Part shown: positions 1 to 64,000 of the stretch, one piece after another | Numbering within the stretch: position 1 is the stretch's first letter | How the letters are laid out: each line of letters begins with the position of its first letter | Assembly: GCA_016935735.1 (NCBI GenBank) | Contig: JAFGQK010000300.1 | Span: forward strand, 3,437-67,436 | Source: Spirochaetales bacterium | GTDB taxonomy: Bacteria > Spirochaetota > Spirochaetia > SZUA-6 > JAFGRV01 | Length of the DNA: 64,000 nucleotides | Reading direction: 5' to 3' | Program-made: the position numbers and the translations under genes | The notes under the pieces: model-generated | The model's input: the letters and a program-made list of their open reading frames with translations, nothing else | Database searches by the model: none | Told to the model about the DNA's origin: nothing

Positions 1-35
1 TAAACTGCAAGCTTCGTATAAAAAATAAAGAACCG

Positions 36-332
36 GTGGAAGATAATTCCATTGCCCTGCATTTGTACCGGATTGGACAGGAAGCAATTAACAATGCAAT
101 CCGGCATGGGAAACCGGATTTTATTGAAATATCATTTACGGCAACAGAGGATGAGATTGAACTTGTTATACGGGATAATGGGATCGGTATCCCGGAAAAT
201 TATACACATTCAAAAGGTATGGGATTGCAAATTATGAATTACCGGGCAAATATGATCGGCGGTAAACTGGATATAAGGCGAAATGAGAGAAAGGGCACGT
301 GTTTGTCCTGTATAATAAAACGAAAAAAATAG
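36..332 (+). pseudogene. Histidine kinase C-terminal ATPase (HATPase_c, NarL-partner type) fragment. All three forward frames hit stop codons within nt 1-30, so there is no upstream H-box/dimerisation domain.
   Basis: The translation contains LYRIGQEAINNAIRHG ... IRDNGIGIP ... GMGLQIMNYRANMIGGKL, which are the typical N, G1 and G2 boxes of a HisKA_3-type kinase. The ORF starts on GTG without a clear SD sequence. An in-frame TAA sits at nt 27-29. Confidence 0.4.
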
Positions 333-344
333 GAGAAATATAAA

Positions 345-1001
345 ATGGCGAAAGAAACCCGCTTTTTAATCATCGATGATCATCCGCTTTTTCGCGCTGG
401 ACTTAAACAGCTTATAAACCAGGAAAAGGGATTTACCGTGATTGCAGAAGCCGGGGATGCAGAAGAAGCCCTGGATATTATTAATCAACAGGTGCCCGAT
501 TTTGCCATTGTTGATATTTCATTAAAAGGGATGAATGGTCTTGAACTTATAAAAATAGTAAACTCGAAATATCCGAACCTGCTTATCCTTGTTGTTTCCA
601 TGCATGACGAAGCCCTTTATGCTGAACGCGCGCTAAAAGCCGGTGCCCGGGGATATATTATGAAACAGGAAGCATCAAAAAAAGTGCTTACTGCCATTCA
701 TCAGCTTCTTGAGGGGAAAGTCTATATCAGCGAAGCTATGCATGATAAAATGCTCATGGGGATGATAAAGGGAAAATCCGAGCTGGAGAATAATCCCATC
801 GATAAATTAAGCGACAGGGAGTTCGAGGTGTTTCTTCTTATTGGTAAAGGGCTTGGTCCTATCCAGATAGCAGAAGAGTTGAACCTGAGTGTAAAAACAG
901 TGGAAACCTATAGGGCACATATAAAAACAAAGCTTATGCTGGAGAATGCAGCAGAACTTCGTAAACATGCAATCAAGTGGATACAAAGCCAGAAGATGTA
1001 A
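345..1001 (+). CDS. NarL/FixJ-family response regulator (REC + LuxR-type HTH)
   Basis: N-terminal LIIDDHPLFRAGL ... D-x-K receiver motifs. C-terminal LSDREFEVFLLIGKGLGPIQIAEELNLSVKTVETYR HTH. Confidence 0.85.
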   Translation: MAKETRFLIIDDHPLFRAGLKQLINQEKGFTVIAEAGDAEEALDIINQQVPDFAIVDISLKGMNGLELIKIVNSKYPNLLILVVSMHDEALYAERALKAGARGYIMKQEASKKVLTAIHQLLEGKVYISEAMHDKMLMGMIKGKSELENNPIDKLSDREFEVFLLIGKGLGPIQIAEELNLSVKTVETYRAHIKTKLMLENAAELRKHAIKWIQSQKM

Positions 1002-1019
1002 AGATGTAAGTCCGGGGAT

Positions 1020-1871
1020 TTACTTCCTGCACACTGCACAGAGTGTCTCCGATTCGGCAGTATATTCTCTTCCGGTAATATCACCGAAGAGTTCGATTTT
1101 TTTAAAGGGTTGTTTTCCCAGTAATTCCATAATTGATGTTTCAGTGTAATACTGGTCCCATATCCTGTATACATCGATATTTTCGTTGTTTTCGATAATA
1201 ATATACTGGTCAACAAATGCGCGGTTCTGGGGATAATGGTATTGATTATGCAGGCAGATATGGGGATTTTCTTTCCAGAAACCTGTCAATGCAGTATACC
1301 ATGAATTCTTTTCTTCCCTGTATTTGGGGAAGCAGGGTGTATACACATCAAAAAGAAAGACTCCCCCGGGTTTTAGTGCCTGGTATATTTTTGAGAGGAG
1401 TATCTGTTGTTTTGACGGGGACAGAACGGCAAAATCACAAAAAATAAGTAATACAATATCGAATTCCTGCGTAAAATCGATCGTGAGGTAATCCTTGTTA
1501 TGATAATCAATAAGAAGGTGCGCTTTTTCCGCTTCCCTCCGGGCATATGCGATTGACCGCCGTGATATATCAATTCCCGTTACCCGGGTTGTTTTCCCTG
1601 CCAGCCGCCGGCAATAGAGCCCGGGGCCGCACCCCAGATCCAGAATAGAGGAGGGATCTTCTTTAATAGATGTTCCCTTTATCCAGGATACAGAAGCATC
1701 AATAGTTTCTGGTTTTCTACTGGCCTTTTCTTCCGTTGGATCCAGATGTGTTTTCAGCATCTGCCCGGAAATATGATCGTCATCCCAGAATGGTGCTGTA
1801 CTCTCTAAAAACAGGGGAGGCCGTTTTGCCAGTGTTATTAATTCTTCAATCATACAGCACCTTATGAACAC
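1020..1871 (-). CDS. Class I SAM-dependent methyltransferase
   Basis: Motif I LDLGCGPGLY, post-I acidic residue, and motif II/III FDIVLL ... LKPGGVFLF. Confidence 0.7.
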   Translation of the reverse strand: MFIRCCMIEELITLAKRPPLFLESTAPFWDDDHISGQMLKTHLDPTEEKASRKPETIDASVSWIKGTSIKEDPSSILDLGCGPGLYCRRLAGKTTRVTGIDISRRSIAYARREAEKAHLLIDYHNKDYLTIDFTQEFDIVLLIFCDFAVLSPSKQQILLSKIYQALKPGGVFLFDVYTPCFPKYREEKNSWYTALTGFWKENPHICLHNQYHYPQNRAFVDQYIIIENNENIDVYRIWDQYYTETSIMELLGKQPFKKIELFGDITGREYTAESETLCAVCRK

Positions 1872-2082
1872 GACAACCCGGGTTCACGTTTAGTAACATT
1901 ATCCCGGGCAATTGGTTTTATCTCCATTGCCCGGGTAGAATTTCGAACAATATTCATTATCAAAAGGAAACCACCTTCTTTGGAGGTGGTCTTTTCCCTC
2001 CTTATTATATTGATTATTAAGGCATAACCTTTCAGATCCTTTTGATTTAGAAAAAGCCACCTGCTTCGCAGGTGATCTTTTA

Positions 2083-3738
2083 CTACGGGTTAATTTTCTC
2101 TATAAGAGAAAGATCTTTCACACTTAATGCAAGGATATCCTTTGCACTGCTATTCACGAAAATTTTATCCCGGTAAAAGCTTATAAACGTATCAGCATAT
2201 ATCGGCTCGGTAGAGCGGGCCACCTGTACCATACTTTCATCATATTTCCCAAGATAGTAATTCGTTCCATCAATGGTGATTGCATAGACATAGCTGCCCT
2301 CTTTTTCAACAAAACTCCGGTGGAAAATATTGTCCGTTCCTTTTGCAAGAACATCAAGCGTATCATAATCTAACAGGGTAAGGTAGTGTCCTGCTTCATG
2401 GGAGCCTGTATGGGTAATAACGACAATTCCCTTATCCCACAGGATATATTTTCTCCCACAGATATTTTTTACCGCGGATTCTGAAATTATTTTTTGTGTA
2501 GGTGCATCGATCTTATATAATTCATTGTTATAATGTCCCCCGGTAAGATATTCTTTTATTTTCAGGTAGTAAAATATTCCTTTGTAGATTTTTTCTTCTT
2601 TTTCCTTTTCTTCTATAGTCTTTTCAATAAATTCTTCCGGATTATCTTTCGCTTCCTCGATCATTTTGTCTTTTTCAAGATCCTTTTTGTCTTCTTCAAT
2701 ATCCTTCCTGTCTTCTTCTATTTTGTCTTCTTCTTTTGTAATCCGGTCTTCCTCTTTTGTCACCCGGTCTTCTTCTTTTATCACCCGGTCTTCTTCCTTT
2801 GTTACCCGGTCTTCTTCGTCGGTAATCCGCTTTTCTTCTTCTATAATCCGCTCTTCTTCCTTTTTCCGCTCTTCTTCGTCCTTTATTTCATCAACTTTTT
2901 CCTTATCTTCTTCGAGTTTCGTCTTATCTTCTTCGAGTTTCGTCTTATCTTCTTCGAGTTTCGTCTTATCTTCTTCGAGTTTTGTCCTGTCTTCCTCCAG
3001 AATTCCTTTATCTTCTTCCAGTTTTTCTTCTTTTTCTTCAATGACACGTTCCTGGAGGTCGATCATATCCTCCCGCTCCTCGATTGCCTTGTCTTCTTCG
3101 TCCTTTAACGCTTCGATTGTGTCTTCGGTTAATTCTCCCATATCCAGGGAACTGATATCTCCCTTTTGTGCACCTTCACTTAACGGCACAAGGATTTTTG
3201 TTTTTCCCGGCCATTCCTTATAATTTGTCGCAAGTCCTGCGTTTGTTGCATCAAGATACCCCATGACTCTGTTTTTGTATTTTGTTTCCAGGTAAGAGAT
3301 TTCACCCCTGTGGATTGCATTATATACAGTGACAAAGAATGCAAGGGTACGGGCATCCCTTCCCGAATAGCCATATTGATATGAAAAAAATCCCATGAGT
3401 ATAAGCCTTAAGGTATCAATATGATTTACCCCACCGTACCTGGAGATAGATATAATATCCGCATCAAATTTTCCCGTTTCAGAGGGATCCGCCACATGAA
3501 TGGCAGAAAAAAAGTTATAATATTTCCCCTCTGATTTTCCTGCTTCAAGGTCTTTTGCCATCTTCGCACCCCAGGAGAGTATTTCCTCCACTGTATACTG
3601 CGGATTTTCCCCTGTATAATTTATAAACGTAACCTGTTTACCGCTTGCAGATTTCAGCTCATCAACATCAACTCCTAATGGAAATGAGTTAAAAAGCAGG
3701 ATAACGAAACATACTGCAATAATGAGTGTTCTTTTCAT
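2083..3738 (-). CDS. Secreted protein with an N-terminal signal peptide and a central array of E/D/K-rich heptad repeats (EEDKTKL and EEDRVTK units). Single-alpha-helix- or spacer-like; function unknown.
   Basis: MKRTLIIAVCFVILLFNSF signal peptide. Roughly 20 consecutive 7-aa repeats are encoded by 21-bp DNA tandem repeats. Globular N- and C-terminal domains were not recognised. Confidence 0.6.
   Translation of the reverse strand: MKRTLIIAVCFVILLFNSFPLGVDVDELKSASGKQVTFINYTGENPQYTVEEILSWGAKMAKDLEAGKSEGKYYNFFSAIHVADPSETGKFDADIISISRYGGVNHIDTLRLILMGFFSYQYGYSGRDARTLAFFVTVYNAIHRGEISYLETKYKNRVMGYLDATNAGLATNYKEWPGKTKILVPLSEGAQKGDISSLDMGELTEDTIEALKDEEDKAIEEREDMIDLQERVIEEKEEKLEEDKGILEEDRTKLEEDKTKLEEDKTKLEEDKTKLEEDKEKVDEIKDEEERKKEEERIIEEEKRITDEEDRVTKEEDRVIKEEDRVTKEEDRITKEEDKIEEDRKDIEEDKKDLEKDKMIEEAKDNPEEFIEKTIEEKEKEEKIYKGIFYYLKIKEYLTGGHYNNELYKIDAPTQKIISESAVKNICGRKYILWDKGIVVITHTGSHEAGHYLTLLDYDTLDVLAKGTDNIFHRSFVEKEGSYVYAITIDGTNYYLGKYDESMVQVARSTEPIYADTFISFYRDKIFVNSSAKDILALSVKDLSLIEKINP
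2743..2995 (-). repeat. Two families of 21-bp tandem repeats lying inside the CDS 2083..3738
   Basis: On the + strand: ccggtcttcttcttttgtcac-like units (about 6 copies), then tcttcttcgagtttcgtctta units (4 near-perfect copies). Frame-preserving 21-nt period equals 7 aa. Confidence 0.85.
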
Positions 3739-4113
3739 AGTTTAACTCCTTTGGTTCGTAAATTTTAATGGTATACTCTTCTAAAATGGTTTGTCTGTCA
3801 TACTCCTTATAATTTTATCCATACCATTATGGTTTATACACTTTCCCGGGTGCTTATTGCATCAAAGAATGACAAACCACCATTATAATCAAGGACAATC
3901 CGGTTTTGTATCTGTATAAATCCTCTTTTTATAATACGGAAAACTCCGCTTTTTGTAACAGTGATATCTATTCCTGGTATGAAAAAGAAAATGAAAATCA
4001 TAAGGATTATCCTTTTTTTCAAACTGATAAAATCATAATGGATATCCCTGTTCAAGTCAAGAATATTTCTTATTGAGCTTAAAGACCGGTAATTAAAAAA
4101 CTTTCATTAATTA

Positions 4114-4527
4114 TTGAACCATCTGAATTCGATAAATATAGTATACTATAACGATATTATAATAAGGGATATTTTATTATATTTTAACGATATGTTTAAT
4201 GGGTTAAGAAAAACATGGCTCTTTTCTTTACTGGGAAGATTAACAATATTTTTTGTTCTCTTTTCTTTACTTCTTCTTTTTCTTTATATCATTGGTAATT
4301 ACCAGGAATTCCTGGATTCCAGTCAATTTCTATTACTTAAATTACTGGAAATCATTTCGTTGTTTGGTGCTATATGCGGAATGTATTATATTTTTTTCCT
4401 GTTTTTTATCGCATTATTGGAAAAAAAGATTTTGATCCTCCGGTTTATTTTAACAATTCTTATCATCATATTATGCAGCATCCTTTTTACCGGGATAAAA
4501 TTCCTCTCTTCATGGTTTACCTTCTAA
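4114..4527 (+). CDS. Hypothetical small multi-pass membrane protein
   Basis: Hydrophobic 137-aa ORF in an AT-rich, otherwise ORF-poor 0.8 kb region. No recognisable motif. Confidence 0.25.
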   Translation: MNHLNSINIVYYNDIIIRDILLYFNDMFNGLRKTWLFSLLGRLTIFFVLFSLLLLFLYIIGNYQEFLDSSQFLLLKLLEIISLFGAICGMYYIFFLFFIALLEKKILILRFILTILIIILCSILFTGIKFLSSWFTF

Positions 4528-4570
4528 TGGCAGGATCCTGGCAGATGCCTCTGTTGTTGTAGCCATATTA

Positions 4571-5749
4571 TTGACAGCTATTCTCATACCTGTTACTATT
4601 CCTGTTATGATACAGTCGTTTTCATTTGAATGTCCAGAGACCATCCTTTTCGGGAAAGGGACAAGAGAAGAATTGCCCGGGATAATCCGGCAGTACGGGA
4701 AAAAGGTATGTATCATTACCGGTGCATCGTGGTTTGCCCGGTCAGGATGGCAGGATAGATTTAAAAAGCTTTTAAAAGATTTCCAGATTGAATTTTTTTC
4801 ATGTTCCGGGCGTGAACCTTCGATTAAAAGCATCCAGGGGTTGATTGACAATACCCGGGTTTTTTCACCAGACATTATTGTTGGTATTGGCGGTGGGTCA
4901 GTTCTCGATTCGGCAAAAGCAGTATCCGGGCTTGTTCGTGCAGAAGGCAATGTTGCAGATTACCTGGAAGGGATTGGGAAAGGCATTTCATTACAAAAGC
5001 CCGGTATTCCCTGGATAGCACTTCCCACCACCTCGGGAACAGGCGCAGAAGTGACAAAGAATTCCGTTGTAAAATCAGATGAACATAAGGTGAAAAAAAG
5101 CTTAAGATCACGGTTTCTCCTGGCAGATGCGGTGATTGTCGATCCTGAGCTTACCCTCGAATTACCCCTGTCTGTCTCCGGTATTGCAGGTATGGATGCC
5201 CTGGTCCAGCTTGTGGAATCTTATGTTTCCAAAAAAGCAAAACCCTTCCCCCGCGCCCTTGTAAAACAGGCACTACCCGTAATGTTCGGTGCATTAAAAA
5301 AGATCGCTTCCCATCCCCCTGATTCAGAGGCAAGAACAGGGGCCGCATACGGGTCACTTGTAAGCGGATTGTCTCTTGCGAATTCAGGGCTTGGCGCTGT
5401 TCATGGTTTTGCATCAGCATTGGGCGGGCTTTATGAGATTCCCCATGGTCTTATCTGTGCGGTTTTCCTGAATCCCGTGTTGAAAGCAAATGCAGATGTT
5501 ATCAGGAATGATATTATGGAGCTTTTCCCCGGTATTGTTCATAAAAAAGCAGATCCTGTGGAATGGCTTATGAATGAAGTCACCCTGCTTCTGAAACTCT
5601 ATGGAATCAAACCCCATCTAAAGGATTACGGAATCGGTAAGGATATGGTTGATACAATTGCCGGTAAGGCAACCGGTTCCAGTATGTCCGGAAATCCCAG
5701 GGAGCTCACCATGGAAGAAAAGAGGAAGATAATTCTTGAAGTACTGTAG
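4571..5749 (+). CDS. Iron-containing (group III) alcohol dehydrogenase family protein
   Basis: GGGSVLDSAKA NAD-binding/Fe-ADH signature and conserved His residues (HG ... H). Length 392 aa. Confidence 0.8.
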   Translation: MTAILIPVTIPVMIQSFSFECPETILFGKGTREELPGIIRQYGKKVCIITGASWFARSGWQDRFKKLLKDFQIEFFSCSGREPSIKSIQGLIDNTRVFSPDIIVGIGGGSVLDSAKAVSGLVRAEGNVADYLEGIGKGISLQKPGIPWIALPTTSGTGAEVTKNSVVKSDEHKVKKSLRSRFLLADAVIVDPELTLELPLSVSGIAGMDALVQLVESYVSKKAKPFPRALVKQALPVMFGALKKIASHPPDSEARTGAAYGSLVSGLSLANSGLGAVHGFASALGGLYEIPHGLICAVFLNPVLKANADVIRNDIMELFPGIVHKKADPVEWLMNEVTLLLKLYGIKPHLKDYGIGKDMVDTIAGKATGSSMSGNPRELTMEEKRKIILEVL

Positions 5750-5750
5750 G

Positions 5751-5875
5751 AAGAAGACCAGAGGATCAGAGAGTAAGAAAACCAGCGCATCAGCGAGTCA
5801 GAGGACCAGTGAGTCAGAAGACCAGAGAACCAGAGGACCAGAAGAGTAGATGACCAGAGAACCAGAAGACAGTAA
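5751..5875 (+). repeat. T-depleted polypurine array with 8-nt periodicity (CAGARGAC-like units, about 14 copies) immediately 3' of the adh stop codon
   Basis: Units: cagaggat cagagagt ... cagcgcat cagcgagt cagaggac cagtgagt cagaagac cagagaac cagaggac ... The + strand is about 85% purine with almost no T. Confidence 0.8.
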
Positions 5876-5937
5876 AAAGAGAAGATTGCCTGAACAATTG
5901 TTCCGGTCATACCGATAATAATAAATACGGTACATTC

Positions 5938-6744
5938 ATGACACTTGATAAATCATATATACCATTAAAAACATCTGTTGATGTTGCCAGGATTAGAAGA
6001 AGCTGCAGGATCTGTGAAAAAATACTGGTCCAGTTAAGCAGCTGCATTCGTGAAGGGGTGACAACAAAAGAACTTGATTCTCTTGCAGAGGTACTTATCA
6101 GGAAAGAGAAAGCAAAACCTGTACTTAAGGGGTATGATGGTTTTCCAGGTTCAATATGTACTTCCGTGAACAATGTTGTCGCACATGGAATACCATCCGG
6201 TTATTGTCTTAAGGATGGAGATATTATTACTATTGATATTACCATCGAAAAAGATGGCTGGTATGGAGATGGTGCATGGACGTTTATTACAGGAAAAAAA
6301 CAATCACCTGCAAAACATCTTGTAAAAGCGGCCTGGCAGGCATCGCTGGCCGGTATTATGGAGGTAAAAGCAGGATCTTTCCTGGGTAATATAGGATATT
6401 CAATAAATATGATTGCAAAAAAACATGGGTGTTCAATTGTTAAGGAGTTTGTAGGACATGGTATCGGGAAGGAGATGCATGAGGAACCCCTTATACCGCA
6501 TTTCGGAAAACCGGGAACAGGAAGACGGATTGTCCCGGGAATGGTTTTTACTATTGAACCGGTCTTAAGCCTGGGGAAGCCGGATATTATTATGACAGAA
6601 CAGGGATGGAATTGTATGACAAAAGATAATTCACTTACTGCCCAGTTTGAAAATACTATTGCAGTGTTTAAAGACAGGATTGAAATTTTAACACTTTCTT
6701 GCGGAAAATTAAAAGATTTTATTGACTATCCGCCTGTATTATAG
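5938..6744 (+). CDS. map: Methionine aminopeptidase, type I
   Basis: VAHGIP ... DGDIITIDITIEKDGWYGD ... FVGHGIG ... MVFTIEP metal-ligand motifs. Confidence 0.9.
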   Translation: MTLDKSYIPLKTSVDVARIRRSCRICEKILVQLSSCIREGVTTKELDSLAEVLIRKEKAKPVLKGYDGFPGSICTSVNNVVAHGIPSGYCLKDGDIITIDITIEKDGWYGDGAWTFITGKKQSPAKHLVKAAWQASLAGIMEVKAGSFLGNIGYSINMIAKKHGCSIVKEFVGHGIGKEMHEEPLIPHFGKPGTGRRIVPGMVFTIEPVLSLGKPDIIMTEQGWNCMTKDNSLTAQFENTIAVFKDRIEILTLSCGKLKDFIDYPPVL

Positions 6745-6768
6745 TAATATTACACTACTTGTTTATTA

Positions 6769-6842
6769 GCCACCTTAGCTCAGCTGGCCAGAGCACGTGA
6801 TTTGTAATCTCGGAGTCCTCGGTTCGAATCCGAGAGGTGGCT
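6769..6842 (+). tRNA. tRNA-Thr (anticodon UGU)
   Basis: Hand-folded cloverleaf. Acceptor stem gccacct/aggtggc of 7 bp. D arm gctc/gagc. Anticodon loop tTTGTAa. T arm ctcgg-ttcgaat-ccgag. 5-nt variable loop. CCA not encoded. Confidence 0.85.
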
Positions 6843-6853
6843 TTCTTACCGGA

Positions 6854-6888
6854 ACCTGATTCCTGTTATAAGGAAGCAGGTTTTTTTA
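6854..6888 (+). terminator. Rho-independent terminator downstream of tRNA-Thr
   Basis: Hairpin acctg-a-ttcc ... ggaa-g-caggt followed by a run of 7 T. Confidence 0.6.
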
Positions 6889-7343
6889 TTTTCCAGGTGT
6901 CATTTTGTTACTTGCATTTATTTTTCCCTTATAAAGAGTATAGTATCTAATTCATCTGCGTTCTATACCTTGCATAGACCAAAAAACTGGAAAATGTGTA
7001 AAAAAAAAGATAAATTTTATTCCAATGATAAGAGGAGTTTGGTATAGTAACAATCAGAGGTATTATTATATTATGATATACAATCGAAGTGATGCAGGTT
7101 GTCCGGTTTTGTGAAGATGCTGTTAAAAAGAAAATATTTACGACAGATTTTATTTTGGATGAAACAATTACTTTACTTTTACTGTTTCCGGTAGTTCCTG
7201 TTTACCAATTGTCCGGCAGTATGGATATGTGAGCTGCAAAAACAACCAGGAAGTAAAGGTTATCAGGTCAAATTGCTGAACTTTTTTTATTGTTTATAAT
7301 TGAACTATAGTTTAAAACTAATTGAAAAAAGCAGGTTATTTTT

Positions 7344-8477
7344 ATGAAATATAGTTTTGTAATCCCCACATATAATAATAAAAGGCTTTTAGAAAATACT
7401 CTTGAAGCATTACATCATCAGGAGGGTTTCGGAAAAGATGAGTACCAGGCAGTGATAGTGGATGACGGCTCGGATGATAATACACACCAAATCATTGAAA
7501 AGCAAAACAGGAACTATAATCTGAAATATATTTTTTTGGACAGGATGACAGACTCATGCAGGGCAAAAGCAAGAAATTGCGGCTGGAAGAATGCAGATGG
7601 AGAAATAATTATTTTTATTGATTCGGATATAATTGTGAAGAGAAATTATCTGTCTCAATTAACCGGATGTTATGAAATGGAATCTAACATGGTTGTTTTC
7701 GGAACCAGGTTGATGCTGCAGGATGATATAGAGACGGAAGAAATATCAAATGGTGAAATATTCAGAAAGTATAAATTCGATAGATCCAAAGCGGAATATT
7801 TTGAACACAGACATTATTTGTTTAACACAATGTCATACAATATCAATTGCTTTTTAGACCCATGGTTGTATGCATACAGTTGTAATGTGGCTATTCCCAG
7901 GAAGATTATAAATGAAGAAAGGGGATTTGATGAGAACTATAAAGGCTGGGGAGTAGAGGACCTGGAATTGTCATATAAAATATATCTTAAGGGAGTAAAG
8001 TTTGTATTCAACAGCAATCTTGAAGCTTTTCATCAAAATCACACCAGAGCAACCAATGTTAACGTAAAAAGTGGTGTATATAATGCTGAATGTTTTATAC
8101 GTAAGTATCCTGATGCTTTAAAAATATTTCCTCACGAGGTTAAAAAACTCTTGCTGATAGGCGGCCTTGAACACGATTTTACAGGCATGCAGGAAGAAGT
8201 GGAATATATAGGAAAGAAAATAGAAGCTTGTTTACCTCCAAACACTAAATGCAATAAAACTGAAATAATAGAGTTCAAAAATAAAGCGGATATTGACAAG
8301 ATTAAAGCAAAAATTAAGAAATTAACAGCGAGCAGCGATATTAGAATTATTGTAAACGACTATGTAGAAGACACTGATTTAGGTATCTGGATACAATTAC
8401 TTGATAAGTCTGGAAGCGTACCGCTGTATTTTGTAATGTCAAAAAAATTGAATGCCCCTGGTTTCCCGGGGCCTTGA
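7344..8477 (+). CDS. Family-2 glycosyltransferase (GT-A fold) with a roughly 120-aa conserved C-terminal extension; paralog of 9991..11154
   Basis: YSFVIPTYNN ... VIVDDGSDDNT ... IIFIDSDIIV (DxD). C-terminal region shared with its paralog (DY.E..DLGIWIQLL). Confidence 0.8.
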   Translation: MKYSFVIPTYNNKRLLENTLEALHHQEGFGKDEYQAVIVDDGSDDNTHQIIEKQNRNYNLKYIFLDRMTDSCRAKARNCGWKNADGEIIIFIDSDIIVKRNYLSQLTGCYEMESNMVVFGTRLMLQDDIETEEISNGEIFRKYKFDRSKAEYFEHRHYLFNTMSYNINCFLDPWLYAYSCNVAIPRKIINEERGFDENYKGWGVEDLELSYKIYLKGVKFVFNSNLEAFHQNHTRATNVNVKSGVYNAECFIRKYPDALKIFPHEVKKLLLIGGLEHDFTGMQEEVEYIGKKIEACLPPNTKCNKTEIIEFKNKADIDKIKAKIKKLTASSDIRIIVNDYVEDTDLGIWIQLLDKSGSVPLYFVMSKKLNAPGFPGP

Positions 8478-8687
8478 TGATATATACTTAAATTTACTAA
8501 AATTTTGCTTGACAATAAATCTACTTTGTGTTACTTTTATTTCATTAATTTAATTCAGTTAAACAAATAATAAATAAATTTGGTCTACGTGGAGAAAATA
8601 GGTGAATTAATAAATGGATGTTTTCTATCAAAGACTATCGAGTAGACCGAAAGCTAAAATAATTATTTTAACCGGAGGTATAAATAT

Positions 8688-9866
8688 ATGGAATATACAG
8701 TAGGAACTAATTGGGATTTTGATTTAATAGATAAGATAAATTACCCTGAAGTAAAGTCGGTATTCGGAGGAATTCCCGATGCATTGATCGCAAGTGGAAG
8801 ATCATCCTTTATGATCAATCCGATTCAGGAAGAAAACCTGAAGAATTATATAGGTAAAGTGCACGAAAAGGGGTGGAAGTTCGAATTTAATGTCAATTCT
8901 GGTTGTATAGAAAATATCGAGTTAACACCGGCAGGGCATAAAAAAATATTGAAATATTTTGAGTGGATAGAAAGCCTGGGTGTTGATTCTGTTATTATTA
9001 GCATACCGAACTTAGTCCAGATAGTTAAAAAGTTTTTTCCGAAACTGGAAGTTAAAATATCAACCTATCAAAAAATAAATAGTGTGGAAATGGCCACCCG
9101 TTTTGAAGATATGGGAGCAGATGCGATAATGCTTTCAGAACATATAAACAGGGACTTCAAGCTTTTACAGGGAATAAGAAACAATATAAAGTGTAAATTG
9201 ATGCTGATCGCAAATGTGGGATGTGTTTATGCGTGTGCAAACATGCATAGCCATACAAACAGCGTAGCACACAGCGGTGCGGAATCAGCAATCAATACAA
9301 TATTAACCGAGGTGTATGCAGCGGATTGTTTATACAAAAGGATCAGCAATCCCGTGGAATTAATAAAATCACGCTGGATCAGACCGGAAGATGTCGGTTA
9401 CTACGAAGAAATAGGGATAGATATGTTTAAAATAATCGACAGGCATTCGAGTACAGAGGCCCTGGCAGAAAGAATGAAAGCATACCACGAAAGAAGTTAT
9501 GACGGTAATCTTATAGATTTACTTGGCCAGATCATCAACAAAAAAAAGGGTGCACCTATAGATATGGATAGAGTCTTTAATCTGAAAAATCCTGAAGATA
9601 TGAAAAAAGTGGAAAAATTCTTAGGGGTCTTAAATATCTTAATTTCCGATCTATATTACCTTGATAATAAAGCAATACCCGATGACTTTTTAGAAGAATT
9701 TAAAAAGAGAGATTGCAAAAGGATGTCCTGCCTGAAATGCGGTTACTGTAAAAAAATTGCAGACATGGTAATAAAGAAGACCCAGGATGACGAACAGATT
9801 CAAGGGACTATACATATGCTTAAAGAAGTAAAACAGGAGATACTTGACGGATCTTTACTTTATTAG
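8688..9866 (+). CDS. Peptidase U32 family protein (collagenase-like TIM barrel; the family that includes the Fe-S O2-independent hydroxylases UbiU/UbiV, RlhA and TrhP)
   Basis: Block-wise similarity to U32 proteins: N-terminus GTNWDFDLIDKINYPEVKSVFGG (compare AGNLEKL ... YGADAVY.GG); VDSVIISIPNLVQIV; LEVKISTYQKINSVEMATRFEDMGADAIMLSEHI; Cys-containing segment NVGCVYAC; C-terminal cluster CKRMSCLKCGYC. Confidence 0.6.
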   Translation: MEYTVGTNWDFDLIDKINYPEVKSVFGGIPDALIASGRSSFMINPIQEENLKNYIGKVHEKGWKFEFNVNSGCIENIELTPAGHKKILKYFEWIESLGVDSVIISIPNLVQIVKKFFPKLEVKISTYQKINSVEMATRFEDMGADAIMLSEHINRDFKLLQGIRNNIKCKLMLIANVGCVYACANMHSHTNSVAHSGAESAINTILTEVYAADCLYKRISNPVELIKSRWIRPEDVGYYEEIGIDMFKIIDRHSSTEALAERMKAYHERSYDGNLIDLLGQIINKKKGAPIDMDRVFNLKNPEDMKKVEKFLGVLNILISDLYYLDNKAIPDDFLEEFKKRDCKRMSCLKCGYCKKIADMVIKKTQDDEQIQGTIHMLKEVKQEILDGSLLY

Positions 9867-9990
9867 TTTGATAAGCCTTGTGCAGCACCTTAAAAAAACA
9901 ACAATTCGGGCCTTGACAAATGTTGAGGAATTCAACAAAATTACACCAATTGTCGTTTTTAAGAGGTGGTATTCAGTAACCTGAAAGTGG

Positions 9991-11154
9991 ATGATAAAAT
10001 ATAGTTTTGTGATACCTGCTTATAATAATAAACGGCTTCTCAAGAACACTCTGATAGCCTTGAATTATCAGGAGAATTTCGGAAAAGAAGATTACGAAGT
10101 TGTTATAATAGATGATGGCTCTGACGATAATACAGAAGCTTATATCAGTGATATAAACAAAAACTATGCTTGCCAGTACATTTACATTGAAAGAGACGAG
10201 AAATCCTGCCGGAGCAGAGCAAGGAATTACGGCTGGAATGCTGCAAAAGGCGGGGTAATAATTTTTATTGACTCGGATATATTAATTAATAGAAATTATT
10301 TAAAAGAAATCGAAAGATGTTTTGATATAGATGACAATATTATATTATTTGGTACAGTATTCAGGCTTAAAGAGGATATTTCCCTGGAAGATGTTGAAGA
10401 TGGAAGCATATTTAAACAATTTGTTTCAGGAATCAATAAAATAGAATATCTGGAAGAAAGGCATATTTTTTTTAATATTTTTTCCTATAATAATTATTTT
10501 CATCCTTTCAGTTGGAGTTTTGTTTTTAGCGGTAACGTCGCTGTATCCAGAAAAAACCTGAAGGCTATAGGCGGATTCGATGAAGCTTACGTGTGTTGGG
10601 GAGGAGAAGACACTGAATGGGGTTACAGGGCATATAATAATGGATTAAGGCTTGTATATAATCATAAACTTGAGGCATTGCATCAGTATCACCAGGAAGA
10701 GATACAGAAAAAAAATTCCAGTAATAAAGCCAATCTGGATTACTTTTTCAGAAAACATCCTCAAGCATTAAGTTTCTTACCGGAGGAATCAAGATATAAA
10801 GTCTTGTCTGGATTTTCAAAAAACGAGGAAAATACAATAAAAACTGAAGCTGAAATGAGAGACAGATTAATCAGGATACTTAATGATGTTGAAAAGAATA
10901 TACGAGATACAAATCAAAAAATAGAGATAACTGTTGCTTTGCGGGATAAAAATAGGTTTTTAGAGATAAAAGAAATAATTGACTTCTTATCAAAAAGACC
11001 GGGGATTTTATTAATAGTCAAGGATTATAATGAAACCGGTAATCTCGATGTATGGATTCAGTTAATGGGTAAAAGAGAAAGCACCCCAATGTATTACCCG
11101 ATGAATAGGGAAAAATTTGATGATTTTATCAGAAATTATAGAAGCAGCCTTTAG
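9991..11154 (+). CDS. Family-2 glycosyltransferase (GT-A fold) with a conserved C-terminal extension; paralog of 7344..8477
   Basis: YSFVIPAYNN ... VIIDDGSDDNT ... IIFIDSDILI. C-terminal LLIVKDYNETGNLDVWIQLMG. Confidence 0.8.
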   Translation: MIKYSFVIPAYNNKRLLKNTLIALNYQENFGKEDYEVVIIDDGSDDNTEAYISDINKNYACQYIYIERDEKSCRSRARNYGWNAAKGGVIIFIDSDILINRNYLKEIERCFDIDDNIILFGTVFRLKEDISLEDVEDGSIFKQFVSGINKIEYLEERHIFFNIFSYNNYFHPFSWSFVFSGNVAVSRKNLKAIGGFDEAYVCWGGEDTEWGYRAYNNGLRLVYNHKLEALHQYHQEEIQKKNSSNKANLDYFFRKHPQALSFLPEESRYKVLSGFSKNEENTIKTEAEMRDRLIRILNDVEKNIRDTNQKIEITVALRDKNRFLEIKEIIDFLSKRPGILLIVKDYNETGNLDVWIQLMGKRESTPMYYPMNREKFDDFIRNYRSSL

Positions 11155-11275
11155 GCAAACAGGAGATAGTAAGCTTTATTAAATCGATTAGTTCATATAA
11201 ATTCTATAAATAGGCAATATATAAAAAACGATCGGAAAGCGGTAGAGAATATAGTTAATTGGTATCATATACCAA

Positions 11276-11429
11276 CAATCTTTTGGATTGCCGGTATTTC
11301 CAATAGTAGTGGTTGCCTGAAAATTATCAGGACTAATTTATTATACTATAAAGAATTATTCACCATGCTAAATGTACCGATGAGGCAAATCACTTTATTA
11401 AGGAGTATATGTTATTTTACGCAAAATAA
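11276..11429 (+). promoter_or_regulatory. Structured leader element D1 (paralog of D2 at 14067..14181). It ends in an SD sequence plus the 6-codon uORF MLFYAK.
   Basis: About 70% identity to the region upstream of the 3HCDH gene. Conserved segments: ttttggatt..tatttccaat.gtagtggtt.gcc and ggcaaa.cactttat.aaggagtata.atg. Long-range complementarity agtggtt(t)gcc / ggcaaa(c)cact. Confidence 0.5.
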
Positions 11430-11436
11430 CAAAGTA

Positions 11437-11519
11437 TTGGCCGCCAGGTTAATAAGATCAGTATAATTTTAAAAGAACCTGGACAGTCTGTTAATTGGGT
11501 GGGCGTAACCAACGTTATG
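11437..11519 (+). repeat. Island-specific structured repeat element A, copy 1 (+ orientation)
   Basis: ttggccgccaggttaat ... aaaagaacctggacag ... gttaattgggtgggcgtaaccaacgttatg. Conserved internal inverted repeat ccaggtt/aacctgg. About 75-80% identical to copies at 16994..17080 (reverse) and 23066..23153. Confidence 0.7.
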
Positions 11520-11538
11520 TTAAATAAAAAGGAATAAG

Positions 11539-12273
11539 ATGCAGTATATTACCAAAAAGTTAATTGAAACCACTGGTATTATTGAGATTAATAATCCACC
11601 CCGGAATCTCATCGATGAACCGGAATTCCTCGATATCGATGATTTAAATGGCTGGATAATAAAAAACTCTTTAAAAGGAGTAATCATCAGAGGGGTGGGC
11701 AGGAATTTTTCCGCCGGTGCCAATAAAGAGAAATTTTACGAGAAAGTAATAACAAATAAGACAATGGAGGGGGAGTTCAGCCGGGGGAGAAAGATTCTTA
11801 ACTTTTTTGAGTCTCTGACCATACCCACCCTGGCCTTGATACAGGGGGCTTGTTTCGGGGCGGGTTTGGAAATTGCACTCAGTTGTCATTTAAGAATTTG
11901 CAGCGACAATGCCCTCATCGCCTTTCCTGAATCCAATTATGACCTGATGCCCGGTTTCACAGGCACCTACAGGTTACCCAGGTTAATCGGCAAAGGTAAA
12001 TCCCTTGAAATAATATTATCAGGGGAGATAATAGATCCGCTTAAGGCCCTGGCATACGGAATTGTGGATTATGTAAAACCGAAAAAGGAAGCTGATGATT
12101 TTGCCCTTGAATTGCTAAAAAAATTGACAGCGAACAGGCCGCTTCATGTGATCAATGCGATTACAAAATCAATAAATAATTATTTTCTGCTGGATAGAGA
12201 CTCTGCTTTAAAAGAGGAAGCCAAACTATTCTGTCAGCTGGTGAGACAAAAATATCATGATGAAAAAACTTGA
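11539..12273 (+). CDS. Enoyl-CoA hydratase/isomerase (crotonase-fold) family protein
   Basis: Crotonase-fold motifs: IIRGVGRNFSAGANKE, FGAGLEIALSCHLRI, FPESNYDLMPGFTGTYRLPRLIG. Confidence 0.75.
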   Translation: MQYITKKLIETTGIIEINNPPRNLIDEPEFLDIDDLNGWIIKNSLKGVIIRGVGRNFSAGANKEKFYEKVITNKTMEGEFSRGRKILNFFESLTIPTLALIQGACFGAGLEIALSCHLRICSDNALIAFPESNYDLMPGFTGTYRLPRLIGKGKSLEIILSGEIIDPLKALAYGIVDYVKPKKEADDFALELLKKLTANRPLHVINAITKSINNYFLLDRDSALKEEAKLFCQLVRQKYHDEKT

Positions 12274-12940
12274 TTCCATTCTTTGGGAAGAAGCGGATAG
12301 GATAGGTCATTTGATACTTAATGATCCTCCTGCTAATCCAATGGATGTTCATTTTTTTGAAATCCTGCAGCAGATAATAGATGTGAAGATTGATATCGAC
12401 AACATTGATGCTCTTGTGATATATGGACAGGGCAGACATTTTTCTGCCGGTGCGGATCTTGAAGATGTTACACGAGATGTGGTAACTGATACATTAAAAT
12501 ATCCTGATGCCTTGTGCCGGAATAGCCGGGCTTTTTCCTTTTTTTCGGACATGACTATACCGGTGATTGCTTTAATAAATGGGGTTTGTCTGGGATCAGC
12601 TCTTGAACTGGTCTTATGCTGCCACATCAGAATTGCCGGCAATACTGCCCTTTTAGGATTGCCCGAGTCCACCTTCGACTTGATGCCGGGCTGTGGAGGA
12701 ACACAAAGATTGGTGGATATAGTCGGCCTGTCTAAAGCCATGGAAATGATTTTTACAGGTAGTAATTTGAATGCAAAAGAAGCACTGGAAGCCGGTTTAG
12801 TGGATGCTGTTTTCCCAAAGACGAATATTACAACAGAAGCCACCAGGCTGGCAAAAGGTATTGCTGAAAATTATCAAAAGCACGATAAGAGACAATATAT
12901 AAAAAAATATTTATCCGGGCAGGTGACAAAATATGAGTAA
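12257..12940 (+). CDS. Enoyl-CoA hydratase/isomerase (crotonase-fold) family protein, second tandem copy
   Basis: GQGRHFSAGADLE; LGSALELVLCCHIRIA; LPESTFDLMPGCGGTQRL. Overlaps the preceding gene by 17 nt. Confidence 0.75.
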   Translation: MMKKLDSILWEEADRIGHLILNDPPANPMDVHFFEILQQIIDVKIDIDNIDALVIYGQGRHFSAGADLEDVTRDVVTDTLKYPDALCRNSRAFSFFSDMTIPVIALINGVCLGSALELVLCCHIRIAGNTALLGLPESTFDLMPGCGGTQRLVDIVGLSKAMEMIFTGSNLNAKEALEAGLVDAVFPKTNITTEATRLAKGIAENYQKHDKRQYIKKYLSGQVTKYE

Positions 12941-14048
12941 TAAATATGTAAAACTGATGGGCTGCGGTTCCTATCTGCCGGGCAAGCCTGTACCTTTTGA
13001 TGATGTGGATAAAGTATTGGGCTGTTTTACAAAAGCTCCACCCCAAATTATCAAGTGGTTGGAAAATATCAAACCGGTGATGAAAGAGATCCTGGAAGTA
13101 AAGTATTATCATTATGCCATTGATCCCGAAACCCGGGAATTTACGGAAGATAATCTGAGTCTTTGTGTAAAAGCTGCAGGGAAGGCGTTAGCCGACTGCG
13201 GCATGGAACCCGGTGATATTGATTTTATCATCTACGGAGGGCCCTACCTGTACCAGATGCCTTGCCTTTCAGTACAGATTCAGGATGCCCTGGGTATTGA
13301 AAACTGTGCAGAAATGTCCATCCAGGCAAACTGTACATCCGCCTACAAGGCGCTGATGACGGCTTATCACCTGATTCGTGACGGGGGCTGTAGGACACCC
13401 CTGGTACTTTCTTCGAATATGCCCAGTGCCCAGTTAAGGGTTGAACATTATCACCAGGAAATTGTCAGGAAAGAAGACCTGTTTTTGCGCTGGTTTTTAT
13501 GTGACGGGGCCGGGGCGTTGATTCTGCAGGAAAGTAATGAGAGATCAAAGGGATTTTACATTGAAAATGTCTATCTGGAATCACCCGGTAGGAGGAAACC
13601 TTCAGCAATGTATACGAACTGGCCGGGATATTATCTCAATCCGCAGGAGGTTTATGAAAAGGGTCTCCATCACTTGAAACAGATGTTTCAAAAGCAGTTA
13701 ACCGAACATTTTCACGAGGAAGGGGGAACTATTTTTTTTAAAGGATTGATGCGGATGATCGAAAAATGCAACATCGATCTCGGCCGGCTTAAATACCTGC
13801 AGATAAATATGCCTTCCAGGCATGTGGTGGATTTGATCATCGATGAGTGTAAAGTCCTGGGAATAGAGAAAGAGCAGATATATTCATCATTGAGTGAATA
13901 CGGATATACCGGGCCTCCTGCAGCCTTTATTTCCATAGACCAATTTGTGAAAGAAAAGAAATTAAACCACGGTGATTTACTGATCAGCTTTGTGACCGAG
14001 GTAAGTAAGTTTATGCAAGCCGGTTTCAGTTTATCTTATTTTGAATGA
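12933..14048 (+). CDS. Thiolase-fold condensing enzyme: 3-oxoacyl-ACP synthase III (FabH)-like, or alternatively an HMG-CoA-synthase-like enzyme
   Basis: FabH-like layout: VKAAGKALADCGMEPGDIDFIIY; candidate nucleophile IQANCTSAYKAL; His in NMPSRHVVD. Length 371 aa. Distinguishing FabH from HMGS would need HMM scoring. Confidence 0.55.
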   Translation: MSNKYVKLMGCGSYLPGKPVPFDDVDKVLGCFTKAPPQIIKWLENIKPVMKEILEVKYYHYAIDPETREFTEDNLSLCVKAAGKALADCGMEPGDIDFIIYGGPYLYQMPCLSVQIQDALGIENCAEMSIQANCTSAYKALMTAYHLIRDGGCRTPLVLSSNMPSAQLRVEHYHQEIVRKEDLFLRWFLCDGAGALILQESNERSKGFYIENVYLESPGRRKPSAMYTNWPGYYLNPQEVYEKGLHHLKQMFQKQLTEHFHEEGGTIFFKGLMRMIEKCNIDLGRLKYLQINMPSRHVVDLIIDECKVLGIEKEQIYSSLSEYGYTGPPAAFISIDQFVKEKKLNHGDLLISFVTEVSKFMQAGFSLSYFE

Positions 14049-14066
14049 CGGGGAATTTATTGACAA

Positions 14067-14181
14067 TGTTTTGGATTATCAGTATTTCCAATCGTAGTGG
14101 TTTGCCAATTATTTATATTATAAAAAATTATTTCTCACCTCAAATCGTCAGGTGGGGCAAACCACTTTATAAGGAGTATAA
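14067..14181 (+). promoter_or_regulatory. Structured leader element D2 (paralog of D1), immediately upstream of the 3HCDH start. Contains a TTGACA hexamer at 14060..14065.
   Basis: An 11-bp long-range stem agtggtttgcc (14096..14106) / ggcaaaccact (14156..14166) encloses an inner hairpin cacct ... aggtg and an AT-rich segment. The SD aaggag lies just 3' of the stem. Confidence 0.5.
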
Positions 14182-15351
14182 ATGATACAATGCGTCGGTG
14201 TGATTGGTACAGGGAAAATGGGTACCAATATTCTCGATTACCTGTTACATTATGATTTTAAACTCAGATGGAAGTGCCACTACGAAAAAGATGTGTCAGT
14301 TCTGGATTCATTAATAGATCGAAAAGTAAAGCGTGTGCTGAAAATGCAGGAGCGTTATGATGAAAATACTTTTATACAGTACAGGGGGCGGATACAGATA
14401 AGCAGTTCGATTTACGTGTTAAAAGGTTGTGATCTGATTATTGAATCGGTAACGGAAGATAAAACGGTCAAGACCGATGTATTCCGTCAACTGAATCAAA
14501 TTATCACTCCCGAAACTATCTGTGTAACCAATACTTCCAGTCTGGATCCGGGCCTTCTGTTTCAGGGGTATAATCATAAAAATCGTTGCGGGGGCTACCA
14601 TTTTTTTTATCCCATACATTATAAAAATATCGTGGAAATCAATTGTACAGAGCAGACGGACAAAGCGACCCGGGAAATGTTAATTCATTTTTCAGAAAGT
14701 ATAAAAAAGCAGTACCTCATTCTTGATGAACCGGACCATTTTATATTGAATCGTATATTCTGCCCCCTCCAGGCACAGGCTTATCTTTTTCTGCAGGAAG
14801 GGATACTTACTGTTGATGAACTGGATAGTTTAATCCGGGAAAAAGTTTTTCCAATAGGTGTATTCGAGTTTATCGATTCAGTGGGGATAGATATAATCAG
14901 CACTTCTGTAAAAAATTATCTTTCCCATTATGCTCATAAGGAGTTTTTTAATCCCTGGATAGAGGCTATGGAGCAAATGGTTGCAACAGGAAACCTGGGT
15001 AAAAAAAGCGGCCAGGGATTTTACCGTTATTTGAAAGGGGGAAAACAGGCTATGATTTTTAATAATCAAAACAAAAACCCGCAGGCCCCCGGAGAATATA
15101 AACAAAGGGTCACTGATATGCTGGAAGCCCTCTATTTAAACGGATTCTGCCATGAAACAGGCAATATTCCCCCGGGAATTCTGGATAATGCAATAAAGGA
15201 ATATTGGGGAATGGATACGGGACCCCTTGATTTGTTGAAAAAAAGCGCCATCAATCAGCTGCGTTTAATGGAATTTTATAAAATGACAGGGAATGAATTT
15301 TATAAACCCGCGGCTGCCTGGGAAGGAGTGAACCAATTAAAAGAAAAGTAG
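14182..15351 (+). CDS. 3-hydroxyacyl-CoA dehydrogenase family protein (NAD-binding)
   Basis: Rossmann motif VGVIGTGKMG. 3HCDH signatures CDLIIESVTEDKTVK ... TNTSSL. C-terminal 3HCDH_C-like helical domain. Confidence 0.8.
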   Translation: MIQCVGVIGTGKMGTNILDYLLHYDFKLRWKCHYEKDVSVLDSLIDRKVKRVLKMQERYDENTFIQYRGRIQISSSIYVLKGCDLIIESVTEDKTVKTDVFRQLNQIITPETICVTNTSSLDPGLLFQGYNHKNRCGGYHFFYPIHYKNIVEINCTEQTDKATREMLIHFSESIKKQYLILDEPDHFILNRIFCPLQAQAYLFLQEGILTVDELDSLIREKVFPIGVFEFIDSVGIDIISTSVKNYLSHYAHKEFFNPWIEAMEQMVATGNLGKKSGQGFYRYLKGGKQAMIFNNQNKNPQAPGEYKQRVTDMLEALYLNGFCHETGNIPPGILDNAIKEYWGMDTGPLDLLKKSAINQLRLMEFYKMTGNEFYKPAAAWEGVNQLKEK

Positions 15352-16562
15352 TGATTAGCGGAATTGATATGATAACGGCCCTGGGATTGAATTATCAAAC
15401 CTGTTGGGAGAATTTGAAGAACGGACAGTCCGGGGTAAAAAAAATAACTCTTTTTGATCCGGAAGATAATGAAACCCGGATAGCTGCCCAATTACCCGAT
15501 GGTTTTGAAGAGTACGCCCGCGGTTATTATACCCGGAGACTTAAGCAGCAGATGACCCGGGTAACAAGAATGGCGTATGTCTGCGCTATTAATGCGGTGA
15601 ATAACAGCAGGATCGACTTTAACATGTTTGATCCTCTGCGGGTGGGTGTTATCCTGGGAATCGTGGATACCGGTTATAACAGCCTGGAACAGGAAGAAAG
15701 TGAGGACAATAGAATCCTGAAATCGATGAACAATGCTCCCTGTGCCTTATTATCCATCAAGTATAAGATTGAAGGCCCCTGTTTTCCTGTTAGCACCGCC
15801 TGCTCTTCCTCCGGGTATGCCATCGGTCTTGGGTATGATCTTATCGATAACAATAGATGTGATGCTGTTATTGTCGGGGGGGCGGATTCAACCCTGAGTC
15901 CGGAACAGGTGCGGGGATTCAACGAGTTATACGCTTTAAGTGTGAATAACCCGGAACCGGAAAAGGCCTCTTGTCCCTTCAGCCGGGAACGTGATGGTTT
16001 TGTGATCGGTGAAGGGGCTGGTATGCTTATCCTGGAATCCGAAGAGTCCGCATTAAAACGCAATGCGGAAATCTATGGGGAAATCGCCGGTTATGCGATG
16101 ACGACGGAAGCCTATAATTTACTTTCCCCGAAAAAGGATGGCGAGGGTATGGTGCGAACAATGGAACTTGCCGTCAAAAACGCCGGGATGACCGTTAATG
16201 ATATTGATTATATCAACGCCCATGGGACATCGACCTTCCTCAATGACCTCTGTGAAACCATGGCCATCAAAGCGCTTTTCAAAGAAAGGGCTTATTCTAT
16301 TCCTGTCACTTCGAGTAAATCAATGATCGGTCATACTATAGGGGCTGCCGGGGCTATAGAATCGATCATAACCGCTTTAAGTATAAAGGAAGGAATCCTT
16401 ACACCTACCATAAATCTGGAGTTTAATGACCCGGAATTGGATCTTGATTATGTTCCTTGCAAAGCCAGGAAGCAGGTTATCAACACCGGACTTTCCAATT
16501 CTTTCGCTTTTGGAGGACACAATGTTTCTATTGTTATTAAAAAGGCCTTTCGTAATCTTTGA
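15351..16562 (+). CDS. Beta-ketoacyl-ACP synthase (FabF/FabB-like KS, active-site Cys present)
   Basis: VSTACSSSGYAIG (catalytic Cys), HGTST and GHTIGAAG His motifs. GTG start overlaps the preceding TAG stop. Confidence 0.85.
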   Translation: MISGIDMITALGLNYQTCWENLKNGQSGVKKITLFDPEDNETRIAAQLPDGFEEYARGYYTRRLKQQMTRVTRMAYVCAINAVNNSRIDFNMFDPLRVGVILGIVDTGYNSLEQEESEDNRILKSMNNAPCALLSIKYKIEGPCFPVSTACSSSGYAIGLGYDLIDNNRCDAVIVGGADSTLSPEQVRGFNELYALSVNNPEPEKASCPFSRERDGFVIGEGAGMLILESEESALKRNAEIYGEIAGYAMTTEAYNLLSPKKDGEGMVRTMELAVKNAGMTVNDIDYINAHGTSTFLNDLCETMAIKALFKERAYSIPVTSSKSMIGHTIGAAGAIESIITALSIKEGILTPTINLEFNDPELDLDYVPCKARKQVINTGLSNSFAFGGHNVSIVIKKAFRNL

Positions 16563-16658
16563 AGGTTTCATCACCGGAAAAACAGGAGTATTGATCAAAA
16601 TTTCTTATTGTAATATAATGTGTCAAATTGCACAAAATTTATAAGGTGGAGTATGTTA

Positions 16659-16961
16659 ATGAAAAAGATAACTGAAAATACACGTGCCGAGGTTAAAGAT
16701 ATCATATTTGACTTTTTAGCCGATGCATGTGAAATAGAGAAATCGGAATTAAATGAAGATATGAAAATTATCGAAGAATTGGGGGGCGATTCCCTGATGT
16801 TCTTAAGTATGCTGGAAATATTCAAGAAAAAATATAATTTGAATGTTGAACTGAAAGCCATCGGCAAATATATCTTAAAACATCCTGCAGAAACAATCGG
16901 GGAAATCATTGATGCTACTTTAGTAATTATTGAGTATGAAAATAGGATTGTTGACATGTAA
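16659..16961 (+). CDS. Acyl carrier protein
   Basis: LGGDSLMFLSMLE phosphopantetheine-attachment (DSL) motif. Start chosen at the ATG 8 nt after SD aaggtgg. The listed ORF extends further upstream. Confidence 0.75.
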   Translation: MKKITENTRAEVKDIIFDFLADACEIEKSELNEDMKIIEELGGDSLMFLSMLEIFKKKYNLNVELKAIGKYILKHPAETIGEIIDATLVIIEYENRIVDM

Positions 16962-16993
16962 CCGATAGTTCCCCCGGGCTGTCGAACTTATAG

Positions 16994-17080
16994 CATAACG
17001 TTGACTACGCCCACGACCCGGATAATGAGCTGTCCAGGCTCCAATTAATTATACTAATCTGTTTAACCTGGCGGCAGGCG
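16994..17080 (-). repeat. Repeat element A, copy 2 (reverse orientation)
   Basis: Its reverse complement reads cctgccgccaggttaaacagattagtataatt ... cctggacag ... gggcgtagtcaacgttatg, homologous to A1 and A3. Confidence 0.7.
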
Positions 17081-17085
17081 TTTAT

Positions 17086-17134
17086 CTATTTTGTTTAAAA
17101 TCTTGTTATTTTAACAAGATTTTAAACAAAATAG
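17086..17134. repeat. Perfect 49-bp palindrome P1 (23-bp arms, 3-nt centre)
   Basis: ctattttgtttaaaatcttgtta ttt taacaagattttaaacaaaatag. Homologous to P2 at 23012..23061. Confidence 0.85.
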
Positions 17135-17157
17135 TATATATAAGGAAGTTTTATTGC

Positions 17158-18096
17158 TTGTATTTATGTATGAAAAATAATGTAATGGCAGATATTGTGT
17201 TCCCGGCTTTTGGTGCGGAATACCTGGGTTGCGAAAGGGATTTTGTCCAGCAGGAAACAACCGGGATTGAATTTTACCTGCAAAGAGCGGAAAAAGCTGT
17301 AGATATCGATAAGCAGTTTATTGAGGCGGATAAAGGCGCAGAGGTCTACGATGAATTGCAATCCCAGTTTGCCAGCTATATTTACAGCTGTATCTTTGCG
17401 GATATCATTAATCAACGAGGAATCAAATCCGGGCTGGTGGCAGCGTATAGCATGGGATTGTACGCGGCCTTATACCATTGCGGAGTTTTTTCTTTTGAAG
17501 ATGGTTTACGCATTATCAGGGATGCCTGTCAACTGGCTCAGGCCACTGCAAAAGGTAAAAAGTTTGCTATGGGGGTCATTGTCGGTTTGGATGTTGATGA
17601 TGTAAAAGGTTTGATTTCCGCCCATGCAACCGGTGTGGATATAATCAATATCAACAATCAATATCAAATCATTATCTGTGGGCCGGAGAATGAAGTCGTG
17701 AAAATAATTACTGCTGCTCAAGATGAGGGGGCGTTGAAAGCTTATATCCTGCAGATAAAAAACCCCTATCATACAGCCCATGTAAAGTCTGCAAGGCATG
17801 AATTTGAAAAAGTGCTGGAAACCTATTCATTACAAAACAGCAAATACCCTCTGGTCTCTTCTCTGGATCAGAAGATATACAATACCCGGAAGGAAATAAT
17901 TAATGAAATGGTTAAAAACATTTATAATTCTTCCAACTGGTATAAAACAATGGAGGTATTGATTGAAAAGGGTTCAAAAAAAATCATCGAGTGCGGTCCG
18001 GGAAAGAGCCTTTGTAATATGGCCAGATTCATACCAGGGGATTACAAAATATACCATATGAAACTGGTTTACAATAATAATTTCAACCTCAAATAA
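17158..18096 (+). CDS. Acyltransferase (malonyl-CoA:ACP transacylase-like, FabD fold)
   Basis: FPAFGAEYLG N-terminus. Nucleophile elbow AYSMGLYAAL in the GHSxG position. Length 312 aa. The true start may be one of the internal Met residues (MADIVFP). Confidence 0.6.
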   Translation: MYLCMKNNVMADIVFPAFGAEYLGCERDFVQQETTGIEFYLQRAEKAVDIDKQFIEADKGAEVYDELQSQFASYIYSCIFADIINQRGIKSGLVAAYSMGLYAALYHCGVFSFEDGLRIIRDACQLAQATAKGKKFAMGVIVGLDVDDVKGLISAHATGVDIININNQYQIIICGPENEVVKIITAAQDEGALKAYILQIKNPYHTAHVKSARHEFEKVLETYSLQNSKYPLVSSLDQKIYNTRKEIINEMVKNIYNSSNWYKTMEVLIEKGSKKIIECGPGKSLCNMARFIPGDYKIYHMKLVYNNNFNLK

Positions 18097-18134
18097 GCAA
18101 TTAAATCCGGCAGAAATGATTTATCAGGTGGGCT

Positions 18135-19478
18135 CTAAATAGTATCCGTGCCTTCTTTAATCAACCAGAGATCGGAAACATTTTTATAAAATTCTTCGAG
18201 GGGTAATGTTGTTTTTAATACCGAATTAAAAAAATTGTATTTATTAAGGTCATAATCAATAATCTGTTCCTTTACTTGATTGTAATACACAGTTCCGGGC
18301 ATGGGAGTAAGAATCGTATACCCCGCATAGACTACTTTGTGGGAGTTTGAATAATCAGCCATGGCCTTAAAATCATCTTCCTTATAATAAGGAGGAATGA
18401 CATAATTTCCCCGGATCTTTATCCCATTGGCCTGGAGTATATTAATCGCCTTTTCTATCAGTTCCGGCCTGGTATCTTTATTATATTTTTTTAATTCATC
18501 ATAGCGATAGGATTCAAAACCGCAGATAACTACTTGCAGACCGCATTGAGCCAGTTTCTCGATTAAATCGGGATGCGCGGCTACCGTGTCTACACGAATA
18601 TCAATGACCAGCTCCTTTTTTATGTTTTCTTCCAGGATACGGTCACATAATTGGTGAATGAATCCGGGATTCACGACTGTGTTCGCATCGGCAAAACGAA
18701 TAACGTTATACTCAGGATCTATGGATTGCATTTCATCAATAATGCTTTTTATCTCCCTCTGGTAAAATTTTCCTTTGTATTGAGGCCGGATGGAACAGAA
18801 AGAACAATTGTAGGGGCATCCCAGTGAAGTAAAAATATAGGTGATCGGGCCGATTTTTCCCCGTATTTTGTAGGCCTGTATCCATTTTTTGATAAATGAA
18901 CGGTCCGGCACGATAAAATCCTGCCCGGCTGAATAATACCGGGTTGTTAAAGGCTTTCCGGGAACCAATTGATTGTGCTTATTAATTAATATTCCGGCAA
19001 CGGCTTCTACATCTTTGTTTTCCTGTTTTGCGCTGACGATTTCTCTGAAAATTTTAGCGGATTCCCCGGGACAGATAATATCCGCCGCGGTACTGATAAA
19101 ATCCTCCGGACATAATGTTGCATGGAGTCCGCCGGCAATGGTAAGGATGTTATGATTATAGGTTTTTACAGTTTTTAAAATAGCGGCTCCACCGTTAAAT
19201 TCCGATGCTATAAAAGTAACCCCGACCAAATCAGGATTGATTTTTTCAAGGTATTGACGGGTTAATTCGCCGGGGGGAGGAGCATGCGGGTGTAAATCAT
19301 ATTCTGCTTTCATATCCAGGACTGTAACATCATGGTCCCTGACTGCCCCGGCAACGGTCAATAATCCCAACGGAGGGCCGATTAATTTCTGATGAATAAA
19401 TTTTTTGGCATCTGCAGAAGCATAGTGAAATATTCCATTTTCATTTGATCTGGGCGGATTGATTAAAAGAATTTTCAT
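18135..19478 (-). CDS. B12-binding domain radical SAM protein (class B rSAM)
   Basis: N-terminal cobalamin-binding-like domain (ILLINPP ... GPPLGLLTVAGAV). LGCPYNCSFCS CxxxCxxC motif. Length 447 aa. Confidence 0.8.
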   Translation of the reverse strand: MKILLINPPRSNENGIFHYASADAKKFIHQKLIGPPLGLLTVAGAVRDHDVTVLDMKAEYDLHPHAPPPGELTRQYLEKINPDLVGVTFIASEFNGGAAILKTVKTYNHNILTIAGGLHATLCPEDFISTAADIICPGESAKIFREIVSAKQENKDVEAVAGILINKHNQLVPGKPLTTRYYSAGQDFIVPDRSFIKKWIQAYKIRGKIGPITYIFTSLGCPYNCSFCSIRPQYKGKFYQREIKSIIDEMQSIDPEYNVIRFADANTVVNPGFIHQLCDRILEENIKKELVIDIRVDTVAAHPDLIEKLAQCGLQVVICGFESYRYDELKKYNKDTRPELIEKAINILQANGIKIRGNYVIPPYYKEDDFKAMADYSNSHKVVYAGYTILTPMPGTVYYNQVKEQIIDYDLNKYNFFNSVLKTTLPLEEFYKNVSDLWLIKEGTDTI

Positions 19479-19633
19479 ATATTCTCCCGAATTATATCAA
19501 TTTATAAATTATACAGAATCCTGATTGTAATAGAAAAGAAGGTGTTTTGCAACATCTTACCGGTGGGAGTAATTCCCGGTTCCCCGTTTTTTATAGTCTT
19601 TTCTGTATTCTATCAATAGAATTATCAATAAAA

Positions 19634-19659
19634 TGTGGACAAAAGAATTGCTGTCCACA
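19634..19659. promoter_or_regulatory. Candidate operator: perfect 8-bp inverted repeat TGTGGACA-N10-TGTCCACA
   Basis: Sits in the divergent intergenic region between the two radical SAM genes and abuts the -35 hexamer. Confidence 0.45.
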
Positions 19660-19663
19660 ACTA

Positions 19664-19692
19664 TTGACAGTATCTCAATAATATAGTATACA
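19664..19692 (+). promoter_or_regulatory. Sigma70-like promoter for the SPASM radical SAM gene (TTGACA-17 bp-TATACA)
   Basis: Consensus -35, 17-bp spacer and -10 TATACA, leaving a roughly 110-nt leader to the ATG at 19808. Confidence 0.5.
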
Positions 19693-19807
19693 TAACTGAA
19701 AAATTATAGAGGGCAAGTTGTAATTTCCTAAATAAATTTTAACTCTTGACAGGGAAATTTGTCTTAAAAGAATCTATTTTAAACAAACAGAAAGAAGGAT
19801 TTTGTTT

Positions 19808-20773
19808 ATGGAAAATGATATTTTTCAGAAAGATTTGAAACACATAGGGATTGTCCTTTCATTTACATGTAATCTGAAGTGTAAAATGTGTAAATTATGG
19901 ATGAAGCCCCCATTGTCGCTTTCCCTGGATTCGATCAAGAGTATATTAAAACAGGCTAAAGCATTGGGTGCAGACATTTTTACACCTTTCGGGGGGGAAC
20001 CGGTATTAAGAAAAGATATTTTTGAAATTTTTAGTTATGCCCACCAATTAGGGTATGATATTGAATTTGTGACAAATGGAACTTTAATCAATGAGCAGGT
20101 AGCTGAAAGATTATTCAAGTATATATCCGGGATTTCCATATCCATTGAAGGATCGAAAGAACATCACGATGAAATAAGAGGTAATGGGACTTTTGATAAG
20201 GCAATCTCCGCAGTCAAGTTTCTGACAAAGTACAAACGCCGGGATGCGAATATCTGTTTAACTATGGTCGTAACCAAAAATAGCTATAAATATATGAAAA
20301 AACTTGTCGATTTGGCCAGTGAGCTCAAAGTTGATAAAATTTTTTACCAACCTTTCAACAGGGCCCAGGCAAGAAAAGAAAATGTACATGACTTTCTGGT
20401 CCCGGCAGTCGAAATTCCCGTTTTGCAGCTGGAAATAGAGAGTACCATCAATTATGCAATGCACAAGAATGTACAATTGGGTTCTGTTATCGAATTTAAA
20501 TTGATCCCTTTATACTTTAAACTAAATGGTAAAATAAAACCAACAAAAGGATGCTTCTTACCATACCATGATATGTTAATTATTCCCAATGGTAAAGTAT
20601 TTGCTTGTCCCTTCGAGCGTATTGAAGTAGGTGATATCAATGAGAACAATCTTGACTATATCTGGAATTCCGAAAAATATGAAAAACAAAGAGAAAAAGC
20701 AAGATTAAAAAAATGCCGCGGTTGTCTTGCCAATTGCTCAGATTTGGATTCATATAAAATAGAAAGTGCATAA
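19808..20773 (+). CDS. Radical SAM protein with C-terminal SPASM/twitch Cys-rich domain
   Basis: FTCNLKCKMCK CxxxCxxC. C-terminal CFLPYH ... ACPFE ... CRGCLANCSD. SD gaaagaagga 8 nt upstream of the ATG at 19808. The listed ORF begins at an upstream TTG. Confidence 0.8.
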   Translation: MENDIFQKDLKHIGIVLSFTCNLKCKMCKLWMKPPLSLSLDSIKSILKQAKALGADIFTPFGGEPVLRKDIFEIFSYAHQLGYDIEFVTNGTLINEQVAERLFKYISGISISIEGSKEHHDEIRGNGTFDKAISAVKFLTKYKRRDANICLTMVVTKNSYKYMKKLVDLASELKVDKIFYQPFNRAQARKENVHDFLVPAVEIPVLQLEIESTINYAMHKNVQLGSVIEFKLIPLYFKLNGKIKPTKGCFLPYHDMLIIPNGKVFACPFERIEVGDINENNLDYIWNSEKYEKQREKARLKKCRGCLANCSDLDSYKIESA

Positions 20774-20798
20774 AATCCTGGTATAACCGCAGAATAAT

Positions 20799-21644
20799 TT
20801 ATTTTAAACCGTTATGCGATTTATAATATTTTACGATGAGACATTCGTTAAAACGCTTTATTACATTATATGCTAAACCAAAGCCGTCAAGCAATTTCTT
20901 AATTTCATTACGTTCACGATAAGGTGTATCACCAGGAAGACTGTCATACAGATCTTTTGGGTCGATATTCATCTCTTTCGCCTGCATAAAAATTTCGGCC
21001 ATTTCCTGGCGTTCTTTTTTTAATATTCTTGAGAAAGTAATCCTTATCTTTATCCAGGAAAAAAAAACTCTCAAAAAATCTTTGTTTGTATATGTCATTA
21101 TCTGTTTTACCGCAAGCAAAGAACCTTTCCGGGCAAGTTCATCAATATCATTAAGTCTTTTGCGCTTTAGCTTACCCGAGGAATCAAGAATGCCGATTTT
21201 TTTATAAATTCTTTCAAGTACTCTCTCGACCTGGTAAAATGCGACAAAGAGGTGACCATGCAATGCAACAACACGCATAGCCTCATTAATTATTGTTTTG
21301 ATTAGTTTCTCATCCGAAAGACGATCCACCACACCGGAAGAAATAATAACTGTTTTATAAGAACAGTTCTCAAAAGGCAGGCTTCTTGCATTTGCTTTTA
21401 TTAATTTAATGGAATGCCTGATATAGGCGTATTTTATCATTTCATCTACGATATCGACACCGTCGGCTATATAACCTTTATCACGGAGATGTTTTACTAT
21501 CAGTCCCTGTCCTGCACCGATTACCAATACAGGGCTTGCAATATCATTAATTATTTTATCCGTCACATGAGTATTCATGTGACGGTTTTCCATTTTATCC
21601 CAGAAAGGACTCCATATTGACCACCATTTTATATTCTTATCCAT
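20799..21644 (-). CDS. Class I SAM-dependent methyltransferase
   Basis: VLVIGAGQGLIVKHL motif I, acidic D after the beta2 strand, Rossmann-like layout. Confidence 0.6.
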   Translation of the reverse strand: MDKNIKWWSIWSPFWDKMENRHMNTHVTDKIINDIASPVLVIGAGQGLIVKHLRDKGYIADGVDIVDEMIKYAYIRHSIKLIKANARSLPFENCSYKTVIISSGVVDRLSDEKLIKTIINEAMRVVALHGHLFVAFYQVERVLERIYKKIGILDSSGKLKRKRLNDIDELARKGSLLAVKQIMTYTNKDFLRVFFSWIKIRITFSRILKKERQEMAEIFMQAKEMNIDPKDLYDSLPGDTPYRERNEIKKLLDGFGLAYNVIKRFNECLIVKYYKSHNGLK

Positions 21645-21898
21645 AAATATTTCTCACTTTTAAAATAATTTTTAACCCATCGCAGCCTTCGGCTGCAACC
21701 AGAGTAGTTCCAAAAATCTTCTTAAAATTGGAAGATTTGGGGGTATAATACTATATTACTTGAGTTTGTCCCGCAACCCCAAACAAGGCAAGCCAATAAC
21801 ATCCATCCATTATATATGGGGGCGTGATTGAATTAAGGCATACTATATATAGCATTGATAGAAGGCAATTTCATCATAATTGAAGTTGTCGGACAACC

Positions 21899-22879
21899 TC
21901 AATGATAGACCTCTTGATGGACTAAAGCAGCCTGTCCCTGCTCCAACCACCTGGCGCAATCCGGGGGTAGTATTTCAGAAACAGTAGTTTCATAAAGGAC
22001 TATCTCATCTTCAGACAGGACCCCTTTCCAGCGATTATTCGTTCCTCTGTACAAAAAACGCTGGCTTCCGCCAAAGAAAGCTTTTCCCCCACCTGGAACG
22101 ATATTATCCGCATTGTTTTTCATCGACTTGAATGATGCATTATCAAGTAAAGTTGGCCAGATATCTTCATTTACTTCAATATCAAGATATCTTGCGATCA
22201 GACGTATTTGCCTATCAATATCTCCTAAAAGATCATTGAAATGCATCAGCAAAATATTGGGTAGATGCCTGTAAGCCCACCATGTTTGCACATTGTTCAG
22301 AATTGATAAACCAAGATTTCCCTCACCTAATCCGGAGAACCAGCCTTTAGTCATAAAGTCTTTAAAGAATTCGTGAATATCATCTGATGGGCGAGTAAGG
22401 GGATCACCGACCCGGCCAGGGGTATTGTTGAATATGTCAAACATTTCCGGCGTTAAATGGCGGTAGTGATTCCAGAGAGACATAAAAATATCTCGTCCGT
22501 CACGCGCAATGTAGATATATTTTACCTGTGGATAATAGATAAGACCGTCGAGGGGTAGGTGCGTTTTGACAAAGCGCCGATGAGTTTGCGCTTCGATGAG
22601 ATCAAATTGCTTTTTAATCATGGCGGGCCGAAAATCGATCCACGGTGATAACTGCCAGATCGGTGCAGGTATTTCTTGATTTTGAAAAATCAAATGAGCA
22701 ACAATGGTCTGTATCCATGTTGTCCCCGATTTGCCGGTAGTGGCGATGATAATGTCATCAGCACGCGGTTTAAAATCATTCCAATAGGTGCTGTCCATGG
22801 TATGATTTTGATAGATATGATTGACGCTCGGCAGTGGTGACATTCCCCACGGTTCACCTTTATTATTTTTTGTTGTCAT
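21899..22879 (-). CDS. PAPS-dependent sulfotransferase family protein
   Basis: 5'-PSB motif TGKSGTTWIQ and 3'-PB motif RDGRD ... typical of Sulfotransfer_1 domain enzymes. Confidence 0.8.
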   Translation of the reverse strand: MTTKNNKGEPWGMSPLPSVNHIYQNHTMDSTYWNDFKPRADDIIIATTGKSGTTWIQTIVAHLIFQNQEIPAPIWQLSPWIDFRPAMIKKQFDLIEAQTHRRFVKTHLPLDGLIYYPQVKYIYIARDGRDIFMSLWNHYRHLTPEMFDIFNNTPGRVGDPLTRPSDDIHEFFKDFMTKGWFSGLGEGNLGLSILNNVQTWWAYRHLPNILLMHFNDLLGDIDRQIRLIARYLDIEVNEDIWPTLLDNASFKSMKNNADNIVPGGGKAFFGGSQRFLYRGTNNRWKGVLSEDEIVLYETTVSEILPPDCARWLEQGQAALVHQEVYH

Positions 22880-23011
22880 GATTCACTCCTCACATGTTAT
22901 TTAAAAACTTCCGATCCGGGCGTATGCCCGGTACCGGAAAATTTAAAGAAATAGGTTCCTGCCTGAATTGTCGATACTATTATGGCAATAACCGACAAGG
23001 AGGAATCTATG

Positions 23012-23061
23012 CTATTTTGACTCAAAATCTTGTCAAAATAACAAGATTTTAAGCAAAATAG
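23012..23061. repeat. Imperfect 50-bp palindrome P2 (homolog of P1)
   Basis: ctattttgactcaaaatcttgtcaaaataacaagattttaagcaaaatag. Two arm mismatches relative to a perfect palindrome. Confidence 0.8.
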
Positions 23062-23065
23062 ATAA

Positions 23066-23153
23066 ACGTTGGCCGCCAGGTTAATGAGACCAGCATAATT
23101 AAAAGAACCTGGATAGCTTGTTAATTAGGTCGTGGGCTTAAGCCTTCGTTATG
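23066..23153 (+). repeat. Repeat element A, copy 3 (+ orientation)
   Basis: ttggccgccaggttaatgagaccagcataattaaaagaacctggatag ... gttaattaggtcgtgggcttaagccttcgttatg. Confidence 0.7.
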
Positions 23154-23580
23154 GTAAAAACCTACAACAATCGGCAGGAAAAGTCCAGTAAAATAATGCA
23201 ATTATGGAGCGCCTGCGGTACTTTTACGAATGTAATTCACACAGGTACAAATTACTCTAAGTTCGAGGCTGGGGTAATCATGGAAGAGAATAAATCGGAC
23301 TGGAAGGCTGTTTGTCTTTACTGGCTATTCAGGTACAGTAAAAAGAGCGTATTATGTAAAAATACGGAATACAGATCGGTATGGAAAAGAATACGCTCTT
23401 GAAGGCGAAGGTCTTTTCGCAAGATGTAACTACTATTGTGCCTCGACGAATGTTGAGGAGTACCTTATAAATTGAGTCCCATTGTTGTTAAAATGGCTGT
23501 ACCGTAAATAAAAAAAACCGAAAATACAGGAAAATCTATATAAAATACTTGCATAAATCAGAATTATTGATTAAATTGCT

Positions 23581-23589
23581 TGGTATAAT
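23581..23589 (+). promoter_or_regulatory. Extended -10 element (TGgTATAAT) upstream of tRNA-Tyr
   Basis: tggtataat lies 38 nt upstream of the mature tRNA 5' end. No well-spaced -35 hexamer. Confidence 0.35.
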
Positions 23590-23626
23590 TGATTTTGGTA
23601 GAACAGCCACACAAGAGGTGGCTTCA

Positions 23627-23708
23627 GGGGAGATACCCGAGTGGCCAAAGGGGGCAGACTGTAAATCTGTTGGCTCAGCCTTCGAAGGTTCGAATCCTTC
23701 TCTCCCCA
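23627..23708 (+). tRNA. tRNA-Tyr (anticodon GUA), long variable arm
   Basis: ggggaga ... cccgagtggccaaaggg ... cagaCTGTAAAtctg ... long variable arm ... ggttcgaatcc ... tctcccc-a. Close to the E. coli tRNA-Tyr pattern. CCA not encoded. Confidence 0.85.
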
Positions 23709-23794
23709 TTATTTCCCGGATTTGTTGAAATTGAGTACTCTTCAAAAAGAAAAAAGTTTTAATAGTCTATCTTATTTTATGGGGATTTACCATT

Positions 23795-24244
23795 TTGATA
23801 AGTAAAATTGCAAAACCTTTTTACTTAGAAGGTTTACGTTTTGAATGTAACCGGTGCTCTGTCTGCTGTAGACATACACCAGGTTATGTGTTTCTTTCTT
23901 TAAAAGATCTGGAATTACTTGTTTCCTTTACCGGGATGACAGAAGAAACCTTTTTATCCTCGTATTGCCGGGAAATAGTTACCATTCGCGGTATAAAAAT
24001 AAGTTTAAAAGAAAAAGCAAATTACGATTGTATTTTCTGGGAAAAGGATGGATGTATATATTATGAGGCACGGCCGTTTCAATGCAGAAGCTTTCCTTTC
24101 TGGAAACAGTACCTCGGGACAAAAAGAAAATGGGATACCCTGTTATCATTCTGCCCGGGAATCGGGAAAGGGCAGATACATACAAAAGAAGAGATTGAAG
24201 AGTGGATCGAGAAAGTAAGCCAGGAAGAATACTATTATAAATAA
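23795..24244 (+). CDS. YkgJ/UPF0153 family cysteine-cluster (putative Fe-S or Zn) protein
   Basis: ECNRCSVCCR CxxCxxCC motif plus downstream Cys residues (YDCIFW ... DGCIYY ... FQCRSFPFW). Confidence 0.6.
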   Translation: MISKIAKPFYLEGLRFECNRCSVCCRHTPGYVFLSLKDLELLVSFTGMTEETFLSSYCREIVTIRGIKISLKEKANYDCIFWEKDGCIYYEARPFQCRSFPFWKQYLGTKRKWDTLLSFCPGIGKGQIHTKEEIEEWIEKVSQEEYYYK

Positions 24245-24278
24245 ATTCCTTATAACAATGTAATGGAGTTTCATAGTT

Positions 24279-25220
24279 ATGCTGGTTAAATTCTGGGGAG
24301 TAAGGGGTTCAATACCGACCCCCCTAACATCTCAACAGGTAAAAAATCGAATAGCTTCTGTTCTTCAGCGGGTGAAACCGGATGATCTGATTTCACCTGA
24401 AAGCAAGGAAATATTTCTTTCAACGCTCCCGGAGGATATTTTCGGTACTGTAGGAGGGAATACCACCTGTATAGAAGTGATAACGAAAAATCCAATATGT
24501 CTTATTTTTGACGCAGGAACCGGGTTAAGAGAACTTGGTAATTACTATGCAAGAGAAAAAAAAGAGGTAAATGAATTTCATATCTTTTTTACTCATTTCC
24601 ACTGGGATCATATACAGGGAATTCCGTTTTTTGCCCCGTTTTTCAATAAAAAGAATTCGATTTACTTTTACAGCCCTGTTCCTCAATTCGAGACATACTT
24701 AAAAGATCAAATGAAATTCCCTTATTTTCCTATTGAAATGGGGTTTCTCGCTGCACGGATTCATTTTATTGAACTGGAAGGAAGAGAAAAAAAGATAAAA
24801 GATTCAGTAATCGCCTGGAGGCGGATGAAACACCCCGGCGGCTGCTTTTCATATAAAGTATCCAGTAATGGAAAAAGCACCATTGTCGCAACCGATTCGG
24901 AGATTACGGAAAAAGAGTTTAAACAAATAGATGAAAATATTTCTTTTTTTAAAGATGCTGATATGCTTATCCTGGATTCCCAGTACACACTGACCGAGCA
25001 CATCAATAAAATCGACTGGGGTCATTCATCATATAGTATGGATGTTGACCTTGCCTCTGTCTGGAAAGTGAAAAACCTTGTTCTTTTTCATCATGAACCC
25101 CTTTATAATGATAAGAAAATCATGAGTATAGAAAGGCTTTCCAGGTGGTATCTGAACCACCTTAAGAATAAAAATATTAACATTATCATCGCCATTGAGG
25201 GGAAGGAGCTTAAGGTGTGA
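24279..25220 (+). CDS. MBL-fold metallo-hydrolase
   Basis: THFHWDH (HxHxDH) motif plus downstream His/Asp ligands. Confidence 0.7.
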   Translation: MLVKFWGVRGSIPTPLTSQQVKNRIASVLQRVKPDDLISPESKEIFLSTLPEDIFGTVGGNTTCIEVITKNPICLIFDAGTGLRELGNYYAREKKEVNEFHIFFTHFHWDHIQGIPFFAPFFNKKNSIYFYSPVPQFETYLKDQMKFPYFPIEMGFLAARIHFIELEGREKKIKDSVIAWRRMKHPGGCFSYKVSSNGKSTIVATDSEITEKEFKQIDENISFFKDADMLILDSQYTLTEHINKIDWGHSSYSMDVDLASVWKVKNLVLFHHEPLYNDKKIMSIERLSRWYLNHLKNKNINIIIAIEGKELKV

Positions 25221-25414
25221 ATGATCCAGATAACGATTTTATTTTACAGCTAAAGAGAAAAGATGTTATTGGTCTTTATATTTCATTAAAACAGTCTGGT
25301 TGTCAATTAACAGATTCCACAGCCAGAATTTTAAAAAAAATCGAGGATTATCTTTATACTTTTCTTACGATTGACCAATTTGAGAATATAGAAGATATTT
25401 ATACAAGCTATTAG
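25217..25414 (+). CDS. Hypothetical small protein (65 aa), ATGA start/stop overlap with the upstream gene
   Basis: A 4-nt overlap with the MBL gene suggests translational coupling. No recognisable motif. Confidence 0.35.
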   Translation: MNDPDNDFILQLKRKDVIGLYISLKQSGCQLTDSTARILKKIEDYLYTFLTIDQFENIEDIYTSY

Positions 25415-25491
25415 GAGTTGCTTTTCATATTGATATTTTATTATCTTCTTAAACTGAATAGATAGGTAATCTATTATAACAAGAGAGGAAT

Positions 25492-26541
25492 ATGGCAATA
25501 CAGATAGTAAAAACCTTTTTTATATTTCTCTGTGTATTATTTGTAATGATGATTTTTTTTGGTATTGGTGTTGTCTATCTGAACAGCCCTCCCGGGACAA
25601 AAAGTTATAATAATACATTTATTATTAAAAAAGGTGAAAGCCTTATCAATATATCAAACAATCTTGAATCAAAGGGAATCATCCGGTCTGCTATCTTTTT
25701 ACGAATCGTGAGTAAATTACTGGAAACAGAGAAAGATTTCAGAGCCGGATATTATAAGATGGAAAAAGGATTTTCCACCTTTGATGTTCATAATCTCTTA
25801 ATTTCAGGAAAACAGACACAGATAAGAATTACTATCCCGGAAGGTTGGACAAAGACAAAGATCGCACGCCATTTTGAAGATTATGGTATTTACCGTACAG
25901 AAGAGATATTGAAAGCAATTCAATCAGAAAATCTTATGAAAAAATATGGCATAAGGGCAAATAATCTGGAGGGATACCTGTTCCCGGATACTTATTTTAT
26001 CAATGAGTCACTGGCAGCAGAAGAAATTATCGAACGGATGGTGAAGAATTTCTTTATAAATTTAAAAGAAATTGTACCTGATTATGAATCAATGAGTAGA
26101 AAACAGATTCATAACAATGTCATTATGGCTTCCATTATTGAAAAGGAATACAGAATATCTGAAGAAGCCCCGATTATTTCATCTGTCTTTTATAACAGAC
26201 TAAAAACACAGATCGGGCTGGAGTCATGCGCTACAATAGAATATATCATTACGGAGATATATGGAGAGCCGCATCCGGAAACAATAACTGCAGAAATGAA
26301 AGCGATCGATTCGCCATACAATACCTATATGTGGTACGGGCTTCCCCCGGGGCCTGTAACCAATCCTGGCAGAATCGCACTTGCCGCTTCATTTCGCCCG
26401 GCACAAACGGATTACTGGTATTTCTGTGTAAAAAATTCTGAAACAGGAGAACATTATTTTTCAAGAACCCTGGAAGAACATAATCAGGCAAAATGGTATT
26501 ACCTGAAAGGCCGCGGCCTGCCTCCAAAAGAAAATGATTAA
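25492..26541 (+). CDS. mltG: Endolytic murein transglycosylase MltG (YceG family)
   Basis: N-terminal TM helix. YceG-like domain motifs (GYYKM, IRITIPEGWT, EGYLFPDTYF, conserved E in ESCATIEY). Confidence 0.8.
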   Translation: MAIQIVKTFFIFLCVLFVMMIFFGIGVVYLNSPPGTKSYNNTFIIKKGESLINISNNLESKGIIRSAIFLRIVSKLLETEKDFRAGYYKMEKGFSTFDVHNLLISGKQTQIRITIPEGWTKTKIARHFEDYGIYRTEEILKAIQSENLMKKYGIRANNLEGYLFPDTYFINESLAAEEIIERMVKNFFINLKEIVPDYESMSRKQIHNNVIMASIIEKEYRISEEAPIISSVFYNRLKTQIGLESCATIEYIITEIYGEPHPETITAEMKAIDSPYNTYMWYGLPPGPVTNPGRIALAASFRPAQTDYWYFCVKNSETGEHYFSRTLEEHNQAKWYYLKGRGLPPKEND

Positions 26542-26574
26542 AATCATTTTTTAAAAAAAAGGAGGTAAGAGTGG

Positions 26575-28368
26575 ATGATACAGGAACTGTATAGAACAGA
26601 AAAGATGGAATCAGGAACAGAAATTAAAGAAGAAATAAAGAGAAAAATTTTTATTTCCGATCTGGTCGGTGAATATGTAGCCCTTAAAAAAAAGGGAACA
26701 AAATACTGGGGTTTGTGTCCATTTCATACGGAAAAAACCCCTTCTTTTACTGTGTCACCGGACAAAGAGATGTATTATTGCTTTGGCTGTCATAAGCACG
26801 GGGATATTTTTACCTTTATCATGGAGATGGAGAAAGTATCATTTCCCGAAGCCCTTAAAATTCTGGCGCAAAAAGCACATATCCCCCTTTCTTTTGAATA
26901 CAATAAAGAAAAGGAATCCCGGAAAGAATTGCTTTTAGAGTTATATAATCGGCTTACCATGAGTTTTCACCATCTCCTTTTGAACAGCGAGAATGCCCGG
27001 CATGCAAGATCGTATCTTGAAGAAAGAGGGGTGAAACCTGGAATAATTTCCACATTTCAACTTGGATATGCTCCCGGTGACCGGAACTGGCTTATGAATT
27101 TTCTTAAAAAAAAGAATTACTCGGAAGAATTTATGGAAACATCCGGGTTGTTTACCCGGAGGAATAATGAACTTGTTCCTTATTTTTATTACAGAATCAT
27201 CTTTCCCATTAAAAACACCAGGGGTCAGGTGATTGCATATGGAGGTCGGAGGCTTTCCGAAGGGGGACCGAAATACCTGAATTCGCCGGAAACACTTATA
27301 TTCAAAAAAGGAAATACATTGTTTAACCTGGATCAGGCTCTGATAAGTGCAAAAGAGTCACACTCTATCTACCTTGTAGAAGGGTATATGGATGTCCTGT
27401 CTCTTTTTCAGGCAGGAATAACAAACTGTGTTGCACCACTTGGAACAGCATTTACGGAAAATCAGGCTGGAATACTTAAGAGGTATGCAGATAAAGTAAT
27501 CCTTTTTTTTGATGGTGATGAGGCAGGGGAGAAGGCAGCTTTAAGGGCAATTGAAATTTGTGAAAGTAAAGGTATTGAATCCGGGGTCGTTGAACCTCAA
27601 GAGGGACTTGATCCGGATGATATTTTACAAAAACATGGTATAAATGGATTGAAAAAAATCATAGAATATCCTATAAATAGTTTTAGATACCTTTTAAATC
27701 GGGCGTTTCTCAAATTCAATAGGGAAACTCCAAAGGGAAAAGAGAATATATTTAATTTTATTTTTCCATATTTAAAAAGAATTGATTCTCAGATAAAACG
27801 GGATGGGTATCTATCTATTCTGGCAGAGTCTTTAAAGGTTGATTTTAAATCTGTGTGGAAAGATTTTCAGAACCAGAACCGGTTTATGGAGGTGAAAGAA
27901 GAGAATCCTGCAAAAAAAAACAGTTTCTTTGAATCTATTTCAGAGGAGTTGTTTTTAATGCTGGCTTTAACTGCAAACAGGGATTCATTTGCCGGTGTAA
28001 GGTGCGATCTTGCACTCGATCATCTTACAGATCCCTTTGCACGGGAAATATATATAGCCCTGGAAGAGAATTTCCGGGAAGGCACTACTTCACTGGAATC
28101 GCTTATGGAGAAAATCGAAAATGAGGAATTATCCTCATTAATCGCAGAAAAGAATACATCCAGTGAGTTTTCGTATCACCCGGAGAAACTTATCTCGGAT
28201 GGAGTTTTACGGATAAAACGTCGATTATTATTAAAGAAGAGGGAAGAAATTTCTTTTTTAATAAATAAATACGAAAAAAGTGAACCCTGGAAGATGAAGG
28301 ATCTTCTTGTCGAGAAAATGATACTTGATAAAGAATATGAGGAGATAAGGAAGAATAAAGATGTCTGA
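26575..28368 (+). CDS. dnaG: DNA primase
   Basis: Zinc-binding [11 protein letters not shown] ... [23 protein letters not shown] ... FDGDEAG. Confidence 0.9.
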
Positions 28369-30085
28369 ATTGGAGAATGATCCAGCTGTTAAAAAACTGC
28401 TGGAATTTGCCAGAACAAAAAAAATTATCAGTTTTGACGAGGTAAATGATTTCTTACCGGATCATATCATTAATTCTGAAAAAATGGATGATGTCATTGC
28501 AATCCTGGAAAAGAACAAGATCAAACTCCAGGAAGAACAGATAAACCTTGATTTTGAACTTGAAAAGGTTTCCTCGCAAAAGAAGAAACTGGTAAAACAT
28601 ACAAGGGATTCTGCAATTGATGATCCCATAAGGTTATATCTAAAGGAAATCGGGAAAGAGAATTTACTTACAGCAGAACAGGAAGTGATTCTTTCCAAAA
28701 GAATGGAAGACGGCTCTAATATTGTCAAAGAAGTGATTAAATCTTCAGGCCTTTTCATTAATGAATTGTTTATCATTGCCATGAGAATACTTTCAAAAAG
28801 TGATCCAAGGAATATGAACCTTACAAAGAAGCAAATTTCCGAGTTCCTTGCGGAAAAAAGAAGACTAAACCAGGCATACCTGGAGGCATGTAAAGAAAAT
28901 TTTACTCTTTTAAAACAATATATCGATTACAAGAAAAAGTGTGAATATAACGGAAGGGACATTTTTAAGGATAATGAACTTAAGAACATGAAGAGTAATC
29001 TGCAGAAAAAACTTAAGAATGTTGAAATACATAATGTAGAGATTGGGATCCTTTCGGAGCGGTTTTTTAAAGCAAGAAGGGTGATAAAGAATTTCCGGCG
29101 TGAGCAGGACAGGATTAAAAGAAATTTAAATCTTTCAGAGATAAAGGATTTAAGAGGCCTTATGAGGTCTCTTGCCATTCCCAAGGACAGGGAACAGATA
29201 GAAAAAGATCTGAATACTCCTTCGGATGTAATCAAGAAACAGATCCAGGAATTTTACGAATCCAGAAACAAATTAAGAAATCTTGAGTTTGATTTTGAAT
29301 TAACCACCGATAAAATCATAGAAGAAGCAAATGAAATTGCCCGGGGTAAAATAATGCTGGAAAATGCCAAGAACAGGCTTATAAAGGCAAATCTAAGACT
29401 GGTTGTAAGTATTGCAAAAAAATATACAAACCGGGGATTACATTTTTTTGATCTTGTACAGGAAGGAAATATCGGTCTCATAAAAGCCGTGGAAAAGTTC
29501 GAATACAGAAAGGGATATAAATTTTCCACTTATGCAACATGGTGGATCAGGCAGGCGATTACCAGGTCGATTTCAGACCAGGCAAGAACCATCCGTGTGC
29601 CTGTACATATGATAGAACAGATAAACAAAGTGATACGGGAATCCCGTCAGCTTATGCAGATACTGGGAAGAGAACCTTCAAACGAGGAGATTGCAGAACG
29701 TCTGGGCTGGCCGGTAAGCAGGGTGAAATCGGTGAAAAATGTGGCAAGAGAGCCTATTTCCCTGGAAACCCCGATTGGGGAAGAAGATGATTCTTTATTA
29801 GGAGACTTTATCGAGGATAAGGAAGTAGAGAATCCGGCGAGTCAGACAGCTTTCAAACTATTACAGGAGCAACTGGAAGATGTGCTTAAATCGCTGCCCA
29901 AGCGAGAACAGGATGTCCTTAAAATGAGATTCGGTCTTGAAGATGGCTATTCCCTGACACTGGAAGAAGTCGGTTTATATTTCAATGTCACCAGGGAGCG
30001 TATAAGACAGATTGAAGCCAAGGCTTTACGAAGACTCAGACATCCGAAACGGAGCCGGAAGTTGAGAGATTATCTGGATCATTAA
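28361..30085 (+). CDS. rpoD: RNA polymerase sigma-70 factor RpoD
   Basis: Region 2 [38 protein letters not shown]. Region 3 TIRVPVHM. Region 4 LEEVG ... [18 protein letters not shown]. Confidence 0.95.
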
Positions 30086-30088
30086 TAA

Positions 30089-30158
30089 GTCAGAGGACAG
30101 GGGACCAGAGGGTTGGAAGTCAGAAGACCAGAGAGCCAGCAAGTCAGATGGCCAGAAG
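30089..30158 (+). repeat. Second T-depleted polypurine 8-nt periodic array (cagaggac / cagaagac / cagagagc ...) directly after the rpoD stop
   Basis: Same CAGARGAC-like unit family as 5751..5875. About 8 units. Confidence 0.75.
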
Positions 30159-30205
30159 GATAAAAGATACGGAATCCTTATAGAACAAAAGAAGGAGTAG
30201 AACAA

Positions 30206-30946
30206 ATGATGCAGGAAGTTTTTACCAAACTCAGAACTCTTCAGGATATTTTATCGAGGAAATTTGAAATTGAAAGGGATATGAAAGAGATCCCTAAAAT
30301 TCTTACCACGAAAATTGAATTATTGAATCGTTTAAAAAAATCATATGTGGATAAGAATGATGAAATTTCATTTAAAAAGCAGAAGATAAAGGACCTGCGG
30401 GGGAAAATGCTGGGAGCAGAAATGGAAAGGGATAAATATGAACAGCAAATGGATCATGTTAAAACACAACGGGAATATGAAGCCCTGGATAAAGAGATTA
30501 AAACAGCGGCAGAAAAAGAATCCGACTTAAGAACTCAACTCCAGAAAGAGGAGAAAATACTCGAAGAGATGGTTTCAAATATTGAAAGAGAAGAGATAAT
30601 GATTAAAAAGCAGGAGGAAGAAATAAAATCCGAACAATCCAGGATTAAACATGAGTTAAAAGAAAAAAGCAAACTCCTTAAGAATCTGGAAAAGGAAGAG
30701 ACGAAAATAACCCCGGGACTGGATGAAGAAATCCTTTTTAAATTTGAAAGAATTATTAAAAGTAAAGCCGGGGTCGGTATTGTGCCGATCATTCAGGGTA
30801 TATGCACAGGATGTCATATGATTCTTACTTCCCAGTTTACCAATGACGTCCGGCTTCTTGAGAAAATAATGTTTTGTCCAAATTGCAGCCGTATTCTTTT
30901 TTACCAGGAAGTTGAAACAGAAGAAGACATAGGAGAAGAGGACTGA
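30206..30946 (+). CDS. Coiled-coil protein with C-terminal C4 zinc ribbon (COG1579-like)
   Basis: Long heptad-rich helical region followed by CTGCHM ... CPNCSRILF. Confidence 0.6.
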   Translation: MMQEVFTKLRTLQDILSRKFEIERDMKEIPKILTTKIELLNRLKKSYVDKNDEISFKKQKIKDLRGKMLGAEMERDKYEQQMDHVKTQREYEALDKEIKTAAEKESDLRTQLQKEEKILEEMVSNIEREEIMIKKQEEEIKSEQSRIKHELKEKSKLLKNLEKEETKITPGLDEEILFKFERIIKSKAGVGIVPIIQGICTGCHMILTSQFTNDVRLLEKIMFCPNCSRILFYQEVETEEDIGEED

Positions 30947-30970
30947 CTTTTATCTAAAAGTGATTATAAA

Positions 30971-31345
30971 AGACGGGCATGATCATCGCTGTTACTTTTA
31001 TGTAACAGAGGAAAGTCCGGGCTCCATAGAGTAAAATACCGGGTAATACCCGGGTCTGCCCTGTAACAGGGTGGAACAGAAAGTACCACAGAAAAAATAC
31101 CGCCGGCACTCAATTATTGAGTGCAAGGTAAGGGTGAAAAGGCGGGGTAAGAGCCCACCACCTGGCCGGCAACGGACAGGGTATGGCAAACCTTATTTGG
31201 AGTAAAGCCAAGCAGCAGAGGATTACTCGTCCATAATCTGCGGGTAGGCTGCATGAACAAAATGTGAAAGCATTCTGTCAAGACAGATGATGATCACTAT
31301 ACCATGAAAATGGTATTTTACAGAACCCGGCTTATATGCCCGTCT
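30971..31345 (+). ncRNA. rnpB: RNase P RNA (bacterial type A)
   Basis: GAGGAAAGTCCGGGCTCCATAG (P4 5' strand) and ACAGAACCCGGCTTA (P4 3' strand). Perfect 10-bp P1 agacgggcat/atgcccgtct. GNRA-like and conserved A-rich loops (gtaagagcccaccacc, aggtaagggtgaaaaggcgg). Confidence 0.9.
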
Positions 31346-31443
31346 CTTTATTAATTAAGTTTATACACCTCTTTTATAAAAGGAATTGACTTTTTCTTTT
31401 TTTTTCTGTTTAATAAAATCTAACATAGAGAGTTATTATCATT

Positions 31444-32376
31444 ATGAGAAAAGATAAATACATTTATCATTTAAGCGGAAAAAAGAAGAAAAAATGGAGA
31501 ATTGTAATGCTTTTCATCTTTATTTGTTTATTGTGTGCAGCTGGTTATTTTTTTCTTCCGTTTAATAAAATCATACGTTTTTTTTCCGGAAAAGAAAATG
31601 AAATAAATTTAAATAAATTATGGAACAATAAAAATTATGATGAAATTATAAGAATATGCAATGAAAAGCTTTTACAATATCCCCTGCATCCGCTTTATCT
31701 TACCTATAAAGGATTTTCATATTTTTACAAAGCAAAGACAGATACCCAGGAAACAGAAGATCTGTTAACCGAATCAATTCTGGTATTACGAAAGGCAAAG
31801 CTATCGGAAAAATCTCATCTGGAAGGTGAAATCGATTATGTCCTCGGACTGGCATATTTTTTAAAAGGGAAATATTATTATGATCTGACAGTTAAATATA
31901 TGCTTGCTTCCCTGGAAAATAATTATACAGGAATTGATACATACCGGTGCCTGGGGCTTGCATATGGGGGGCTCGGAGATTCCCGGAAAGAACTGGACTT
32001 TTTCTTGAAGGCACTCGAACAGGAAGAAACAGGGTATGCTCTTCTTTCTGTTGGAGAAGCATATTTGAAAAAAAGTGATTATGAAAAGGCAGAGGAATAT
32101 TTATTACGTGCGTTAAATAAAGCAGATGAACCTGAAATTATCGTACAATGCAGATTCAAACTTGGCGAGATATATATGGAAAAGAAGGATTATTTCAAAG
32201 CAGAAGAACAGTATAAGGAAATTATTAGAGTGAATGAAGCTTCTGCAAATGCACATTTTTATTTAGGTGAAGTTTATTATAATTTGAATGACAGGGTGAA
32301 GGCCCGGTCCGAATGGCGGGAAGCATTACGAATTGATCCTTCACATTATGGAGCAAAACTCCGTTATTATAGATAA
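31444..32376 (+). CDS. Tetratricopeptide-repeat protein with N-terminal TM anchor
   Basis: N-terminal hydrophobic helix. Multiple 34-aa TPR-like repeats (AEEYLLRALN ... AEEQYKEIIR ... ARSEWREALRIDP). Confidence 0.6.
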   Translation: MRKDKYIYHLSGKKKKKWRIVMLFIFICLLCAAGYFFLPFNKIIRFFSGKENEINLNKLWNNKNYDEIIRICNEKLLQYPLHPLYLTYKGFSYFYKAKTDTQETEDLLTESILVLRKAKLSEKSHLEGEIDYVLGLAYFLKGKYYYDLTVKYMLASLENNYTGIDTYRCLGLAYGGLGDSRKELDFFLKALEQEETGYALLSVGEAYLKKSDYEKAEEYLLRALNKADEPEIIVQCRFKLGEIYMEKKDYFKAEEQYKEIIRVNEASANAHFYLGEVYYNLNDRVKARSEWREALRIDPSHYGAKLRYYR

Positions 32377-32439
32377 CTGTTTCTTTCTGAAATAAAGAGG
32401 GTATAATGCCCTTTTATCCGGATATATGGAGGTAATACT

Positions 32440-33474
32440 ATGGGGCTAGGAAATATTTTCGAGATTTTTTCTGCAGATATCGGGATTGATCTCGGAACAT
32501 GCAATACACTCGTGTATGTAAAGGGAAGGGGTATTGTCTTAAGTGAACCTTCTGTTGTAGCAGTGGAAAGGGGAACAAAGAAAGTTCTGGCCGTGGGTTT
32601 TGAAGCAAAAAGAATGCTCTGGAAAACCCCTGGTGAAATTATATGTATCCGTCCTTTAAGAGACGGGGTGATTGCGGATTTTGAAACAACGGAAAAGATG
32701 ATCAGGTATTTCGTCGGGAAGGTTCTTCCAAGACGATGGTTTGTAAAACCACGAATGGCCATTGGGGTACCAACCTGTATTACCGAAGTGGAAAAAAGAG
32801 CTGTCCGTGAGAGTGCAGAACAGGCAGGAGCAAGGGATCCTGTTTATCTTATCGAGGAATCCATGGCTGCTGCCATTGGAGCAGACATCCCGATATCCGA
32901 ACCTGCCGGAAATATGTTATGTGATATTGGCGGTGGTACGACAGAGATATCGGTTATATCCCTGGATGGTATGGTTGTTACCAATTCCATACGTGTCGGG
33001 GGGGATGAGTTTGATGAAGCAATTATAAAACATGTCCGGAACGTTCATAATCTCATTATTGGAGAATCAACAGCAGAGAACATTAAAAAAACGATCGGGA
33101 GTGCTATCCCGGATAAAAAGATTGAAAGAATGGAAATAAAGGGAACTGATGCAATTACAGGACTCCCGAGAAAACTTGAACTCGATTCTGTTGAAGTGAG
33201 GGATGCTTTACAGGAACCGATTAATATAGTCATTGATGAGATTAAAAAAACCCTTGGCCAGACACCCCCGGAACTGGCGGCCGATATTATTGAACGCGGT
33301 ATAGTAATGACAGGGGGCGGATCCCTGCTGAAAGGATTTCCGAAACTCATAGCAAAAGAGACCGGTGTTCCATCGATTCTTGCAGAAAATCCGCTTAACT
33401 GCGTTGCCCTTGGTGCAGGGAAGTATCTTGAAATGATACGGAATAATAATAAGAAACTCTATAATATTATGTAA
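32440..33474 (+). CDS. mreB: Rod-shape-determining protein MreB
   Basis: Actin-fold motifs [30 protein letters not shown]. Confidence 0.95.
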
Positions 33475-34334
33475 TGCGAAGTATCAAATATTTTCTAAAA
33501 AGGTATGTTCATTTAATTATCTTTATTGTTCTTGTATCTCTTTCTTTTATTCTGCTGTTCAGTGCACGGACAGAAGTATTAAAAAGTATAAAATCTTCCG
33601 GGCTTACATTATTTTCATCTTTCCAACTCGGATTTTCAGGAATCTCCGATATTTTTTCCGGTATATCGGGACATTTCCAGGATATAAAAAAGGTAAGAGA
33701 AGAACTGGCATTAACACAGCAAAAACTGGATAAAGCGTATCAGCTTATTGATGAAATCGAGGATTTAAAAAAACAAAATATTAAGCTGAGGGGAGTTATC
33801 GGCTATTCTTTTACCATTCCTTCTCTTTATGATGACAGCATTAGAATTCTTCCAGCCCAGGTTATAGCAAAACAACCCGGGAATTATTCTTCCTGCATGA
33901 CAATAAACAAAGGGAAAAAAGACGGGATAAAAATAAATATGCCGGTAATTGCCCCTTATGAAGAACACCAGGGACTTGTTGGGAAAATTCTAACTGTTGG
34001 AGGAAATACCTCGATTGTCCTGCCTCTTTACAATACATCTTTTTATATTTCTGCACGATTCAAAGATACTGAATACGAGGGACTTATTAATGGATTAGGG
34101 GAAAATATACCCCATATTCTTATGCAATATGTTGCAAAGCATGCAAAAGCAGAGATTAAATACGGTGACCTGGTTATAAGTTCCGGCATGGGAGAACTTT
34201 ATCCCAGGGGAATTCATATTGGAAAAGTAAATGCAATAAAGGCCAAACCCTATGAAACTTCTATGGAATGTGAGATCGTACCGGTAATTGATTTTTCCCG
34301 TCTTGAAAATGTGTATGTTATTATGAAAAGGTAA
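33474..34334 (+). CDS. mreC: Rod-shape-determining protein MreC
   Basis: N-terminal TM, coiled coil, C-terminal beta domain. Operon position after mreB. Confidence 0.8.
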   Translation: MRSIKYFLKRYVHLIIFIVLVSLSFILLFSARTEVLKSIKSSGLTLFSSFQLGFSGISDIFSGISGHFQDIKKVREELALTQQKLDKAYQLIDEIEDLKKQNIKLRGVIGYSFTIPSLYDDSIRILPAQVIAKQPGNYSSCMTINKGKKDGIKINMPVIAPYEEHQGLVGKILTVGGNTSIVLPLYNTSFYISARFKDTEYEGLINGLGENIPHILMQYVAKHAKAEIKYGDLVISSGMGELYPRGIHIGKVNAIKAKPYETSMECEIVPVIDFSRLENVYVIMKR

Positions 34335-34338
34335 CTCT

Positions 34339-34845
34339 ATGGGTGAAAAAATGAGATTAACATTCCTTACTTTTTTTCTCATCGTATGTGCATTACTGCT
34401 GCAATCCACATTATTCAGTATCCTCTCGATTGGAGGAGTAAAACCCGACCTTTCACTCATTGTGCTGATTTTTATCAGCTATAAAAGGGGAAATATGGCA
34501 GGCCAATTCACCGGTTTTTCTGCCGGATTAATTGAAGATTTCCTTGGTCTTACCCCGTTAGGATTTCATTCACTGGTAAAAACGCTTATCGGGTTTTTGT
34601 ACGGGTATATCAAAGGAAGGGTAGTGATTGATATTATCGTAATCCCTGTTCTTTTTGTTACCATAGGAACAATAATTAAACTGTTTTTATGCTGGATTGT
34701 ATCATTAATTTTCTCCATTCAGGCAGTATATGTCAGTTTCTTTCATCTGAATACGATAATAGAAATTATCTATAATGCTGTTCTTACTCCTTTTGTCTTT
34801 AGCCTGCTTAATCTTTTTAAATCTTTTAAAACAGGAGAAACATAA
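34339..34845 (+). CDS. mreD: Rod-shape-determining protein MreD
   Basis: Small polytopic membrane protein placed between mreC and mrdA. Confidence 0.6.
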   Translation: MGEKMRLTFLTFFLIVCALLLQSTLFSILSIGGVKPDLSLIVLIFISYKRGNMAGQFTGFSAGLIEDFLGLTPLGFHSLVKTLIGFLYGYIKGRVVIDIIVIPVLFVTIGTIIKLFLCWIVSLIFSIQAVYVSFFHLNTIIEIIYNAVLTPFVFSLLNLFKSFKTGET

Positions 34846-34850
34846 AAAAA

Positions 34851-36749
34851 ATGACAATGAATTTACCCGCCAACAGGCTGGTAATAAGAATAAGTAAAGC
34901 AAGAATCCTTTTTATCAATATCCTTATTACTGCATCTTTATCCATCCTTATTATTTATCTCTTTACCCTGCAAATTGTGGAAGGAATTAAATATCAAAAA
35001 CGTGCTAAAGAGATATTAAAAAGAGATATACCGATTATTGCACAGCGCGGACAGATATATGATCGTTATTACGATGTTCCCCTTGTGTACAATATCGATT
35101 CATTTGCAGTGAATGTCATTCCCGGGGATATTCCGGATGAAATAAAAGAAGAAGTATTTTTCCGGCTTGCAAGAGTATTACAAATAGAGGTATCTGATGT
35201 CAAAAAGAAAACTCCGGTGAAATACTATAATAATTACCAGCCCCGGGAAATTAAAAGCGGTGTATCGTATCCTAAAATCGCATATATTGCAGAGCATGTC
35301 GAAGATTTTCCAGGGGTAACATGGCACAATAAACCTATACGGGGATATTTTTTTGTTGATTCCCTTGCACATATTCTCGGGTACACAGGTGATATTACCA
35401 ATGACGAATTGAACACATTATATAACAAGGGTTATACCTTGAACTCGACAATCGGGAAATCCGGGATTGAAAAGCAGTATGATTTTATTTTAAAGGGGAA
35501 AGACGGTAAACGATTTAAGATTGTTGATGTAAAAGAAAAACAACTTACGGCAAAGACAGACGAAGATATACCTCCCGAGCCGGGACAAACCCTTGTTCTT
35601 ACCATAGACCGGCATCTGCAGCTTCTTGCACAAAAGGCCCTTGGTGAGCGTATTGGTGCAGTTGTTGTTTTAAAACCGGCAACAGGAGAAATTCTGGCAA
35701 TGGTTTCATATCCCTGGTTTGATCCGGGTATTTTCTACTCGGAATCTGCCGCTGAAAAGTTTAAAGACTTATCCCTGGACATCCGGTTTCCCTTTTTAAA
35801 CCGGGCCATCCAGGCCCAGTATCCACCTGCATCTGTTTTCAAGATTATCATGTCAACCGCGATGATAGAAGAGGGTTCTTTCCCTATTTCTGATATTATA
35901 AATTGTAAAGGAGAAATGGAACTGGGAGACCGTGTGGCACATTGCTGGAAAGAACATGGACATGGGAAAGTTGATTTTTTTAAGGCCTTTGCCAATTCAT
36001 GCAATATTTACTTCTATACAGTCGGGGTGGAAAATATAAAGATTGATTCCATTGTACGTTATGCAAGGATTTTCGGCCTGGGAAGCCAGACAGGAATAGA
36101 TCTCCCGGAGGAATCCCCGGGGTTCTTGCCTACTCCTGAATGGAAATATAAAAAGGAACATATGAAATGGCTGGGAGGGGATACAATGAATATCTCCATA
36201 GGCCAGGGTTGGGTTACTGTAACCCCGCTTCAGCTTGCAAATGTCGTTGCGATGATTGCAAATGAGGGTACTGTTTACAAACCTCATGTATTAAAACAAA
36301 TACGTGACTCTATTACCGGTGATAGTATCAAAGAAATCCAGAGAGAGGAATTACAGAAAGCGCTTATAAGTAAAAAGACCTTTGAACTTGTCAAAAAAGC
36401 CATGCGTACAGTGGTAACAGATGGGACAGGGTATTTTATCACTACCAGGGCGGTAAAAGTCGCAGGAAAAACAGGCACCCCGGAAACAGGACAGGAAGAC
36501 AGGTATCATTCCTGGTTTGCTTCATATGCCCCTTATGATTCCGATAATCCGGAAGACTATGTTGTGGTTGTCGGGATTATCGAGGCTTCCAATATAGAAG
36601 AATGGTGGGCATCAAGGACAGCCAATATCATCTACCAGGGAATATTCGCCAACCAGACCTATGAAGAGGCACTGGTTACCCTGTATCCCTGGATGAGAAA
36701 CAGAATAAAGCAAGCAGAAGAAACACAGAATACGGCGAGTACTGAATGA
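34851..36749 (+). CDS. mrdA: Penicillin-binding protein 2 (peptidoglycan D,D-transpeptidase)
   Basis: N-terminal TM and PBP dimerisation domain. Transpeptidase motifs SVFK (SxxK), SCN, KTGT. Confidence 0.9.
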   Translation: MTMNLPANRLVIRISKARILFINILITASLSILIIYLFTLQIVEGIKYQKRAKEILKRDIPIIAQRGQIYDRYYDVPLVYNIDSFAVNVIPGDIPDEIKEEVFFRLARVLQIEVSDVKKKTPVKYYNNYQPREIKSGVSYPKIAYIAEHVEDFPGVTWHNKPIRGYFFVDSLAHILGYTGDITNDELNTLYNKGYTLNSTIGKSGIEKQYDFILKGKDGKRFKIVDVKEKQLTAKTDEDIPPEPGQTLVLTIDRHLQLLAQKALGERIGAVVVLKPATGEILAMVSYPWFDPGIFYSESAAEKFKDLSLDIRFPFLNRAIQAQYPPASVFKIIMSTAMIEEGSFPISDIINCKGEMELGDRVAHCWKEHGHGKVDFFKAFANSCNIYFYTVGVENIKIDSIVRYARIFGLGSQTGIDLPEESPGFLPTPEWKYKKEHMKWLGGDTMNISIGQGWVTVTPLQLANVVAMIANEGTVYKPHVLKQIRDSITGDSIKEIQREELQKALISKKTFELVKKAMRTVVTDGTGYFITTRAVKVAGKTGTPETGQEDRYHSWFASYAPYDSDNPEDYVVVVGIIEASNIEEWWASRTANIIYQGIFANQTYEEALVTLYPWMRNRIKQAEETQNTASTE

Positions 36750-38044
36750 AAAGAAGATCTTTTTTTGGATTTGATATTTTTATATTATGTGCAATGCTTA
36801 TGCTTATGGTCATCGGGGTCCTGTTTATCTATTCAAGCGGCGTTTCCTCTACAGGGATATCATATTCCGATGAATATAAAAAACAGATCGTCTGGATCGT
36901 TACCGGGATCATTCTCATGGTCTTAATAATTTCTATAAGAGTATCCCAGTTAAAAGCATTTTCTTTATATATATATGTTTTTTTTATTTTATTACTCATT
37001 CTTACCAAAATTTTCGGGAAGGTGGTAAATGGTGCCCGTTCCTGGATAGGATTCCCTGATATCGGAATTCAGCCATCTGAATTTGCAAAAATTGCCACTA
37101 TATTATTTCTTGCATTCTATTATGACTATATAGGGAAAAAGATCGTAAAACTCAAATATTTTCTCCTGGGTTTTATCATCATCTTATTCCCGGTTTCCCT
37201 TATTCTCATACAACCCGATCTTGGCACTGCAATCGTTTATTTTCCTATTTTTATTATTATGACACTTATAGCCGGTGCCCAGGTAAGACATCTGCTTTTT
37301 TTATTTCTTACAGGGGTTATCCTGATTATTCTTGTTGTCCTTCCCTATATTGAAAGCCAGATAATCAGGGAAGAATATCCTGTATTTTCCATTCTAAAGA
37401 ATATACAGGTTATTTTAATTCTTCTTGCATTTTTATTGTTAATCCTGGGCATTGCTGCATATGGTTTTTTTGCATTTAAAAAGCGGGTATTTTTCTGGAT
37501 TATGTATGGGATGTCGATTCTTACCTTTGCAATTCTGGGTTCGATCGTGCTTGGTTCATTTATTAAGGATTATCAGATTAAACGGATTATTACTTTTTTA
37601 AATCCTTATATAGACCGCCGGGATGCGGGCTGGAATATCATTCAATCTATTACTGCGATTGGTTCAGGTGGGTTATTCGGAAAGGGTTTTCTTATGGGAA
37701 CCCAGAGTCATTACCAATATCTTCCTCAACAGAGTACGGATTTTATTTTTTCGATTATCGCAGAAGAATGGGGATTTTTCGGCGGAATACTGGTGGTTAT
37801 TCTGTTTATGATTATCCTGCTGCGGGGAATATCGGTTATTTCCAATACAAATGACAGGTATGCAGTTTTTGTCGGATTGGGTATTATTACAATGATTTTT
37901 TTTCATGCTGTGATTAATATAGGTATGGCCATGGGTATTATGCCCATTACCGGAATTCCGCTTTTTTTCCTCTCTTATGGAGGATCTTCACTCTGGACAG
38001 CCCTTATCGGAATAGGTATTCTATTGAATATATCATTTAAATAA
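36746..38044 (+). CDS. rodA: Peptidoglycan glycosyltransferase RodA (SEDS family)
   Basis: 10-TM FtsW/RodA/SpoVE signature (GSGGLFGKGF, FIFSIIAEEWGF). Operon position. Confidence 0.9.
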   Translation: MKRRSFFGFDIFILCAMLMLMVIGVLFIYSSGVSSTGISYSDEYKKQIVWIVTGIILMVLIISIRVSQLKAFSLYIYVFFILLLILTKIFGKVVNGARSWIGFPDIGIQPSEFAKIATILFLAFYYDYIGKKIVKLKYFLLGFIIILFPVSLILIQPDLGTAIVYFPIFIIMTLIAGAQVRHLLFLFLTGVILIILVVLPYIESQIIREEYPVFSILKNIQVILILLAFLLLILGIAAYGFFAFKKRVFFWIMYGMSILTFAILGSIVLGSFIKDYQIKRIITFLNPYIDRRDAGWNIIQSITAIGSGGLFGKGFLMGTQSHYQYLPQQSTDFIFSIIAEEWGFFGGILVVILFMIILLRGISVISNTNDRYAVFVGLGIITMIFFHAVINIGMAMGIMPITGIPLFFLSYGGSSLWTALIGIGILLNISFK

Positions 38045-38096
38045 CGTTACCAACGGTGATTATTACTGGCGGGGTTTTACACAGAAAGTAAAAGAA

Positions 38097-38122
38097 CACC
38101 TGCAGAGCAGGTGGCTTTTTTT
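38097..38122 (+). terminator. Rho-independent terminator after rodA
   Basis: cacctgc-aga-gcaggtg stem (7 bp) followed by gc and TTTTTTT. Confidence 0.7.
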
Positions 38123-38207
38123 AAATCAAAAGAATCTGAAAGGCATAGCCTTTATAATCAATATAATAAGGAGGAAATAGACTACCTCCAAAGAAAGTGG
38201 CTTCCTT

Positions 38208-40694
38208 TTGATAATGAACTGTATTATTCCGGAAAAAGATTTATGGGACTCACTTCTCCGGGTAGAGAAACCGGGAAGATATACCGGTGGTGAGTATGGA
38301 ATAACTGCGAAACATGATAAAGCAATTCTTTATGTAGCGCTTTCGTATCCGGATCTCTATGAAATCGGTATGTCCAATCATGCCATAAGGATACTCTATT
38401 GTCTTTTAAACTCACTTCCCGGTATTTCCTGTGAGAGAGTTTTTGCCCCTGCCCCGGATTTTGAAGAAGAACTCCGAAAAAAGAACATACCTCTCTATTC
38501 CCTCGAATCGGGCCTGCCTCTTAATGAGTTTGACATTATTTGCTTTTCACTGGGATATGAGTTGAATGCAACGAATGTTCTTACCATCCTTGACCTTGGC
38601 AGGGCAGGTATCAACAATGAGGACAGAGGCGAAAGCGATCCTGTGGTCATAGCAGGGGGACCTGCCGTGACAAACCCTGTCCCATTTGCTTCTTTTATTG
38701 ATTGCTTTTTTATCGGGGAGGCAGAAGGGAAGGTAGAAGAGCTTTTTACAGGTCTTTGTTCCATTAAAAGGAAAGGTCATAACAGGCAGGAGTTACTGCA
38801 TTATATACTTCAAGAACCATCAGTCTGGAGCTCTGCAAAACCGGATCATAAAGCTTCAAAAAATATATGGATGGGTTTTTCAACCGGAACCCTGCATCAA
38901 CATTTTCCTGTCCCCAATATTTCCGTTATCCAGGATCAGGGAGTAGTGGAAATAATGCGGGGTTGTCCGAACATTTGCCGTTTTTGCCATTCGAGTATTT
39001 ATTACAGGCCTTTCCGGCTAAAAATGCCCTGTCATATCTTTTCTGAAGTTGAGCATCTTATTCTTTGCGGCGGTTACAGGCGAATAACCCTTACTTCGCT
39101 TTCCTCCGGGGATTACCGATATATTGATGAGCTTGTACGTATTCTTTCTGCCAGGTATAAACAGGCTGGGATATCCTTTTCCCTCCCGTCTTTGCGAATC
39201 GACAGTCTGGCTCTTTCTCTTTTAAAGGATATCTCCGAGGTAAGAAAAAGCGGACTCACCTTTGCCGTAGAAACTCCCGATCCCGCGTGGCAGGCAGGGG
39301 TAAATAAAAGTGTTTCCTTCGAAAAGACGATGTCCCTTTTACTGGAAGCGAGAAAGATGGGGTGGAATAAAGCCAAATTCTACTTTATGATCGGACTTCC
39401 CCTGTACCAGTGTGATGAATCAGATATGATTATTGAGTTTGCCAGAGAAGCAAGAAAAAGAACAAAGATGCAGCTTACCATCGCCATATCCACTTTTATT
39501 CCCAAACCCCATACTCCTTTTCAATGGGCTCCGCAACTTTCAGAGGATATCGCTTTTGAAAGAATTATGCATATTAAAAGGAATCTTTCTGAAAAATATT
39601 TCAAGATAAGTTATCATTCACCTTTTTCATCATTACTTGAAGGGATTATTTCCAGGGGAACAAAAGAAGTTGGAGATATTATTTTTAATGCATACAAAAA
39701 AGGTGCACGTCTGGATGCCTGGGATGATTATATAAGAAGAAGTATCTGGCGAAATGCAATCGGGGAAGCAGGGACAGATATCATTTCCGGTACTCTTGGT
39801 GCGAGAAAAAGTGACGAACCTTTACCCTGGGATTCCGTGGATCTGGGTGTATCAAAACAATATTTAAAGAATGAATGGGAAAAAGCAGTAAAGCGGGAAT
39901 ATACAGAAGCATGCAGTTCATCGTGTTCCCACCCTTGCGGAATATGCGGGAGAAAAATAAAAGTTATGGATACTATCGTAAAAAAAGAAATTACAGATCT
40001 TGAATCCCTTACCCCTTTTCGTTTGCAGGCCACTAGCCGCAAAAGGCTTCTTTTTTCCTATTCAAAGACCGATAAAGCAGTATTTTTATCTCATCTTAAC
40101 AGCATGCATATATTTGAGCGTGCATTATTGCGTGCAGGATATCTTCCTTATTTTACAAAAGGGTTTAATCCGAAACCCACCCTGGAGTTTGCATCGCCTC
40201 TTGCCCTGGGGGTTGAATCCAGGGATGAGATAGCTGCCTGTGAGATAGAGAATTTCGATTCCATAGAGAAGTTTAAAGAAAAGATCAATAACGTCTTGCC
40301 GGAAGGATTTTCTTTAGAAAAGTGTAAAGAACTTCCTTCGTATAAAAAAGGAACAAAAAAAATATCCCTTGCACGATTATACTGGGGATCTGATTATTTA
40401 CTCACCCAGGGAAAGGAAATTAAGCAGATTATCCATATTTTTTCATTGATTAATAATGTAAACGAGGAAGAGAGTGAGCTCTATGAGTTTTCACCTGCCC
40501 TTGATTCCTTTTTTATGCTGGGAAAAGATATATGTATCCGGTGGAAAAAGATAGAGAAAAAAGGATGTAATATCATTCATTTTCTGGAAAGATTAACCGG
40601 CAGACTGCATTTTGAATCCGGGATAAGGATTATACGGATGAAGACACTCATAAAGACCGGAGAAGAGCCAGGGTGTTTTTTTGATGTCCTGTGA
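38208..40694 (+). CDS. Fused radical SAM protein (TIGR03960-like N-terminal half) plus DUF2344/TIGR03936-like C-terminal half
   Basis: EKPGRYTGGEYG N-terminus. CPNICRFCH CxxxCxxC. Length 828 aa. Confidence 0.65.
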   Translation: MIMNCIIPEKDLWDSLLRVEKPGRYTGGEYGITAKHDKAILYVALSYPDLYEIGMSNHAIRILYCLLNSLPGISCERVFAPAPDFEEELRKKNIPLYSLESGLPLNEFDIICFSLGYELNATNVLTILDLGRAGINNEDRGESDPVVIAGGPAVTNPVPFASFIDCFFIGEAEGKVEELFTGLCSIKRKGHNRQELLHYILQEPSVWSSAKPDHKASKNIWMGFSTGTLHQHFPVPNISVIQDQGVVEIMRGCPNICRFCHSSIYYRPFRLKMPCHIFSEVEHLILCGGYRRITLTSLSSGDYRYIDELVRILSARYKQAGISFSLPSLRIDSLALSLLKDISEVRKSGLTFAVETPDPAWQAGVNKSVSFEKTMSLLLEARKMGWNKAKFYFMIGLPLYQCDESDMIIEFAREARKRTKMQLTIAISTFIPKPHTPFQWAPQLSEDIAFERIMHIKRNLSEKYFKISYHSPFSSLLEGIISRGTKEVGDIIFNAYKKGARLDAWDDYIRRSIWRNAIGEAGTDIISGTLGARKSDEPLPWDSVDLGVSKQYLKNEWEKAVKREYTEACSSSCSHPCGICGRKIKVMDTIVKKEITDLESLTPFRLQATSRKRLLFSYSKTDKAVFLSHLNSMHIFERALLRAGYLPYFTKGFNPKPTLEFASPLALGVESRDEIAACEIENFDSIEKFKEKINNVLPEGFSLEKCKELPSYKKGTKKISLARLYWGSDYLLTQGKEIKQIIHIFSLINNVNEEESELYEFSPALDSFFMLGKDICIRWKKIEKKGCNIIHFLERLTGRLHFESGIRIIRMKTLIKTGEEPGCFFDVL

Positions 40695-41181
40695 AAGTGT
40701 CATATTTTTTTTATTTTATTGGAAAATTGTTGAAATAAATTAAAAAGTATAGTAAAATAATTTTGTCTGCTTGTAATAGATTATTTATAAGGGGAGACAT
40801 GCCATAATAGGGGAGTCGACCGCAGAACCCTGTTGATCTGAATAAAGCAGATGTTTCCGGATACAATAGTATTCCGGTGTTTAAGGGAAGGGAATCAAGC
40901 AGGAAAATCCTTACAGGCGGGTAGAGGGGACTTCTTATATCCTTAATAATGTACGGTTTTTCATTTTTTGATTAGGGCAGCACTATAACCGTTTTGTATG
41001 TGTATTTAAAGTTTATCAGCTGAAAAATTTATACTATAAACTATCCTGAAGACTCCTGTTCAATAAACAAAAAAATACTATGTTAAATTTTGCTTTTATA
41101 ACAGAGATATACAATCATTGCAGATCACCACCTTTATAAATATGTTGTATATAAATATACATATTAACGAGGAGGTTATTA

Positions 41182-41505
41182 ATGGCAAAAATAAATAACA
41201 TTAAATATAAAATACTGTTCGAAGAAAAGATACCATACTGGTGGCGATTTGCTTATCTTATTCCTGATCCCTGGATTGAACGTCTGGTCGATATAGATCA
41301 ATTTTCTGCAATTGTCCAGGGTAAAAATACGAAGTTTGGGGAATATGTACAAAAATATGTGAAAGCTTTTATAGAAGAAGGTAAAATGCCGCCATCCACT
41401 ATTGCCGGAACGATTATAAATATTGCAGAAGATATTATGGCCGGACGTAAGCCAACAATACGTGCAGGAGATTATATAGCAATACAAAATGAGATGCGTG
41501 ATTAA
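41182..41505 (+). CDS. Hypothetical 107-aa protein (no Cys, aromatic-rich segment KIPYWWRFAYLIPDPWIERL) immediately upstream of a SPASM radical SAM gene
   Basis: Strong SD gaggagg 7 nt before the ATG. No recognisable family. Confidence 0.45.
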   Translation: MAKINNIKYKILFEEKIPYWWRFAYLIPDPWIERLVDIDQFSAIVQGKNTKFGEYVQKYVKAFIEEGKMPPSTIAGTIINIAEDIMAGRKPTIRAGDYIAIQNEMRD

Positions 41506-41569
41506 ATAGATTTAGTACTTTTTTAATGGGCAGGATAAACCCTGCCCATTATTAAAAATGGAGGCTTGA

Positions 41570-42619
41570 ATGGATTATAAGAATTTTCCTTTTGTCATTG
41601 GATGGGAATTAACACTCCGTTGTAATCTTCAATGTAAACATTGTGCATCCTCTGCCGGATATCCCAGAGATAATGAATTAACACTAGATGAATCTCTTTC
41701 TATTTGTGAACAATTACCGGATTTATTGGTGAATGAGGTTATTTTTACGGGCGGAGAACCGCTATTATATAAAAATTGGCATACCATTGCATTAGCATTG
41801 CATAATTGTGGGATAAAAACCGGTATGGTTACAAATGGTTTACTTATAGATGACAAAATAATCGAGAATATGAAAAAAAGCGGGATGAATTGTATAGGAA
41901 TCAGTATTGATGGTATTGGAGAATTACATGATCGACTCCGGTGTTTTCCCGGGGCATTTGAGAAAATTATAAAAAATATAGAAAATTTAAGGAGAAATAA
42001 TATTAATATTACAGTGATTACATCAATAACACACGAAAATATCCTGAAACTTGATGATATATATCACTTAATCACACAGTTAGGAGCCTGGAAATGGCAG
42101 CTTCAACCTATCTTCCCTTTAGGCCGGGGAAACGGGAATTCACATCTTCATTTAACAGAGGAACAATTTGTTAGTCTGGGAAAATACATCTTTCATTTAC
42201 AGCCAGTAGCATTAAAAAAAGGGTTGGAAATAGTCCCTGCCGACAGCTGCGGGTATTTTTCTTCTCTTGATATTCCTGAGTTTAACTGGCAGGGATGCGG
42301 TGCAGGCCGATTCAGTTGCGGAATTATGAGTAATGGCTATATTAAAGGTTGTCTCTCCTGGCCTGATACAATAATTGAAGGGGATCTTCGAAAGGATGAT
42401 TTATGGACTATCTGGTTCAGACCTGATTCTTTTTCAAAACAACGTTTTTTTTCAAAAGAAGACATGAACGGCAATTGCATTGATTGTGAAGTTGCAATGG
42501 AATGCGGCGGAGGATGCCAGGCAATGTCTTTAGCAAAGACCGGGATGTGGAGAGCAGATCCATATTGCTATCGTAGAATATTAAAGGAAAAGGGTACTCT
42601 TTTGAAAAATCCACATTAA
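41570..42619 (+). CDS. Radical SAM protein with C-terminal SPASM domain (PqqE/anSME-like peptide- or protein-modifying type)
   Basis: LTLRCNLQCKHC CxxxCxxC. C-terminal CGAGRFSCGIMSNGYIKGC ... CIDCEVAMECGGGCQAM. Confidence 0.8.
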   Translation: MDYKNFPFVIGWELTLRCNLQCKHCASSAGYPRDNELTLDESLSICEQLPDLLVNEVIFTGGEPLLYKNWHTIALALHNCGIKTGMVTNGLLIDDKIIENMKKSGMNCIGISIDGIGELHDRLRCFPGAFEKIIKNIENLRRNNINITVITSITHENILKLDDIYHLITQLGAWKWQLQPIFPLGRGNGNSHLHLTEEQFVSLGKYIFHLQPVALKKGLEIVPADSCGYFSSLDIPEFNWQGCGAGRFSCGIMSNGYIKGCLSWPDTIIEGDLRKDDLWTIWFRPDSFSKQRFFSKEDMNGNCIDCEVAMECGGGCQAMSLAKTGMWRADPYCYRRILKEKGTLLKNPH

Positions 42620-42790
42620 TAACTTTTGGAGGTTTGACTGTGAAAAACATCCGTTTGAAAAGGATACCTTACCTGTTTCTTTGATTATTTACCGGAAACA
42701 TTGAAAAATTCCGCCGATAGTGCTACTGTATGTAGCGATTAAGATTGCCGGCATAAAATATTTCTACGCGATTATTATTTGGAGGTAATC

Positions 42791-43588
42791 ATGAAAGTTG
42801 AAAATAAAATAATACACATTATCAAAAAAGGAATGATTTTATTTTTATTTATCATTCTTGTATTCGCTTGTGAATTCCAGGGAATAGATGAAGGAGAGAA
42901 TACCACTGGAATAACTGATGCGGATAGATCCGGGCAGCCGGATTTCACTGTTATAATCAGCCACACATATGCGGAATTGGTCATTGGCCAATACGAAACT
43001 TTCAAGGCATTTGTCATCAACTCGGGAACAGCAGCTTCCGCAACCGCAGTACTAAAATTTCAGATCGGCGGCAGTGTTACCTTTCATTCCATACCTGTTC
43101 TTCAACCGGGGGGACATTTTTCCGTATGCCGTACTGTCCATTTCGATACTGCCGGAACATATTTAGTTACGGCGATAGCGGATGTATATAATACGGTTGC
43201 GGAAAGTAATGAAACCAATAACACCAAACAGATAACGATTCCTGTAAAAGATTACGGTAAACCCGATTTGTATATCAGCACCCTCACGTATGCGGGGACC
43301 CCAAAAGTTGGAAATTTTATGAATTTCATCATCCAGGTCAAGAATAACCTGTTTTGCGGGATGTCTCCGGCCACGAGAGTAAATGTGCGGATAGGTGGGG
43401 AAACATTCGGACAATTTTACAATATTCCGGCACTCGCCCCGGGACAGGGGTATAACCTCTCAAGAGGCTGGACGCCGTCTGTAGCAGGGAATTTTCGAAT
43501 TACGGCTGTAGCCGATGCAGACAATGATGCGAGTGAAAAGAGTGAAAGCAACAATACGAAATACATATCTGTTCAGGTGACAAATTAG
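42791..43588 (+). CDS. Lipoprotein with two CARDB-like beta-sandwich domains
   Basis: Lipobox LVFAC. Two internal repeats ending ESNETNNT / ESNNTKY typical of CARDB domains. SD ggagg 7 nt before the ATG at 42791. Confidence 0.5.
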   Translation: MKVENKIIHIIKKGMILFLFIILVFACEFQGIDEGENTTGITDADRSGQPDFTVIISHTYAELVIGQYETFKAFVINSGTAASATAVLKFQIGGSVTFHSIPVLQPGGHFSVCRTVHFDTAGTYLVTAIADVYNTVAESNETNNTKQITIPVKDYGKPDLYISTLTYAGTPKVGNFMNFIIQVKNNLFCGMSPATRVNVRIGGETFGQFYNIPALAPGQGYNLSRGWTPSVAGNFRITAVADADNDASEKSESNNTKYISVQVTN

Positions 43589-44114
43589 AACACTGTTATG
43601 TGACAGATGAATGGTAAGGGTTATCTTATTCATACTGCAATCATACCTCAACGAAAGTCGAGGCACGATAGTAATGGTAAATGAAAAGGGGCGGTGGAGA
43701 GGATATTCCTTTCTGTCGCTCCTTTGTTTTGTCGTAACAATGCTGCCCCGGCCCGGTAACGGTATTCTTAAAAAAATGATAAGCCAGGAAAAAAATTATA
43801 TAAAAATAATAATCAGCTCTATAATTCTTATAATCATATCTTGCATTAGTGGAAGCAGCCTGCTATAGTATTTTGTATACAGGGTTTTACCTGGAAGATC
43901 ATACTGGATTTTTTGTGAAATTGCCATTGCTGCCTGTAATCCCGGGATTAAATCTTCTGTTCGGATTTCCTCTTTTATGAGGAGCTATCGATCTGTGCAA
44001 TAATTAAGGAAGAAGATGATTATTATACAAATGACATTGCGGCAGGGTATTATAGCGCTTCTTTTTGAAACCGTAAGAATGGTAATACCCCGGAATTAAC
44101 AAAGGGGGTCGATA

Positions 44115-44936
44115 ATGGACAGGGCAAAAATAAAGTTTAAGCAGGAAAAGGAAACCCTACTCATTCCACTTTACTGTAAGTATCTGGAAAGCCGGAAAGT
44201 ATTACCGATTATTAAAGATGAAAAGGCAATCGAAATAGTAAACAGTATTGACTATGATTTTGAACACCTCGAGATTCCTGAACAAACATACGTTACTATT
44301 TGTATAAGGGCTAAGCAATTTGATAAGTATGCCAGGAATTATTTGATGAAAGTGCCTGACAGTGTTTTCATTCATCTGGGATGTGGCCTCGATAGCCGGT
44401 TTCATCGTGTCGATAATAATAACGTTGAATGGTATGATCTGGATTTTTCGGAGGTTATCGAAATAAGAAAATATTTTTATAATGAGAGTGATAAATATCA
44501 TTTCATTTCATCATCTGTAATGGAATTGAACTGGTTGGAAAAAATAAACCCTGAAAACAGACAGATAATAATTCTGGCAGAAGGTTTGTTTATGTATTTA
44601 AAAGAGGAAGAAATAAAATTATTATTTAAAGCTATTAAAAATAAATTTTCTAAAAGCATTATTATTTTTGACTGTTATAGTGAAATAACAGCAAAAGGTA
44701 TTAAAAATCATCCGTCAATAAAAAGGACCGGGGCAGTAATTAATTGGGGAATAAATAATGCAAAAGAGATTGAATCATGGGATGATAACATACATCTTAT
44801 TGAAGAATGGTATTTTACGCAGTCTGAAGAACTGAGTAAACTGGATTCAGGCTATAGAGTTTTATTTAAAATTATGGGATTATTCCCATTGGCAAAAAAA
44901 GCACATAGGATATTAGTATTTCAATTGGGAATGTGA
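44115..44936 (+). CDS. Class I SAM-dependent methyltransferase of the TcmP/leucine-carboxyl-methyltransferase-like family
   Basis: LIPLYCKYLES ... VFIHLGCGLDSRFHRV ... ILAEGLFMYL, resembling PF04072-type O-methyltransferases. Confidence 0.5.
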   Translation: MDRAKIKFKQEKETLLIPLYCKYLESRKVLPIIKDEKAIEIVNSIDYDFEHLEIPEQTYVTICIRAKQFDKYARNYLMKVPDSVFIHLGCGLDSRFHRVDNNNVEWYDLDFSEVIEIRKYFYNESDKYHFISSSVMELNWLEKINPENRQIIILAEGLFMYLKEEEIKLLFKAIKNKFSKSIIIFDCYSEITAKGIKNHPSIKRTGAVINWGINNAKEIESWDDNIHLIEEWYFTQSEELSKLDSGYRVLFKIMGLFPLAKKAHRILVFQLGM

Positions 44937-45196
44937 ATGAATGTACCAGTTCAATCAGCCTCATTTCCAAAACTGCTGATTTCCGCTCACTTTCATTGCT
45001 GGGATTAATTACACCACCACGAACAGGGGTAAAGGAATATGTGCAACTCCGGCTACAAAGCCACTTTATTATATCAGGCGACCCTGCAAATCATTCCGGA
45101 TTATCAATCCGCGAACTCTTTATGACAGATGAAATCTATATAAATGATATAATAATAGGTTCATTAACCTTAAAGGTGCAAAACAAGGAGGATATT

Positions 45197-46072
45197 ATGA
45201 ACAATTTTATTATTGATAAAGAGAGATGTACGAAATGCGGACTATGTTCTGCAATCTGTGTGGATAATACCATTACTCAAAAAGGGAATGATTTCCCTTA
45301 CATAGACTCTGAAATAAACTGTAAATCCTGTGGGCATTGCATTGCGATTTGTCCTAATAATGCGATCATGCATAAAAACATGGATATGAAGAGTTTTTTC
45401 CCCATTACAAATGGTATCACAGGGAATCAACTGAAGAATTTTCTCTTATCTAAACGTTCCGGGAGACATTACCTGGATAAACCGGTTGATAGTACGACAA
45501 TAAATAAAATTCTTGAGGTTGCAGCGATGGCTCCTACGGCGAAAAACAGGCAATGGCGCAGTTTTATTGTACTTACAGATAGAGAAAAAATCAGAGAACT
45601 TGAAAAATTACTTTTGCACAATGTCAAAAAGATGATAAGCCAGTTACGCTTTGCAGCCGGCACATTAGGGAAGTTACTCATTAAAGATCCCTATGCAAGG
45701 GAACTTTTGGGATTTTTACACAGGGACAGTGAAGAATTAATAAAAGAGGAAAACAGGGAAAAATCCCTCATTTTTTATAATGCCCCCTGTATTATTTTTA
45801 CCTATGCCTGGCACGATAACGGGATGGGGGGAGACGTCTTTGCCAGGGAGCATTGTGACTATATGGCAAGCTATGTGATGTTGCAGGCCCATGCCATGGG
45901 ATTAAGTACATGCCTGATAGGTTATGCATCAACTGTTCCCAAAATATTACAAAAATTCCTGAAAGTCCCTAAAGGATATAAGGTATATAATGTCATTACC
46001 CTTGGTTACCCGAAATATCGATTCAGGCGGACAGTACCCAGAAAACCGGCATATGATATTTTATGGATTTAG
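45197..46072 (+). CDS. Ferredoxin-domain / nitroreductase-family fusion protein
   Basis: 2x CxxCxxCxxxCP ferredoxin motifs (CTKCGLCSAICVDN, CKSCGHCIAICPNN). Nitroreductase-like RRSGRHYLDKPV ... segment. Start placed at the ATG 8 nt after aaggagg. The listed ORF extends to a GTG at 44933. Confidence 0.65.
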   Translation: MNNFIIDKERCTKCGLCSAICVDNTITQKGNDFPYIDSEINCKSCGHCIAICPNNAIMHKNMDMKSFFPITNGITGNQLKNFLLSKRSGRHYLDKPVDSTTINKILEVAAMAPTAKNRQWRSFIVLTDREKIRELEKLLLHNVKKMISQLRFAAGTLGKLLIKDPYARELLGFLHRDSEELIKEENREKSLIFYNAPCIIFTYAWHDNGMGGDVFAREHCDYMASYVMLQAHAMGLSTCLIGYASTVPKILQKFLKVPKGYKVYNVITLGYPKYRFRRTVPRKPAYDILWI

Positions 46073-46129
46073 TTTAAAGTAATAAAACGAGAAAAGTAAT
46101 ATAATGGCAGTAAAACAACCAAATAACAT

Positions 46130-48394
46130 TTACTTTACCATTATTCTTACTATATCAGACGAATCATGATCTTTCACCGTAATACACCATTTTCCTTTCT
46201 TAAGGGGAAAAAACCATGTATAAGGATAGGTGATGTCATCTGCTTTTATCCCATTAACAAATACAGAAAGGATATCATTCATTTGTGTGTGGATAATCTC
46301 GAATTTTACTGCCTGTTGTGATACAGGAATGGAAGGGTCGGTATAAAAATATTCACCATCTCCCGGTTGCCGGATAAAAGGAGTTTCATACTCATAAGGC
46401 AGGGATATCATATCGTTTCCCAGCTGTTCCCTGGCCCAGGATGTATAGAGTGGCGGATATTTTGTTTTTAACATCCCATTTTCCCTGTAATGGAAATCAC
46501 AAGGTTTTATTGATGCATGATACGGGAGGTATTCTTCCACAATTCCCGGACATGCATCCGTTGCAAGCCCGCCGGAAAGAGAACAAATTCTCACCTTTTT
46601 TGCTTCTTCCGGTACAGGAAAAGGCTCAGGACTCCTGTCGATAATGGAAATTATTTCTTTTACAATTTGTGCAGGAATCGAACTCCCCGGCATACCGATG
46701 ACTGTCTTGCCACTGAAATTTCCCAACCAGACACCTACGGTATAGTTAACGGTAGCCCCTAAAGCCCATATATTCCCGAATTGATTTGATGTTCCTGTCT
46801 TGAACATAACAGGAATTCCCGTGTTTAATACAGAATCTGTGGTAAATCCCAGTGCCCTGCTTGCATTATCGGAAAGCATATGACAGATCATGGCAGAAGT
46901 ATACGGACTGAATACCCGTTTCCCATCGGGAATTCTTGCTTTTTTCCTGTATTTCCAGACAGGAGGTGCTTTTATTCCCTTTGCCGGGAAAATACTGAAA
47001 GCCTGTGTCAATTCAAACAGGGTAATTTCCGCATTGCCAAGGGCAAGACCACTCCCGAATTGATGCTCTTTATTGTCCAGGGAATGAAATCCAAGTTCGA
47101 CAAGTTTCTGCCTGAAATTTTCCACACCGAGCCGGGTTATCATATATACGGCAGGTACATTAAGGGAAGAAGCAAGGGCAACGCGAAGCCTGACAGGCCC
47201 ATGAAATCGGTTGTTGAAATTTACCGGTCTGTATACTTCATCTGTACCAAAGTCCGTGGGAATATCGGGCAGGAGTGTGTTGGGGGAAAATCCGTTTTCA
47301 AGTGCATATGCATAGAGAAACGGTTTCAGGCATGAACCGGGTTGATTGTGTATATGAAGTCCATCTATCTCCCCGGCATGTTCCTTATCATTAAAATCAT
47401 TGGAGCCGGTATATGCGAGAATTTCCCGGGTCCTGTTGTTCAGTACCAGTGCAGCCCCGTTGGTAAGTCTGTTATGTTGATGTTTGTCCAGGGCATGCCG
47501 GATCTTCTCTTCTACCAGATGATTCAGGGCCAGGTCCAGGGAAGTGGCAATTTCCCGGCCGGAAATTTTCCGGCCGGGTGTTAATTCATCCGGTGAAAGA
47601 TTATTTTTTACATAAAGGGAGAAATGAGGGGCCAGAAAAGGCCACTCGAAAGGTGTGAGATTCGAGATAATGGATCTGATTTCTTTTTCCAGCCGGGATT
47701 CTCTTTCTGTCCCTGAACCTGTGCCCATACGAATGGCAAGCTTTTTTACCGCATCAATCAATAATTCCTGTTCACTAAACGGATTATATAATGAAGGGTT
47801 TCTTATTATAACAGCAAGGATACATGCTTCAAGTTTTGTTAACATCTTTACATCCTTGTGAAAATAAACCCTGCTTGCAGATGCGATACCGGTTGTGTTC
47901 ATGCCAACCGGTATTGAATTGAGCCAGAGTTCAATTATTTCTTCCTTGCTGCATTGTGCTTCCAGGCGAATCGCATTAATAGCCTCCCATAATTTACCGG
48001 TTATTCCCCTTTTGTGTGGCAGTATCATCCTGGCAAGCTGCATGGAGATGGAGGATGCACCGGAAACAATATATCCGCTTTTTATATTAAGGGAAAGTGA
48101 CCGGATTACTGCAATGAAATCGATCCCATGATGATAAAAAAACCGTTTATCTTCACTTTGTATGAATACGGAAATAATATCCGGATGAATTTCATCCAGC
48201 CTGGCATATTCCCTTCGCTGTCCATCGGGAAGGGGAATGACATGAAGCAGGGTTCCCTTCCGGTCAAAAAGGCAGGGGCTGTATGACTTGCTTTTAAACT
48301 TATCCAGTTCAGGGAACGGAAACAGCAGGAAAGTAATCTGGGTGATTATCATAACAAGGATAATATAGAAAAGAAGATTTTTCATGATATTCAT
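46130..48394 (-). CDS. pbpC: Bifunctional penicillin-binding protein 1C-like (GT51 transglycosylase + transpeptidase)
   Basis: GT51 motifs (QSEDKRFFYHHGID, RMILP). Transpeptidase SxxK/KTGT (FKTGTS). C-terminal PBP1C-type extension. Confidence 0.7.
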   Translation of the reverse strand: MNIMKNLLFYIILVMIITQITFLLFPFPELDKFKSKSYSPCLFDRKGTLLHVIPLPDGQRREYARLDEIHPDIISVFIQSEDKRFFYHHGIDFIAVIRSLSLNIKSGYIVSGASSISMQLARMILPHKRGITGKLWEAINAIRLEAQCSKEEIIELWLNSIPVGMNTTGIASASRVYFHKDVKMLTKLEACILAVIIRNPSLYNPFSEQELLIDAVKKLAIRMGTGSGTERESRLEKEIRSIISNLTPFEWPFLAPHFSLYVKNNLSPDELTPGRKISGREIATSLDLALNHLVEEKIRHALDKHQHNRLTNGAALVLNNRTREILAYTGSNDFNDKEHAGEIDGLHIHNQPGSCLKPFLYAYALENGFSPNTLLPDIPTDFGTDEVYRPVNFNNRFHGPVRLRVALASSLNVPAVYMITRLGVENFRQKLVELGFHSLDNKEHQFGSGLALGNAEITLFELTQAFSIFPAKGIKAPPVWKYRKKARIPDGKRVFSPYTSAMICHMLSDNASRALGFTTDSVLNTGIPVMFKTGTSNQFGNIWALGATVNYTVGVWLGNFSGKTVIGMPGSSIPAQIVKEIISIIDRSPEPFPVPEEAKKVRICSLSGGLATDACPGIVEEYLPYHASIKPCDFHYRENGMLKTKYPPLYTSWAREQLGNDMISLPYEYETPFIRQPGDGEYFYTDPSIPVSQQAVKFEIIHTQMNDILSVFVNGIKADDITYPYTWFFPLKKGKWCITVKDHDSSDIVRIMVK

Positions 48395-48473
48395 CGCTTA
48401 TTCCCTTAAATAATACAAAAGGGCGGGCAAGATGACAAGAATAAACATACGGTTTATTTTTAATAAATTTTTT

Positions 48474-49586
48474 TCAGTAACTTCTCGTGGAGTTACTACC
48501 GAATCCCCTGAACAGATGCGTACGGTAAAGCAGATTCCCGGTCGGACAATTGTCCATACATAAACCGCAGCCAACACAGGAAATATCCCGTACCGGCTTT
48601 TTTTCCTGTACCCTGGCCATTATATCGATCGACATTTTACAGGCATCATTACAGGCACTGCATTGAATACAATGTGTCAGACCTGTTTCCACCCGCTGGC
48701 CTATGAGACGTGAAATAAGCGCCAGACCGAAACCTGCCGGGCAATAAAAGCAATATCCCCGGCCACCAATAAACACCCAGAGAAACATCAGCAGTGTTAA
48801 TTCAAGACTGATATATTTGATGAGTTCGATACGAATAAGGGTGTTTTCAGGAATCAGTGTCCAGCCTGTTATCAGATAACAACTCCAGAGTCCTGTAAGC
48901 AGGATATTTACGGTAAAAAGGATGCGCTGTATGAGGATAAGGATAGTATGTAAAACAGGTTTGATTTGTTTTGAATGGGGACGCTTTTTATTGTGGATAA
49001 TAAAGGGTAAACCAATACCCAGGGTTTCGGCATGACACCCATTCATAAGACAAATCATACTGCATTGCCATTTACGGCCCAGGACAATTGTACCTGCAAA
49101 AGCGATCACCTGATAAATCCCATAAGCCCAAAGAAGCAAAGTTGCGGAATCGATACCCTTCCAGGGGGGAAGTGAGGTTCCATAAAATTTACCGTTCATG
49201 GCAAGCTGGAAGGGAAGCGTTGTCCATGGAAAGGGCATAAAAGCATAATAAAGTTCCCAGTAACCGGAAGCAATCGGCCAGATTACAAGCAAAAGAAGCG
49301 AAGTAATTGAAAAACTGAATAAGGTGATTTTCCTCTGTAAAGGAACCCGCCCTGTACTTTTTTTTATAAACCGGTAGGTTAAAAGACTTCCCAGGAATAC
49401 GGTAAATGCCCGGAAAAAATGTTCAAAATAAAAATAAAGCATTTTCCAGAAATGCTTTACTGAAGGATTTAAATTCTTTGCAAATCCGTAATTTGCAGCT
49501 GCAACTACAACTGCTATGACCAATAATGCCAGGGTCATAATCTTGATGATAATAATATTGATATCTCTTTTTTTCGTTTGAATCAT
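48474..49586 (-). CDS. Polytopic membrane protein with C-terminal 4Fe-4S ferredoxin-type cluster motifs
   Basis: Multiple TM helices. CIQCSACNDAC and CVGCGLCMDNCP. Confidence 0.55.
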   Translation of the reverse strand: MIQTKKRDINIIIIKIMTLALLVIAVVVAAANYGFAKNLNPSVKHFWKMLYFYFEHFFRAFTVFLGSLLTYRFIKKSTGRVPLQRKITLFSFSITSLLLLVIWPIASGYWELYYAFMPFPWTTLPFQLAMNGKFYGTSLPPWKGIDSATLLLWAYGIYQVIAFAGTIVLGRKWQCSMICLMNGCHAETLGIGLPFIIHNKKRPHSKQIKPVLHTILILIQRILFTVNILLTGLWSCYLITGWTLIPENTLIRIELIKYISLELTLLMFLWVFIGGRGYCFYCPAGFGLALISRLIGQRVETGLTHCIQCSACNDACKMSIDIMARVQEKKPVRDISCVGCGLCMDNCPTGNLLYRTHLFRGFGSNSTRSY

Positions 49587-49930
49587 TCGTATTTCTCCTT
49601 ACTGTATTACACCATAACCTGCAATTACATCACATCCAGGAAGGTTCCGGCCAACGAAAGTGTTATGGCTCGAAAATCCCGGAATTCTACTAAAATAGTC
49701 AAAGTTCAAAGATTATACAAGTCCCTAAAAAAACCTCGAAACAATGCCATAATGATTAAAGTTCAAAATTTCAACAGGCATTGTAAAGAAAAAAAATAAA
49801 CCGGTAAAAAGGGAAAGGCAAAAATGGAAACCTCTTGCAATATGCAATAAAAATATGTTATTGTCAGATAGATTATATTCTATAAACTGGAATTTTCTAT
49901 TTCATTTTATTAGAATCGGAAGCGAATTAA

Positions 49931-52255
49931 GTGAAAAACATAAAAAACCTGAAAACCAGGCCGACAATCGGATTACTTATCGGTGAACTTGAAGAAAGTT
50001 ACCAGGCCAGGGTTTGGCCCGGTGTTGCAGATTATGCGCAGGAACATGATGTGAATCTTATCATTTTTGTCGGAAAAGCTCCCCGGTCCCCATATGGGTA
50101 TGACTACCAGCATAATTGTATCTACAAAATAGTGCATAAGAACTTTATCGACGGGCTTGTGGTTCTTTCCGGTACTCTCGGGAACTTTCTTACACCCGGT
50201 GAGCTTGCAAAATTTTATAAACAATTCAGATCAATCCCTATTGTGAGTATCGCACTTGAGATAAAGGGGATCCCGTGTGTCATGGTAGATAATGAAAGCG
50301 GCATGAGACAGGCACTCATCCATCTTATAGAAAAACACGGATATGAACGGATCGCATTTATAAGGGGACCGAAAACACACCAGGAAGCTGAAAAACGTTA
50401 TATGACCTATCTGAATATTCTAACAGAGTATCATTTACCTATCCGGGAAGAACTTACTGTTATCGGGGACCTTCATCCCCGGGGCGGTTCTGATGCGATT
50501 CATACACTCCTTGATGAAAGACATATAAATTTCGATGCTCTTGTTGCAGCAAATGATGGAATGGCATTAAGTGCTTTAAAAGCATTACAGGCCAGGGGCA
50601 TTAAAGTCCCGGAAGAAATTGCAGTAGTCGGTTTTGATGATATTGATGAAGCAAGCTATATAACACCCCCTCTTTCCACTGTGAAACAGCCCCTTTATGA
50701 GCAGGCAAAAACGGCTATCAAGCTTCTCCTCGATAAAATCGAGGGAAATAAGGTGAGTAATAAAATCTGTTTGCCCACCACCTTTATTATAAGAGAATCC
50801 TGCGGCTGTTTTCACGAAACCATTCCACATAAATTATATCCAAAGCAACGGGGAAAACATACAAAGAAAAGCCTGGATGAAGCACTTGAAAAAATGAAAA
50901 CGGCAGTTCTTAATGATGTAGTATCATCATGTGAATCGATTTATCTGGAAAAAGATCAGTTTATCGCATGGTTAAAAAAATTAATAGACGGTATTGCCAT
51001 CGATCTCCTGGATCAGCACGAGTCCAGAAACTTTACCCCTTTTCTGAATGAAATCCTTATTCAAAAAATGCTTGGTAAGTACCAGTATAATTTCTGGCAG
51101 AATATTTTAATCTTTTTACACGATAGAATTTTTGATCATCTACAAGGATTCAACCTGGATGATAAAATTCAATACCTTTTTGAACAGGGATTTTGTTTAC
51201 TAAGAGAAATTATGATGCGGGCTCTCTATTACCGGAGAATCCAGGTTGAATATGATATCGGGCTTCTCGGGGAAGTAAGCCAGGCCCTTATTACAACAAT
51301 AGATTTGCCAGAGCTTATGAATGCTATTTCACGTGAAGTTCCGAAATTGAATATACAGAGTTGTTATATCATCAGGTACAACCAGGATAAAGCAGACCGG
51401 TGCAGTACCAGCTGGAAAGTTCCTGCGACATCGGAACTGGTACTTGCTTTTGACAGACAGCACAATGTTGTCATGCATACGGAAAAAAGAAAATTCCGGA
51501 CTCGTGAGTTATTACCGGACCGCTTGTTAACAATCTGGCACAGGCGGACATTTATCTGTATGCCCCTTTTTTTTAGAGAGGAAAAACTCGGGCATCTGCT
51601 TTTTGAATTCGGCCCAAAGGAGGGAATCATCTATGAGACCCTAAGGAGTCAGATAAGCAGCGCATTAAAAGGTGCATTGCTTTTCCAGAAGCACCTGGAT
51701 ACGGAAAAGGAACTAAAGAAAACACTCTTACAACTTGAAAGGACAAATAAAGAACTCCAGAACCTTTCACTCCGGGATGATTTAACAGGACTTTATAACA
51801 GACGTGCATTCATCACACTGGGAGAGCAGCACCTACGGCTCGCACAACGTACAAAAAAAATCTTTCTGCTTTTCTTTGCAGATATGGATGGATTAAAGGT
51901 TATTAATGATACGTATGGCCACAGGGAAGGAGATATTGCAATATTGAAAAGCGCAGAAATATTAAGACAATCATTCCGGCATGCAGATATTATTGCCAGG
52001 TTTGGCGGGGATGAATTTACCATTATTGCGATTGATGCGGGCAGGGAAGATAGTTCGACATTAAGGGAAAACTTCATGAAAAATATTAATAATTATAATC
52101 GAATATCAAAAAAACCCTATAAACTGGGGATTAGTATGGGGGCCGCTTCCTATGAGATCGATTCACTGAAAACTTTCGAAAATCTTCTTACGGAAGCAGA
52201 TTGTGATCTATACGAACAGAAACAATATAAAAAGAAAAAGAATAAGCAATTATAA
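49931..52255 (+). CDS. GGDEF diguanylate cyclase with N-terminal LacI/PBP1-type ligand-binding domain
   Basis: LacI-type sugar-binding-like N-terminal region (IAFIRGP ... VVGFDDI). C-terminal RFGGDEF with RxxD-like I-site context. Confidence 0.7.
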   Translation: MKNIKNLKTRPTIGLLIGELEESYQARVWPGVADYAQEHDVNLIIFVGKAPRSPYGYDYQHNCIYKIVHKNFIDGLVVLSGTLGNFLTPGELAKFYKQFRSIPIVSIALEIKGIPCVMVDNESGMRQALIHLIEKHGYERIAFIRGPKTHQEAEKRYMTYLNILTEYHLPIREELTVIGDLHPRGGSDAIHTLLDERHINFDALVAANDGMALSALKALQARGIKVPEEIAVVGFDDIDEASYITPPLSTVKQPLYEQAKTAIKLLLDKIEGNKVSNKICLPTTFIIRESCGCFHETIPHKLYPKQRGKHTKKSLDEALEKMKTAVLNDVVSSCESIYLEKDQFIAWLKKLIDGIAIDLLDQHESRNFTPFLNEILIQKMLGKYQYNFWQNILIFLHDRIFDHLQGFNLDDKIQYLFEQGFCLLREIMMRALYYRRIQVEYDIGLLGEVSQALITTIDLPELMNAISREVPKLNIQSCYIIRYNQDKADRCSTSWKVPATSELVLAFDRQHNVVMHTEKRKFRTRELLPDRLLTIWHRRTFICMPLFFREEKLGHLLFEFGPKEGIIYETLRSQISSALKGALLFQKHLDTEKELKKTLLQLERTNKELQNLSLRDDLTGLYNRRAFITLGEQHLRLAQRTKKIFLLFFADMDGLKVINDTYGHREGDIAILKSAEILRQSFRHADIIARFGGDEFTIIAIDAGREDSSTLRENFMKNINNYNRISKKPYKLGISMGAASYEIDSLKTFENLLTEADCDLYEQKQYKKKKNKQL

Positions 52256-54238
52256 TTCATCTTCTGCAAGAACAACAAGGGAATCATCTGCCGTTAATGT
52301 AAATACCCTGTTTTTTTCAGGATTAAGCAAAACACCGAAGTTCTGAAGGGGATCTTTTAATAAAGCCCCTCTCCTGATTCCCAGGCAGATTTCCTGTCTC
52401 TGCTGGACCTGGGACAGGATGTCGAGAAAGGAAACATTAACCGGGAGGGTATCAAAGTAAAAAGGAACCGGTTTAATATAAATTTCACTTCCTTCTTCAC
52501 AGAACAGCTGGTCATAAAGAAACTTGATCTCATGATTCTCGCTTATCTGGGCTATAATCTTTGTAATCATTTTATTGCTTATAATAAAATCATCAACATT
52601 TGATTGTTCAATCAATTCCTGGTTATCCGAATTGAGTATCTGGGTAATAATTTTCGTCTTTTTCTCACTGATACCTTGTTCATTTATAAGTTCCCGGAGG
52701 AGAAGGAGAATAAGCATGGTATCCGAATCAACCTTTTCCGGTGTATAATCTTTTTCATCCTGGGCAAGGATAATGATATTATTATAAGAAAAAGGGGATA
52801 TGTTCTTCAGATTCCGGGGTGAAAGCGGATTTTCATGGATAAGAGATATCTTAAGCTCCCTGAACTCTTCCTGAAAGGATTTGATTTTCGCTTCTACCTG
52901 TGCAGATGGTTTATAAATCATGATATCGATTGCAGATCCCCCGGGAAGAAAATTTGCAAATTCACGGAGGATTATCTCTGCTATACTGTGCCACCCCAGC
53001 AAAAGCTCTTTTTCCACCTTTCTGGATGTTTCTTTTTTTACAAGTGAATATTGCTTCGGTTCTGCTATCTTTTGTTTTTTAAATTTGATTGTGGAATCAT
53101 CTTCTGCAAGAATGAAAATGCTGTCATCTTTTTCCATCTTTCTTGTTGCAGGTGGCCGCAGGGCAAGAATGTTATCTTTGTTCATAATCCCAAGTGGAAT
53201 TCCATCGATAAAATGACATTGAAGCTCTCCAAAGGGGATATTTCCCCATTCAGTCCTGTATTTGTAGATTTCACACCCTTTAAAAGAGAGAATCTCGCTG
53301 TATACAAGCTCAAGTCCGCTGGAAAGAGATGTCTGGACCAGAAGTTTCCCAAGGATCTCCCTGGAGTCAATAGATATTACATTCCGGAATCGAAGTGAAT
53401 CCAGAATCTTTCTTTTTTCATTGCTGAAGATTTCTGCGACAATTGTCATGTGCGCTTTCTCCTCAACATTCGTTGAGGCACGATTGTAATTTATAAGGTA
53501 CTCTTCCCGGCTCATAAGAAGGGCAAGAATTGTCTTGATTGTTTTCGTATCGGAAATTTCTTTCATGTCATCTGAAGAAGAATCCGGACAGCAGGAAAGG
53601 ATGATTGCAGATTTTGCTTCTTTTGCATTAACCCGTTTCAGTTCATTCAAAGAGGATGTATCCCCGGTTCTGGTGATAATTTTCATTGTTTTCATCCTCG
53701 AAAACTGCTTCGCTATTTTATGATCCATGGTTTCTTTATCTTCTTCAGATAGAATGACAATAATACCGTTTCTTTCACTTTCATTTGCAACAATCAATTC
53801 TTTCATCACATCAAAAATCCGTTCATTCCACCCAAGGATGAGTGTGTGGCCCTGTTCAATCACCTGGCTTTTCCCTTTACGGAAGTTATAGATGATTTCC
53901 TCTACATGGGTAGTAATAAAAGCGATGAGCATGGAAAAAATGACAAGCCCGGATAATATGGTAACGGTTCCCACAATGTAATACCAGATGAAATCACCTC
54001 CTTCCATCCCAAGGGTGCCGGGATCAGTCAGGCCAAGAAAAACCCGCCAGAAATGTTTGAAAAAGTTCGCAGTAATCTGTTCATCCGGATTTAATGCAAC
54101 AAAGATTCCCCGGATAATTGTTAAAACAATAAGGGCAATAATGAAAAGAATAAGAAGGCTTAAAAATACAGCAACACCGCCATGGGCCATGAAGTTTTCC
54201 AGCCAGTAACGAAACCTTTTCCCTATTGTGGTTTTCAT
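52250..54238 (-). CDS. Membrane protein with N-terminal TM helices and tandem RCK/TrkA-N-like domains (Castor/Pollux-like putative ion channel)
   Basis: N-terminal hydrophobic helices, then HTLILGWNERIFDVMKEL and a second NAD-binding-like lobe. Start set at MKTTIGKRF. Confidence 0.45.
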   Translation of the reverse strand: MKTTIGKRFRYWLENFMAHGGVAVFLSLLILFIIALIVLTIIRGIFVALNPDEQITANFFKHFWRVFLGLTDPGTLGMEGGDFIWYYIVGTVTILSGLVIFSMLIAFITTHVEEIIYNFRKGKSQVIEQGHTLILGWNERIFDVMKELIVANESERNGIIVILSEEDKETMDHKIAKQFSRMKTMKIITRTGDTSSLNELKRVNAKEAKSAIILSCCPDSSSDDMKEISDTKTIKTILALLMSREEYLINYNRASTNVEEKAHMTIVAEIFSNEKRKILDSLRFRNVISIDSREILGKLLVQTSLSSGLELVYSEILSFKGCEIYKYRTEWGNIPFGELQCHFIDGIPLGIMNKDNILALRPPATRKMEKDDSIFILAEDDSTIKFKKQKIAEPKQYSLVKKETSRKVEKELLLGWHSIAEIILREFANFLPGGSAIDIMIYKPSAQVEAKIKSFQEEFRELKISLIHENPLSPRNLKNISPFSYNNIIILAQDEKDYTPEKVDSDTMLILLLLRELINEQGISEKKTKIITQILNSDNQELIEQSNVDDFIISNKMITKIIAQISENHEIKFLYDQLFCEEGSEIYIKPVPFYFDTLPVNVSFLDILSQVQQRQEICLGIRRGALLKDPLQNFGVLLNPEKNRVFTLTADDSLVVLAEDEL

Positions 54239-54417
54239 TCTCTTAATTGTTTCCTTTCCATATATTGTTACACAATAATTATAGGAAGAGAAATAAAGGA
54301 AAATCAATTATTTTTTTAATAAAAGTATGGTAAAAAGAGATCCAATTCCCTTGCTTTACAAAAAGTACTTTTTTCATATATAATAATATCCTGGACGGAT
54401 TTAAATTAAGGAAAAGA

Positions 54418-56433
54418 ATGAAAGATATATATGTACCTGTTATTTTATTTTTCTGTTGTATGTTCCTCCTTTCCATTTTATCCTGTACCCCGGAAATACA
54501 AATCAAGGCAGAAAGAGGGGAATTGGATCTCTCCTCATGGGATTTTGAAAAAAATGGAATTGTGGAGCTCGATGGTGAATGGGAATTTTATTGGAAAGAA
54601 ATTCTTTATAGTAATGATTTTAAACAAGCCACTGTGGAAAAAACTCCTGATTACCGGCATGTACCATCTCTCTGGAATACCTATCGTATTCATACCGGGG
54701 TTCTTCCGGTAACAGGATATGCAACCTACCGCCTGTTCCTTACCCTCCCTGATTCTCATAGACTTTATGCCTTTAAAATATATGACCAGAGTACTGCTTA
54801 CCGTCTTTATATTTATGGAAAATATATAATGGGGAATGGCAAAGTCGGCAAAACAAAAGAAGAGTCCATTCCTGTCTGGCGTTCAACCATGAGCGTCTTT
54901 ATGCCGGAATCTACTACAATAGAGATTATTCTGCACATTTCAAATTTCCATTTTAATAAACCGGGTTTCTGGAAAAGTATCTCCTTTGGGCCGGATAAAC
55001 AAATTATTGCCATGGATATGCAGTCAAAAGCGTGGGTTTATCTTGTGCTCGGTATTTATCTTGCAATCGGAACTTATCATCTGGTTCTTTTTTTCCTGGG
55101 GAAAAAGGATAAAGCGACTCTCTTTTTTGGGTTTTTTTGCCTGATTTTTATTATACGATCCGTTTTTACCGATGAACGTATTGCTCTTTCCCTTTTCCCC
55201 TGGATAAACTGGCATGCTGGTCTGCTTGGTGAAATTCTTTCTGTTTATTACCTTGTTATCTTTTTTATTCTATTCCTTAAAGCCCTTTATCCGGAGGAAA
55301 TGATTTCATGGATAAACCGGATTATTATTATTATCTCTGTAATCATAAGCCTGATTCTCCTGTTCACTCCTTCGATATTGATAAATGTGATTCATTCATA
55401 CTATTTAATAATAATCCTTTTTGTAATTATTTATGCAATTATTGTATTGTTATTTGCCAGTATTAGAAAACGCACAGGAGCAATTTTCCTTTTTATCGGG
55501 TTTCTCTTGTTTTCCGTCACTATATTTTACGATATCCTTGTTTCGCAATTTATTATAAACTTAAACTTCCTGGCTCCCCTTGGTATCCTGTTCTTTATTT
55601 TTACCGAATTCACCCTTTATGTTAAATTTATAAAAGCAGAAGATGAACTCCGGGAAAGGGAAAAGGAATTACTTCATGCAGAAAAACTCGCATCCCTGGG
55701 TACTCTTATTGCCGGGGTTGCACATGAAATCAACAATCCCAATGCTTCGATTTATATGACAACCAGTACACTTTCCACTATCTGGAAGGACCTGATTCCC
55801 CAGCTTGATGAGTTTGCAGAAAAGGAAGGAAATTTCACCATAGGAAACTTATCCTATACCGCTTTTAAAGAAGCTATACCTGTTTCCTTGAACAGGATAA
55901 AGAAAAACTCAAAAAGAATAGAAGAGATTGTAAAGGACTTAAAGGATTATGCAAAAAAGGATGAGAGTAATCAGGATAATAAAGTAAATATCAATAATGT
56001 TATCAATAGTTCCCTGCGGTTGCTGGATAATCTGATTAAAAAAAGTACGGGAAAACTCGAACTTGATTTAATGGAACACCTCCCGCCTGTACAGGGAAAT
56101 GCCCAGCGTCTTGAACAGGTTATCATCAATATTATTCAGAATGCCTGCCATGCACTTGAGGATAAGCAAAAAGGAATCTTCATCTCCACCGGTTTTAACG
56201 AGGCAGCAAAAAAAGTGATTATCTCTATCATGGATGAAGGGATTGGGATGGACAAAAAAACATTAAAACAGATTTACGACCCTTTTTTTACAACAAAAAG
56301 ATTAAAAGGGGGGACAGGGCTGGGGATGGCAGTGACTTCCAGGATAGTAAAAGATCATGGGGGAGAACTTATGATTACCTCCAGACCGGGAAAAGGAACC
56401 ACGGTAGAGATTTTACTGAATAGCTTCTTATAA
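54418..56433 (+). CDS. Sensor histidine kinase with 7TMR-DISM extracellular and 7-TM domains
   Basis: 7TMR-DISMED2-like LDLSSWDF ... LDGEWEFYWKEIL. Seven hydrophobic helices. HisKA EKLASLGTLIAGVAHEINNP. HATPase_c G-boxes. Confidence 0.8.
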   Translation: MKDIYVPVILFFCCMFLLSILSCTPEIQIKAERGELDLSSWDFEKNGIVELDGEWEFYWKEILYSNDFKQATVEKTPDYRHVPSLWNTYRIHTGVLPVTGYATYRLFLTLPDSHRLYAFKIYDQSTAYRLYIYGKYIMGNGKVGKTKEESIPVWRSTMSVFMPESTTIEIILHISNFHFNKPGFWKSISFGPDKQIIAMDMQSKAWVYLVLGIYLAIGTYHLVLFFLGKKDKATLFFGFFCLIFIIRSVFTDERIALSLFPWINWHAGLLGEILSVYYLVIFFILFLKALYPEEMISWINRIIIIISVIISLILLFTPSILINVIHSYYLIIILFVIIYAIIVLLFASIRKRTGAIFLFIGFLLFSVTIFYDILVSQFIINLNFLAPLGILFFIFTEFTLYVKFIKAEDELREREKELLHAEKLASLGTLIAGVAHEINNPNASIYMTTSTLSTIWKDLIPQLDEFAEKEGNFTIGNLSYTAFKEAIPVSLNRIKKNSKRIEEIVKDLKDYAKKDESNQDNKVNINNVINSSLRLLDNLIKKSTGKLELDLMEHLPPVQGNAQRLEQVIINIIQNACHALEDKQKGIFISTGFNEAAKKVIISIMDEGIGMDKKTLKQIYDPFFTTKRLKGGTGLGMAVTSRIVKDHGGELMITSRPGKGTTVEILLNSFL

Positions 56434-57090
56434 ATTCTTTGCCGCCCACATCGCAGCAAGAAACCTGTTGTTCACATCTATTTTCTTGTAGATGTTATAA
56501 AGATGTGTCTTTACCGTATTCAGACTCAGATGTAGTGAATCGGAGATTTCCTCATTTGTGGATCCTAAACTCACCATGGAGAGAATCTCGATCTCTCGCT
56601 GGGTAAGATTATTCTTTTCTTTGATTACTTCCCTTTTTTCCTTAAAGCTTTGAAGTACAAACCGGGAAAGGAGTTTTCTTTGGACCCAGAGTTCGTCTTT
56701 AAGGATAATTATAATACCTTTAAGAAAAAGATCTATTTTCTCTTCTTTATAAAAAAATCCTTTTATATTTTTAGCCAGTCCGTTTTTTTCTATACCTGTA
56801 TTTTCAGATAAATTAAAAAGCGCAACATAGAAATGAGTATCGCTCATAAAAGAACTCAAATGCCTTAACATCTCTTCAAAACTTGAATGGATACTATCGA
56901 TTAAAAGCAGATACTTCCTTTTTTTCAGTGAATGGAGTATTTGTTCTTTCCTCTGTGCAATGAAATTATCGATAACCGGGTAGAGATGACACTTCATCTT
57001 AAGTTCCCGTTCAATAATATATACGAGGAATTTATTATGCAGGTTCTCCGGCCCAATTATAAAAACTAACGCCTCTTGATTATTATCCAT
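56428..57090 (-). CDS. LuxR-family transcriptional regulator (C-terminal HTH, non-receiver N-terminal domain)
   Basis: LTQREIEILSMVSLGSTNEEISDSLHLSLNTVKTHLYNIYKKI. Confidence 0.7.
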   Translation of the reverse strand: MDNNQEALVFIIGPENLHNKFLVYIIERELKMKCHLYPVIDNFIAQRKEQILHSLKKRKYLLLIDSIHSSFEEMLRHLSSFMSDTHFYVALFNLSENTGIEKNGLAKNIKGFFYKEEKIDLFLKGIIIILKDELWVQRKLLSRFVLQSFKEKREVIKEKNNLTQREIEILSMVSLGSTNEEISDSLHLSLNTVKTHLYNIYKKIDVNNRFLAAMWAAKNL

Positions 57091-57134
57091 TTCAAGTATA
57101 TATATATAAGTATAAGGCTAAAGCCGTCTATTTG

Positions 57135-57563
57135 TCAAAGTTCTGCATTTGCTATCCACCTGCCATGTTTATTGCAGAAGTGTACAACTGTTAATTTTCC
57201 TGTTACACTCTTTTTTACATGAATACTCACTGCCGGTTGCATTGAATCAGGAAGCATAGTATACCTGGAAGTATAGTTGTTATTAACATAAATATCTATC
57301 CAGACAATCCAGTGATCCTGCTGCATAGGATGTGTTGTAGATCCGATTTTTATATGAATATCACGGCAATCATCAATCATTCCGCAGGCAGCAGTCACGG
57401 TAATAACAGGTACATGCTTTTCTTTGCCTTCTTTTTCAGAGGGTATGATTGCATCCGGATTTTCCCGGAAATTCACCTTTGATGCCCCGCATACCGGACA
57501 TTTTTCCGGTATATGATTGAATTCAATATGACCGCATACATTACAAACAAATAATTTATCCAT
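57135..57563 (-). CDS. Superoxide reductase (desulfoferrodoxin family) with an N-terminal CxxC ... CxxC zinc-ribbon/rubredoxin-like domain
   Basis: EKHVPVI centre-II motif plus His/Cys ligands (H ... H ... C ... H). N-terminal CNVCG ... CPVCG. Confidence 0.7.
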   Translation of the reverse strand: MDKLFVCNVCGHIEFNHIPEKCPVCGASKVNFRENPDAIIPSEKEGKEKHVPVITVTAACGMIDDCRDIHIKIGSTTHPMQQDHWIVWIDIYVNNNYTSRYTMLPDSMQPAVSIHVKKSVTGKLTVVHFCNKHGRWIANAEL

Positions 57564-57740
57564 TTTACCTACTCCTTCTTTTTACCTTAATTCCAACTTA
57601 CATTATAATGTAATTCCTTTCTCTGTTTACGTCAAGAACATGGCGCGAGTGCCAAAACAGGTTTTTTTAACTACAGAAAACAGGATTCACGGAAATAAAA
57701 GGAAATTCCTGATCTGTTTCATAAATAACACCTATAATTA

Positions 57741-58775
57741 TTGACATACAATAAGTTAAATGATACACTTCCGCTATACATTATGAATCATATAAAAACT
57801 TTTTTCATACTTATCCTGTTTTTTTGTATTTATCACTGTCCCGTACAGGGATTGGAACTAATAAAAACAAAAAAATGGGACGTGAATCTGTCTTTGCGGC
57901 TTGCCCCGGCATATGTCTTTAACTATCCATCTTTATTGAATGGATTTGAATTTTATAATATGGAAATCGAATTTGAATGTGAGTATGATAATCGTGTTGA
58001 GTTGGCTCTTGCTTTCGATCTCATGGAACTCTATGAAGGATCCGGCTTTGTGCCCGGAAAACTTATTGAAGATGCATATCTGAACTATAATTTTCATAAA
58101 TTCTTAAAAATCCGGGCAGGGCAGTATAAAGTACCCCTGGGTGAAGAAATAGCTCTTGGCATGTCGGAAAGACCGTACTATGATCATTCTCTGGGGTCAA
58201 GACGATTGGCCCCCGGCCGGCGGCAGGGATTGATGTTTTCCGGTAAGGAAATTTTCTCTTTCCTTGGCTACCAGGCTGGCATCTTCAATACGTCGGAAAC
58301 AGATAAAGAAGAAAATGAAAGCCCCTATCTTTCAACAGCAGGAAAGCTTATTCTTGATTTCGATGAGTTCCCGGGAATATATCTAAAAAGCAGTTATAGC
58401 ATTTATTACAGCTTTGATGAGATTTTTGCCCAGGCAGCATCCCAGTATTTTTCCTGGCAGTTCTTTCAAATCCATAAACTTACCCTGTTCGGTGAATACC
58501 TGGAACAACGATTTTACCATTACCACTGGAACAATAGTATTTTCCTGTTGTTAGCATACCGTGCAGGGCTTTTTGAGATCTACAGCTCGGGAGAGTTCTA
58601 TGACGAGAATGTCGGGAAAGAGGATAAAGACGATTGCTTTTCATTATGCTCAGGGATTAATCTCTATTGGATAAAAGACCGTTTACGAACCAGTCTGGGA
58701 CACCGATACACAAATGAATATCAAAAAGGAGAAGAAAAAAACCGGTTCGTTCTCGTAATGATGTGGGAAATATAA
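57741..58775 (+). CDS. Hypothetical outer-membrane (porin-like beta-barrel) protein
   Basis: N-terminal signal sequence. Alternating amphipathic beta-strand pattern. Ends in an aromatic residue (W-E-I). Confidence 0.35.
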   Translation: MTYNKLNDTLPLYIMNHIKTFFILILFFCIYHCPVQGLELIKTKKWDVNLSLRLAPAYVFNYPSLLNGFEFYNMEIEFECEYDNRVELALAFDLMELYEGSGFVPGKLIEDAYLNYNFHKFLKIRAGQYKVPLGEEIALGMSERPYYDHSLGSRRLAPGRRQGLMFSGKEIFSFLGYQAGIFNTSETDKEENESPYLSTAGKLILDFDEFPGIYLKSSYSIYYSFDEIFAQAASQYFSWQFFQIHKLTLFGEYLEQRFYHYHWNNSIFLLLAYRAGLFEIYSSGEFYDENVGKEDKDDCFSLCSGINLYWIKDRLRTSLGHRYTNEYQKGEEKNRFVLVMMWEI

Positions 58776-59996
58776 ATGATACGATTACTTATAAAAGCCT
58801 TCATTCCTTTCAGTATCATTTTTTTTATTACCGGATGCGCGTTCTTTCTTAATGAAGATGGATTTGATCCCCTGGAGCGTCCGACAGAGGACGGGTTGCC
58901 TGTTTTCTACATCCATCCTGCCCCGAAAAGCACTGATTATTGTCCGGCGACAGTCTATTATCGCGGAAAGAAATATAAAGCAGAAGCCAGGGTCCGGGGG
59001 TCAGTATCCCGGCATTTCCCGATGAAAAGTTATGCATTACGGTTTCCCGAAGATCAATTGTTCAATGATCCTGAATTCCAGTTTCATGATGAAAGAATAA
59101 TCGCCTTAACTACCTCTTTCAGTGACAATTCATTTATCCGCAACCGTCTTGCATTTGATCTTTGGAATCATATGGACAGTGCACATGTTCAGATAAAGAC
59201 CTATAATGCTGTCGTTTACCTGAATGCCTGTTACTGGGGACTTTATACGATCTGTGAACATGTTGATGATCTATTACTGGAAGAAAATGGTTTGAACCGG
59301 TATGGGAATCTTTACAAGGGAGTGACCCATGATGCAAATTTCTACTTAAAGGAAAATCTGCACGAGGGATTCTTGAAAACAGAAGGAAATCCTGAACATG
59401 GAGAAAATGGGGCATATACCGATCTGGATGAATTCATTAATTTTGTCTGCAAGACAGAGCCGGATGATTTTGTTGCCCGGCTTGGTTCGGTTCTGAAGCA
59501 ACAGGAATATGAAGACTGGTGGATGTATGTTGTTTTTATGATGACATTTGATTGCTGTAATAAAAACGCATATCATTATATTGATCCGGCAGGGGGGCTC
59601 TGGCGTTATATTCCCTGGGATTTTAATGATGCATTCGGGCAGCTCAGAACAAGGCGGCTTAATCCTTTTGATGATCCGGATTATACCAACCTTAATAACT
59701 TATTCAGGCGGTTTCTTGAACAGGAAGAAATTTTTTCGTCCATAAAGGCCAGGTATCTTGATATTCTTTCCCCCGGCAATGCATTTGATGATAACTGGAT
59801 AGTGTCAAAAATCGATGAATACGATGCAGAAATACATGACGCAGCAGTAAAAAGCGAAAAAAAATGGAGAAAAGAGTACAGGGATTATGGAACATGGAGT
59901 GACAGGGATGACTTTACCACCTATGAGGAAGAAATCCAGTATATGAAAAACTGGGTAATCGACCGTCATTCATTTCTGCTGGATAAGTATGACTGA
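58776..59996 (+). CDS. CotH kinase family lipoprotein
   Basis: Lipobox ITGC. CotH-like NAVVYLNACYWGLYTICEHVDD ... GNLYKG ... segment. Confidence 0.55.
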   Translation: MIRLLIKAFIPFSIIFFITGCAFFLNEDGFDPLERPTEDGLPVFYIHPAPKSTDYCPATVYYRGKKYKAEARVRGSVSRHFPMKSYALRFPEDQLFNDPEFQFHDERIIALTTSFSDNSFIRNRLAFDLWNHMDSAHVQIKTYNAVVYLNACYWGLYTICEHVDDLLLEENGLNRYGNLYKGVTHDANFYLKENLHEGFLKTEGNPEHGENGAYTDLDEFINFVCKTEPDDFVARLGSVLKQQEYEDWWMYVVFMMTFDCCNKNAYHYIDPAGGLWRYIPWDFNDAFGQLRTRRLNPFDDPDYTNLNNLFRRFLEQEEIFSSIKARYLDILSPGNAFDDNWIVSKIDEYDAEIHDAAVKSEKKWRKEYRDYGTWSDRDDFTTYEEEIQYMKNWVIDRHSFLLDKYD

Positions 59997-60015
59997 ACAG
60001 GTAATAGCGATACAA

Positions 60016-61161
60016 TCACGTAATAGTCTTCACACCCCTGCTGTATTTCATCTTATACGCATATACTGCAATAAATAAGGCACCAAAGGCAAGAAGCAGC
60101 AGGATGGTAAAACCGGACGAAGCAAGGGATGCCCCGTTCTGCAGATTTTGCAGTGCCCGCATGGTCCAGCTCTGGGGGAATACCCCGGCAGCATATTGCA
60201 GAAAATCGGGCATAAAACTTAAAGGCCAGAAACAGCCCCCAAGCATGGAGGTGGTGCTGATAATCACGTTGGAAAACAATGCTGATTGTATGGTGGATCC
60301 TGCAAAAGAAGTGATCATAATCCCGAAACCAATAGCGGTAATCGTAAATGCCAGTAAAAGTGGCAGTACTGTAAGTACGGAAACGCCGAGATTGATGTTT
60401 AACAGAAATACAATGATGAAAAGGGTAGTGATAATCTGGGCGCAAAGGATGATAAATGCCGCAAGCATATTACCAAGTGAATAGAAAATTTCCCGTACCG
60501 GTGCAACCTGTATCCGGTAGAATGTCCTGTTTTGTTTTTCTTTAAGCATAAGACCTGTTATGACAGATGCCTGCATCAGGATAATATACAGAAAAAAACC
60601 AAATCCTATTGAACCCGCCGTTTTACTGGTGCCGGTATCGTTAACCTCACGGATTTTAAGGGCAGTTTCGGTTGTTAAAAAATCTTTATACATTACTGTA
60701 AAAAGTCCGGAATCTGTCCCGGTTATCTCTTTGAGTTTTAAAACACTGTCAATAAAATAATTGATTTCATTCTGTATGAATCCGGCGGCCGCTTCACCTT
60801 TAAGTGAATAAAGATAAATTACAGGTTTGCGATCATTTTCCAGTTCATCAGAAAAATTTCCTGGGATAAGTAAAGACATAACGGTGTTTCCGTCGATGAT
60901 ACTGCTGTCCAGCCGGTCTTCGGGAACAGGGATAATCCTGTTCTTTTCTGTTTTTCCCAGATGGGCGATCAAATCTGCACCAATCCGGCCATTATCTTTA
61001 TTAATATAGCCGATTGAAAGACCCCCGGTCATTGCGGTTCCAAAAATTACTGTCATAAGTAAAAAGCTTGCGACTGGTGCTACGATAAAGAGAAGATAAT
61101 TTATCTTTTTTGAAAAGGTCAATTTCATGAAGTTGGACATGATAATGAAAAGTGTTCTCAT
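60016..61161 (-). CDS. ABC-2 family transporter permease
   Basis: N-terminal TM, large extracytoplasmic loop, 5 C-terminal TM helices typical of ABC-2 permeases. Confidence 0.7.
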   Translation of the reverse strand: MRTLFIIMSNFMKLTFSKKINYLLFIVAPVASFLLMTVIFGTAMTGGLSIGYINKDNGRIGADLIAHLGKTEKNRIIPVPEDRLDSSIIDGNTVMSLLIPGNFSDELENDRKPVIYLYSLKGEAAAGFIQNEINYFIDSVLKLKEITGTDSGLFTVMYKDFLTTETALKIREVNDTGTSKTAGSIGFGFFLYIILMQASVITGLMLKEKQNRTFYRIQVAPVREIFYSLGNMLAAFIILCAQIITTLFIIVFLLNINLGVSVLTVLPLLLAFTITAIGFGIMITSFAGSTIQSALFSNVIISTTSMLGGCFWPLSFMPDFLQYAAGVFPQSWTMRALQNLQNGASLASSGFTILLLLAFGALFIAVYAYKMKYSRGVKTIT

Positions 61162-62279
61162 ATTGTTTTCCTCCTTACTGCCTTTATTGTGGATATACCC
61201 AGCAATACTATTCCCGGAACCAGGCAGAAAAGAAGTGCGGGGAAAAAATAATGATGACTGGTGCTGTAAATGATTTCATAAAGTGCCTTATTTACCCATG
61301 AAAGAGGGGAAAACCACGATAGAATTTTGAATAATCCCGTATCCGGCAGTTTCATATATCCGCCACCCAGAAAAATGAGACAGGGGATAAAACCATTTAA
61401 AATACCGGTGACAGCATTGATGTTATCCAATAAATGGGCGATTCCTACACCAAGGGACAGGGCAAAAATGCTTTCACAAAATAAAAGGGCAATAACTACA
61501 GGAACATTCTCACCAAAATAAATATTCAAAAGATACTTTTCGGTAAGTAAAAGAATCAGGAGTTGCAACATCAATATGATGATTGTTCCGAGACAAATAC
61601 CAAGAAGAAACTGTACTCTCGTTACCGGGGCAGTGTATATCCGGTTAAGTGTTTTGAGTGATTTTTCCTTGATGACGCCAAAAGAGCCAATAAACGAACC
61701 ATAAAGAATTGCCATGGTAAGTATGGTAATACCGAAATAATCAATTGCCCTCGGCTGCCGTGATGCGTTTAGTGATGAATGTGTAATAAAATCGGCTTCT
61801 TTGGAGGTGATAACAGATTCCAGGGCTTCCGGTTTATACCGGAACACCAGGTTATAAAAATCAAACCGGGCTAAAAAACCATTCAGTATTCCTTCGATAA
61901 TACCGGCCTGCACACCGCTGTTGTTATTCAAGACAAGTTCAAGACTCTTTTGTTTTTCATCAATAATGATAAAAGCCTGGTATTCTCTCTGCCTGGTCTT
62001 TTCTTCTCCTGCATGGATGCTTTCTGTTTCTTCACTGGTTACCTTAAAATCATCAAGTTGTTGGAGAAACATTTTAAATCCGGCATATAGATTTCCCTTT
62101 TCCTCACAATAATATCCGATCTTCATGTCTATGGTGACCTGTCCTTGAGAGAAAACACCCGATAAAGCAAGACCCAGGATCAAAATGAGAAAAACCGGGC
62201 TTACTATCAAAAGGCTAAGAGCAATAGGCCGTTTCAAATTCTGCTTAATATATTTCCAGGCAATACGTAGACTATTCAT
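61158..62279 (-). CDS. ABC-2 family transporter permease
   Basis: Same architecture as the adjacent permease. 4-nt overlap. Confidence 0.7.
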   Translation of the reverse strand: MNSLRIAWKYIKQNLKRPIALSLLIVSPVFLILILGLALSGVFSQGQVTIDMKIGYYCEEKGNLYAGFKMFLQQLDDFKVTSEETESIHAGEEKTRQREYQAFIIIDEKQKSLELVLNNNSGVQAGIIEGILNGFLARFDFYNLVFRYKPEALESVITSKEADFITHSSLNASRQPRAIDYFGITILTMAILYGSFIGSFGVIKEKSLKTLNRIYTAPVTRVQFLLGICLGTIIILMLQLLILLLTEKYLLNIYFGENVPVVIALLFCESIFALSLGVGIAHLLDNINAVTGILNGFIPCLIFLGGGYMKLPDTGLFKILSWFSPLSWVNKALYEIIYSTSHHYFFPALLFCLVPGIVLLGISTIKAVRRKTI

Positions 62280-62299
62280 AAATCAAAATCCTCCCTTCA

Positions 62300-63232
62300 T
62301 CAGTGGTCCCTTAGTTTTCTCCCGGTCAGGGTAAGAAATACCATTTCCAGGTTGGGAACATCCAGTTCCAGATTATTCACCGGTATTTCATTTCCAATAA
62401 AATAGGATATTATCTGAGTCAGGTTATTCACACCCCTGTCGTTGTCAATAAATACCTTGTTCCCGAGTGTTTCAACATGGAGAACTCCCTGAATACGGGA
62501 TAGTTTTTCAGTATCTACAGGATAATCTGTTTTCATGGAAACAATAAATCTGCTCTTGTCTTTTATTAAGGATTTGAGTTCTTCATTTGTACCTTCTGCA
62601 ATAATTTTCCCATGATCGATAATGGCGATTTTTGAACATATGGATTCAGCCTCTTCCATATAATGGGTTGTGTAAATTACCGTGCACCCCTGTTTATTCA
62701 GTTTTTTAACCGATTCGAGAATATGATTGCGGGATTGGGGGTCGATCCCTACCGTCGGCTCATCCATAAATATGATTTCAGGATTATGGGCAAGTCCGCA
62801 GGCAATATTCAAACGGCGCTTCATTCCACCGGAAAACGTCCGGGGATACTTTTTCGCTGCATCTTTCAGACCGGTAAATTCAAGCACATTCATAACAGAT
62901 TCCTTTAATTCCTGCCCCCGGACCCCGTAAAGGCTGGCAAAAAACTTTACATTATCATAGGCAGATAAATCCTCATAAATCGCCATGTCCTGCGGTATGA
63001 CCCCGATGATCTCTTTTATTTGATGGATGTTTTTTCGGATGTCATAATTCCCGATTGTCACTTTACCACCTGTCGGGGGCAGGAGTCCGCAGAGAATGTT
63101 GATGAGAGTGGTTTTCCCTGCACCGTTTGGCCCGAGTAAACCATAAATTGTCCCTTTTTCTATAAAAAGGGAAACATTATTGACTGCCGTCACGTCTGCA
63201 AATCTTTTTGAAAGTTCTTCTATACGGATCAT
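62300..63232 (-). CDS. ABC transporter ATP-binding protein
   Basis: Walker A GPNGAGKTT, signature LSGGMKRRL, Walker B IIFMDEPT. Confidence 0.9.
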   Translation of the reverse strand: MIRIEELSKRFADVTAVNNVSLFIEKGTIYGLLGPNGAGKTTLINILCGLLPPTGGKVTIGNYDIRKNIHQIKEIIGVIPQDMAIYEDLSAYDNVKFFASLYGVRGQELKESVMNVLEFTGLKDAAKKYPRTFSGGMKRRLNIACGLAHNPEIIFMDEPTVGIDPQSRNHILESVKKLNKQGCTVIYTTHYMEEAESICSKIAIIDHGKIIAEGTNEELKSLIKDKSRFIVSMKTDYPVDTEKLSRIQGVLHVETLGNKVFIDNDRGVNNLTQIISYFIGNEIPVNNLELDVPNLEMVFLTLTGRKLRDH

Positions 63233-63333
63233 AACTCATCCTCCCTCTTATTATTTCTGTATTCTACTCTAAATATAAAAGATAGTGAGAAGAGGTGAAA
63301 AGCGAGAAAAGTCATTTTCGGATATGACAAACG

Positions 63334-63957
63334 TCATATTTTTCCGCGTTTTAAATAATAGACAGCGATCTGGGTCCTCTGTTTTAGCTTTAGCCTGGAA
63401 AGGATAGAGGAAATATAATTTTTAATGGTTCCTTCGGATAAAAAAAGATGTCCGGCGATTTCCCTGTTTGAATATCCTTCTGCTATAAGTTTTATGACTT
63501 CTATTTCCCTTTCAGAAAACTGCGATGTGTCGATTTTCGGTGATGCTGAACCGGATTGTATTTTATCAAACACCGAATCCTGAAAGACCGTACTTCCATT
63601 ATAAACAAGCTTTACCGTATCCTTTATTTCACGGGCAGTCTTCCCTTTTAAAAGGTATCCTCTTGCCCCGTTCTTTACTGCCCGGTAAATAAGTTCATCT
63701 TCATCAAAGGTTGTTAATATAATCGTTTTTGTACGGGAACCTTCGGTAATCTGTTTTACCGCTTCCACCCCATTCAAGACCGGCATCCGTATATCAATCA
63801 AAGCAACATCAACCCTGCCGGAAATACAAGCATCCACTGCCTGCTTTCCATCATTCACCGAGGCAACGACTTTGAAATCCTCGTCCCTGCCAAGAATAAT
63901 TTCAAGTCCTTCCCGGATAAGGGGATCATCATCTGCTATTAAAACCCGGATTGGCAT
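63334..63957 (-). CDS. NarL/FixJ-family response regulator
   Basis: VLIADDDPLIREGL ... D ... K receiver motifs. LuxR HTH LSEREIEVIKLIAEGYSNREIAGHLFLSEGTIKNYI. Confidence 0.85.
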   Translation of the reverse strand: MPIRVLIADDDPLIREGLEIILGRDEDFKVVASVNDGKQAVDACISGRVDVALIDIRMPVLNGVEAVKQITEGSRTKTIILTTFDEDELIYRAVKNGARGYLLKGKTAREIKDTVKLVYNGSTVFQDSVFDKIQSGSASPKIDTSQFSEREIEVIKLIAEGYSNREIAGHLFLSEGTIKNYISSILSRLKLKQRTQIAVYYLKRGKI

Positions 63958-64000
63958 GTTCGTCTCCTTTTTTAAAAAGCATGATCATGGCAAAGCCATC

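Follow-up and report, generated by a model that had tools for sequence, protein, structure and literature searches.

The closest described systems are the DarABC/StlCDE dialkylresorcinol–stilbene pathways of Photorhabdus, Chitinophaga and Flavobacterium, whose ketosynthases StlD and DarB work on intermediates borrowed from fatty acid synthase (FAS) or β-oxidation. In glycopeptide producers, 3,5-dihydroxyphenylacetyl-CoA is synthesized by DpgA, DpgB and DpgD; DpgA, a type III PKS whose active site is Cys-His-Asn, uses CoA esters and decarboxylates malonyl-CoA. Lipid synthesis offers further examples of crotonase folds acting on ACP thioesters, the isomerase FabM and the DSF synthase RpfF, each of which supplements a canonical FAS as a lone enzyme. 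The HCS β-branching cassettes (PksF/G/H/I-AcpK, CurB-F, VirC-E) consist of HMGS, ECH1, ECH2, KS0 and ACPD (PMC10006238), the ECH2 decarboxylase using His with or without Lys (PMC11350588). In Flavobacterium johnsoniae, darA and darB sit in a flexirubin-type cluster context (PMC3992019). The described aryl-polyene (APE) gene set does not include the module of thioesterase (TE), two crotonases (ECH), K3 and often 3HCDH described here (PMC8253772), and we found no characterized cassette member in the searchable literature.

We analyzed a 64-kb stretch of DNA (the window) from a Spirochaetales bacterium and read related loci to 10 kb on each side of K3 relatives. Seven co-directional genes on the + strand, at 11539-18096, encode two crotonases (ECHa and ECHb), a KSIII-like thiolase-fold enzyme that we label K3, a 3-hydroxyacyl-CoA-dehydrogenase-fold enzyme (3HCDH), a FabF-like ketosynthase (KS), an acyl carrier protein (ACP) and an acyltransferase (AT). 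The ORF listing, Pfam and NCBIfam place this set where the preliminary description had put it, with the same folds, and the HMM matches of the seven genes are strong and beyond chance. The conserved set reaches past 18096 to a convergent B12-binding radical SAM (B12-rSAM) gene:

7344-8477 and 9991-11154: two paralogous GT2 genes flanking the U32-like gene
8688..9866 (+): divergent peptidase-U32-like protein; Pfam U32 E 1e-11
11539..12273 (+): ECHa, predicted crotonase-fold enoyl-thioester hydratase/dehydratase, 244 aa; Pfam ECH_1 E 5.5e-31
12257..12940 (+): ECHb, second crotonase-fold enzyme, 227 aa; Pfam ECH_1 E 2.4e-35
12933..14048 (+): K3, atypical KSIII-like thiolase-fold enzyme, 371 aa; Cys134/Asn292/Tyr325 replacing Cys/His/Asn
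14049..14181 (+): intergenic leader with repeat element A; AAGGAG and the ATG of the 3HCDH gene at its end
14182..15351 (+): 3HCDH-fold oxidoreductase, 389 aa; 3HCDH_N E 8e-34, 3HCDH E 2e-20
15336..16562 (+): FabF-like elongating KS, Cys-His-His; TIGR03150 417 bits
16653..16961 (+): dedicated ACP with GGDSL phosphopantetheine site, ~102 aa; PP-binding E about 3e-5
17045..17150 (-): repeat element B in the ACP–AT intergenic region, with a perfectly palindromic 23-bp hairpin
17158..18096 (+): FabD-like AT; TIGR00128 156 bits
18135..19478 (-): B12-rSAM enzyme, 447 aa; Pfam B12-binding and Radical_SAM

The ECHa and ECHb genes overlap by 17 nt, and the ECHb and K3 genes by 8 nt. Repeat element A has a second copy at about 11270-11410, while element B, with z values of -7.2 and -5.6, recurs at 11414-11520 (+) and 23024-23140 (+). 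The KS gene probably starts at ATT 15336, replacing the listed GTG 15351; a Shine-Dalgarno sequence (GGAAGGAG) lies 7 nt upstream of this ATT, and homologues align from 15336. The ACP falls within a listed ORF at 16620-16961 and most likely starts at ATG 16653, its homologues aligning from 16659. For the AT, the true start is probably ATG 17170 or 17185.

Against fabF (TIGR03150, cut-off 494) the KS scores 417 bits; FabF structures are its nearest PDB matches (E 1e-91), and its motifs, including Cys-His-His, are kept in 57 orthologues. We therefore predict a condensation-competent enzyme rather than a KS0. The ACP carries the GGDSL serine motif and shares 58% identity with its counterpart in another spirochaete locus (L003). 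The AT reaches 156 bits against the fabD cut-off of 261 and keeps the GYSMG Ser and the PYH His in 32 orthologues; its specificity is probably malonyl-CoA:ACP.

Both crotonases are predicted to be of the hydratase (Glu/Glu) type. The two catalytic Glu residues are kept in 73 orthologues of ECHa (GLEIAL, FPE) and of ECHb (ALEL, LPE), the latter being ~35% identical to ECHa-type proteins and showing no conserved C-terminal His in the 73-orthologue alignment. The 3HCDH, the presumed ketoreductase of the cassette, keeps GxGxxG, NxSS, HFFYP and Glu in 52 orthologues; it carries a C-terminal extension of about 100 aa, and the acidic residue at the end of β2 was not found. No SDR ketoreductase or FabZ was detected by Pfam in the window's island. 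The crotonase pair and 3HCDH appear to replace FabG/FabZ within a dedicated cassette; FabM and RpfF, though single additions, offer a precedent for crotonase folds in type II, ACP-bound chemistry. The pairing of a 3HCDH-fold reductase with a crotonase-fold dehydratase in the synthetic direction also recalls the clostridial butyrate pathway (Hbd-Crt-Bcd/EtfAB); however, the cassette would condense by a FabF-like KS with ACP and AT instead of a thiolase on CoA esters, and most cassette loci lack Bcd/Etf.

K3 is a KSIII-like enzyme rather than a thiolase. It matches ACP_syn_III (27 bits, cut-off 24) and, below cut-off, ACP_syn_III_C (24.8 bits, cut-off 26.6), and its top NCBIfam match is the StlD/DarB family (104 bits, cut-off 450). 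StlD is also the closest solved structure by sequence (E 1.4e-21) and the best Foldseek match (TM 0.83) of the AF2 model (pLDDT 84.5); the 50 fold matches listed include StlD, AbyA1, FabH and PqsD and no HMGS. The HMGS profiles PF01154/PF08540 gave no match even at E<=10, leaving FabH-type matches only, and the archaeal HMGS model of NCBIfam scores 25.6 bits against a cut-off of 244.

Like StlD/DarB, K3 has a Cys nucleophile (Cys134, in the motif QANCTSAYKAL) and a dedicated ACP. However, identity is about 21%, NCBIfam scores are 73-107 bits against cut-offs of 450 and 550, and of the FabH/StlD Cys/His/Asn triad only the Cys is retained. The position of StlD His302 is occupied by an invariant Asn292 and that of the FabH/StlD Asn by an invariant Tyr325; malonyl decarboxylation by K3 is unlikely because of these two replacements. 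StlD Glu154 corresponds to Ser/Asn in the K3 family and Ser340 is replaced as well, so that, without this proposed base and Ser340, the published mechanism of StlD should be closed to K3 unless altered. Across 26 K3 sequences at roughly 55% identity, ~90 residues, many of them polar, are invariant. The cassette also differs from DarABC/StlCDE in lacking a DarA/StlC homologue and in having its own KS, AT, 3HCDH and two crotonases.

K3 relatives occur in 332 species-level genomes, from which we took the best 80 loci for the locus counts below. These 80 are all from MAGs of Bacteroidales/Bacteroidota and Spirochaetota and share a thioesterase-ECH-ECH-K3 core: a 4HBT-type thioesterase opens the cassette in 74 and both crotonases are present in 78. 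Further members are 3HCDH (52 loci), KS (51), AT and ACP (32 each), AcpS-like (PPTase-like) genes (27-32) and B12-rSAM homologues (42-52, the 52 loci holding 99 copies). In about a third, the core has neither 3HCDH nor KS within 10 kb, and most loci lack an enoyl reductase in the 10 kb on either side. CrtI/CrtD-like desaturases occur in 20 loci and a PF00891-type O-methyltransferase (OMT) in about 21, plus L091; many Bacteroidales loci combine the cassette with an OMT and have no rSAM within 10 kb. In L088, a distant relative, the order is KS-ACP-AcpS(PF01648)-K3-ECH...AT...B12-rSAM. The L091 operon includes U32 and, as in clostridial reverse β-oxidation, EtfB, EtfA and an acyl-CoA dehydrogenase; the only other acyl-CoA dehydrogenase match was a weak one in L049. 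The window copy lacks the thioesterase, no 4HBT-type gene being found within the 64 kb.

The window B12-rSAM is 58% identical to a gene adjoining K3 in L003; its best NCBIfam matches, HpnR and BchE, lie far under cut-off, and we presume it to be a C-methylase or a C–C-forming tailoring enzyme. The U32-like protein has a homologue in the L091 cassette operon (24% identity over 395 aa, E 1e-22) and none in the other 80 loci; it is possibly an accessory tailoring enzyme. Flexirubin/APE hallmark genes are absent from the window, and only about one locus in four has any within 10 kb. Flexirubin-type clusters house the cassette in some Bacteroidales, as they do darAB in F. johnsoniae, and there no DarB-grade gene was found within 10 kb on each side. 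In one of these (L053), the genes immediately before the cassette are recognized by NCBIfam, above cut-off, as flexirubin LolA2 (221 bits; cut-off, 125) and LolB2 (84 bits; cut-off, 60), its other neighbors are KS/CLF, ACP, a FabZ-like dehydratase, a polysaccharide deacetylase and a GT2-DUF2062 gene, and K3 is the sole DarB relative in the stretch read (89 bits, cut-off 550). The locus L087 has an MMPL-acyltransferase-methyltransferase fusion upstream.

From the gene content, catalytic-motif conservation, synteny, family placement and context observed above, we infer substrates, step order, ring formation and product as follows, and tentatively propose a self-contained, oxygen-independent pathway in which β-oxidation folds stand in for FabG/FabZ and chains are joined or cyclized by K3 without decarboxylation. 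The AT would put malonate on the dedicated ACP, and the KS would elongate an acyl primer to a 3-oxoacyl thioester, which the 3HCDH would reduce and a crotonase dehydrate to the 2-enoyl thioester. Since there is as a rule no enoyl reductase, the chain would halt at the 3-oxo or 2-enoyl stage. K3, a putative sister of the cyclizing ketosynthases StlD/DarB that kept the nucleophilic Cys and lost the His/Asn decarboxylation pair, may then load one chain on Cys134 and couple it non-decarboxylatively to a second thioester. Both crotonases could aid dehydration or aromatization, by analogy with DpgB/DpgD, the crotonase-fold helpers of the thiolase-fold DpgA, whose ring arises via condensation and dehydration. 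The DpgD model is among the crotonase NCBIfam matches, but it scores 72 and 99 bits where 400 is the cut-off, and the cassette differs further in being ACP-dependent and in a K3 without His and Asn. A cyclohexanedione/resorcinol-type or similarly branched head group would result, be released by the hotdog thioesterase (in other loci) and be modified by B12-rSAM enzymes, elsewhere also by the phenol-type OMT and U32-like protein. Several observations stand against this pathway: (I) the DarB scheme alone leaves the need for two hydratase-type crotonases unexplained, (II) the window has neither thioesterase nor flexirubin/APE genes, (III) K3 lacks Glu154/Ser340 and no DarA/StlC-type aromatase was seen in the loci, and (IV) the hallmark genes and the 3HCDH/KS pair are not constant neighbors of the core.

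Somewhat unlikely, in our view, is a linear unsaturated (polyenoyl/2-enoyl) or methyl-branched chain made in type II FAS/PKS-like fashion, with KS, 3HCDH and crotonase iterating without enoyl reductase, the role of K3 limited to moving acyl groups among CoA, ACP and acceptor as a Cys-dependent starter or transfer acyltransferase, B12-rSAMs methylating, and TE- or BtrH-like proteins releasing or transferring the chain. The general lack of enoyl reductase, the loss from K3 of every decarboxylation- or enolate-promoting residue known in its relatives, the BtrH_N-like ACP-acyltransferase-type genes in 16/80 loci of both phyla, the L003 B12-rSAM adjoining 3HCDH (335 bits against TIGR04072, 'lipid biosynthesis B12-binding/radical SAM protein') and the tie of some loci to APE machinery all agree with it. 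However, ~90 invariant residues seem excessive for a simple transacylase, the strict TE-ECH-ECH-K3 core stays where KS/3HCDH are not nearby, and partners such as the phenol-type OMT and U32 point to a product that is hydroxylated and ring-like.

The preliminary description had also considered membership in the HCS β-branching cassettes, with which the locus shares a discrete ACP, KS, AT, thiolase-fold enzyme and two tandem crotonases, the crotonases probably acting on carrier-bound thioesters and the thiolase-fold enzyme probably being non-decarboxylating. This membership is not supported: K3 gives no HMGS signal, both crotonases appear hydratase-type with no His-type ECH2 decarboxylase, the KS has Cys-His-His, a 3HCDH is added, no modular PKS or acceptor ACP occurs in any locus examined, and the phylogenetic range (here anaerobic Bacteroidales and Spirochaetota) is another. 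K3 shows no homology to HMGS; lacking the decarboxylation residues, it may still work by HMGS-like non-decarboxylative chemistry. An analogous, non-homologous unit, in which K3 adds an acetyl/acyl enolate to a β-keto thioester, ECHa dehydrates, ECHb decarboxylates or isomerizes, and KS, ACP and AT supply the donor, would suit such aldol-type chemistry and the methylglutaconyl-CoA hydratase AUH among the crotonase PDB matches, but we find it improbable: the FabH/StlD His, which we take to be the counterpart of the HMGS catalytic His, is Asn in K3, ECHb lacks the His that ECH2 uses, and 3HCDH is left unexplained.

We give similarly little credence to a 'ladderane-type' membrane-lipid cluster of anaerobes, in which radical remodeling of an ACP-bound chain by B12-rSAMs is the main chemistry and the cassette only supplies substrate. 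The many B12-rSAM copies, the TIGR04072-like L003 member and the desaturases point this way, and it is acknowledged that 'ladderane' BGCs are also called, as a class still lacking an explanation, in anaerobes outside the anammox group (10.1101/2022.12.20.521206; PMC2649909). Part of the loci resemble ladderane-type and APE/flexirubin BGCs in B12-rSAM, CrtI-like desaturase, KS/ACP, LolA2/LolB2, MMPL and acyltransferase export genes, but the module is also found where APE genes are lacking, the window being one such case; the window's B12-rSAM is not TIGR04072-like (34 bits), and rSAMs are missing near many Bacteroidales cassettes.

An ordinary fatty-acid or aromatic-acid degradation operon (β-oxidation or paa-like), named in the preliminary description as the refuting scenario (FabH/FadB-type, without ACP dependence), is very improbable and already contradicted by synteny: the generic top matches of the crotonases and 3HCDH are indeed β-oxidation and Paa enzymes, PaaF, PaaH and FadB/FadJ among them, and TE, two ECH, 3HCDH and a thiolase-fold enzyme resemble PaaI/F/G/H/J, but K3 is KSIII-like, the window's island has no acyl-CoA synthetase or true thiolase, and acyl-CoA dehydrogenase is confined to L091 and the weak L049 match.

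In sum, the non-canonical FAS/PKS first suggested, with β-oxidation folds for reduction and dehydration, is supported by catalytic residues kept in 3HCDH and crotonases and by the absence of SDR ketoreductase and FabZ. Because of its conserved linkage in two phyla to KS, ACP, AT, PPTase-like genes and B12-rSAMs, the cassette appears biosynthetic and ACP-dependent, and would represent a widespread carrier-protein-dependent biosynthetic set of anaerobic Bacteroidales and Spirochaetota.

Between positions 11539 and 18096 lie seven ORFs, all co-directional, followed by a convergent gene for a B12-binding radical SAM protein (B12-rSAM). The two crotonase genes, ECHa and ECHb, share a 17-nt overlap, ECHb overlaps the gene of the thiolase-fold enzyme K3 by 8 nt, and the 3-hydroxyacyl-CoA dehydrogenase (3HCDH) gene abuts that of the ketosynthase (KS). 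Matches to Pfam and NCBIfam models bear out, for all seven genes, the folds named in the preliminary description.

Genes of the cassette and its neighbours (window coordinates, strand, assignment)
7344–11154: GT2 gene, divergent peptidase-U32-like gene and paralogous GT2 gene, upstream of the cassette
11539–12273 (+): ECHa, crotonase (Pfam ECH_1, E 5.5e-31)
12257–12940 (+): ECHb, crotonase (Pfam ECH_1, E 2.4e-35)
12933–14048 (+): K3, KSIII-like thiolase-fold protein (ACP_syn_III, 27 bits, barely over the cut-off)
14182–15351 (+): 3HCDH, two-domain 3-hydroxyacyl-CoA dehydrogenase (E 8e-34 and 2e-20)
15351–16562 (+): KS, FabF-like (TIGR03150, 417 bits)
16653–16961 (+): ACP with a GGDSL motif (PP-binding, E 3e-5)
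17158–18096 (+): AT, FabD-like (156 bits)
18135–19478 (−): B12-rSAM, convergent, downstream of the cassette
19802–22879: radical SAM/SPASM gene, class I methyltransferase and PF00685 sulfotransferase, downstream neighbours

All scores lie below the curated equivalog cut-offs of the housekeeping enzymes, and the genes are therefore diverged paralogues rather than the cell's primary FAS. The probable start of the KS gene is a rare ATT codon at 15336, in the 3′-terminal part of the 3HCDH gene: alignments to KS homologues begin there and not at the listed GTG (15351), and a Shine-Dalgarno sequence, GGAAGGAG, precedes the ATT by 7 nt.

The cassette is part of an island bounded by tRNA-Thr (6768–6843) and tRNA-Tyr (23627–23708). 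Its G+C content is 41–42%, compared to 34–36% in the immediate flanks, and its gene order is of the Bacteroidota type (as in the related loci L063 and L085), not the usual spirochaete order. These features suggest horizontal acquisition (island 6768–23708, from GT2 to sulfotransferase). The remainder of the window is ordinary spirochaete chromosome, with a Borrelia P83/100 homologue, DnaG, RpoD, RNase P RNA, MreBCD, PBP2 and RodA, and K3 itself is 100% identical to a protein of a “Spirochaetales bacterium” MAG. Within the island, the paralogous GT2 genes on either side of the U32-like gene share ~77% DNA identity across their 5′ parts, and the class I methyltransferase has weak UbiE/COQ5 and BioC-like matches.

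Two repeat elements occupy intergenic positions in the island, neither of which matches an Rfam family. Element A is present in two copies of ~130 nt (11270–11410 and 14060–14181) with a 40-nt core that is 88% identical and a long-range 10–11-bp stem in each copy. The downstream copy finishes with the ribosome-binding site AAGGAG and the start codon (ATG) of 3HCDH, and the upstream copy finishes with the same AAGGAG site, followed only by a 6-codon ORF; the two copies may represent a duplicated promoter or leader, or else a cis-regulatory RNA. Element B comprises three ~100-nt copies of 82–88% identity, located upstream of ECHa (11414–11520, +), inverted between the ACP and AT genes (17045–17150, −) and between the divergently transcribed sulfotransferase gene and 83-aa ORF (23024–23140, +). 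The first two copies form inverted repeats that bracket the block from ECHa to ACP, and a perfect palindrome of 23 bp (fold z-score −7) lies in the middle copy. The element could serve as a shared operator or bidirectional terminator, or it could be a small mobile repeat.

Further repeats were seen elsewhere in the window. In an intergenic inverted pair of 132 nt (1953–2084 and 38087–38218; 89–90% identical, 36 kb apart), each copy has two G+C-rich hairpins with T runs behind them, so that the pair has the appearance of a double terminator present twice. The P83/100-like gene (2083–3738, −) contains, at 2576–3100, long arrays of a 21-nt (7-codon) tandem repeat that encode a repetitive Glu/Lys-rich segment. 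Intergenic arrays of an 8-nt unit (AGARGACC-like) directly follow the Fe-ADH gene (5752–5881), with another copy after the rpoD-like gene (30122–30155).

Relatives of K3 are numerous, with more than 1,250 protein clusters in the database. The best 120 of these align over their full length at 53–64% identity, and those whose source is named come from Spirochaetes, Bacteroidales or Desulfobulbaceae MAGs. A scan with one genome per species found K3 relatives in 332 genomes; every one of the best 80 is a MAG, either of Bacteroidales/Bacteroidota (Draconibacterium and Rikenellaceae among them) or of Spirochaetota/Leptospirales. Among these 80 genomes and the named protein matches, the hosts in which the cassette was seen are without exception uncultured anaerobes of digesters and sediments, and a look-up of cluster members likewise returned MAG names only, with no cultured organism among them. 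We then counted neighbouring genes in these 80 loci by tblastn homologue mapping within 10 kb on each side, and collected further partners by unbiased clustering of all ORFs.

Genes recurring around K3 in the best 80 loci
ECHa and ECHb homologues: 78/80
4HBT/YbgC-type thioesterase (TE), immediately upstream of ECHa: 74/80
3HCDH homologue: 52/80
KS homologue: 51/80
B12-rSAM homologue: 42–52 of 80
AT homologue: 32/80
ACP homologue: 32/80
Small AcpS-like protein, between the two ECH genes: 27–32 of 80
PF00891-type O-methyltransferase (OMT): about 21/80
CrtI/CrtD-like FAD desaturases (clustering): 20 loci
BtrH_N/DUF4872 protein with a 157-aa partner (clustering): 16–17 loci, both phyla
C45 acyltransferase/hydrolase (clustering): 16 loci
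Second, classical AcpS (clustering): 6 loci

Two loci illustrate the range of this arrangement. In L088, which holds a distant, high-G+C K3 relative, the order is KS–ACP–AcpS (PF01648)–K3–ECH...AT...B12-rSAM. In L091, whose K3 is 56% identical, 15 co-directional genes begin with TE, ECH, ECH, K3, B12-rSAM, 3HCDH, KS, ACP and AT, and continue with a PEMT-like methyltransferase, a PF00891 OMT, a U32-like gene, EtfB, EtfA and an acyl-CoA dehydrogenase; the U32-like protein (17921–19036) is homologous to that of the window (24% identity over 395 aa, E 1e-22). The window shows the signature of the conserved cassette, with a K3 that carries Cys, Asn and Tyr at the positions aligned with the catalytic residues and adjoins two Glu/Glu crotonases, 3HCDH, KS, ACP, AT and B12-rSAM. 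Only the thioesterase of the conserved core set is missing. No TE, PPTase, OMT, CrtI-like desaturase, C45, BtrH-like, LolA or MMPL gene was found within the 64-kb window, and the window copy is thus a reduced version of the cassette. The SPASM gene, class I methyltransferase and sulfotransferase downstream of it were not found near the cassette in the other 80 loci. B12-rSAM genes of different subfamilies occur together in related loci, three at most (L003, 5446–6864; L053, 16678–19506), and one in L003 comes near the cut-off of TIGR04072, the ladderane-type ‘lipid biosynthesis B12-binding/radical SAM protein’ (335 versus 360 bits). In five Bacteroidales loci (e.g., L053, 13789–14181), 3HCDH and KS are separated by an inserted gene for a small, secreted protein that is haem-binding and cytochrome-c-like.

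Catalytic motifs are retained throughout most of the cassette. Both enoyl-CoA hydratase glutamates are kept by ECHa and ECHb in 73/73 orthologue pairs, in which ECHb has no conserved C-terminal His, and the nearest solved relatives of both crotonases are generic hydratases. The 3HCDH family keeps GxGxxG, NxSS and the HFFYP histidine with its glutamate partner; the end of β-2 is without the acidic residue usual in NAD-dependent members, which hints at the use of NADPH. KS retains the TACSSS Cys, HGTST His and GHT His across 57 orthologues; in AT, the Ser, His and Arg are likewise retained. Judged by these motifs, the crotonases, 3HCDH, KS and AT look active.

K3 is the exception. Its best curated family is StlD/DarB (NF005293), with 104 bits against a cut-off of 450, and it scores 73 bits against the DarB model NF053539 (cut-off 550); the orthologue in L053, a Bacteroidales locus, reaches 107 and 89 bits, respectively. 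StlD is also the best solved structure by sequence (E 2e-17 with a single sequence, 1.4e-21 with a profile). A Foldseek search with the AlphaFold model of K3 (pLDDT 84.5, pTM 0.86) places StlD chains as the top six matches (TM 0.78–0.83, E down to 7e-28), followed by AbyA1, FabH, PqsD, CorB and MxnB, and no HMGS appears among the 50 matches listed. ApeR was discarded as a KSIII relative, being a FabB-like KS.

In the alignments, Cys134 of K3, around which lies the QANCTSAYKAL motif singled out in the preliminary description, is invariant. In fact, it is the only member of the catalytic set to be kept. StlD-His302 (FabH-His244) aligns with an invariant K3-Asn292, and the Asn of StlD and FabH aligns with an invariant K3-Tyr325 in the motif GYxGPP. 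StlD-Glu154 is replaced by Ser or Asn and StlD-Ser340 by Pro; both residues reportedly play catalytic roles in the StlD structure. An exhaustive HMMER search reveals a wider “GY” clade with the same residue losses; the clades that flank it, StlD/DarB-like proteins among them, keep Glu, His and Asn. Judging from these replacements, K3 is almost certainly incapable of decarboxylating malonyl-ACP, so it would not act as a FabH-type primer, nor could it use StlD's published catalytic set unchanged. An ordinary FabH primer role is unlikely with His and Asn replaced, and scores and catalytic residues together rule out a bona fide DarB/StlD. K3 defines a KSIII clade that keeps only the cysteine of the Cys-His-Asn/Glu catalytic set.

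Two interpretations had been put forward from the first inspection of the DNA, a non-canonical FAS and an HCS β-branching cassette. The former, with β-oxidation folds in the reductive steps, fits the island, in which no SDR ketoreductase, hotdog dehydratase or enoyl reductase was found; 3HCDH and a crotonase are the only candidates for reduction and dehydration. Canonical type II FAS (FabG, FabZ/FabA and FabI/K/L/V with FabD, FabF, FabH and ACP) differs further in that KS, AT and ACP here score below equivalog cut-offs and K3 is without the His and Asn of FabH.

HCS cassettes combine a donor ACP and a condensation-inactive decarboxylating KS0 with an HMGS homologue and two crotonases, the dehydratase ECH1 and the decarboxylase ECH2 (PMC10006238); ECH2 relies on an active-site histidine, plus a lysine in CurF (PMC11350588). 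The comparison of HMGS and FabH profiles proposed for K3 returned FabH-type domains only: PF01154 and PF08540 remained unmatched even at E ≤ 10, and the HMGS model PRK04262 gave 25.6 bits against a cut-off of 244. In contrast to an HCS cassette, both crotonases here, judged by the conservation of their catalytic residues, are of the Glu/Glu type rather than an ECH1 with a His-type ECH2, the FabF-like KS (417 bits) has Cys-His-His where the HCS KS is a KS0, and the gene set includes a 3HCDH. Neither modular PKS nor NRPS genes were found in the window, among the conserved gene families of the 80 loci or in those related loci whose neighbours were annotated. On these grounds we reject membership in the HCS family. 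That K3 might nonetheless work in the manner of an HMGS would agree with its non-decarboxylating character, and we consider this improbable. The remaining scenario, a fatty-acid degradation operon, is contradicted by the conserved linkage to ACP, AT, KS, PPTase and rSAM genes in relatives, this synteny ruling out a catabolic β-oxidation or paa-like operon, and no acyl-CoA dehydrogenase, acyl-CoA synthetase or true thiolase was found in the window's island. The gene set is very likely a biosynthetic, ACP-dependent cassette of this conserved family.

Such a cassette resembles a hybrid of type II FAS/PKS, clostridial reverse β-oxidation and DarB/StlD logic, and one relative (L091) also has a clostridial-type Bcd/EtfAB pair. 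Sub-cut-off scores, replaced catalytic residues and other partners nevertheless place it outside each of the three systems. As a possible course of the biosynthesis, AT would load malonyl onto ACP, KS would form a 3-oxoacyl-ACP, and reduction by 3HCDH followed by crotonase dehydration would give a 2-enoyl-ACP; an enoyl reductase is absent from most loci. K3, acylated at Cys134, would then join two chains without decarboxylation, and the crotonase pair may carry out dehydration or aromatisation. TE, missing in the window copy, would hydrolyse the product, and the B12-rSAM, OMT and U32 enzymes would serve in tailoring. The GT2 genes and sulfotransferase of the window might decorate the product further; their linkage to the cassette is not conserved in any other locus, and we therefore do not rely on this.

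The product class may be approached through the genomic context of the relatives. L053 lies on a complete Bacteroidales chromosome, where the cassette directly follows genes for an ACP, a KS, a CLF-like protein, a KS-CLF fusion, a polysaccharide deacetylase and a FabZ/ApeI-like dehydratase, as well as for proteins that pass the NCBIfam cut-offs of flexirubin LolA2 (221 bits, cut-off 125) and LolB2 (84 bits, cut-off 60), and precedes a GT2-DUF2062 gene. These neighbours correspond to the gene set described for flexirubin clusters. The flexirubin cluster of Flavobacterium johnsoniae includes darA and darB, which account for the dialkylresorcinol half of its pigment (PMC3992019). Over the 21 kb read in L053, K3 is the only relative of DarB and is not DarB itself (89 bits versus 550). 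Upstream of the cassette in another locus, L087, are an MMPL-acyltransferase-methyltransferase fusion, two CrtI-like genes and a C45 gene. Hallmark genes of aryl-polyene (APE) and flexirubin clusters (gene list from PMC8253772) occur within 10 kb in about 18/80 loci, which form part of the Bacteroidales loci. Around the window cassette, the KS/CLF, KR, DH, LolA/LolB-like, MMPL/RND, LPLAT and GT set of such clusters is absent.

Given the kinship of K3 with StlD, the recurrent phenol-type OMT and the U32-like gene, the most economical guess for the product is one with a ring-type, DAR-like head group. The combination of one thiolase-fold enzyme and two crotonases also resembles DpgA/B/D, in which crotonases help ring dehydration. 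We regard a ring-forming cassette as possible, at somewhat less than an even chance. A specific form of it, which we think rather unlikely, is an O2-independent route of strict anaerobes to alkyl-cyclohexanedione-, resorcinol- or quinol-type lipids, a counterpart of DarAB and SrsABC (phenolic-lipid, ‘polyketide quinone’). In this route, condensation and dehydration by the Cys/Asn/Tyr KSIII and two crotonases would yield the aromatic ring, and therefore neither an O2-dependent nor a DarA-type aromatase would be needed. B12-rSAM would C-methylate the ring, a U32-type enzyme would hydroxylate it anaerobically, and the phenol OMT would methylate the hydroxyl group. U32 enzymes include O2-independent hydroxylases, for example UbiU/UbiV.

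The literature searched held no description of this cassette and returned background only on HCS cassettes and on APE, flexirubin and ‘ladderane’ clusters. The cassette would represent a dedicated acyl-assembly line with β-oxidation folds in place of FabG and FabZ, and it ties such assembly and the K3 clade to B12-radical-SAM chemistry; some genomes add a link to flexirubin-type pigment clusters. Some relatives probably lie within the unexplained “ladderane-like” BGC calls of non-anammox anaerobes, and the cassette is a possible source of part of these calls in non-anammox bacteria. If the O2-independent route were correct, the resorcinol half of flexirubin-like pigments would come from this cassette in Bacteroidales; in Spirochaetota, its products would be free lipids, redox-active or used in signalling, that may be glycosylated or sulfated. 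Were the product a phenolic or quinol lipid, this would explain how strict anaerobes synthesize such molecules without O2.

Follow-up and report, generated by a model that had tools for sequence, protein, structure and literature searches.

Palindrome-rich composite repeats with a predicted outward promoter in a lipid/polyketide-type gene cluster of an uncultured spirochaete

Among the closest described systems are the REP2 repeats of Neisseria and the IR-A/IR-B repeats of Borrelia plasmids, which are intergenic, 120–180 bp long and without terminal inverted repeats, and for which an origin by duplication of an upstream regulatory region has been proposed (PMC3184786). Both REP2 and IR carry, in one direction, a promoter, a site for ribosome binding and an ATG fused to the downstream ORF (PMC3184786). 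REPs are usually G+C-rich and are found for the most part at 3' ends or in the space between convergent genes; many bear a GTAG or CGTC tag that is linked to RAYT transposases (PMC3733652). Here we describe three palindrome-rich intergenic repeats of ~115–150 bp hosted by a lipid/polyketide-type cluster of an uncultured spirochaete. They lie in a 64-kb stretch of a Spirochaetales MAG (hereafter the window), which also encodes a homologue of Borrelia P83/100.

Repeat units and their genomic context

The repeat module may be described as a composite, with an AT-rich, conserved palindrome (P) forming one end and a looser inverted-repeat region (A) forming the opposite one (Table 1). All three copies of A listed in an earlier note on this DNA were recovered, with pairwise blastn E-values of 2e-9 to 4e-19; A1 and A3 are 83% identical, A2 is 73% identical to either, and a 13-nt block, GCCGCCAGGTTAA, is invariant in all three. 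P1 is a perfect palindrome as claimed (−20.8 kcal/mol as folded DNA, z = −11), and P2 has the two mismatches ascribed to it, both internal, together with an enlarged loop. The vestigial P of unit c1 folds into a 9-bp stem (z = −4.9). A profile search of the 64 kb revealed no further A or P except a weak P-like site (21709–21755) within the P3 module, which consists of a hairpin ATCGCAGCCTTCGGCTGCAA (21679–21698), a degenerate P core (21712–21738) with a compensated arm change, and TATAAT (21744–21749). Elsewhere, no A was found except one shortened relative (locus L022), which has a perfect 12-bp outer stem and ends 25 nt ahead of a flavin reductase gene.

Table 1. Repeat elements, predicted promoters and duplicated leaders of the window
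Feature	Position	Strand	Details
B1, duplicated leader region	11275–11409	+	Ends in AAGGAGTATA; abuts left edge of unit c1; direct repeats D2, D4, D6
Vestigial P	11410–11431		Outer arms only, TGTTATTTT-ACGC-AAAATAACA; left edge of unit c1; three-unit alignment
A1, element A copy 1	11432–11521	+	Unit alignment, profile search
B2, B1 paralogue	14063–14180	+	Runs straight into 3HCDH SD and ATG (14182), without P/A unit
A2, element A copy 2	16992–17085	−	Antisense, pointing into ACP gene; unit alignment, profile search
P1, perfect palindrome	17086–17134		23+3+23; 27-nt family core 17097–17123; repeat search
Predicted outward promoter of P1	17111–17137	+	TTAACA (17111–17116), 15 nt, TAGTAT (17132–17137); consensus-level only
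P3 module	21679–21749	+	Antisense to sulfotransferase gene; alignment to L030, L041 and further family members
Predicted outward promoter of P2	23009–23036	−	TTGACA, 16 nt, TAGCAT; towards sulfotransferase gene (start 22879); consensus-level only
P2, imperfect palindrome	23012–23061		Family core 23024–23050; sequence, DNA fold
A3, element A copy 3	23062–23155	+	Unit alignment, profile search

Pfam analysis identified ACP (16620–16961) and ECH and confirmed the gene order AT> <B12-rSAM SPASM-rSAM> <MTase <sulfotransferase, with ECH-ECH-HMGS-like-3HCDH-KS-ACP preceding the acyltransferase (AT) gene, whose start at 17170 agrees with a 308-aa NCBI protein. The mirror-image arrangement around 17.1–23.0 kb also held: the arms 17045–17123 and 23024–23102 are complementary at 87% over 79 nt, a second flanking stretch of 36 nt reaches 75%, and the longest run of identical bases is 18 nt. 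Details of the earlier description had to be corrected: (i) the modules called identical agree at ~92% of positions across P and at 73% across A (56/61 versus 68/93 positions between c2 and c3, p = 0.004); and (ii) the sulfotransferase gene, said to begin right after its module, starts 131 nt from P2. Over A1, A2, a portion of P1 and the whole of P2, Logan contigs of run SRR13394437 agree with the sequence at every base.

The three units have mutually unrelated flanks (z about 0) and hence sharp edges. The leader B1 is homologous to B2 (local alignment z = 22), and this homology ends exactly at the left edge of unit c1; the B leader is unrelated to the P/A units. A further duplicated leader pair, likewise without palindromes, lies at 1954–2084/38087–38217.

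The mini-ORFs and the AAGGAGG SD site read as previously described. The terminal ATG of A lacks a ribosome-binding site; it begins a real ORF in no copy of the three and in just 1 of ~18 related H-type units (see below). In A1, which ends 17 nt from the ECH start codon (11539), it opens the mini-ORF MLNKKE, which stops 1 nt short of the ECH ATG. In A3 it opens the ORF 23151–23402, which is probably not a gene, since it has no Pfam match, no homologue among 1.84 billion representative proteins and no called-gene record.

The P family and the predicted promoters

The 27-nt P core has 40 exact matches in metagenome contigs, some of which at least come from Spirochaetia, and its same 22 specified bases gave no match in viral contigs. 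Of the member loci, L039 is spirochaetal: its PepT has its closest named relatives in Spirochaetia/Spirochaetales MAGs, at 70% identity. In these contigs P is intergenic, with the consensus AAAATCTTGTTAAAATAACAAGATTTT-CGGTTGTTA-TAGTATAA, and a −10-like hexamer (TAGTAT) usually lies ~9 nt beyond the core; such hexamers are also found 9–11 nt past the core in the flank classes L019/L041, L021, L035 and L028, with weaker examples in L022/L030. At 14 of 17 loci the gene on the −10 side runs in the same direction (p = 0.006), whereas orientation on the opposite side is split 6 to 7, and the gene starts 19–66 nt past the core in 12 of the loci listed. The downstream genes are functionally diverse: L25/Ctc, RlmE, a HAD hydrolase and an outer-membrane protein could be read from sequence among them, and an arylformamidase/cyclase family protein is the only product with a database name. 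Judged by these matches, P belongs to a repeat family that sits upstream of many unrelated genes in related bacteria and is not island-specific. The concern that the elements might be generic intergenic repeats applies to P in related organisms and fails within the window, where P is confined to the gene cluster; it precedes none of the ~45 other genes, and so is not this organism's generic promoter and may yet be co-regulated.

More than 10 metagenome copies form H-type units of ~101–122 bp with conserved ends and differing neighbours. The unit termini (TATRCTAT... and ...CGWTATG) and a two-hairpin layout are common to the window units, the H-type units and L022; the base of the second hairpin (ATCG...CGAT) is conserved, and its stem sequence differs among the three. 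Seen from the −10 side, the 3-nt P loop has opposite orientations in the window copies and in the H-type family (TTAACA/TTGACA versus ATAACA), which counts against the promoter reading given below.

The right half of P would supply a −35-like hexamer, [T/A]T[A/G]ACA, and with a −10-like TAGTAT or TAGCAT ~9 nt past the core the P end may act as an outward-facing sigma-70-type promoter. With moderate confidence, we read the modules from their sequence as composite palindrome-rich extragenic repeats whose P end is a predicted outward promoter serving the AT and sulfotransferase genes. The copy between ACP and AT would interrupt an otherwise tight KS-ACP-AT operon and give the acyltransferase gene a promoter of its own; the copy upstream of the sulfotransferase gene would drive the sulfotransferase-methyltransferase pair; and the copy upstream of the crotonase (ECH) operon, whose P has lost its centre, appears to have no gene on its P side. 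In homologous clusters elsewhere, KS-ACP-AT is indeed a tight operon, with ACP-AT gaps of 64, −8 and 19 nt (L007–L010) and with neither P nor A. The mirror-image arrangement would then reflect two copies serving genes on opposite strands, not a switch. Because the family lies upstream of so many unrelated genes, P has the look of an ordinary promoter cassette rather than of an invertible switch.

The predicted P1 promoter fits the geometry of the metagenome consensus, with a suboptimal spacer of 15 nt. In a scan of 10.5–24.5 kb, the P2 minus-strand site shared the top score (10/12) among nine such sites, and 55 promoter-like matches were found versus 45 expected, such matches being common in AT-rich DNA. 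Also against the promoter reading, P3 (TTAAAA-16-TATAAT in the scan) runs antisense to a gene, and L022, whose P is intact, has no gene facing the −10-like side of that P. Of the co-regulated promoter/operator module proposed in the earlier note, the promoter is supported for P by family context, fixed −10 spacing and the 14:3 orientation bias; a part for A and co-regulation are not.

Alternative readings

A could be carried along as a passenger, serve as an upstream regulatory region or be the part recognized while the element spreads. The 73–83% identity in all three copies, together with the invariant 13-nt block, is not accounted for by a pure passenger role. One possibility, compatible with the promoter reading of P, is that A and/or P are operators through which a dedicated transcription factor co-switches the crotonase operon, the acyltransferase and the sulfotransferase-methyltransferase pair, the predicted site being the invariant block plus the CCAGGTT...AACCTGG dyad. 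All A and P copies of the 64 kb fall in the cluster, and a perfect TATAAT (CATAAT in A3) without a usable −35 lies between the dyad arms, a layout typical of activator-dependent promoters. However, the cluster contains no regulator gene, the nearest being LuxR-type response regulators at 345–1001 and 56428–57090; three units within 11.7 kb of 64 kb is a clustering of p about 0.09; the dyad arms are ~24 nt apart; A2 points antisense into ACP and A3 into an ORF without homologues; and the A-like unit of L022 precedes an unrelated gene. We regard such co-regulation as unlikely.

Less likely again is a non-autonomous element mobilized in trans, for example by a HUH/Y1 transposase of the IS200/IS605 or RAYT type that recognizes hairpins and leaves no duplication, so that promoter activity would be a by-product of insertions. 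The discrete edges in unrelated flanks, the H-type copies with conserved ends, the two different hairpins (the second with its variable stem), the absence of the unit at the ACP-AT junction of homologous clusters and a P loop flipped (AAA/TTT) between samples at one and the same locus agree with such a history. Against it, the unit has no terminal inverted repeats, no target-site duplication was seen in the H-type copies, no transposase is encoded in the window and no filled-versus-empty pair was found among close relatives. A TATGNTA motif at both ends is nearly alike in all three copies and therefore belongs to the unit or is a specific target rather than a random duplication, and the palindrome-free duplicated leaders point to plain recombinational copying. 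The suggested MITE-like or cassette boundary is supported in part, as a discrete module with relatives in other genomes; there is no sign that the intervening 5.7 kb is mobilized as a cassette.

That A is a structured cis-regulatory RNA (a leader or riboswitch) made ahead of the crotonase operon and other targets is improbable. Its short distance to the gene start in A1 and L022, the outer stem of L022, an inner stem CCAGGUU/AACCUGG kept in all three copies and a change in A2 that yields a G-U wobble on the sense strand only would suit an RNA; but in the window copies the outer stem is degenerate, two of the three lack a supported downstream gene, A matched nothing in Rfam even at E = 10, and the folding check called for earlier gave energies within the shuffled range on either strand (z from −1.4 to +0.4).

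RecA-dependent exchange usually needs roughly 25 nt of identity. An inversion of 17.1–23.0 kb by recombination between the modules, altering tailoring-gene expression, is therefore highly improbable despite the inverted arms and the Logan contigs that end inside P1 and at the P2 edge: the 18-nt run falls short, none of the 49 window ORFs tested has a recombinase/invertase domain, a flip would exchange like for like because the predicted promoters are located within the repeats and point inward, every contig fits a single orientation with zero mismatches, and contigs also break at unrelated places (14153/14182 and 23685), those at P1/P2 being attributable to a palindrome longer than the assembler's word size.

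Comparison with known repeat systems

In the fim, hin and Bacteroides invertons, the gene for a site-specific recombinase is close by and the promoter is contained in the invertible DNA, whose orientation decides expression. The window resembles these in that inverted repeats flank a DNA segment, and differs in that no recombinase was found there and the predicted promoters lie within the repeats themselves. Like REP/BIME of enterobacteria and pseudomonads, the units combine a short palindrome (P core, 27 nt) with other modules (A, the H hairpin, the hairpin 21679–21698 and the module 22909–22937) into varying extragenic mosaics; unlike REPs as described above, P is rich in AT, sits upstream of gene starts and lacks a GTAG/CGTC tag. 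The Correia elements of Neisseria (NEMIS/CREE; about 105–155 bp) are likewise small AT-rich intergenic repeats that occur in size variants through an internal segment, carry promoters and form long hairpins when transcribed, features to which the window units can be likened; Correia elements are bounded by terminal inverted repeats of 24 bp and show a TA target duplication, whereas neither is seen in the window or H-type units.

REP2/IR, one of which comes from a spirochaete (Borrelia), share with the window units an intergenic location, similar size, low to moderate copy number and the lack of terminal inverted repeats, a likeness of described architecture, with no sequence similarity noticed. 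Here, by contrast, the best promoter candidate faces outward from the palindrome end, and the terminal ATG of A has neither a ribosome-binding site nor a real ORF. By analogy, we regard the window repeats as belonging with the promoter-bearing mosaic extragenic repeats exemplified by REP2 and Correia in Neisseria and by IR in Borrelia.

Repeat units and palindromes in the window

Element A is present in three copies (A1–A3), as the earlier note had claimed. The copies were recovered by reading, by alignment of the three regions, and with a profile built from them, which found no fourth A in the 64-kb window. A1 and A3 are 83% identical, A2 is 73% identical to either, and the block GCCGCCAGGTTAA is invariant in all three. 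A2 and A3 adjoin the long palindromes P1 and P2, and the reported inverted arrangement of a perfect and an imperfect palindrome is borne out by the inverted-repeat arms of the modules (17045–17123 and 23024–23102; 79 nt, 87% complementary) and by the DNA fold of P1. We designate the modules of P and A at A1, at A2 with P1, and at A3 with P2 as units c1, c2, and c3. The outer arms of P are kept in c1 as a palindrome with a 9-bp stem (11410–11431). In a third P (P3), which is degenerate, a G/C change in one arm is compensated in the other, and a GC hairpin (21679–21698) and a TATAAT (21744–21749) lie on its two sides.

Coordinates of the repeat elements, candidate promoters, and duplicated leaders
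Feature	Position	Strand	Description
A1	~11432–11521	+	reading and alignment of three regions
A2	~16992–17085	-	reading and alignment of three regions
A3	~23062–23155	+	reading and alignment of three regions
P1	17086–17134		perfect 23+3+23 palindrome; folded as DNA, -20.8 kcal/mol, z = -11
P2	23012–23061		imperfect version of the P1 palindrome
P3	core 21712–21738		degenerate P between the methyltransferase and sulfotransferase genes
Candidate P1 promoter	17111–17137	+	TTAACA, 15 nt, TAGTAT
Candidate P2 promoter	23036–23009	-	TTGACA, 16 nt, TAGCAT
B1	11275–11409	+	leader upstream of the ECH operon; ends AAGGAGTATA, then ATG, then P/A unit
B2	14063–14180	+	leader of the 3HCDH gene; AAGGAGTATA runs into SD and ATG

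By reading, TATGNTA or TATACTA stands at both ends of every unit in the window. The unit edges are sharp: beyond them, the flanks of the three units are mutually unrelated (alignment z ~0). When c2 is compared with c3, conservation is much higher in the P part than in the A part (56/61 versus 68/93 identical positions, p = 0.004), which fits either constraint on P or self-correction of the palindrome. Logan contigs, assembled independently from run SRR13394437, match the window sequence base for base (7125–14182, 14153–17116, 17096–23062, and 23685–29470), and the repeats are thus not assembly artefacts. A separate duplicated leader (B1 and B2, ~135 nt) aligns with z = 22, and its homology stops exactly at the left edge of c1. 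The region upstream of P2 was rejected as a further homologue of this leader (alignment z ~0).

On both strands, A folds no better than shuffles (z from -1.4 to +0.4). Rfam searches placed A in no family: with the gathering score as with E values as high as 10, the only matches were noise hairpins. A is unlikely to be a riboswitch or another described cis-regulatory RNA. In the sense direction, a supported downstream gene exists for A1 only. A2 points antisense into the ACP gene, where a 120-aa ORF (16595–16957, minus strand) lies downstream of it; this ORF has no Pfam match and is probably spurious. The mini-ORFs described at the terminal ATG of A (ML-stop, MLNKKE-stop, and an 83-aa ORF) are present by reading. 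The 83-aa ORF, at A3, has no Pfam match and is not on record as a called gene, and a search of 1.84 billion representative proteins gave no homologue; the tRNA-Tyr gene further downstream has its own TGGTATAAT promoter. The MLNKKE mini-ORF at A1 (11519–11541) has no ribosome-binding site of its own, and its TAA lies 1 nt before the ECH ATG (TAAGATG), a layout that would allow translational coupling.

The P-core family and its predicted promoters

The 27-nt core of P, AAAATCTTGTNANNNTAACAAGATTTT, occurs at 40 metagenome loci, at nearly all of which the unit is intergenic, and has no match in viral contigs. A full-text literature search returned no paper with the core in a relevant context and only unrelated eukaryotic and viral matches. 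Many loci with different neighbours share a recurrent unit of ~101–122 bp, which we designate H-type and which is composed of a hairpin (ATCGCAATCTTC...GAAGATTGCGAT), a T-run, the P core, CGGTTGTTA, and TAGTATAAG. Several other flank classes likewise have a -10-like hexamer, 9–11 nt past the core. The next gene on the side of this hexamer runs in the same direction at 14 of 17 loci (p = 0.006), compared with a 6:7 split on the other side; among the loci listed, 12 have a gene start 19–66 nt past the core. The downstream genes are diverse. One has a database name (arylformamidase/cyclase family protein), and some were read from sequence as putative L25/Ctc, RlmE, HAD hydrolase, and outer-membrane protein genes. 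The H-type locus L039 encodes PepT, the closest named relatives of which are from Spirochaetia/Spirochaetales MAGs. Taken together, the downstream co-orientation, the -10-like hexamers, the diversity of the genes, and the taxon suggest that P provides the -35 portion of a promoter of which copies are spread through genomes of this lineage.

The use of P is mosaic: depending on the locus, its core pairs with A, with the H hairpin, with a hairpin of the 21679 type, or with a module of the 22909 type. The hairpin-plus-P arrangement of 21679–21760 recurs in a metagenome contig (L030), including 23 identical bases (CCCATCGCAGCCTTCGGCTGCAA). Within the sulfotransferase gene's presumed 5' leader is the hairpin module TTCCGATCCGGGCGTATGCCCGG (22909–22937). 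Two metagenome contigs (L015, 885–908; L016, 606–631) also have it, at ~85 nt from a P core, which makes it another shared mosaic block, and the GTTTTT that follows it on the minus strand means that it could serve as an attenuator.

Relatives of A are scarce. Exact-pattern scans for A gave three matches in the genome collection, without a tie to the source organism and at about the chance estimate, none in metagenomes, and five in viral contigs, alike in pattern alone. The only relative is at a locus (L022, also L054–L056) where an A-like module shorter than A, ATCGTTGGCTAC...GTAGCCAACGATAAG, comes after the P core; this module keeps the A 5' block CGTTGGC and the 3' block GGGTYGTGGG.GTAGCCAACG.TA.G and stops 25 nt before a flavin reductase gene. 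At this locus, the 3-nt loop of the P core differs between samples, being AAA in L022 (1839–1865) and L054 and TTT in L056 with the same arms; this flip is a signature of hairpin-templated switching at the palindrome. The window units, L022, and the H-type units have a common layout of TATRCTAT, P core, second hairpin, and ATG or AAG. The base of the second hairpin, A[T/A]CG...CG[A/T]T, is kept and its stem sequence differs, with a CCAGGTT/AACCTGG dyad in A and a 12-bp outer stem in L022 that is degenerate in the A copies of the window. The terminal ATG of the second hairpin was rejected as a general start codon of the REP2 kind, since among the H-type relatives a long ORF follows only in L039.

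In the window, the candidate P1 promoter is followed by the acyltransferase ATG at 17170, which is also NCBI's start. The candidate P2 promoter points at the sulfotransferase gene, about 130 nt away, and its score of 10/12 is the joint highest with eight other sites in 10.5–24.5 kb. The A-facing sides of P1 and P2 both read TAGATA and do not have the conserved final T. The P3 module (21679–21760) carries a strong promoter-like TTAAAA-16-TATAAT that is antisense to the sulfotransferase gene and directed into its 3' end. Of the promoter/operator module put forward earlier, the promoter part would be consistent with the consensus-level -35 and -10 elements in fixed geometry and the 14:3 bias in gene orientation. 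Known operators (Rex, BirA, AraR, NsrR, and LexA variants) were considered and set aside; none of them is known to have the 12-3-12 spacing.

The gene cluster and the proposed insertion at the ACP–AT junction

The gene names given in the earlier note were upheld by Pfam. The cluster (7344–22879), flanked by tRNA-Thr (6768–6843) and tRNA-Tyr (23627–23708), belongs to a recurrent family of anaerobe metagenomes and Spirochaetes MAGs (L007, L008, and L009/L010) with genes for a 4HBT thioesterase, two ECH proteins, an HMGS-like protein, a B12-radical SAM protein, 3HCDH, KS, ACP, and AT. One relative, L007, shares a U32 peptidase gene with the window. The window cluster adds two GT2 genes and genes for a SPASM radical SAM protein, a methyltransferase, and a sulfotransferase. 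In a search for relatives of the cluster, the nearest sulfotransferase was 71% identical and in another context and the nearest acyltransferase 42% identical, too distant for nucleotide-level comparison of intergenic regions.

KS, ACP, and AT are co-directional in L007, L008, and L009/L010, with ACP–AT gaps of 64, -8, and 19 nt that contain neither P nor A. In the window, the corresponding spacer is 208 nt and filled by A2 and P1. Thus, if this reading of the sequences is right, the A2–P1 spacer is an insertion that split an ancestral KS–ACP–AT operon. Units c2 and c3 would provide tailoring genes of both strands with predicted promoters, and this would account for the mirror image of the two units. 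The preferred interpretation of the modules is that they are copies of a mosaic extragenic repeat of Spirochaetia, a family that carries promoters. The earlier note was correct in what it observed and right only in part in how it interpreted it.

Outside the cluster, a 131-nt repeat (88.5% identity; 1954–2084, minus strand, and 38087–38217, plus strand) precedes a methyltransferase gene (1020–1871, minus strand) and a radical SAM gene (38208–40694, plus strand). It contains a terminator-like hairpin, CACCTGC-GAAG-CAGGTGG, with a T-run, next TATAATAAGGAGG, and then CCACCTCC...GGTGG, which could sequester the ribosome-binding site. This repeat, which has no Rfam match at the gathering score, may be a shared riboregulatory leader.

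The repeat units reveal no new kind of mechanism. We give a small chance to a broader reading, in which a conserved protein of sediment Spirochaetia would recognise the P core; this protein could be a global regulator that binds over the -35 or an HUH-type transposase that recognises the hairpin. The two-hairpin units (P with an A- or H-type hairpin, base kept and stem varying) would then be an undescribed family of mobile promoter cassettes, whose insertion into operons would change the wiring of biosynthetic clusters, the ACP–AT junction being an example. The preferred interpretation, of promoter-bearing repeats, would if right explain how an unusual lipid/polyketide-type cluster is laid out for transcription: the ancestral KS–ACP–AT operon was split, and a reusable cassette gave tailoring genes their own promoters. 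A spirochaetal family would also join the few extragenic repeats described as carrying promoters. The 27-nt core will recur for annotators and assemblers of sediment Spirochaetia, where it breaks de Bruijn contigs, and could mark promoters in a lineage without genetics.

Alternative readings and known repeat classes

The MITE-like reading of the earlier note holds in part. As with classical bacterial MITEs of the Correia, RUP, and ERIC type, the units are small (115–150 bp), non-coding, A+T-rich, multicopy (three copies here), and intergenic. Classical MITEs are defined by criteria that include terminal inverted repeats (PMC2229807), whereas the unit ends, TATRCTAT... and ...CGWTATG, form a short direct repeat. 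Classical MITEs also have a target-site duplication that differs from copy to copy, and none was found at the 13 H-type relatives examined; the TATGNTA at both ends of the window units is nearly the same in all of them and is thus not copy-specific. A transposase or related autonomous element with matching ends, a further MITE trait, was likewise not found in the 49 ORFs of the window searched with Pfam.

That the segment is invertible was suggested by the inverted repeats that flank it. This idea is not supported, given the absence of any recombinase, invertase, or transposase domain in a Pfam search of 49 ORFs (all but five at 43.6–43.9 and 58.8–64.0 kb) and the short identity between the inverted copies, the longest identical run being 18 bases. 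In addition, the predicted promoters sit within the repeats and face inward, so after a flip each end gene would again have an equivalent promoter and be expressed as before. The assembled Logan contigs all agree with one orientation, none spanning a full repeat. The Logan contigs (k = 31) of SRR13394437 stop inside P1 (17096–17116) and at the P2 edge (23062). These breaks were rejected as evidence of inversion, because palindromes longer than the assembler word size break contigs and breaks also occur elsewhere; the long perfect palindromes of the P family likely fragment short-read assemblies of these organisms. Inversion between the inverted A–P copies is improbable, although it may occur rarely. 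An integron attC site was dropped, there being neither an integrase nor R'/R'' core sites.

Among known repeats, REP/BIME share with P the mosaic use of a short palindrome in extragenic DNA and differ in composition, position, and tags: no GTAG/CGTC tetranucleotide lies beside P, and no transposase, of the associated RAYT type or other, was found in the ORFs of the window that were searched. Correia elements share promoter carriage with the units and differ in their terminal inverted repeats and TA duplications (PMC2229807). By the definitions in PMC2229807 and PMC3184786, the closest analogues appear to be Neisseria REP2 and Borrelia IR-A/IR-B, repeats of 120–180 bp without terminal inverted repeats that have two internal stem-loops and a promoter and adjoin genes upstream (PMC3184786). 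The units likewise have no terminal inverted repeats, with P as one hairpin and the A dyad or the L022 outer stem as the second. By contrast, the predicted promoter in the window points away from the unit at its palindrome end. In REP2/IR, the downstream ORF is started by the repeat's own ribosome-binding site and ATG, a role that the ATG of A does not have.

Follow-up and report, generated by a model that had tools for sequence, protein, structure and literature searches.

A two-gene cassette of a radical SAM/SPASM enzyme and a small helical protein, its candidate substrate, in anaerobic bacteria and archaea

Genes of the locus and the pair that travels together

Within a stretch of 64,000 nucleotides from a Spirochaetales bacterium (hereafter the window), a radical SAM gene directly follows a small gene and is itself followed by three further genes, raising the question of which genes belong to one system and which protein acts on which. 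All five open reading frames were present on the plus strand where a first-pass annotation had placed them, and its domain assignments hold. The small gene (41182..41505) encodes a protein of 107 amino acids and is preceded, as had been noted, by a strong Shine-Dalgarno sequence (GAGGAGG, 41169..41175) located 6 nt upstream of its ATG. After a 64-nt spacer lies the gene of a 349-residue radical SAM/SPASM enzyme (41570..42619). The third open reading frame (42779-43588) encodes a lipoprotein with two CARDB stretches (Pfam, 112.7 bits) and the lipobox LVFA/C; its start is most likely the ATG at 42791, behind a GGAGG Shine-Dalgarno sequence, rather than 42779 (revised gene 42791..43588).

The two remaining genes encode a class I methyltransferase of the LCM family (44115..44936; Pfam LCM, 44.1 bits), which scored 40.8 bits with TIGR00027, under the cutoff of 93.55, and a fusion of a 2x[4Fe-4S] ferredoxin with a nitroreductase. 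The mechanically delimited reading frame of the fusion (44933-46072) showed two Fer4 motifs and a Nitroreductase domain (84.1 bits) in Pfam, the domains beginning at about residue 87, and its first 88 codons gave no domain match. The most likely start is the ATG at 45197, behind AAGGAGG (revised gene 45197..46072), and the 4 bp that it seemed to share with the methyltransferase gene are thus probably not a real overlap. A terminator-like hairpin detected as a pattern match in a consensus scan (43685..43725; 19 pairs, 8 of them G-C, followed by GTTTTGT) lies 3' of the CARDB gene and is a predicted terminator that probably ends the unit beginning at 41182. The five genes therefore probably form at least two transcription units, and the lipoprotein gene is possibly co-transcribed with the first two in this locus.

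Sixteen independent loci were compared, twelve collected from the small-protein side (the window, L001, L002, L007, L009, L011, L015, L017 and L018-L021) and four from the radical SAM side at 47-67% identity (L003, L004, L013 and L014), the majority being short metagenomic contigs. The small gene was followed by an orthologous radical SAM gene on the same strand in all 16, and the twelve spacers measured span 0-80 nt. The hosts include Spirochaetales, Acidobacteriaceae (Acidobacteriota), Bryobacterales, Ca. Kuenenia, Methanoregula and Methanothrix, and the flanking genes were different in every locus. Neither a third shared open reading frame of at least 15 aa (within 1.5 kb on either side, ten loci) nor a short conserved upstream one (inspection by eye) was found. 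The pairwise identities of the two proteins also correlate (r = 0.36, a value reached in 17 of 5000 permutations). The radical SAM gene and the small gene are thus a fixed two-gene unit of anaerobic bacteria and archaea, and the functional link proposed in the first-pass annotation is borne out, homologs of the 107-aa protein standing beside a radical SAM gene in all 16 loci. The adjacency speaks for a functional tie and not for either protein as the one that acts on the other.

The same comparison speaks against the five genes forming one system, as had been proposed, since in the 15 other loci no CARDB, methyltransferase or nitroreductase gene adjoins the cassette; only the first two genes stay together across loci, and the other three are local, unrelated neighbours. 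The suggestion that the enzyme matures the adjacent lipoprotein draws on the CARDB gene following it on the same strand, with the terminator-like hairpin only beyond, and on TIGR04133, a radical SAM family found with a lipoprotein, which is the fourth-best model for the enzyme. However, its 164.6 bits are far under the cutoff of 425, a spacer of 171 nt separates the two genes, and synteny already contradicts lipoprotein maturation and the five-gene pathway alike, which we regard as very improbable.

The spacer between the two cassette genes contains an 11-bp stem-loop (41524..41551) with a minimum free energy of -21.8 kcal/mol (z = -3.99), equalled in stability by 1 of 200 shuffled sequences. 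Non-homologous strong hairpins lie in the corresponding spacers of L002, L004, L007 and L013 (z <= -2.76), giving a strong hairpin in five of the ten spacers compared. From its sequence the stem-loop may be an attenuator or an mRNA stabiliser setting the relative amounts of small protein and enzyme; together with the strong Shine-Dalgarno sequence, the spacer hairpins fit synthesis of the product in larger amounts than the enzyme.

The radical SAM/SPASM enzyme

The enzyme matched Pfam Radical_SAM with 99.8 bits and SPASM with 24.4 bits (cutoff 21.5). It carries the cluster motif CX3CX2C (C18/C22/C25), the SAM-binding motif GGEP (G61-G62-E63-P64) and seven SPASM cysteines (C243, C261, C303, C306, C312, C316 and C333), arranged as in the SPASM layout for two auxiliary [4Fe-4S] clusters (C243, G256-x4-C261, C303-x2-C306-x5-C312-x3-C316, C333). 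All ten cysteines and the GGEP motif are invariant among 119 orthologs, which argues for a competent enzyme. Its radical SAM core begins at about residue 10, and an N-terminal RRE is absent.

The enzyme had been described as a SPASM radical SAM protein of PqqE/anSME type; the first part of this description stands and the second does not, as it scored under cutoff with the models of both PqqE (TIGR02109, 94.8 bits against 381) and anSME (TIGR03942, 74.8 bits against 349.45). The earlier argument against an anSME role is confirmed also by the absence of any sulfatase gene from the locus and from an open reading frame survey of the 38-50 kb region. MftC (TIGR03962) was rejected as well, at 126.4 bits against 265. 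In a PADLOC search for anti-phage defence systems, only a generic similarity of the radical SAM core (residues 8-203) to pVip was obtained, the small protein being unmatched, and this assignment was discarded.

The scores lie under all NCBIfam cutoffs. The two highest full-length similarities are to peptide maturases, TIGR04103 (186.8 bits against 725) and TIGR03913 (177.6 bits against 591.75), and the nearest solved structure is SkfB, matched with 72 bits over the radical SAM core only. The pair lies outside the curated families and probably stands for an undescribed protein modification. Many other SPASM families score at least as close to the enzyme as the triceptide, StrB and DarE models do, and the models of AhbD and NirJ, enzymes of tetrapyrrole substrates, take third place (168 bits) and fifth place (148 bits), an unspecific profile that weighs against the maturase role discussed below.

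The small protein and its possible roles

The 107-aa protein is one of an unnamed family of proteins about 100 residues long, which comprised 152 clusters at 50% identity (E<=1e-3) and 326 clusters in the search at E<=1e-5. It gave no Pfam, NCBIfam, PADLOC or PHROG match and neither a fold nor a sequence match in the PDB, where Foldseek with the predicted model returned nothing at E<=0.001. It is Cys-free and aromatic-rich, as the first-pass annotation had noted, with 14 aromatic residues and the motif KIPYWWRFAYLIPDPW (residues 16-31), and its length is that of a protein rather than of a short peptide. Cysteine is absent altogether from 82 of 110 family members. In the AlphaFold2 model, which is all-helical, residues 50-107 form a three-helix domain with pLDDT >90, carrying N80, D84, G88-R89, R94 and G96-D97-Y98, and the N-terminal residues, about 45, are of low confidence and carry a (W)WRFAYLI motif with the near-invariant Tyr25. 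Conservation follows this division, with a variable N-terminal segment and a conserved C-terminal domain: N80, G96 and D97 are found in 100% of members, Y25 in 96%, Y98 in 95% (replaced only by F or H among the variants seen) and D84 in 90%, position 94 is R or K in 99%, and 90% have A, S or T at position 100. The Trp-rich segment, previously put forward as the target of the enzyme, is unlikely to define it, as it is subfamily-specific: W20 occurs in 32% and W21 in 20% of members.

The low-confidence, variable N-terminus beside a conserved C-terminus mirrors the logic of core and recognition sequence, and the protein might then be the precursor of a classical RiPP, with the aromatic segment PYWWRFAYLIPDPW as a core bearing a streptide-, darobactin- or triceptide-type crosslink, released by a protease, and the C-terminal domain as a follower recognition sequence. 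The hairpin 3' of the small gene, the invariance of W20, W21, R22, A24, Y25, L26, P28 and D29 within the close subfamily, and the proteases encoded close to some of the loci (L001 and L011, C25-like; L003, Trypsin_2; L015, the M64 fusion) would agree with it. Those proteases, however, belong to unrelated families and occur in about four of the 16 loci only, the pair has no conserved protease, transporter or immunity gene beside it, and the Trp residues are not kept family-wide. A conserved Gly-Gly site was seen neither in the family alignment nor in the column table. The question of an RRE or a Nif11/NHLP leader, raised in the first-pass annotation, was answered in the negative by a search empty at E<=10 and by the all-helical fold; the conservation is moreover the reverse of that of a Nif11/NHLP leader. 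In fusions, finally, the N-terminal segment sits within an enzyme of 200-400 aa, and we consider a classical RiPP improbable.

These fusions join the small domain C-terminally to Peptidase_M64, AhpC/TSA-like (redoxin-like), ALGX-like and unknown domains, and never, among the 150 listed of the 152 family matches at E<=1e-3, to the radical SAM enzyme. In both fusion loci examined (M64 peptidase and redoxin-like) the radical SAM gene is still next. They bear on a second possibility, that the small protein serves as a subunit or chaperone like PqqD or MftB and presents some other substrate to the RRE-less enzyme; this might be a short peptide, a different protein, or a small molecule, for example a tetrapyrrole. 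PqqD is encoded directly upstream of PqqE, its own RRE-less partner, and fusions of it with other Pqq proteins occur; the gene layout by itself is thus compatible with such a role. The scores of the AhbD and NirJ models and the conservation of the C-terminal domain as a whole, which resembles an interface, point the same way. Against it, the ten loci hold no third conserved open reading frame for a peptide or protein, heme or tetrapyrrole genes adjoin the cassette in no locus, and the domain is attached to unrelated enzymes rather than to the radical SAM protein. An RRE is a winged helix-turn-helix with a three-stranded beta-sheet, whereas the model contains helices only, and no PqqD or RRE match was obtained even at E<=10, for which reasons an RRE/PqqD-like identity was rejected. 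A chaperone role appears to us rather unlikely, though less so than a RiPP precursor.

The stand-alone small protein next to a radical SAM gene also recalls GrcA/YfiD, a store of a protein radical, with the SPASM enzyme as its activase. The stretch T-I-R-A-G-D-Y-I-A resembles the R-V-x-G-[YFW] fingerprint of glycyl-radical proteins, with the fully conserved G96 and the R/K at position 94 lying about 10 residues from the C-terminus, and the radical glycine of GrcA and PFL is likewise in the C-terminal region. The register differs, however (G-D-Y against G-Y), no Gly_radical match appeared even at E<=10, and the motif is predicted to be helical with pLDDT of about 90 rather than at the tip of a beta-hairpin. 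The adjacent enzyme is moreover of SPASM type and not of PflA type, and the known activases of glycyl-radical proteins are members of the PflA family and have no SPASM domains. A radical store is accordingly far-fetched.

A candidate maturation reaction and the closest known systems

The reading that we favour, and hold to be reasonably probable, is that the enzyme is a dedicated maturase modifying the co-encoded domain, possibly by a crosslink at a conserved tyrosine. That the small protein is a substrate rather than a subunit is suggested by its fusions to other enzymes and never to the radical SAM protein, and by the strong Shine-Dalgarno sequence, the spacer hairpins and the correlated identities of the two proteins. 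The enzyme would most likely recognise the folded three-helix C-terminal domain of its partner of about 100 aa and modify that protein post-translationally: reductive cleavage of SAM would yield a 5'-deoxyadenosyl radical, which would abstract a hydrogen at a conserved site of the small protein. The most likely outcome would be an intramolecular C-C (or C-O) crosslink at one of two near-invariant tyrosines. Tyr98 is a first candidate: its motif, G-D-[Y/H/F]-[I]-[A/S/T], has an aromatic-X-X arrangement like that of known three-residue cyclophane substrates. Tyr25, within the segment [V/I]-[A/M]-Y-L-[I/V] of the flexible N-terminus, is a second. The modified protein itself would be the end product, as no sign of a cleaved, exported peptide was seen.

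Two features of the small protein weigh against a maturase: G-D-Y opens a helix predicted with confidence by AlphaFold2, whereas the segments bound by known SPASM enzymes are usually extended, and the C-terminal domain, conserved as a whole, could be a binding interface and not the reaction site. A bolder version of maturation, which we put forward tentatively and as unlikely, is that the cassette installs a previously unknown radical SAM-made feature in a portable three-helix domain, at the patch formed by Asn80, Asp84 and Gly96-Asp97-Tyr98; such a feature might be a redox or radical cofactor derived from the protein, or else a structural staple. If true, anaerobes would use the modified domain alone or attached to M64 peptidases and peroxiredoxin-like proteins, and the domain would define a new kind of protein module with a post-translational modification, not a RiPP natural product.

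Precursors of triceptides are short peptides, with repeated motifs in known examples, and their maturases HaaB, ScaB, YxdB and MscB are SPASM radical SAM enzymes that form three-residue cyclophanes. These enzymes join an aromatic ring (Trp, Phe, Tyr, His) to the C-beta two residues on; rings of Tyr, His and Phe are known to be joined in this way to Ala, Ser or Asp, for example Tyr or His to Ala and Phe to Ser (PMC11002830). The conserved motif [Y/H/F]98-I-[A/S/T]100 has a layout compatible with this chemistry, and a Tyr-based, triceptide-like crosslink is possible, at another motif than the Trp/aromatic one first proposed. The small protein, however, carries the motif only once, where a helix of a folded domain begins, and none of the triceptide families is among the top 25 NCBIfam matches of the enzyme.

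The PqqE/PqqD/PqqA system shares with the cassette a SPASM enzyme without a fused RRE and a small gene directly upstream. PqqA resembles the small protein in being a Cys-free substrate with chemistry at a conserved tyrosine (a Glu-Tyr C-C bond) and in having modified residues that are invariant because the product is conserved. The systems differ in that PqqA has about 20-30 aa and is accompanied by the winged-helix RRE PqqD, whereas here a single all-helical partner of about 100 aa is found; equivalents of PqqB, PqqC and PqqF are absent from the cassette, and the PqqE model scores far under its cutoff.

The nif11-class peptide radical SAM maturase 3 family (TIGR04103) and the GDL-motif-peptide-associated radical SAM/SPASM maturases (TIGR03913) align with almost the whole of the enzyme, but with scores far under their cutoffs and with a partner that is not Nif11/NHLP at E<=10; the search tools used returned no papers on either family. 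QhpD, which makes Cys-to-Asp/Glu thioethers in QhpC, the small subunit of quinohemoprotein amine dehydrogenase, is likewise a SPASM enzyme with a substrate of about 100 aa that stays a protein, but most members of the small-protein family lack Cys and no dehydrogenase subunits are encoded nearby. The anSMEs differ in that the locus has no sulfatase gene and the small protein no C/S-x-P-x-R motif, yet they too are SPASM enzymes that lack an RRE and have a protein, not a leader-bearing peptide, as their substrate.

Association of the small gene with a SPASM radical SAM gene

The small gene of the window (41182-41505, forward strand) encodes a 107-aa protein without a family match, and the gene that follows it (41570-42619, forward strand) encodes an enzyme with Radical_SAM and SPASM domains. 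The first-pass annotation had tied the two proteins to each other, and this association is well supported by the loci in which homologs occur. When small-protein homologs were used as the starting point (L001 and L002; L007 and L008, both from Methanoregula; L009 and L010, both from Ca. Kuenenia; L011; and L018-L021), the gene immediately downstream, in the same orientation, encoded an orthologous rSAM-SPASM protein in every case. When rSAM homologs with 47-67% identity were used (L003, L004 from an Acidobacteriaceae MAG, L013 from Bryobacterales and L014 from Methanothrix), the preceding gene invariably encoded a member of the small-protein family. An HMM scan of six-frame translations returned both genes in all loci, and the order small gene then rSAM gene was found in 16 of 16 independent loci, the window counted, spanning both prokaryotic domains. 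A search with alignment A1 returned one locus in the genome collection, on the same contig as L004, and four in the metagenome collection. The identities of the two proteins co-vary modestly (r = 0.36, a value reached by 17 of 5000 permutations). The hairpin in the spacer between the two genes was strong in five of ten spacers (window, L002, L004, L007 and L013; z from -2.8 to -4.3), and these five hairpins are mutually non-homologous.

The genes flanking the cassette differ from locus to locus. Stop-to-stop ORFs of 15 aa or longer, taken from within 1.5 kb on each side of the pair in ten loci, were compared all against all by blastp. No third shared protein emerged, and inspection of the upstream short ORFs revealed no shared short precursor. 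As no other protein is common to the loci, the CARDB lipoprotein, the methyltransferase and the ferredoxin-nitroreductase are neighbours of the pair in the window genome only. The earlier proposals that the five genes form one system and that the rSAM enzyme matures the CARDB lipoprotein were therefore not supported.

In L009, from a Ca. Kuenenia MAG, the cassette is followed after about 0.9 kb by at least three tandem B12-binding radical SAM genes (7418-10402), and the ORFs 5' of the small gene resemble pieces of another such gene. Two unrelated loci (L004:7743-9368 and L015:8458-8895) have FUR-family regulators downstream of the cassette, at distances of about 0.7 and 2.2 kb, and AhpC-TSA and CMD genes adjoin one of them. 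Together with the repeated fusion of the small domain to AhpC/TSA-like proteins (P0147, P0159 and P0232), these neighbours hint at a tie to redox or oxidative stress.

Properties of the two protein families

The CX3CX2C motif (C18, C22, C25), the GGEP motif and the seven SPASM cysteines of the enzyme were 100% conserved in 119 orthologs. The radical SAM core starts at about residue 10, and the enzyme thus has no N-terminal RRE. Its scores fall below the cutoff of every NCBIfam model, the best values being 187 bits versus 725 for TIGR04103, 178 versus 592 for TIGR03913, 168 versus 500 for AhbD and 165 versus 425 for TIGR04133. The PqqE model scored 95 versus 381. The score of 75 bits against a cutoff of 349 for the anSME model agrees with the earlier view that the enzyme is not an anaerobic sulfatase maturase. 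The nearest solved structures, SkfB, BlsE, SuiB, CteB, MoaA and PqqE, are all distant.

A word-indexed search with the small protein returned only five relatives, with 45-51% identity. A profile search over 1.84 billion cluster representatives retrieved 152 clusters at E<=1e-3, of which 108 also passed E<=1e-10, and a second profile search gave 326 clusters at 90% identity. The small protein is therefore a member of a real, unnamed family, whose sequences are labelled "hypothetical protein" at source and whose hosts include Methanoperedenaceae, Methanoregula and Ca. Kuenenia. No Pfam match through the small domain was obtained in any member examined, even at E<=10, and the small protein had no match in NCBIfam, PADLOC or PHROGs and no significant match among PDB sequences. 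Neither gene of the pair belongs to any curated family (Pfam 2025, NCBIfam June 2026).

In an alignment of 110 family members, N80 and G96 were invariant and D97 was conserved in 99%, with Y25 (96%), Y98 (95%), I74 (94%) and D84 (90%) near-invariant and F52, P70-P71, G88-R89 and R94 each conserved in at least 78%. Tyr98 was replaced only by Phe or His (His in the fusion proteins P0248 and P0271), position 100 was Ala, Ser or Thr in 90% of members, and cysteine was absent from 82 of the 110. The tryptophan-rich motif previously suggested as the crosslinking target was not borne out by the family: W20 occurs in 32% and W21 in 20% of members, and these residues thus mark a subfamily only. In L003, a close relative with an rSAM enzyme 67% identical to that of the window, a TAG stop falls exactly at the Tyr98 codon (L003:4117-4150, ..RAGD*) and the frame after it is intact (IVLQNAYRG*). 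Tyr occupies this position in P0127, the nearest cluster representative, and the stop could stem from a read error, a nonsense mutation or a recoded codon.

The AlphaFold2 model of the small protein, calculated from an 88-sequence alignment, showed pLDDT values above 90 over residues 50-107, with predicted helices at 50-66, 75-86 and 95-106, and low confidence for the N-terminal 45 residues or so. Foldseek comparison of this model with the PDB returned nothing at E<=0.001. A resemblance of the small protein to glycyl-radical proteins was considered but dismissed, as the motif register, the fold and the type of enzyme all differ.

Putative substrate and chemistry of the enzyme

SPASM radical SAM enzymes have repeatedly been a source of new chemistry, as in PQQ, mycofactocin, sactipeptides, streptide, darobactin and triceptides, and each of these cases hinged on recognition of the cognate substrate of the enzyme. 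Here a SPASM enzyme that is catalytically intact, as judged by its motifs, and lacks an RRE is strictly linked to one protein domain. That domain also occurs as the C-terminus of larger proteins, fused to Peptidase_M64 (P0179, P0196), to AhpC/TSA-like redoxins, to an ALGX-like SGNH fragment (P0255), to a methenyl-H4MPT cyclohydrolase (P0156, possibly a gene-calling artefact) and to a recurrent domain (P0133, P0134, P0248, P0271 and P0371). The latter is an unannotated N-terminal domain of about 100-190 aa (..YPIV..GDW..YI..PGIAIID..AIRHGSYD..), present in at least five distinct clusters and without a Pfam match. The rSAM gene directly follows both fusion genes examined, that of L015 (M64) and that of L017 (redoxin-like). 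Judged by length, none of the 150 listed of the 152 family matches could also contain the rSAM enzyme. The redoxin-like fusion gene of L017 (3860-4630) seems split: the called start of P0147 lies 19 nt past the end of a 40-aa ORF that encodes the N-terminal part of an AhpC/TSA-like fold (MPGVGDPGPNFTGYDF..). A frameshift or an assembly error may be the cause.

We infer that the small domain is the substrate of the rSAM enzyme, because it is the only conserved partner, because it is never found fused to the enzyme but is freely fused to other proteins whose genes the rSAM gene follows, and because the small gene has a strong SD and is followed by a strong hairpin in half of the spacers analyzed. 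Such hairpins fit a product made in excess over the enzyme. The small protein may otherwise be a PqqD-like chaperone.

If the domain is a substrate, two layouts can be proposed. The folded C-terminal domain would serve as a docking handle while the flexible N-terminal segment bearing Tyr25 is modified, or the invariant patch around G96-D97-Y98 would itself be the reaction site. Crosslinks between Tyr, His or Phe and the C-beta of Ala, Ser or Asp are formed by known rSAM enzymes (PMC11002830), and Y98 (F/H) together with A/S/T at position 100 gives the aromatic-X-X layout of their substrates. We favour intramolecular crosslinking at a conserved Tyr, but our confidence in the exact chemistry is low; decarboxylation or epimerisation may be catalyzed instead.

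The module resembles PQQ, mycofactocin, QhpC and triceptide maturation in pairing an enzyme with its putative cognate substrate, but membership tests did not place it within any of these families. No description of the pair was found in text searches of the literature (GDL motif, TIGR accessions, SPASM protein substrates), and it is in neither Pfam, NCBIfam nor PDB. We class the module as a SPASM maturase with a new putative protein substrate, a folded, Cys-free domain of about 100 aa, at times appended to enzymes, which is an unusual partner; it could provide new chemistry or a protein-derived cofactor. As a two-gene system it is directly testable for a new protein modification. It is also a way into hundreds of genes that at present carry only the annotations "hypothetical protein" and "radical SAM protein" in methanogens, anammox bacteria, Acidobacteriota and spirochaetes.

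Genomic surroundings of the pair in the window

The window derives from a Spirochaetales metagenome-assembled genome and has a low GC content (35-43%). All five ORFs reported by the first-pass annotation were found, and their domain assignments were upheld by Pfam and NCBIfam. The small gene carries the SD GAGGAGG 6 bases 5' of its ATG. Downstream of the rSAM gene, on the same forward strand, the next ORF encodes the lipoprotein with two CARDB domains and probably starts at a revised ATG at 42791; it is followed by the LCM-family methyltransferase gene (44115-44936) and by the last of the five, encoding a fusion of a 2x[4Fe-4S] ferredoxin with a nitroreductase. For this fusion gene the probable start was revised to ATG 45197, preceded by AAGGAGG, since no domain match was obtained over the initial 88 codons of the long ORF. 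A terminator-like hairpin of 19 bp (43685-43725, forward strand) lies 3' of the CARDB gene, and the methyltransferase and nitroreductase genes thus probably form a separate transcription unit. An 85-aa mechanical ORF (43611-43868, forward strand) spans this hairpin and is probably not a real gene; its final 31 codons resemble an orphan lipoprotein signal (MISQEKNYIKIIISSIILIIISC...), with a stop 8 residues later.

The 487-bp intergenic region upstream of the small gene (40695-41181) gave no Rfam match at E<=1 and no convincing short ORF. Its folding was unremarkable on both strands (z = -0.67 and -0.52), and it contains a G-rich patch at about 40780-40950. Immediately 5' of this region, an 828-aa radical SAM fusion protein (38208-40694, forward strand) combines TIGR03960 B12-binding radical SAM (532 bits, above cutoff) with the TIGR03936/DUF2344 radical-SAM-associated protein. 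With this fusion, a 25-kb span of the window holds three radical SAM genes. The second SPASM-type gene (19802-20773, forward strand) scored below every NCBIfam cutoff (best AhbD, 101 bits, and a tungsten-cofactor rSAM maturase, 93 bits) and is only a distant relative of the rSAM family studied (86 bits); no small-protein homolog adjoins it, and the small protein is encoded only once in the window. Finally, a bacterial RNase P class A RNA (259 bits) and two tRNA genes, at 30970-31350, 6769-6842 and 23627-23708, represent ordinary housekeeping genes.
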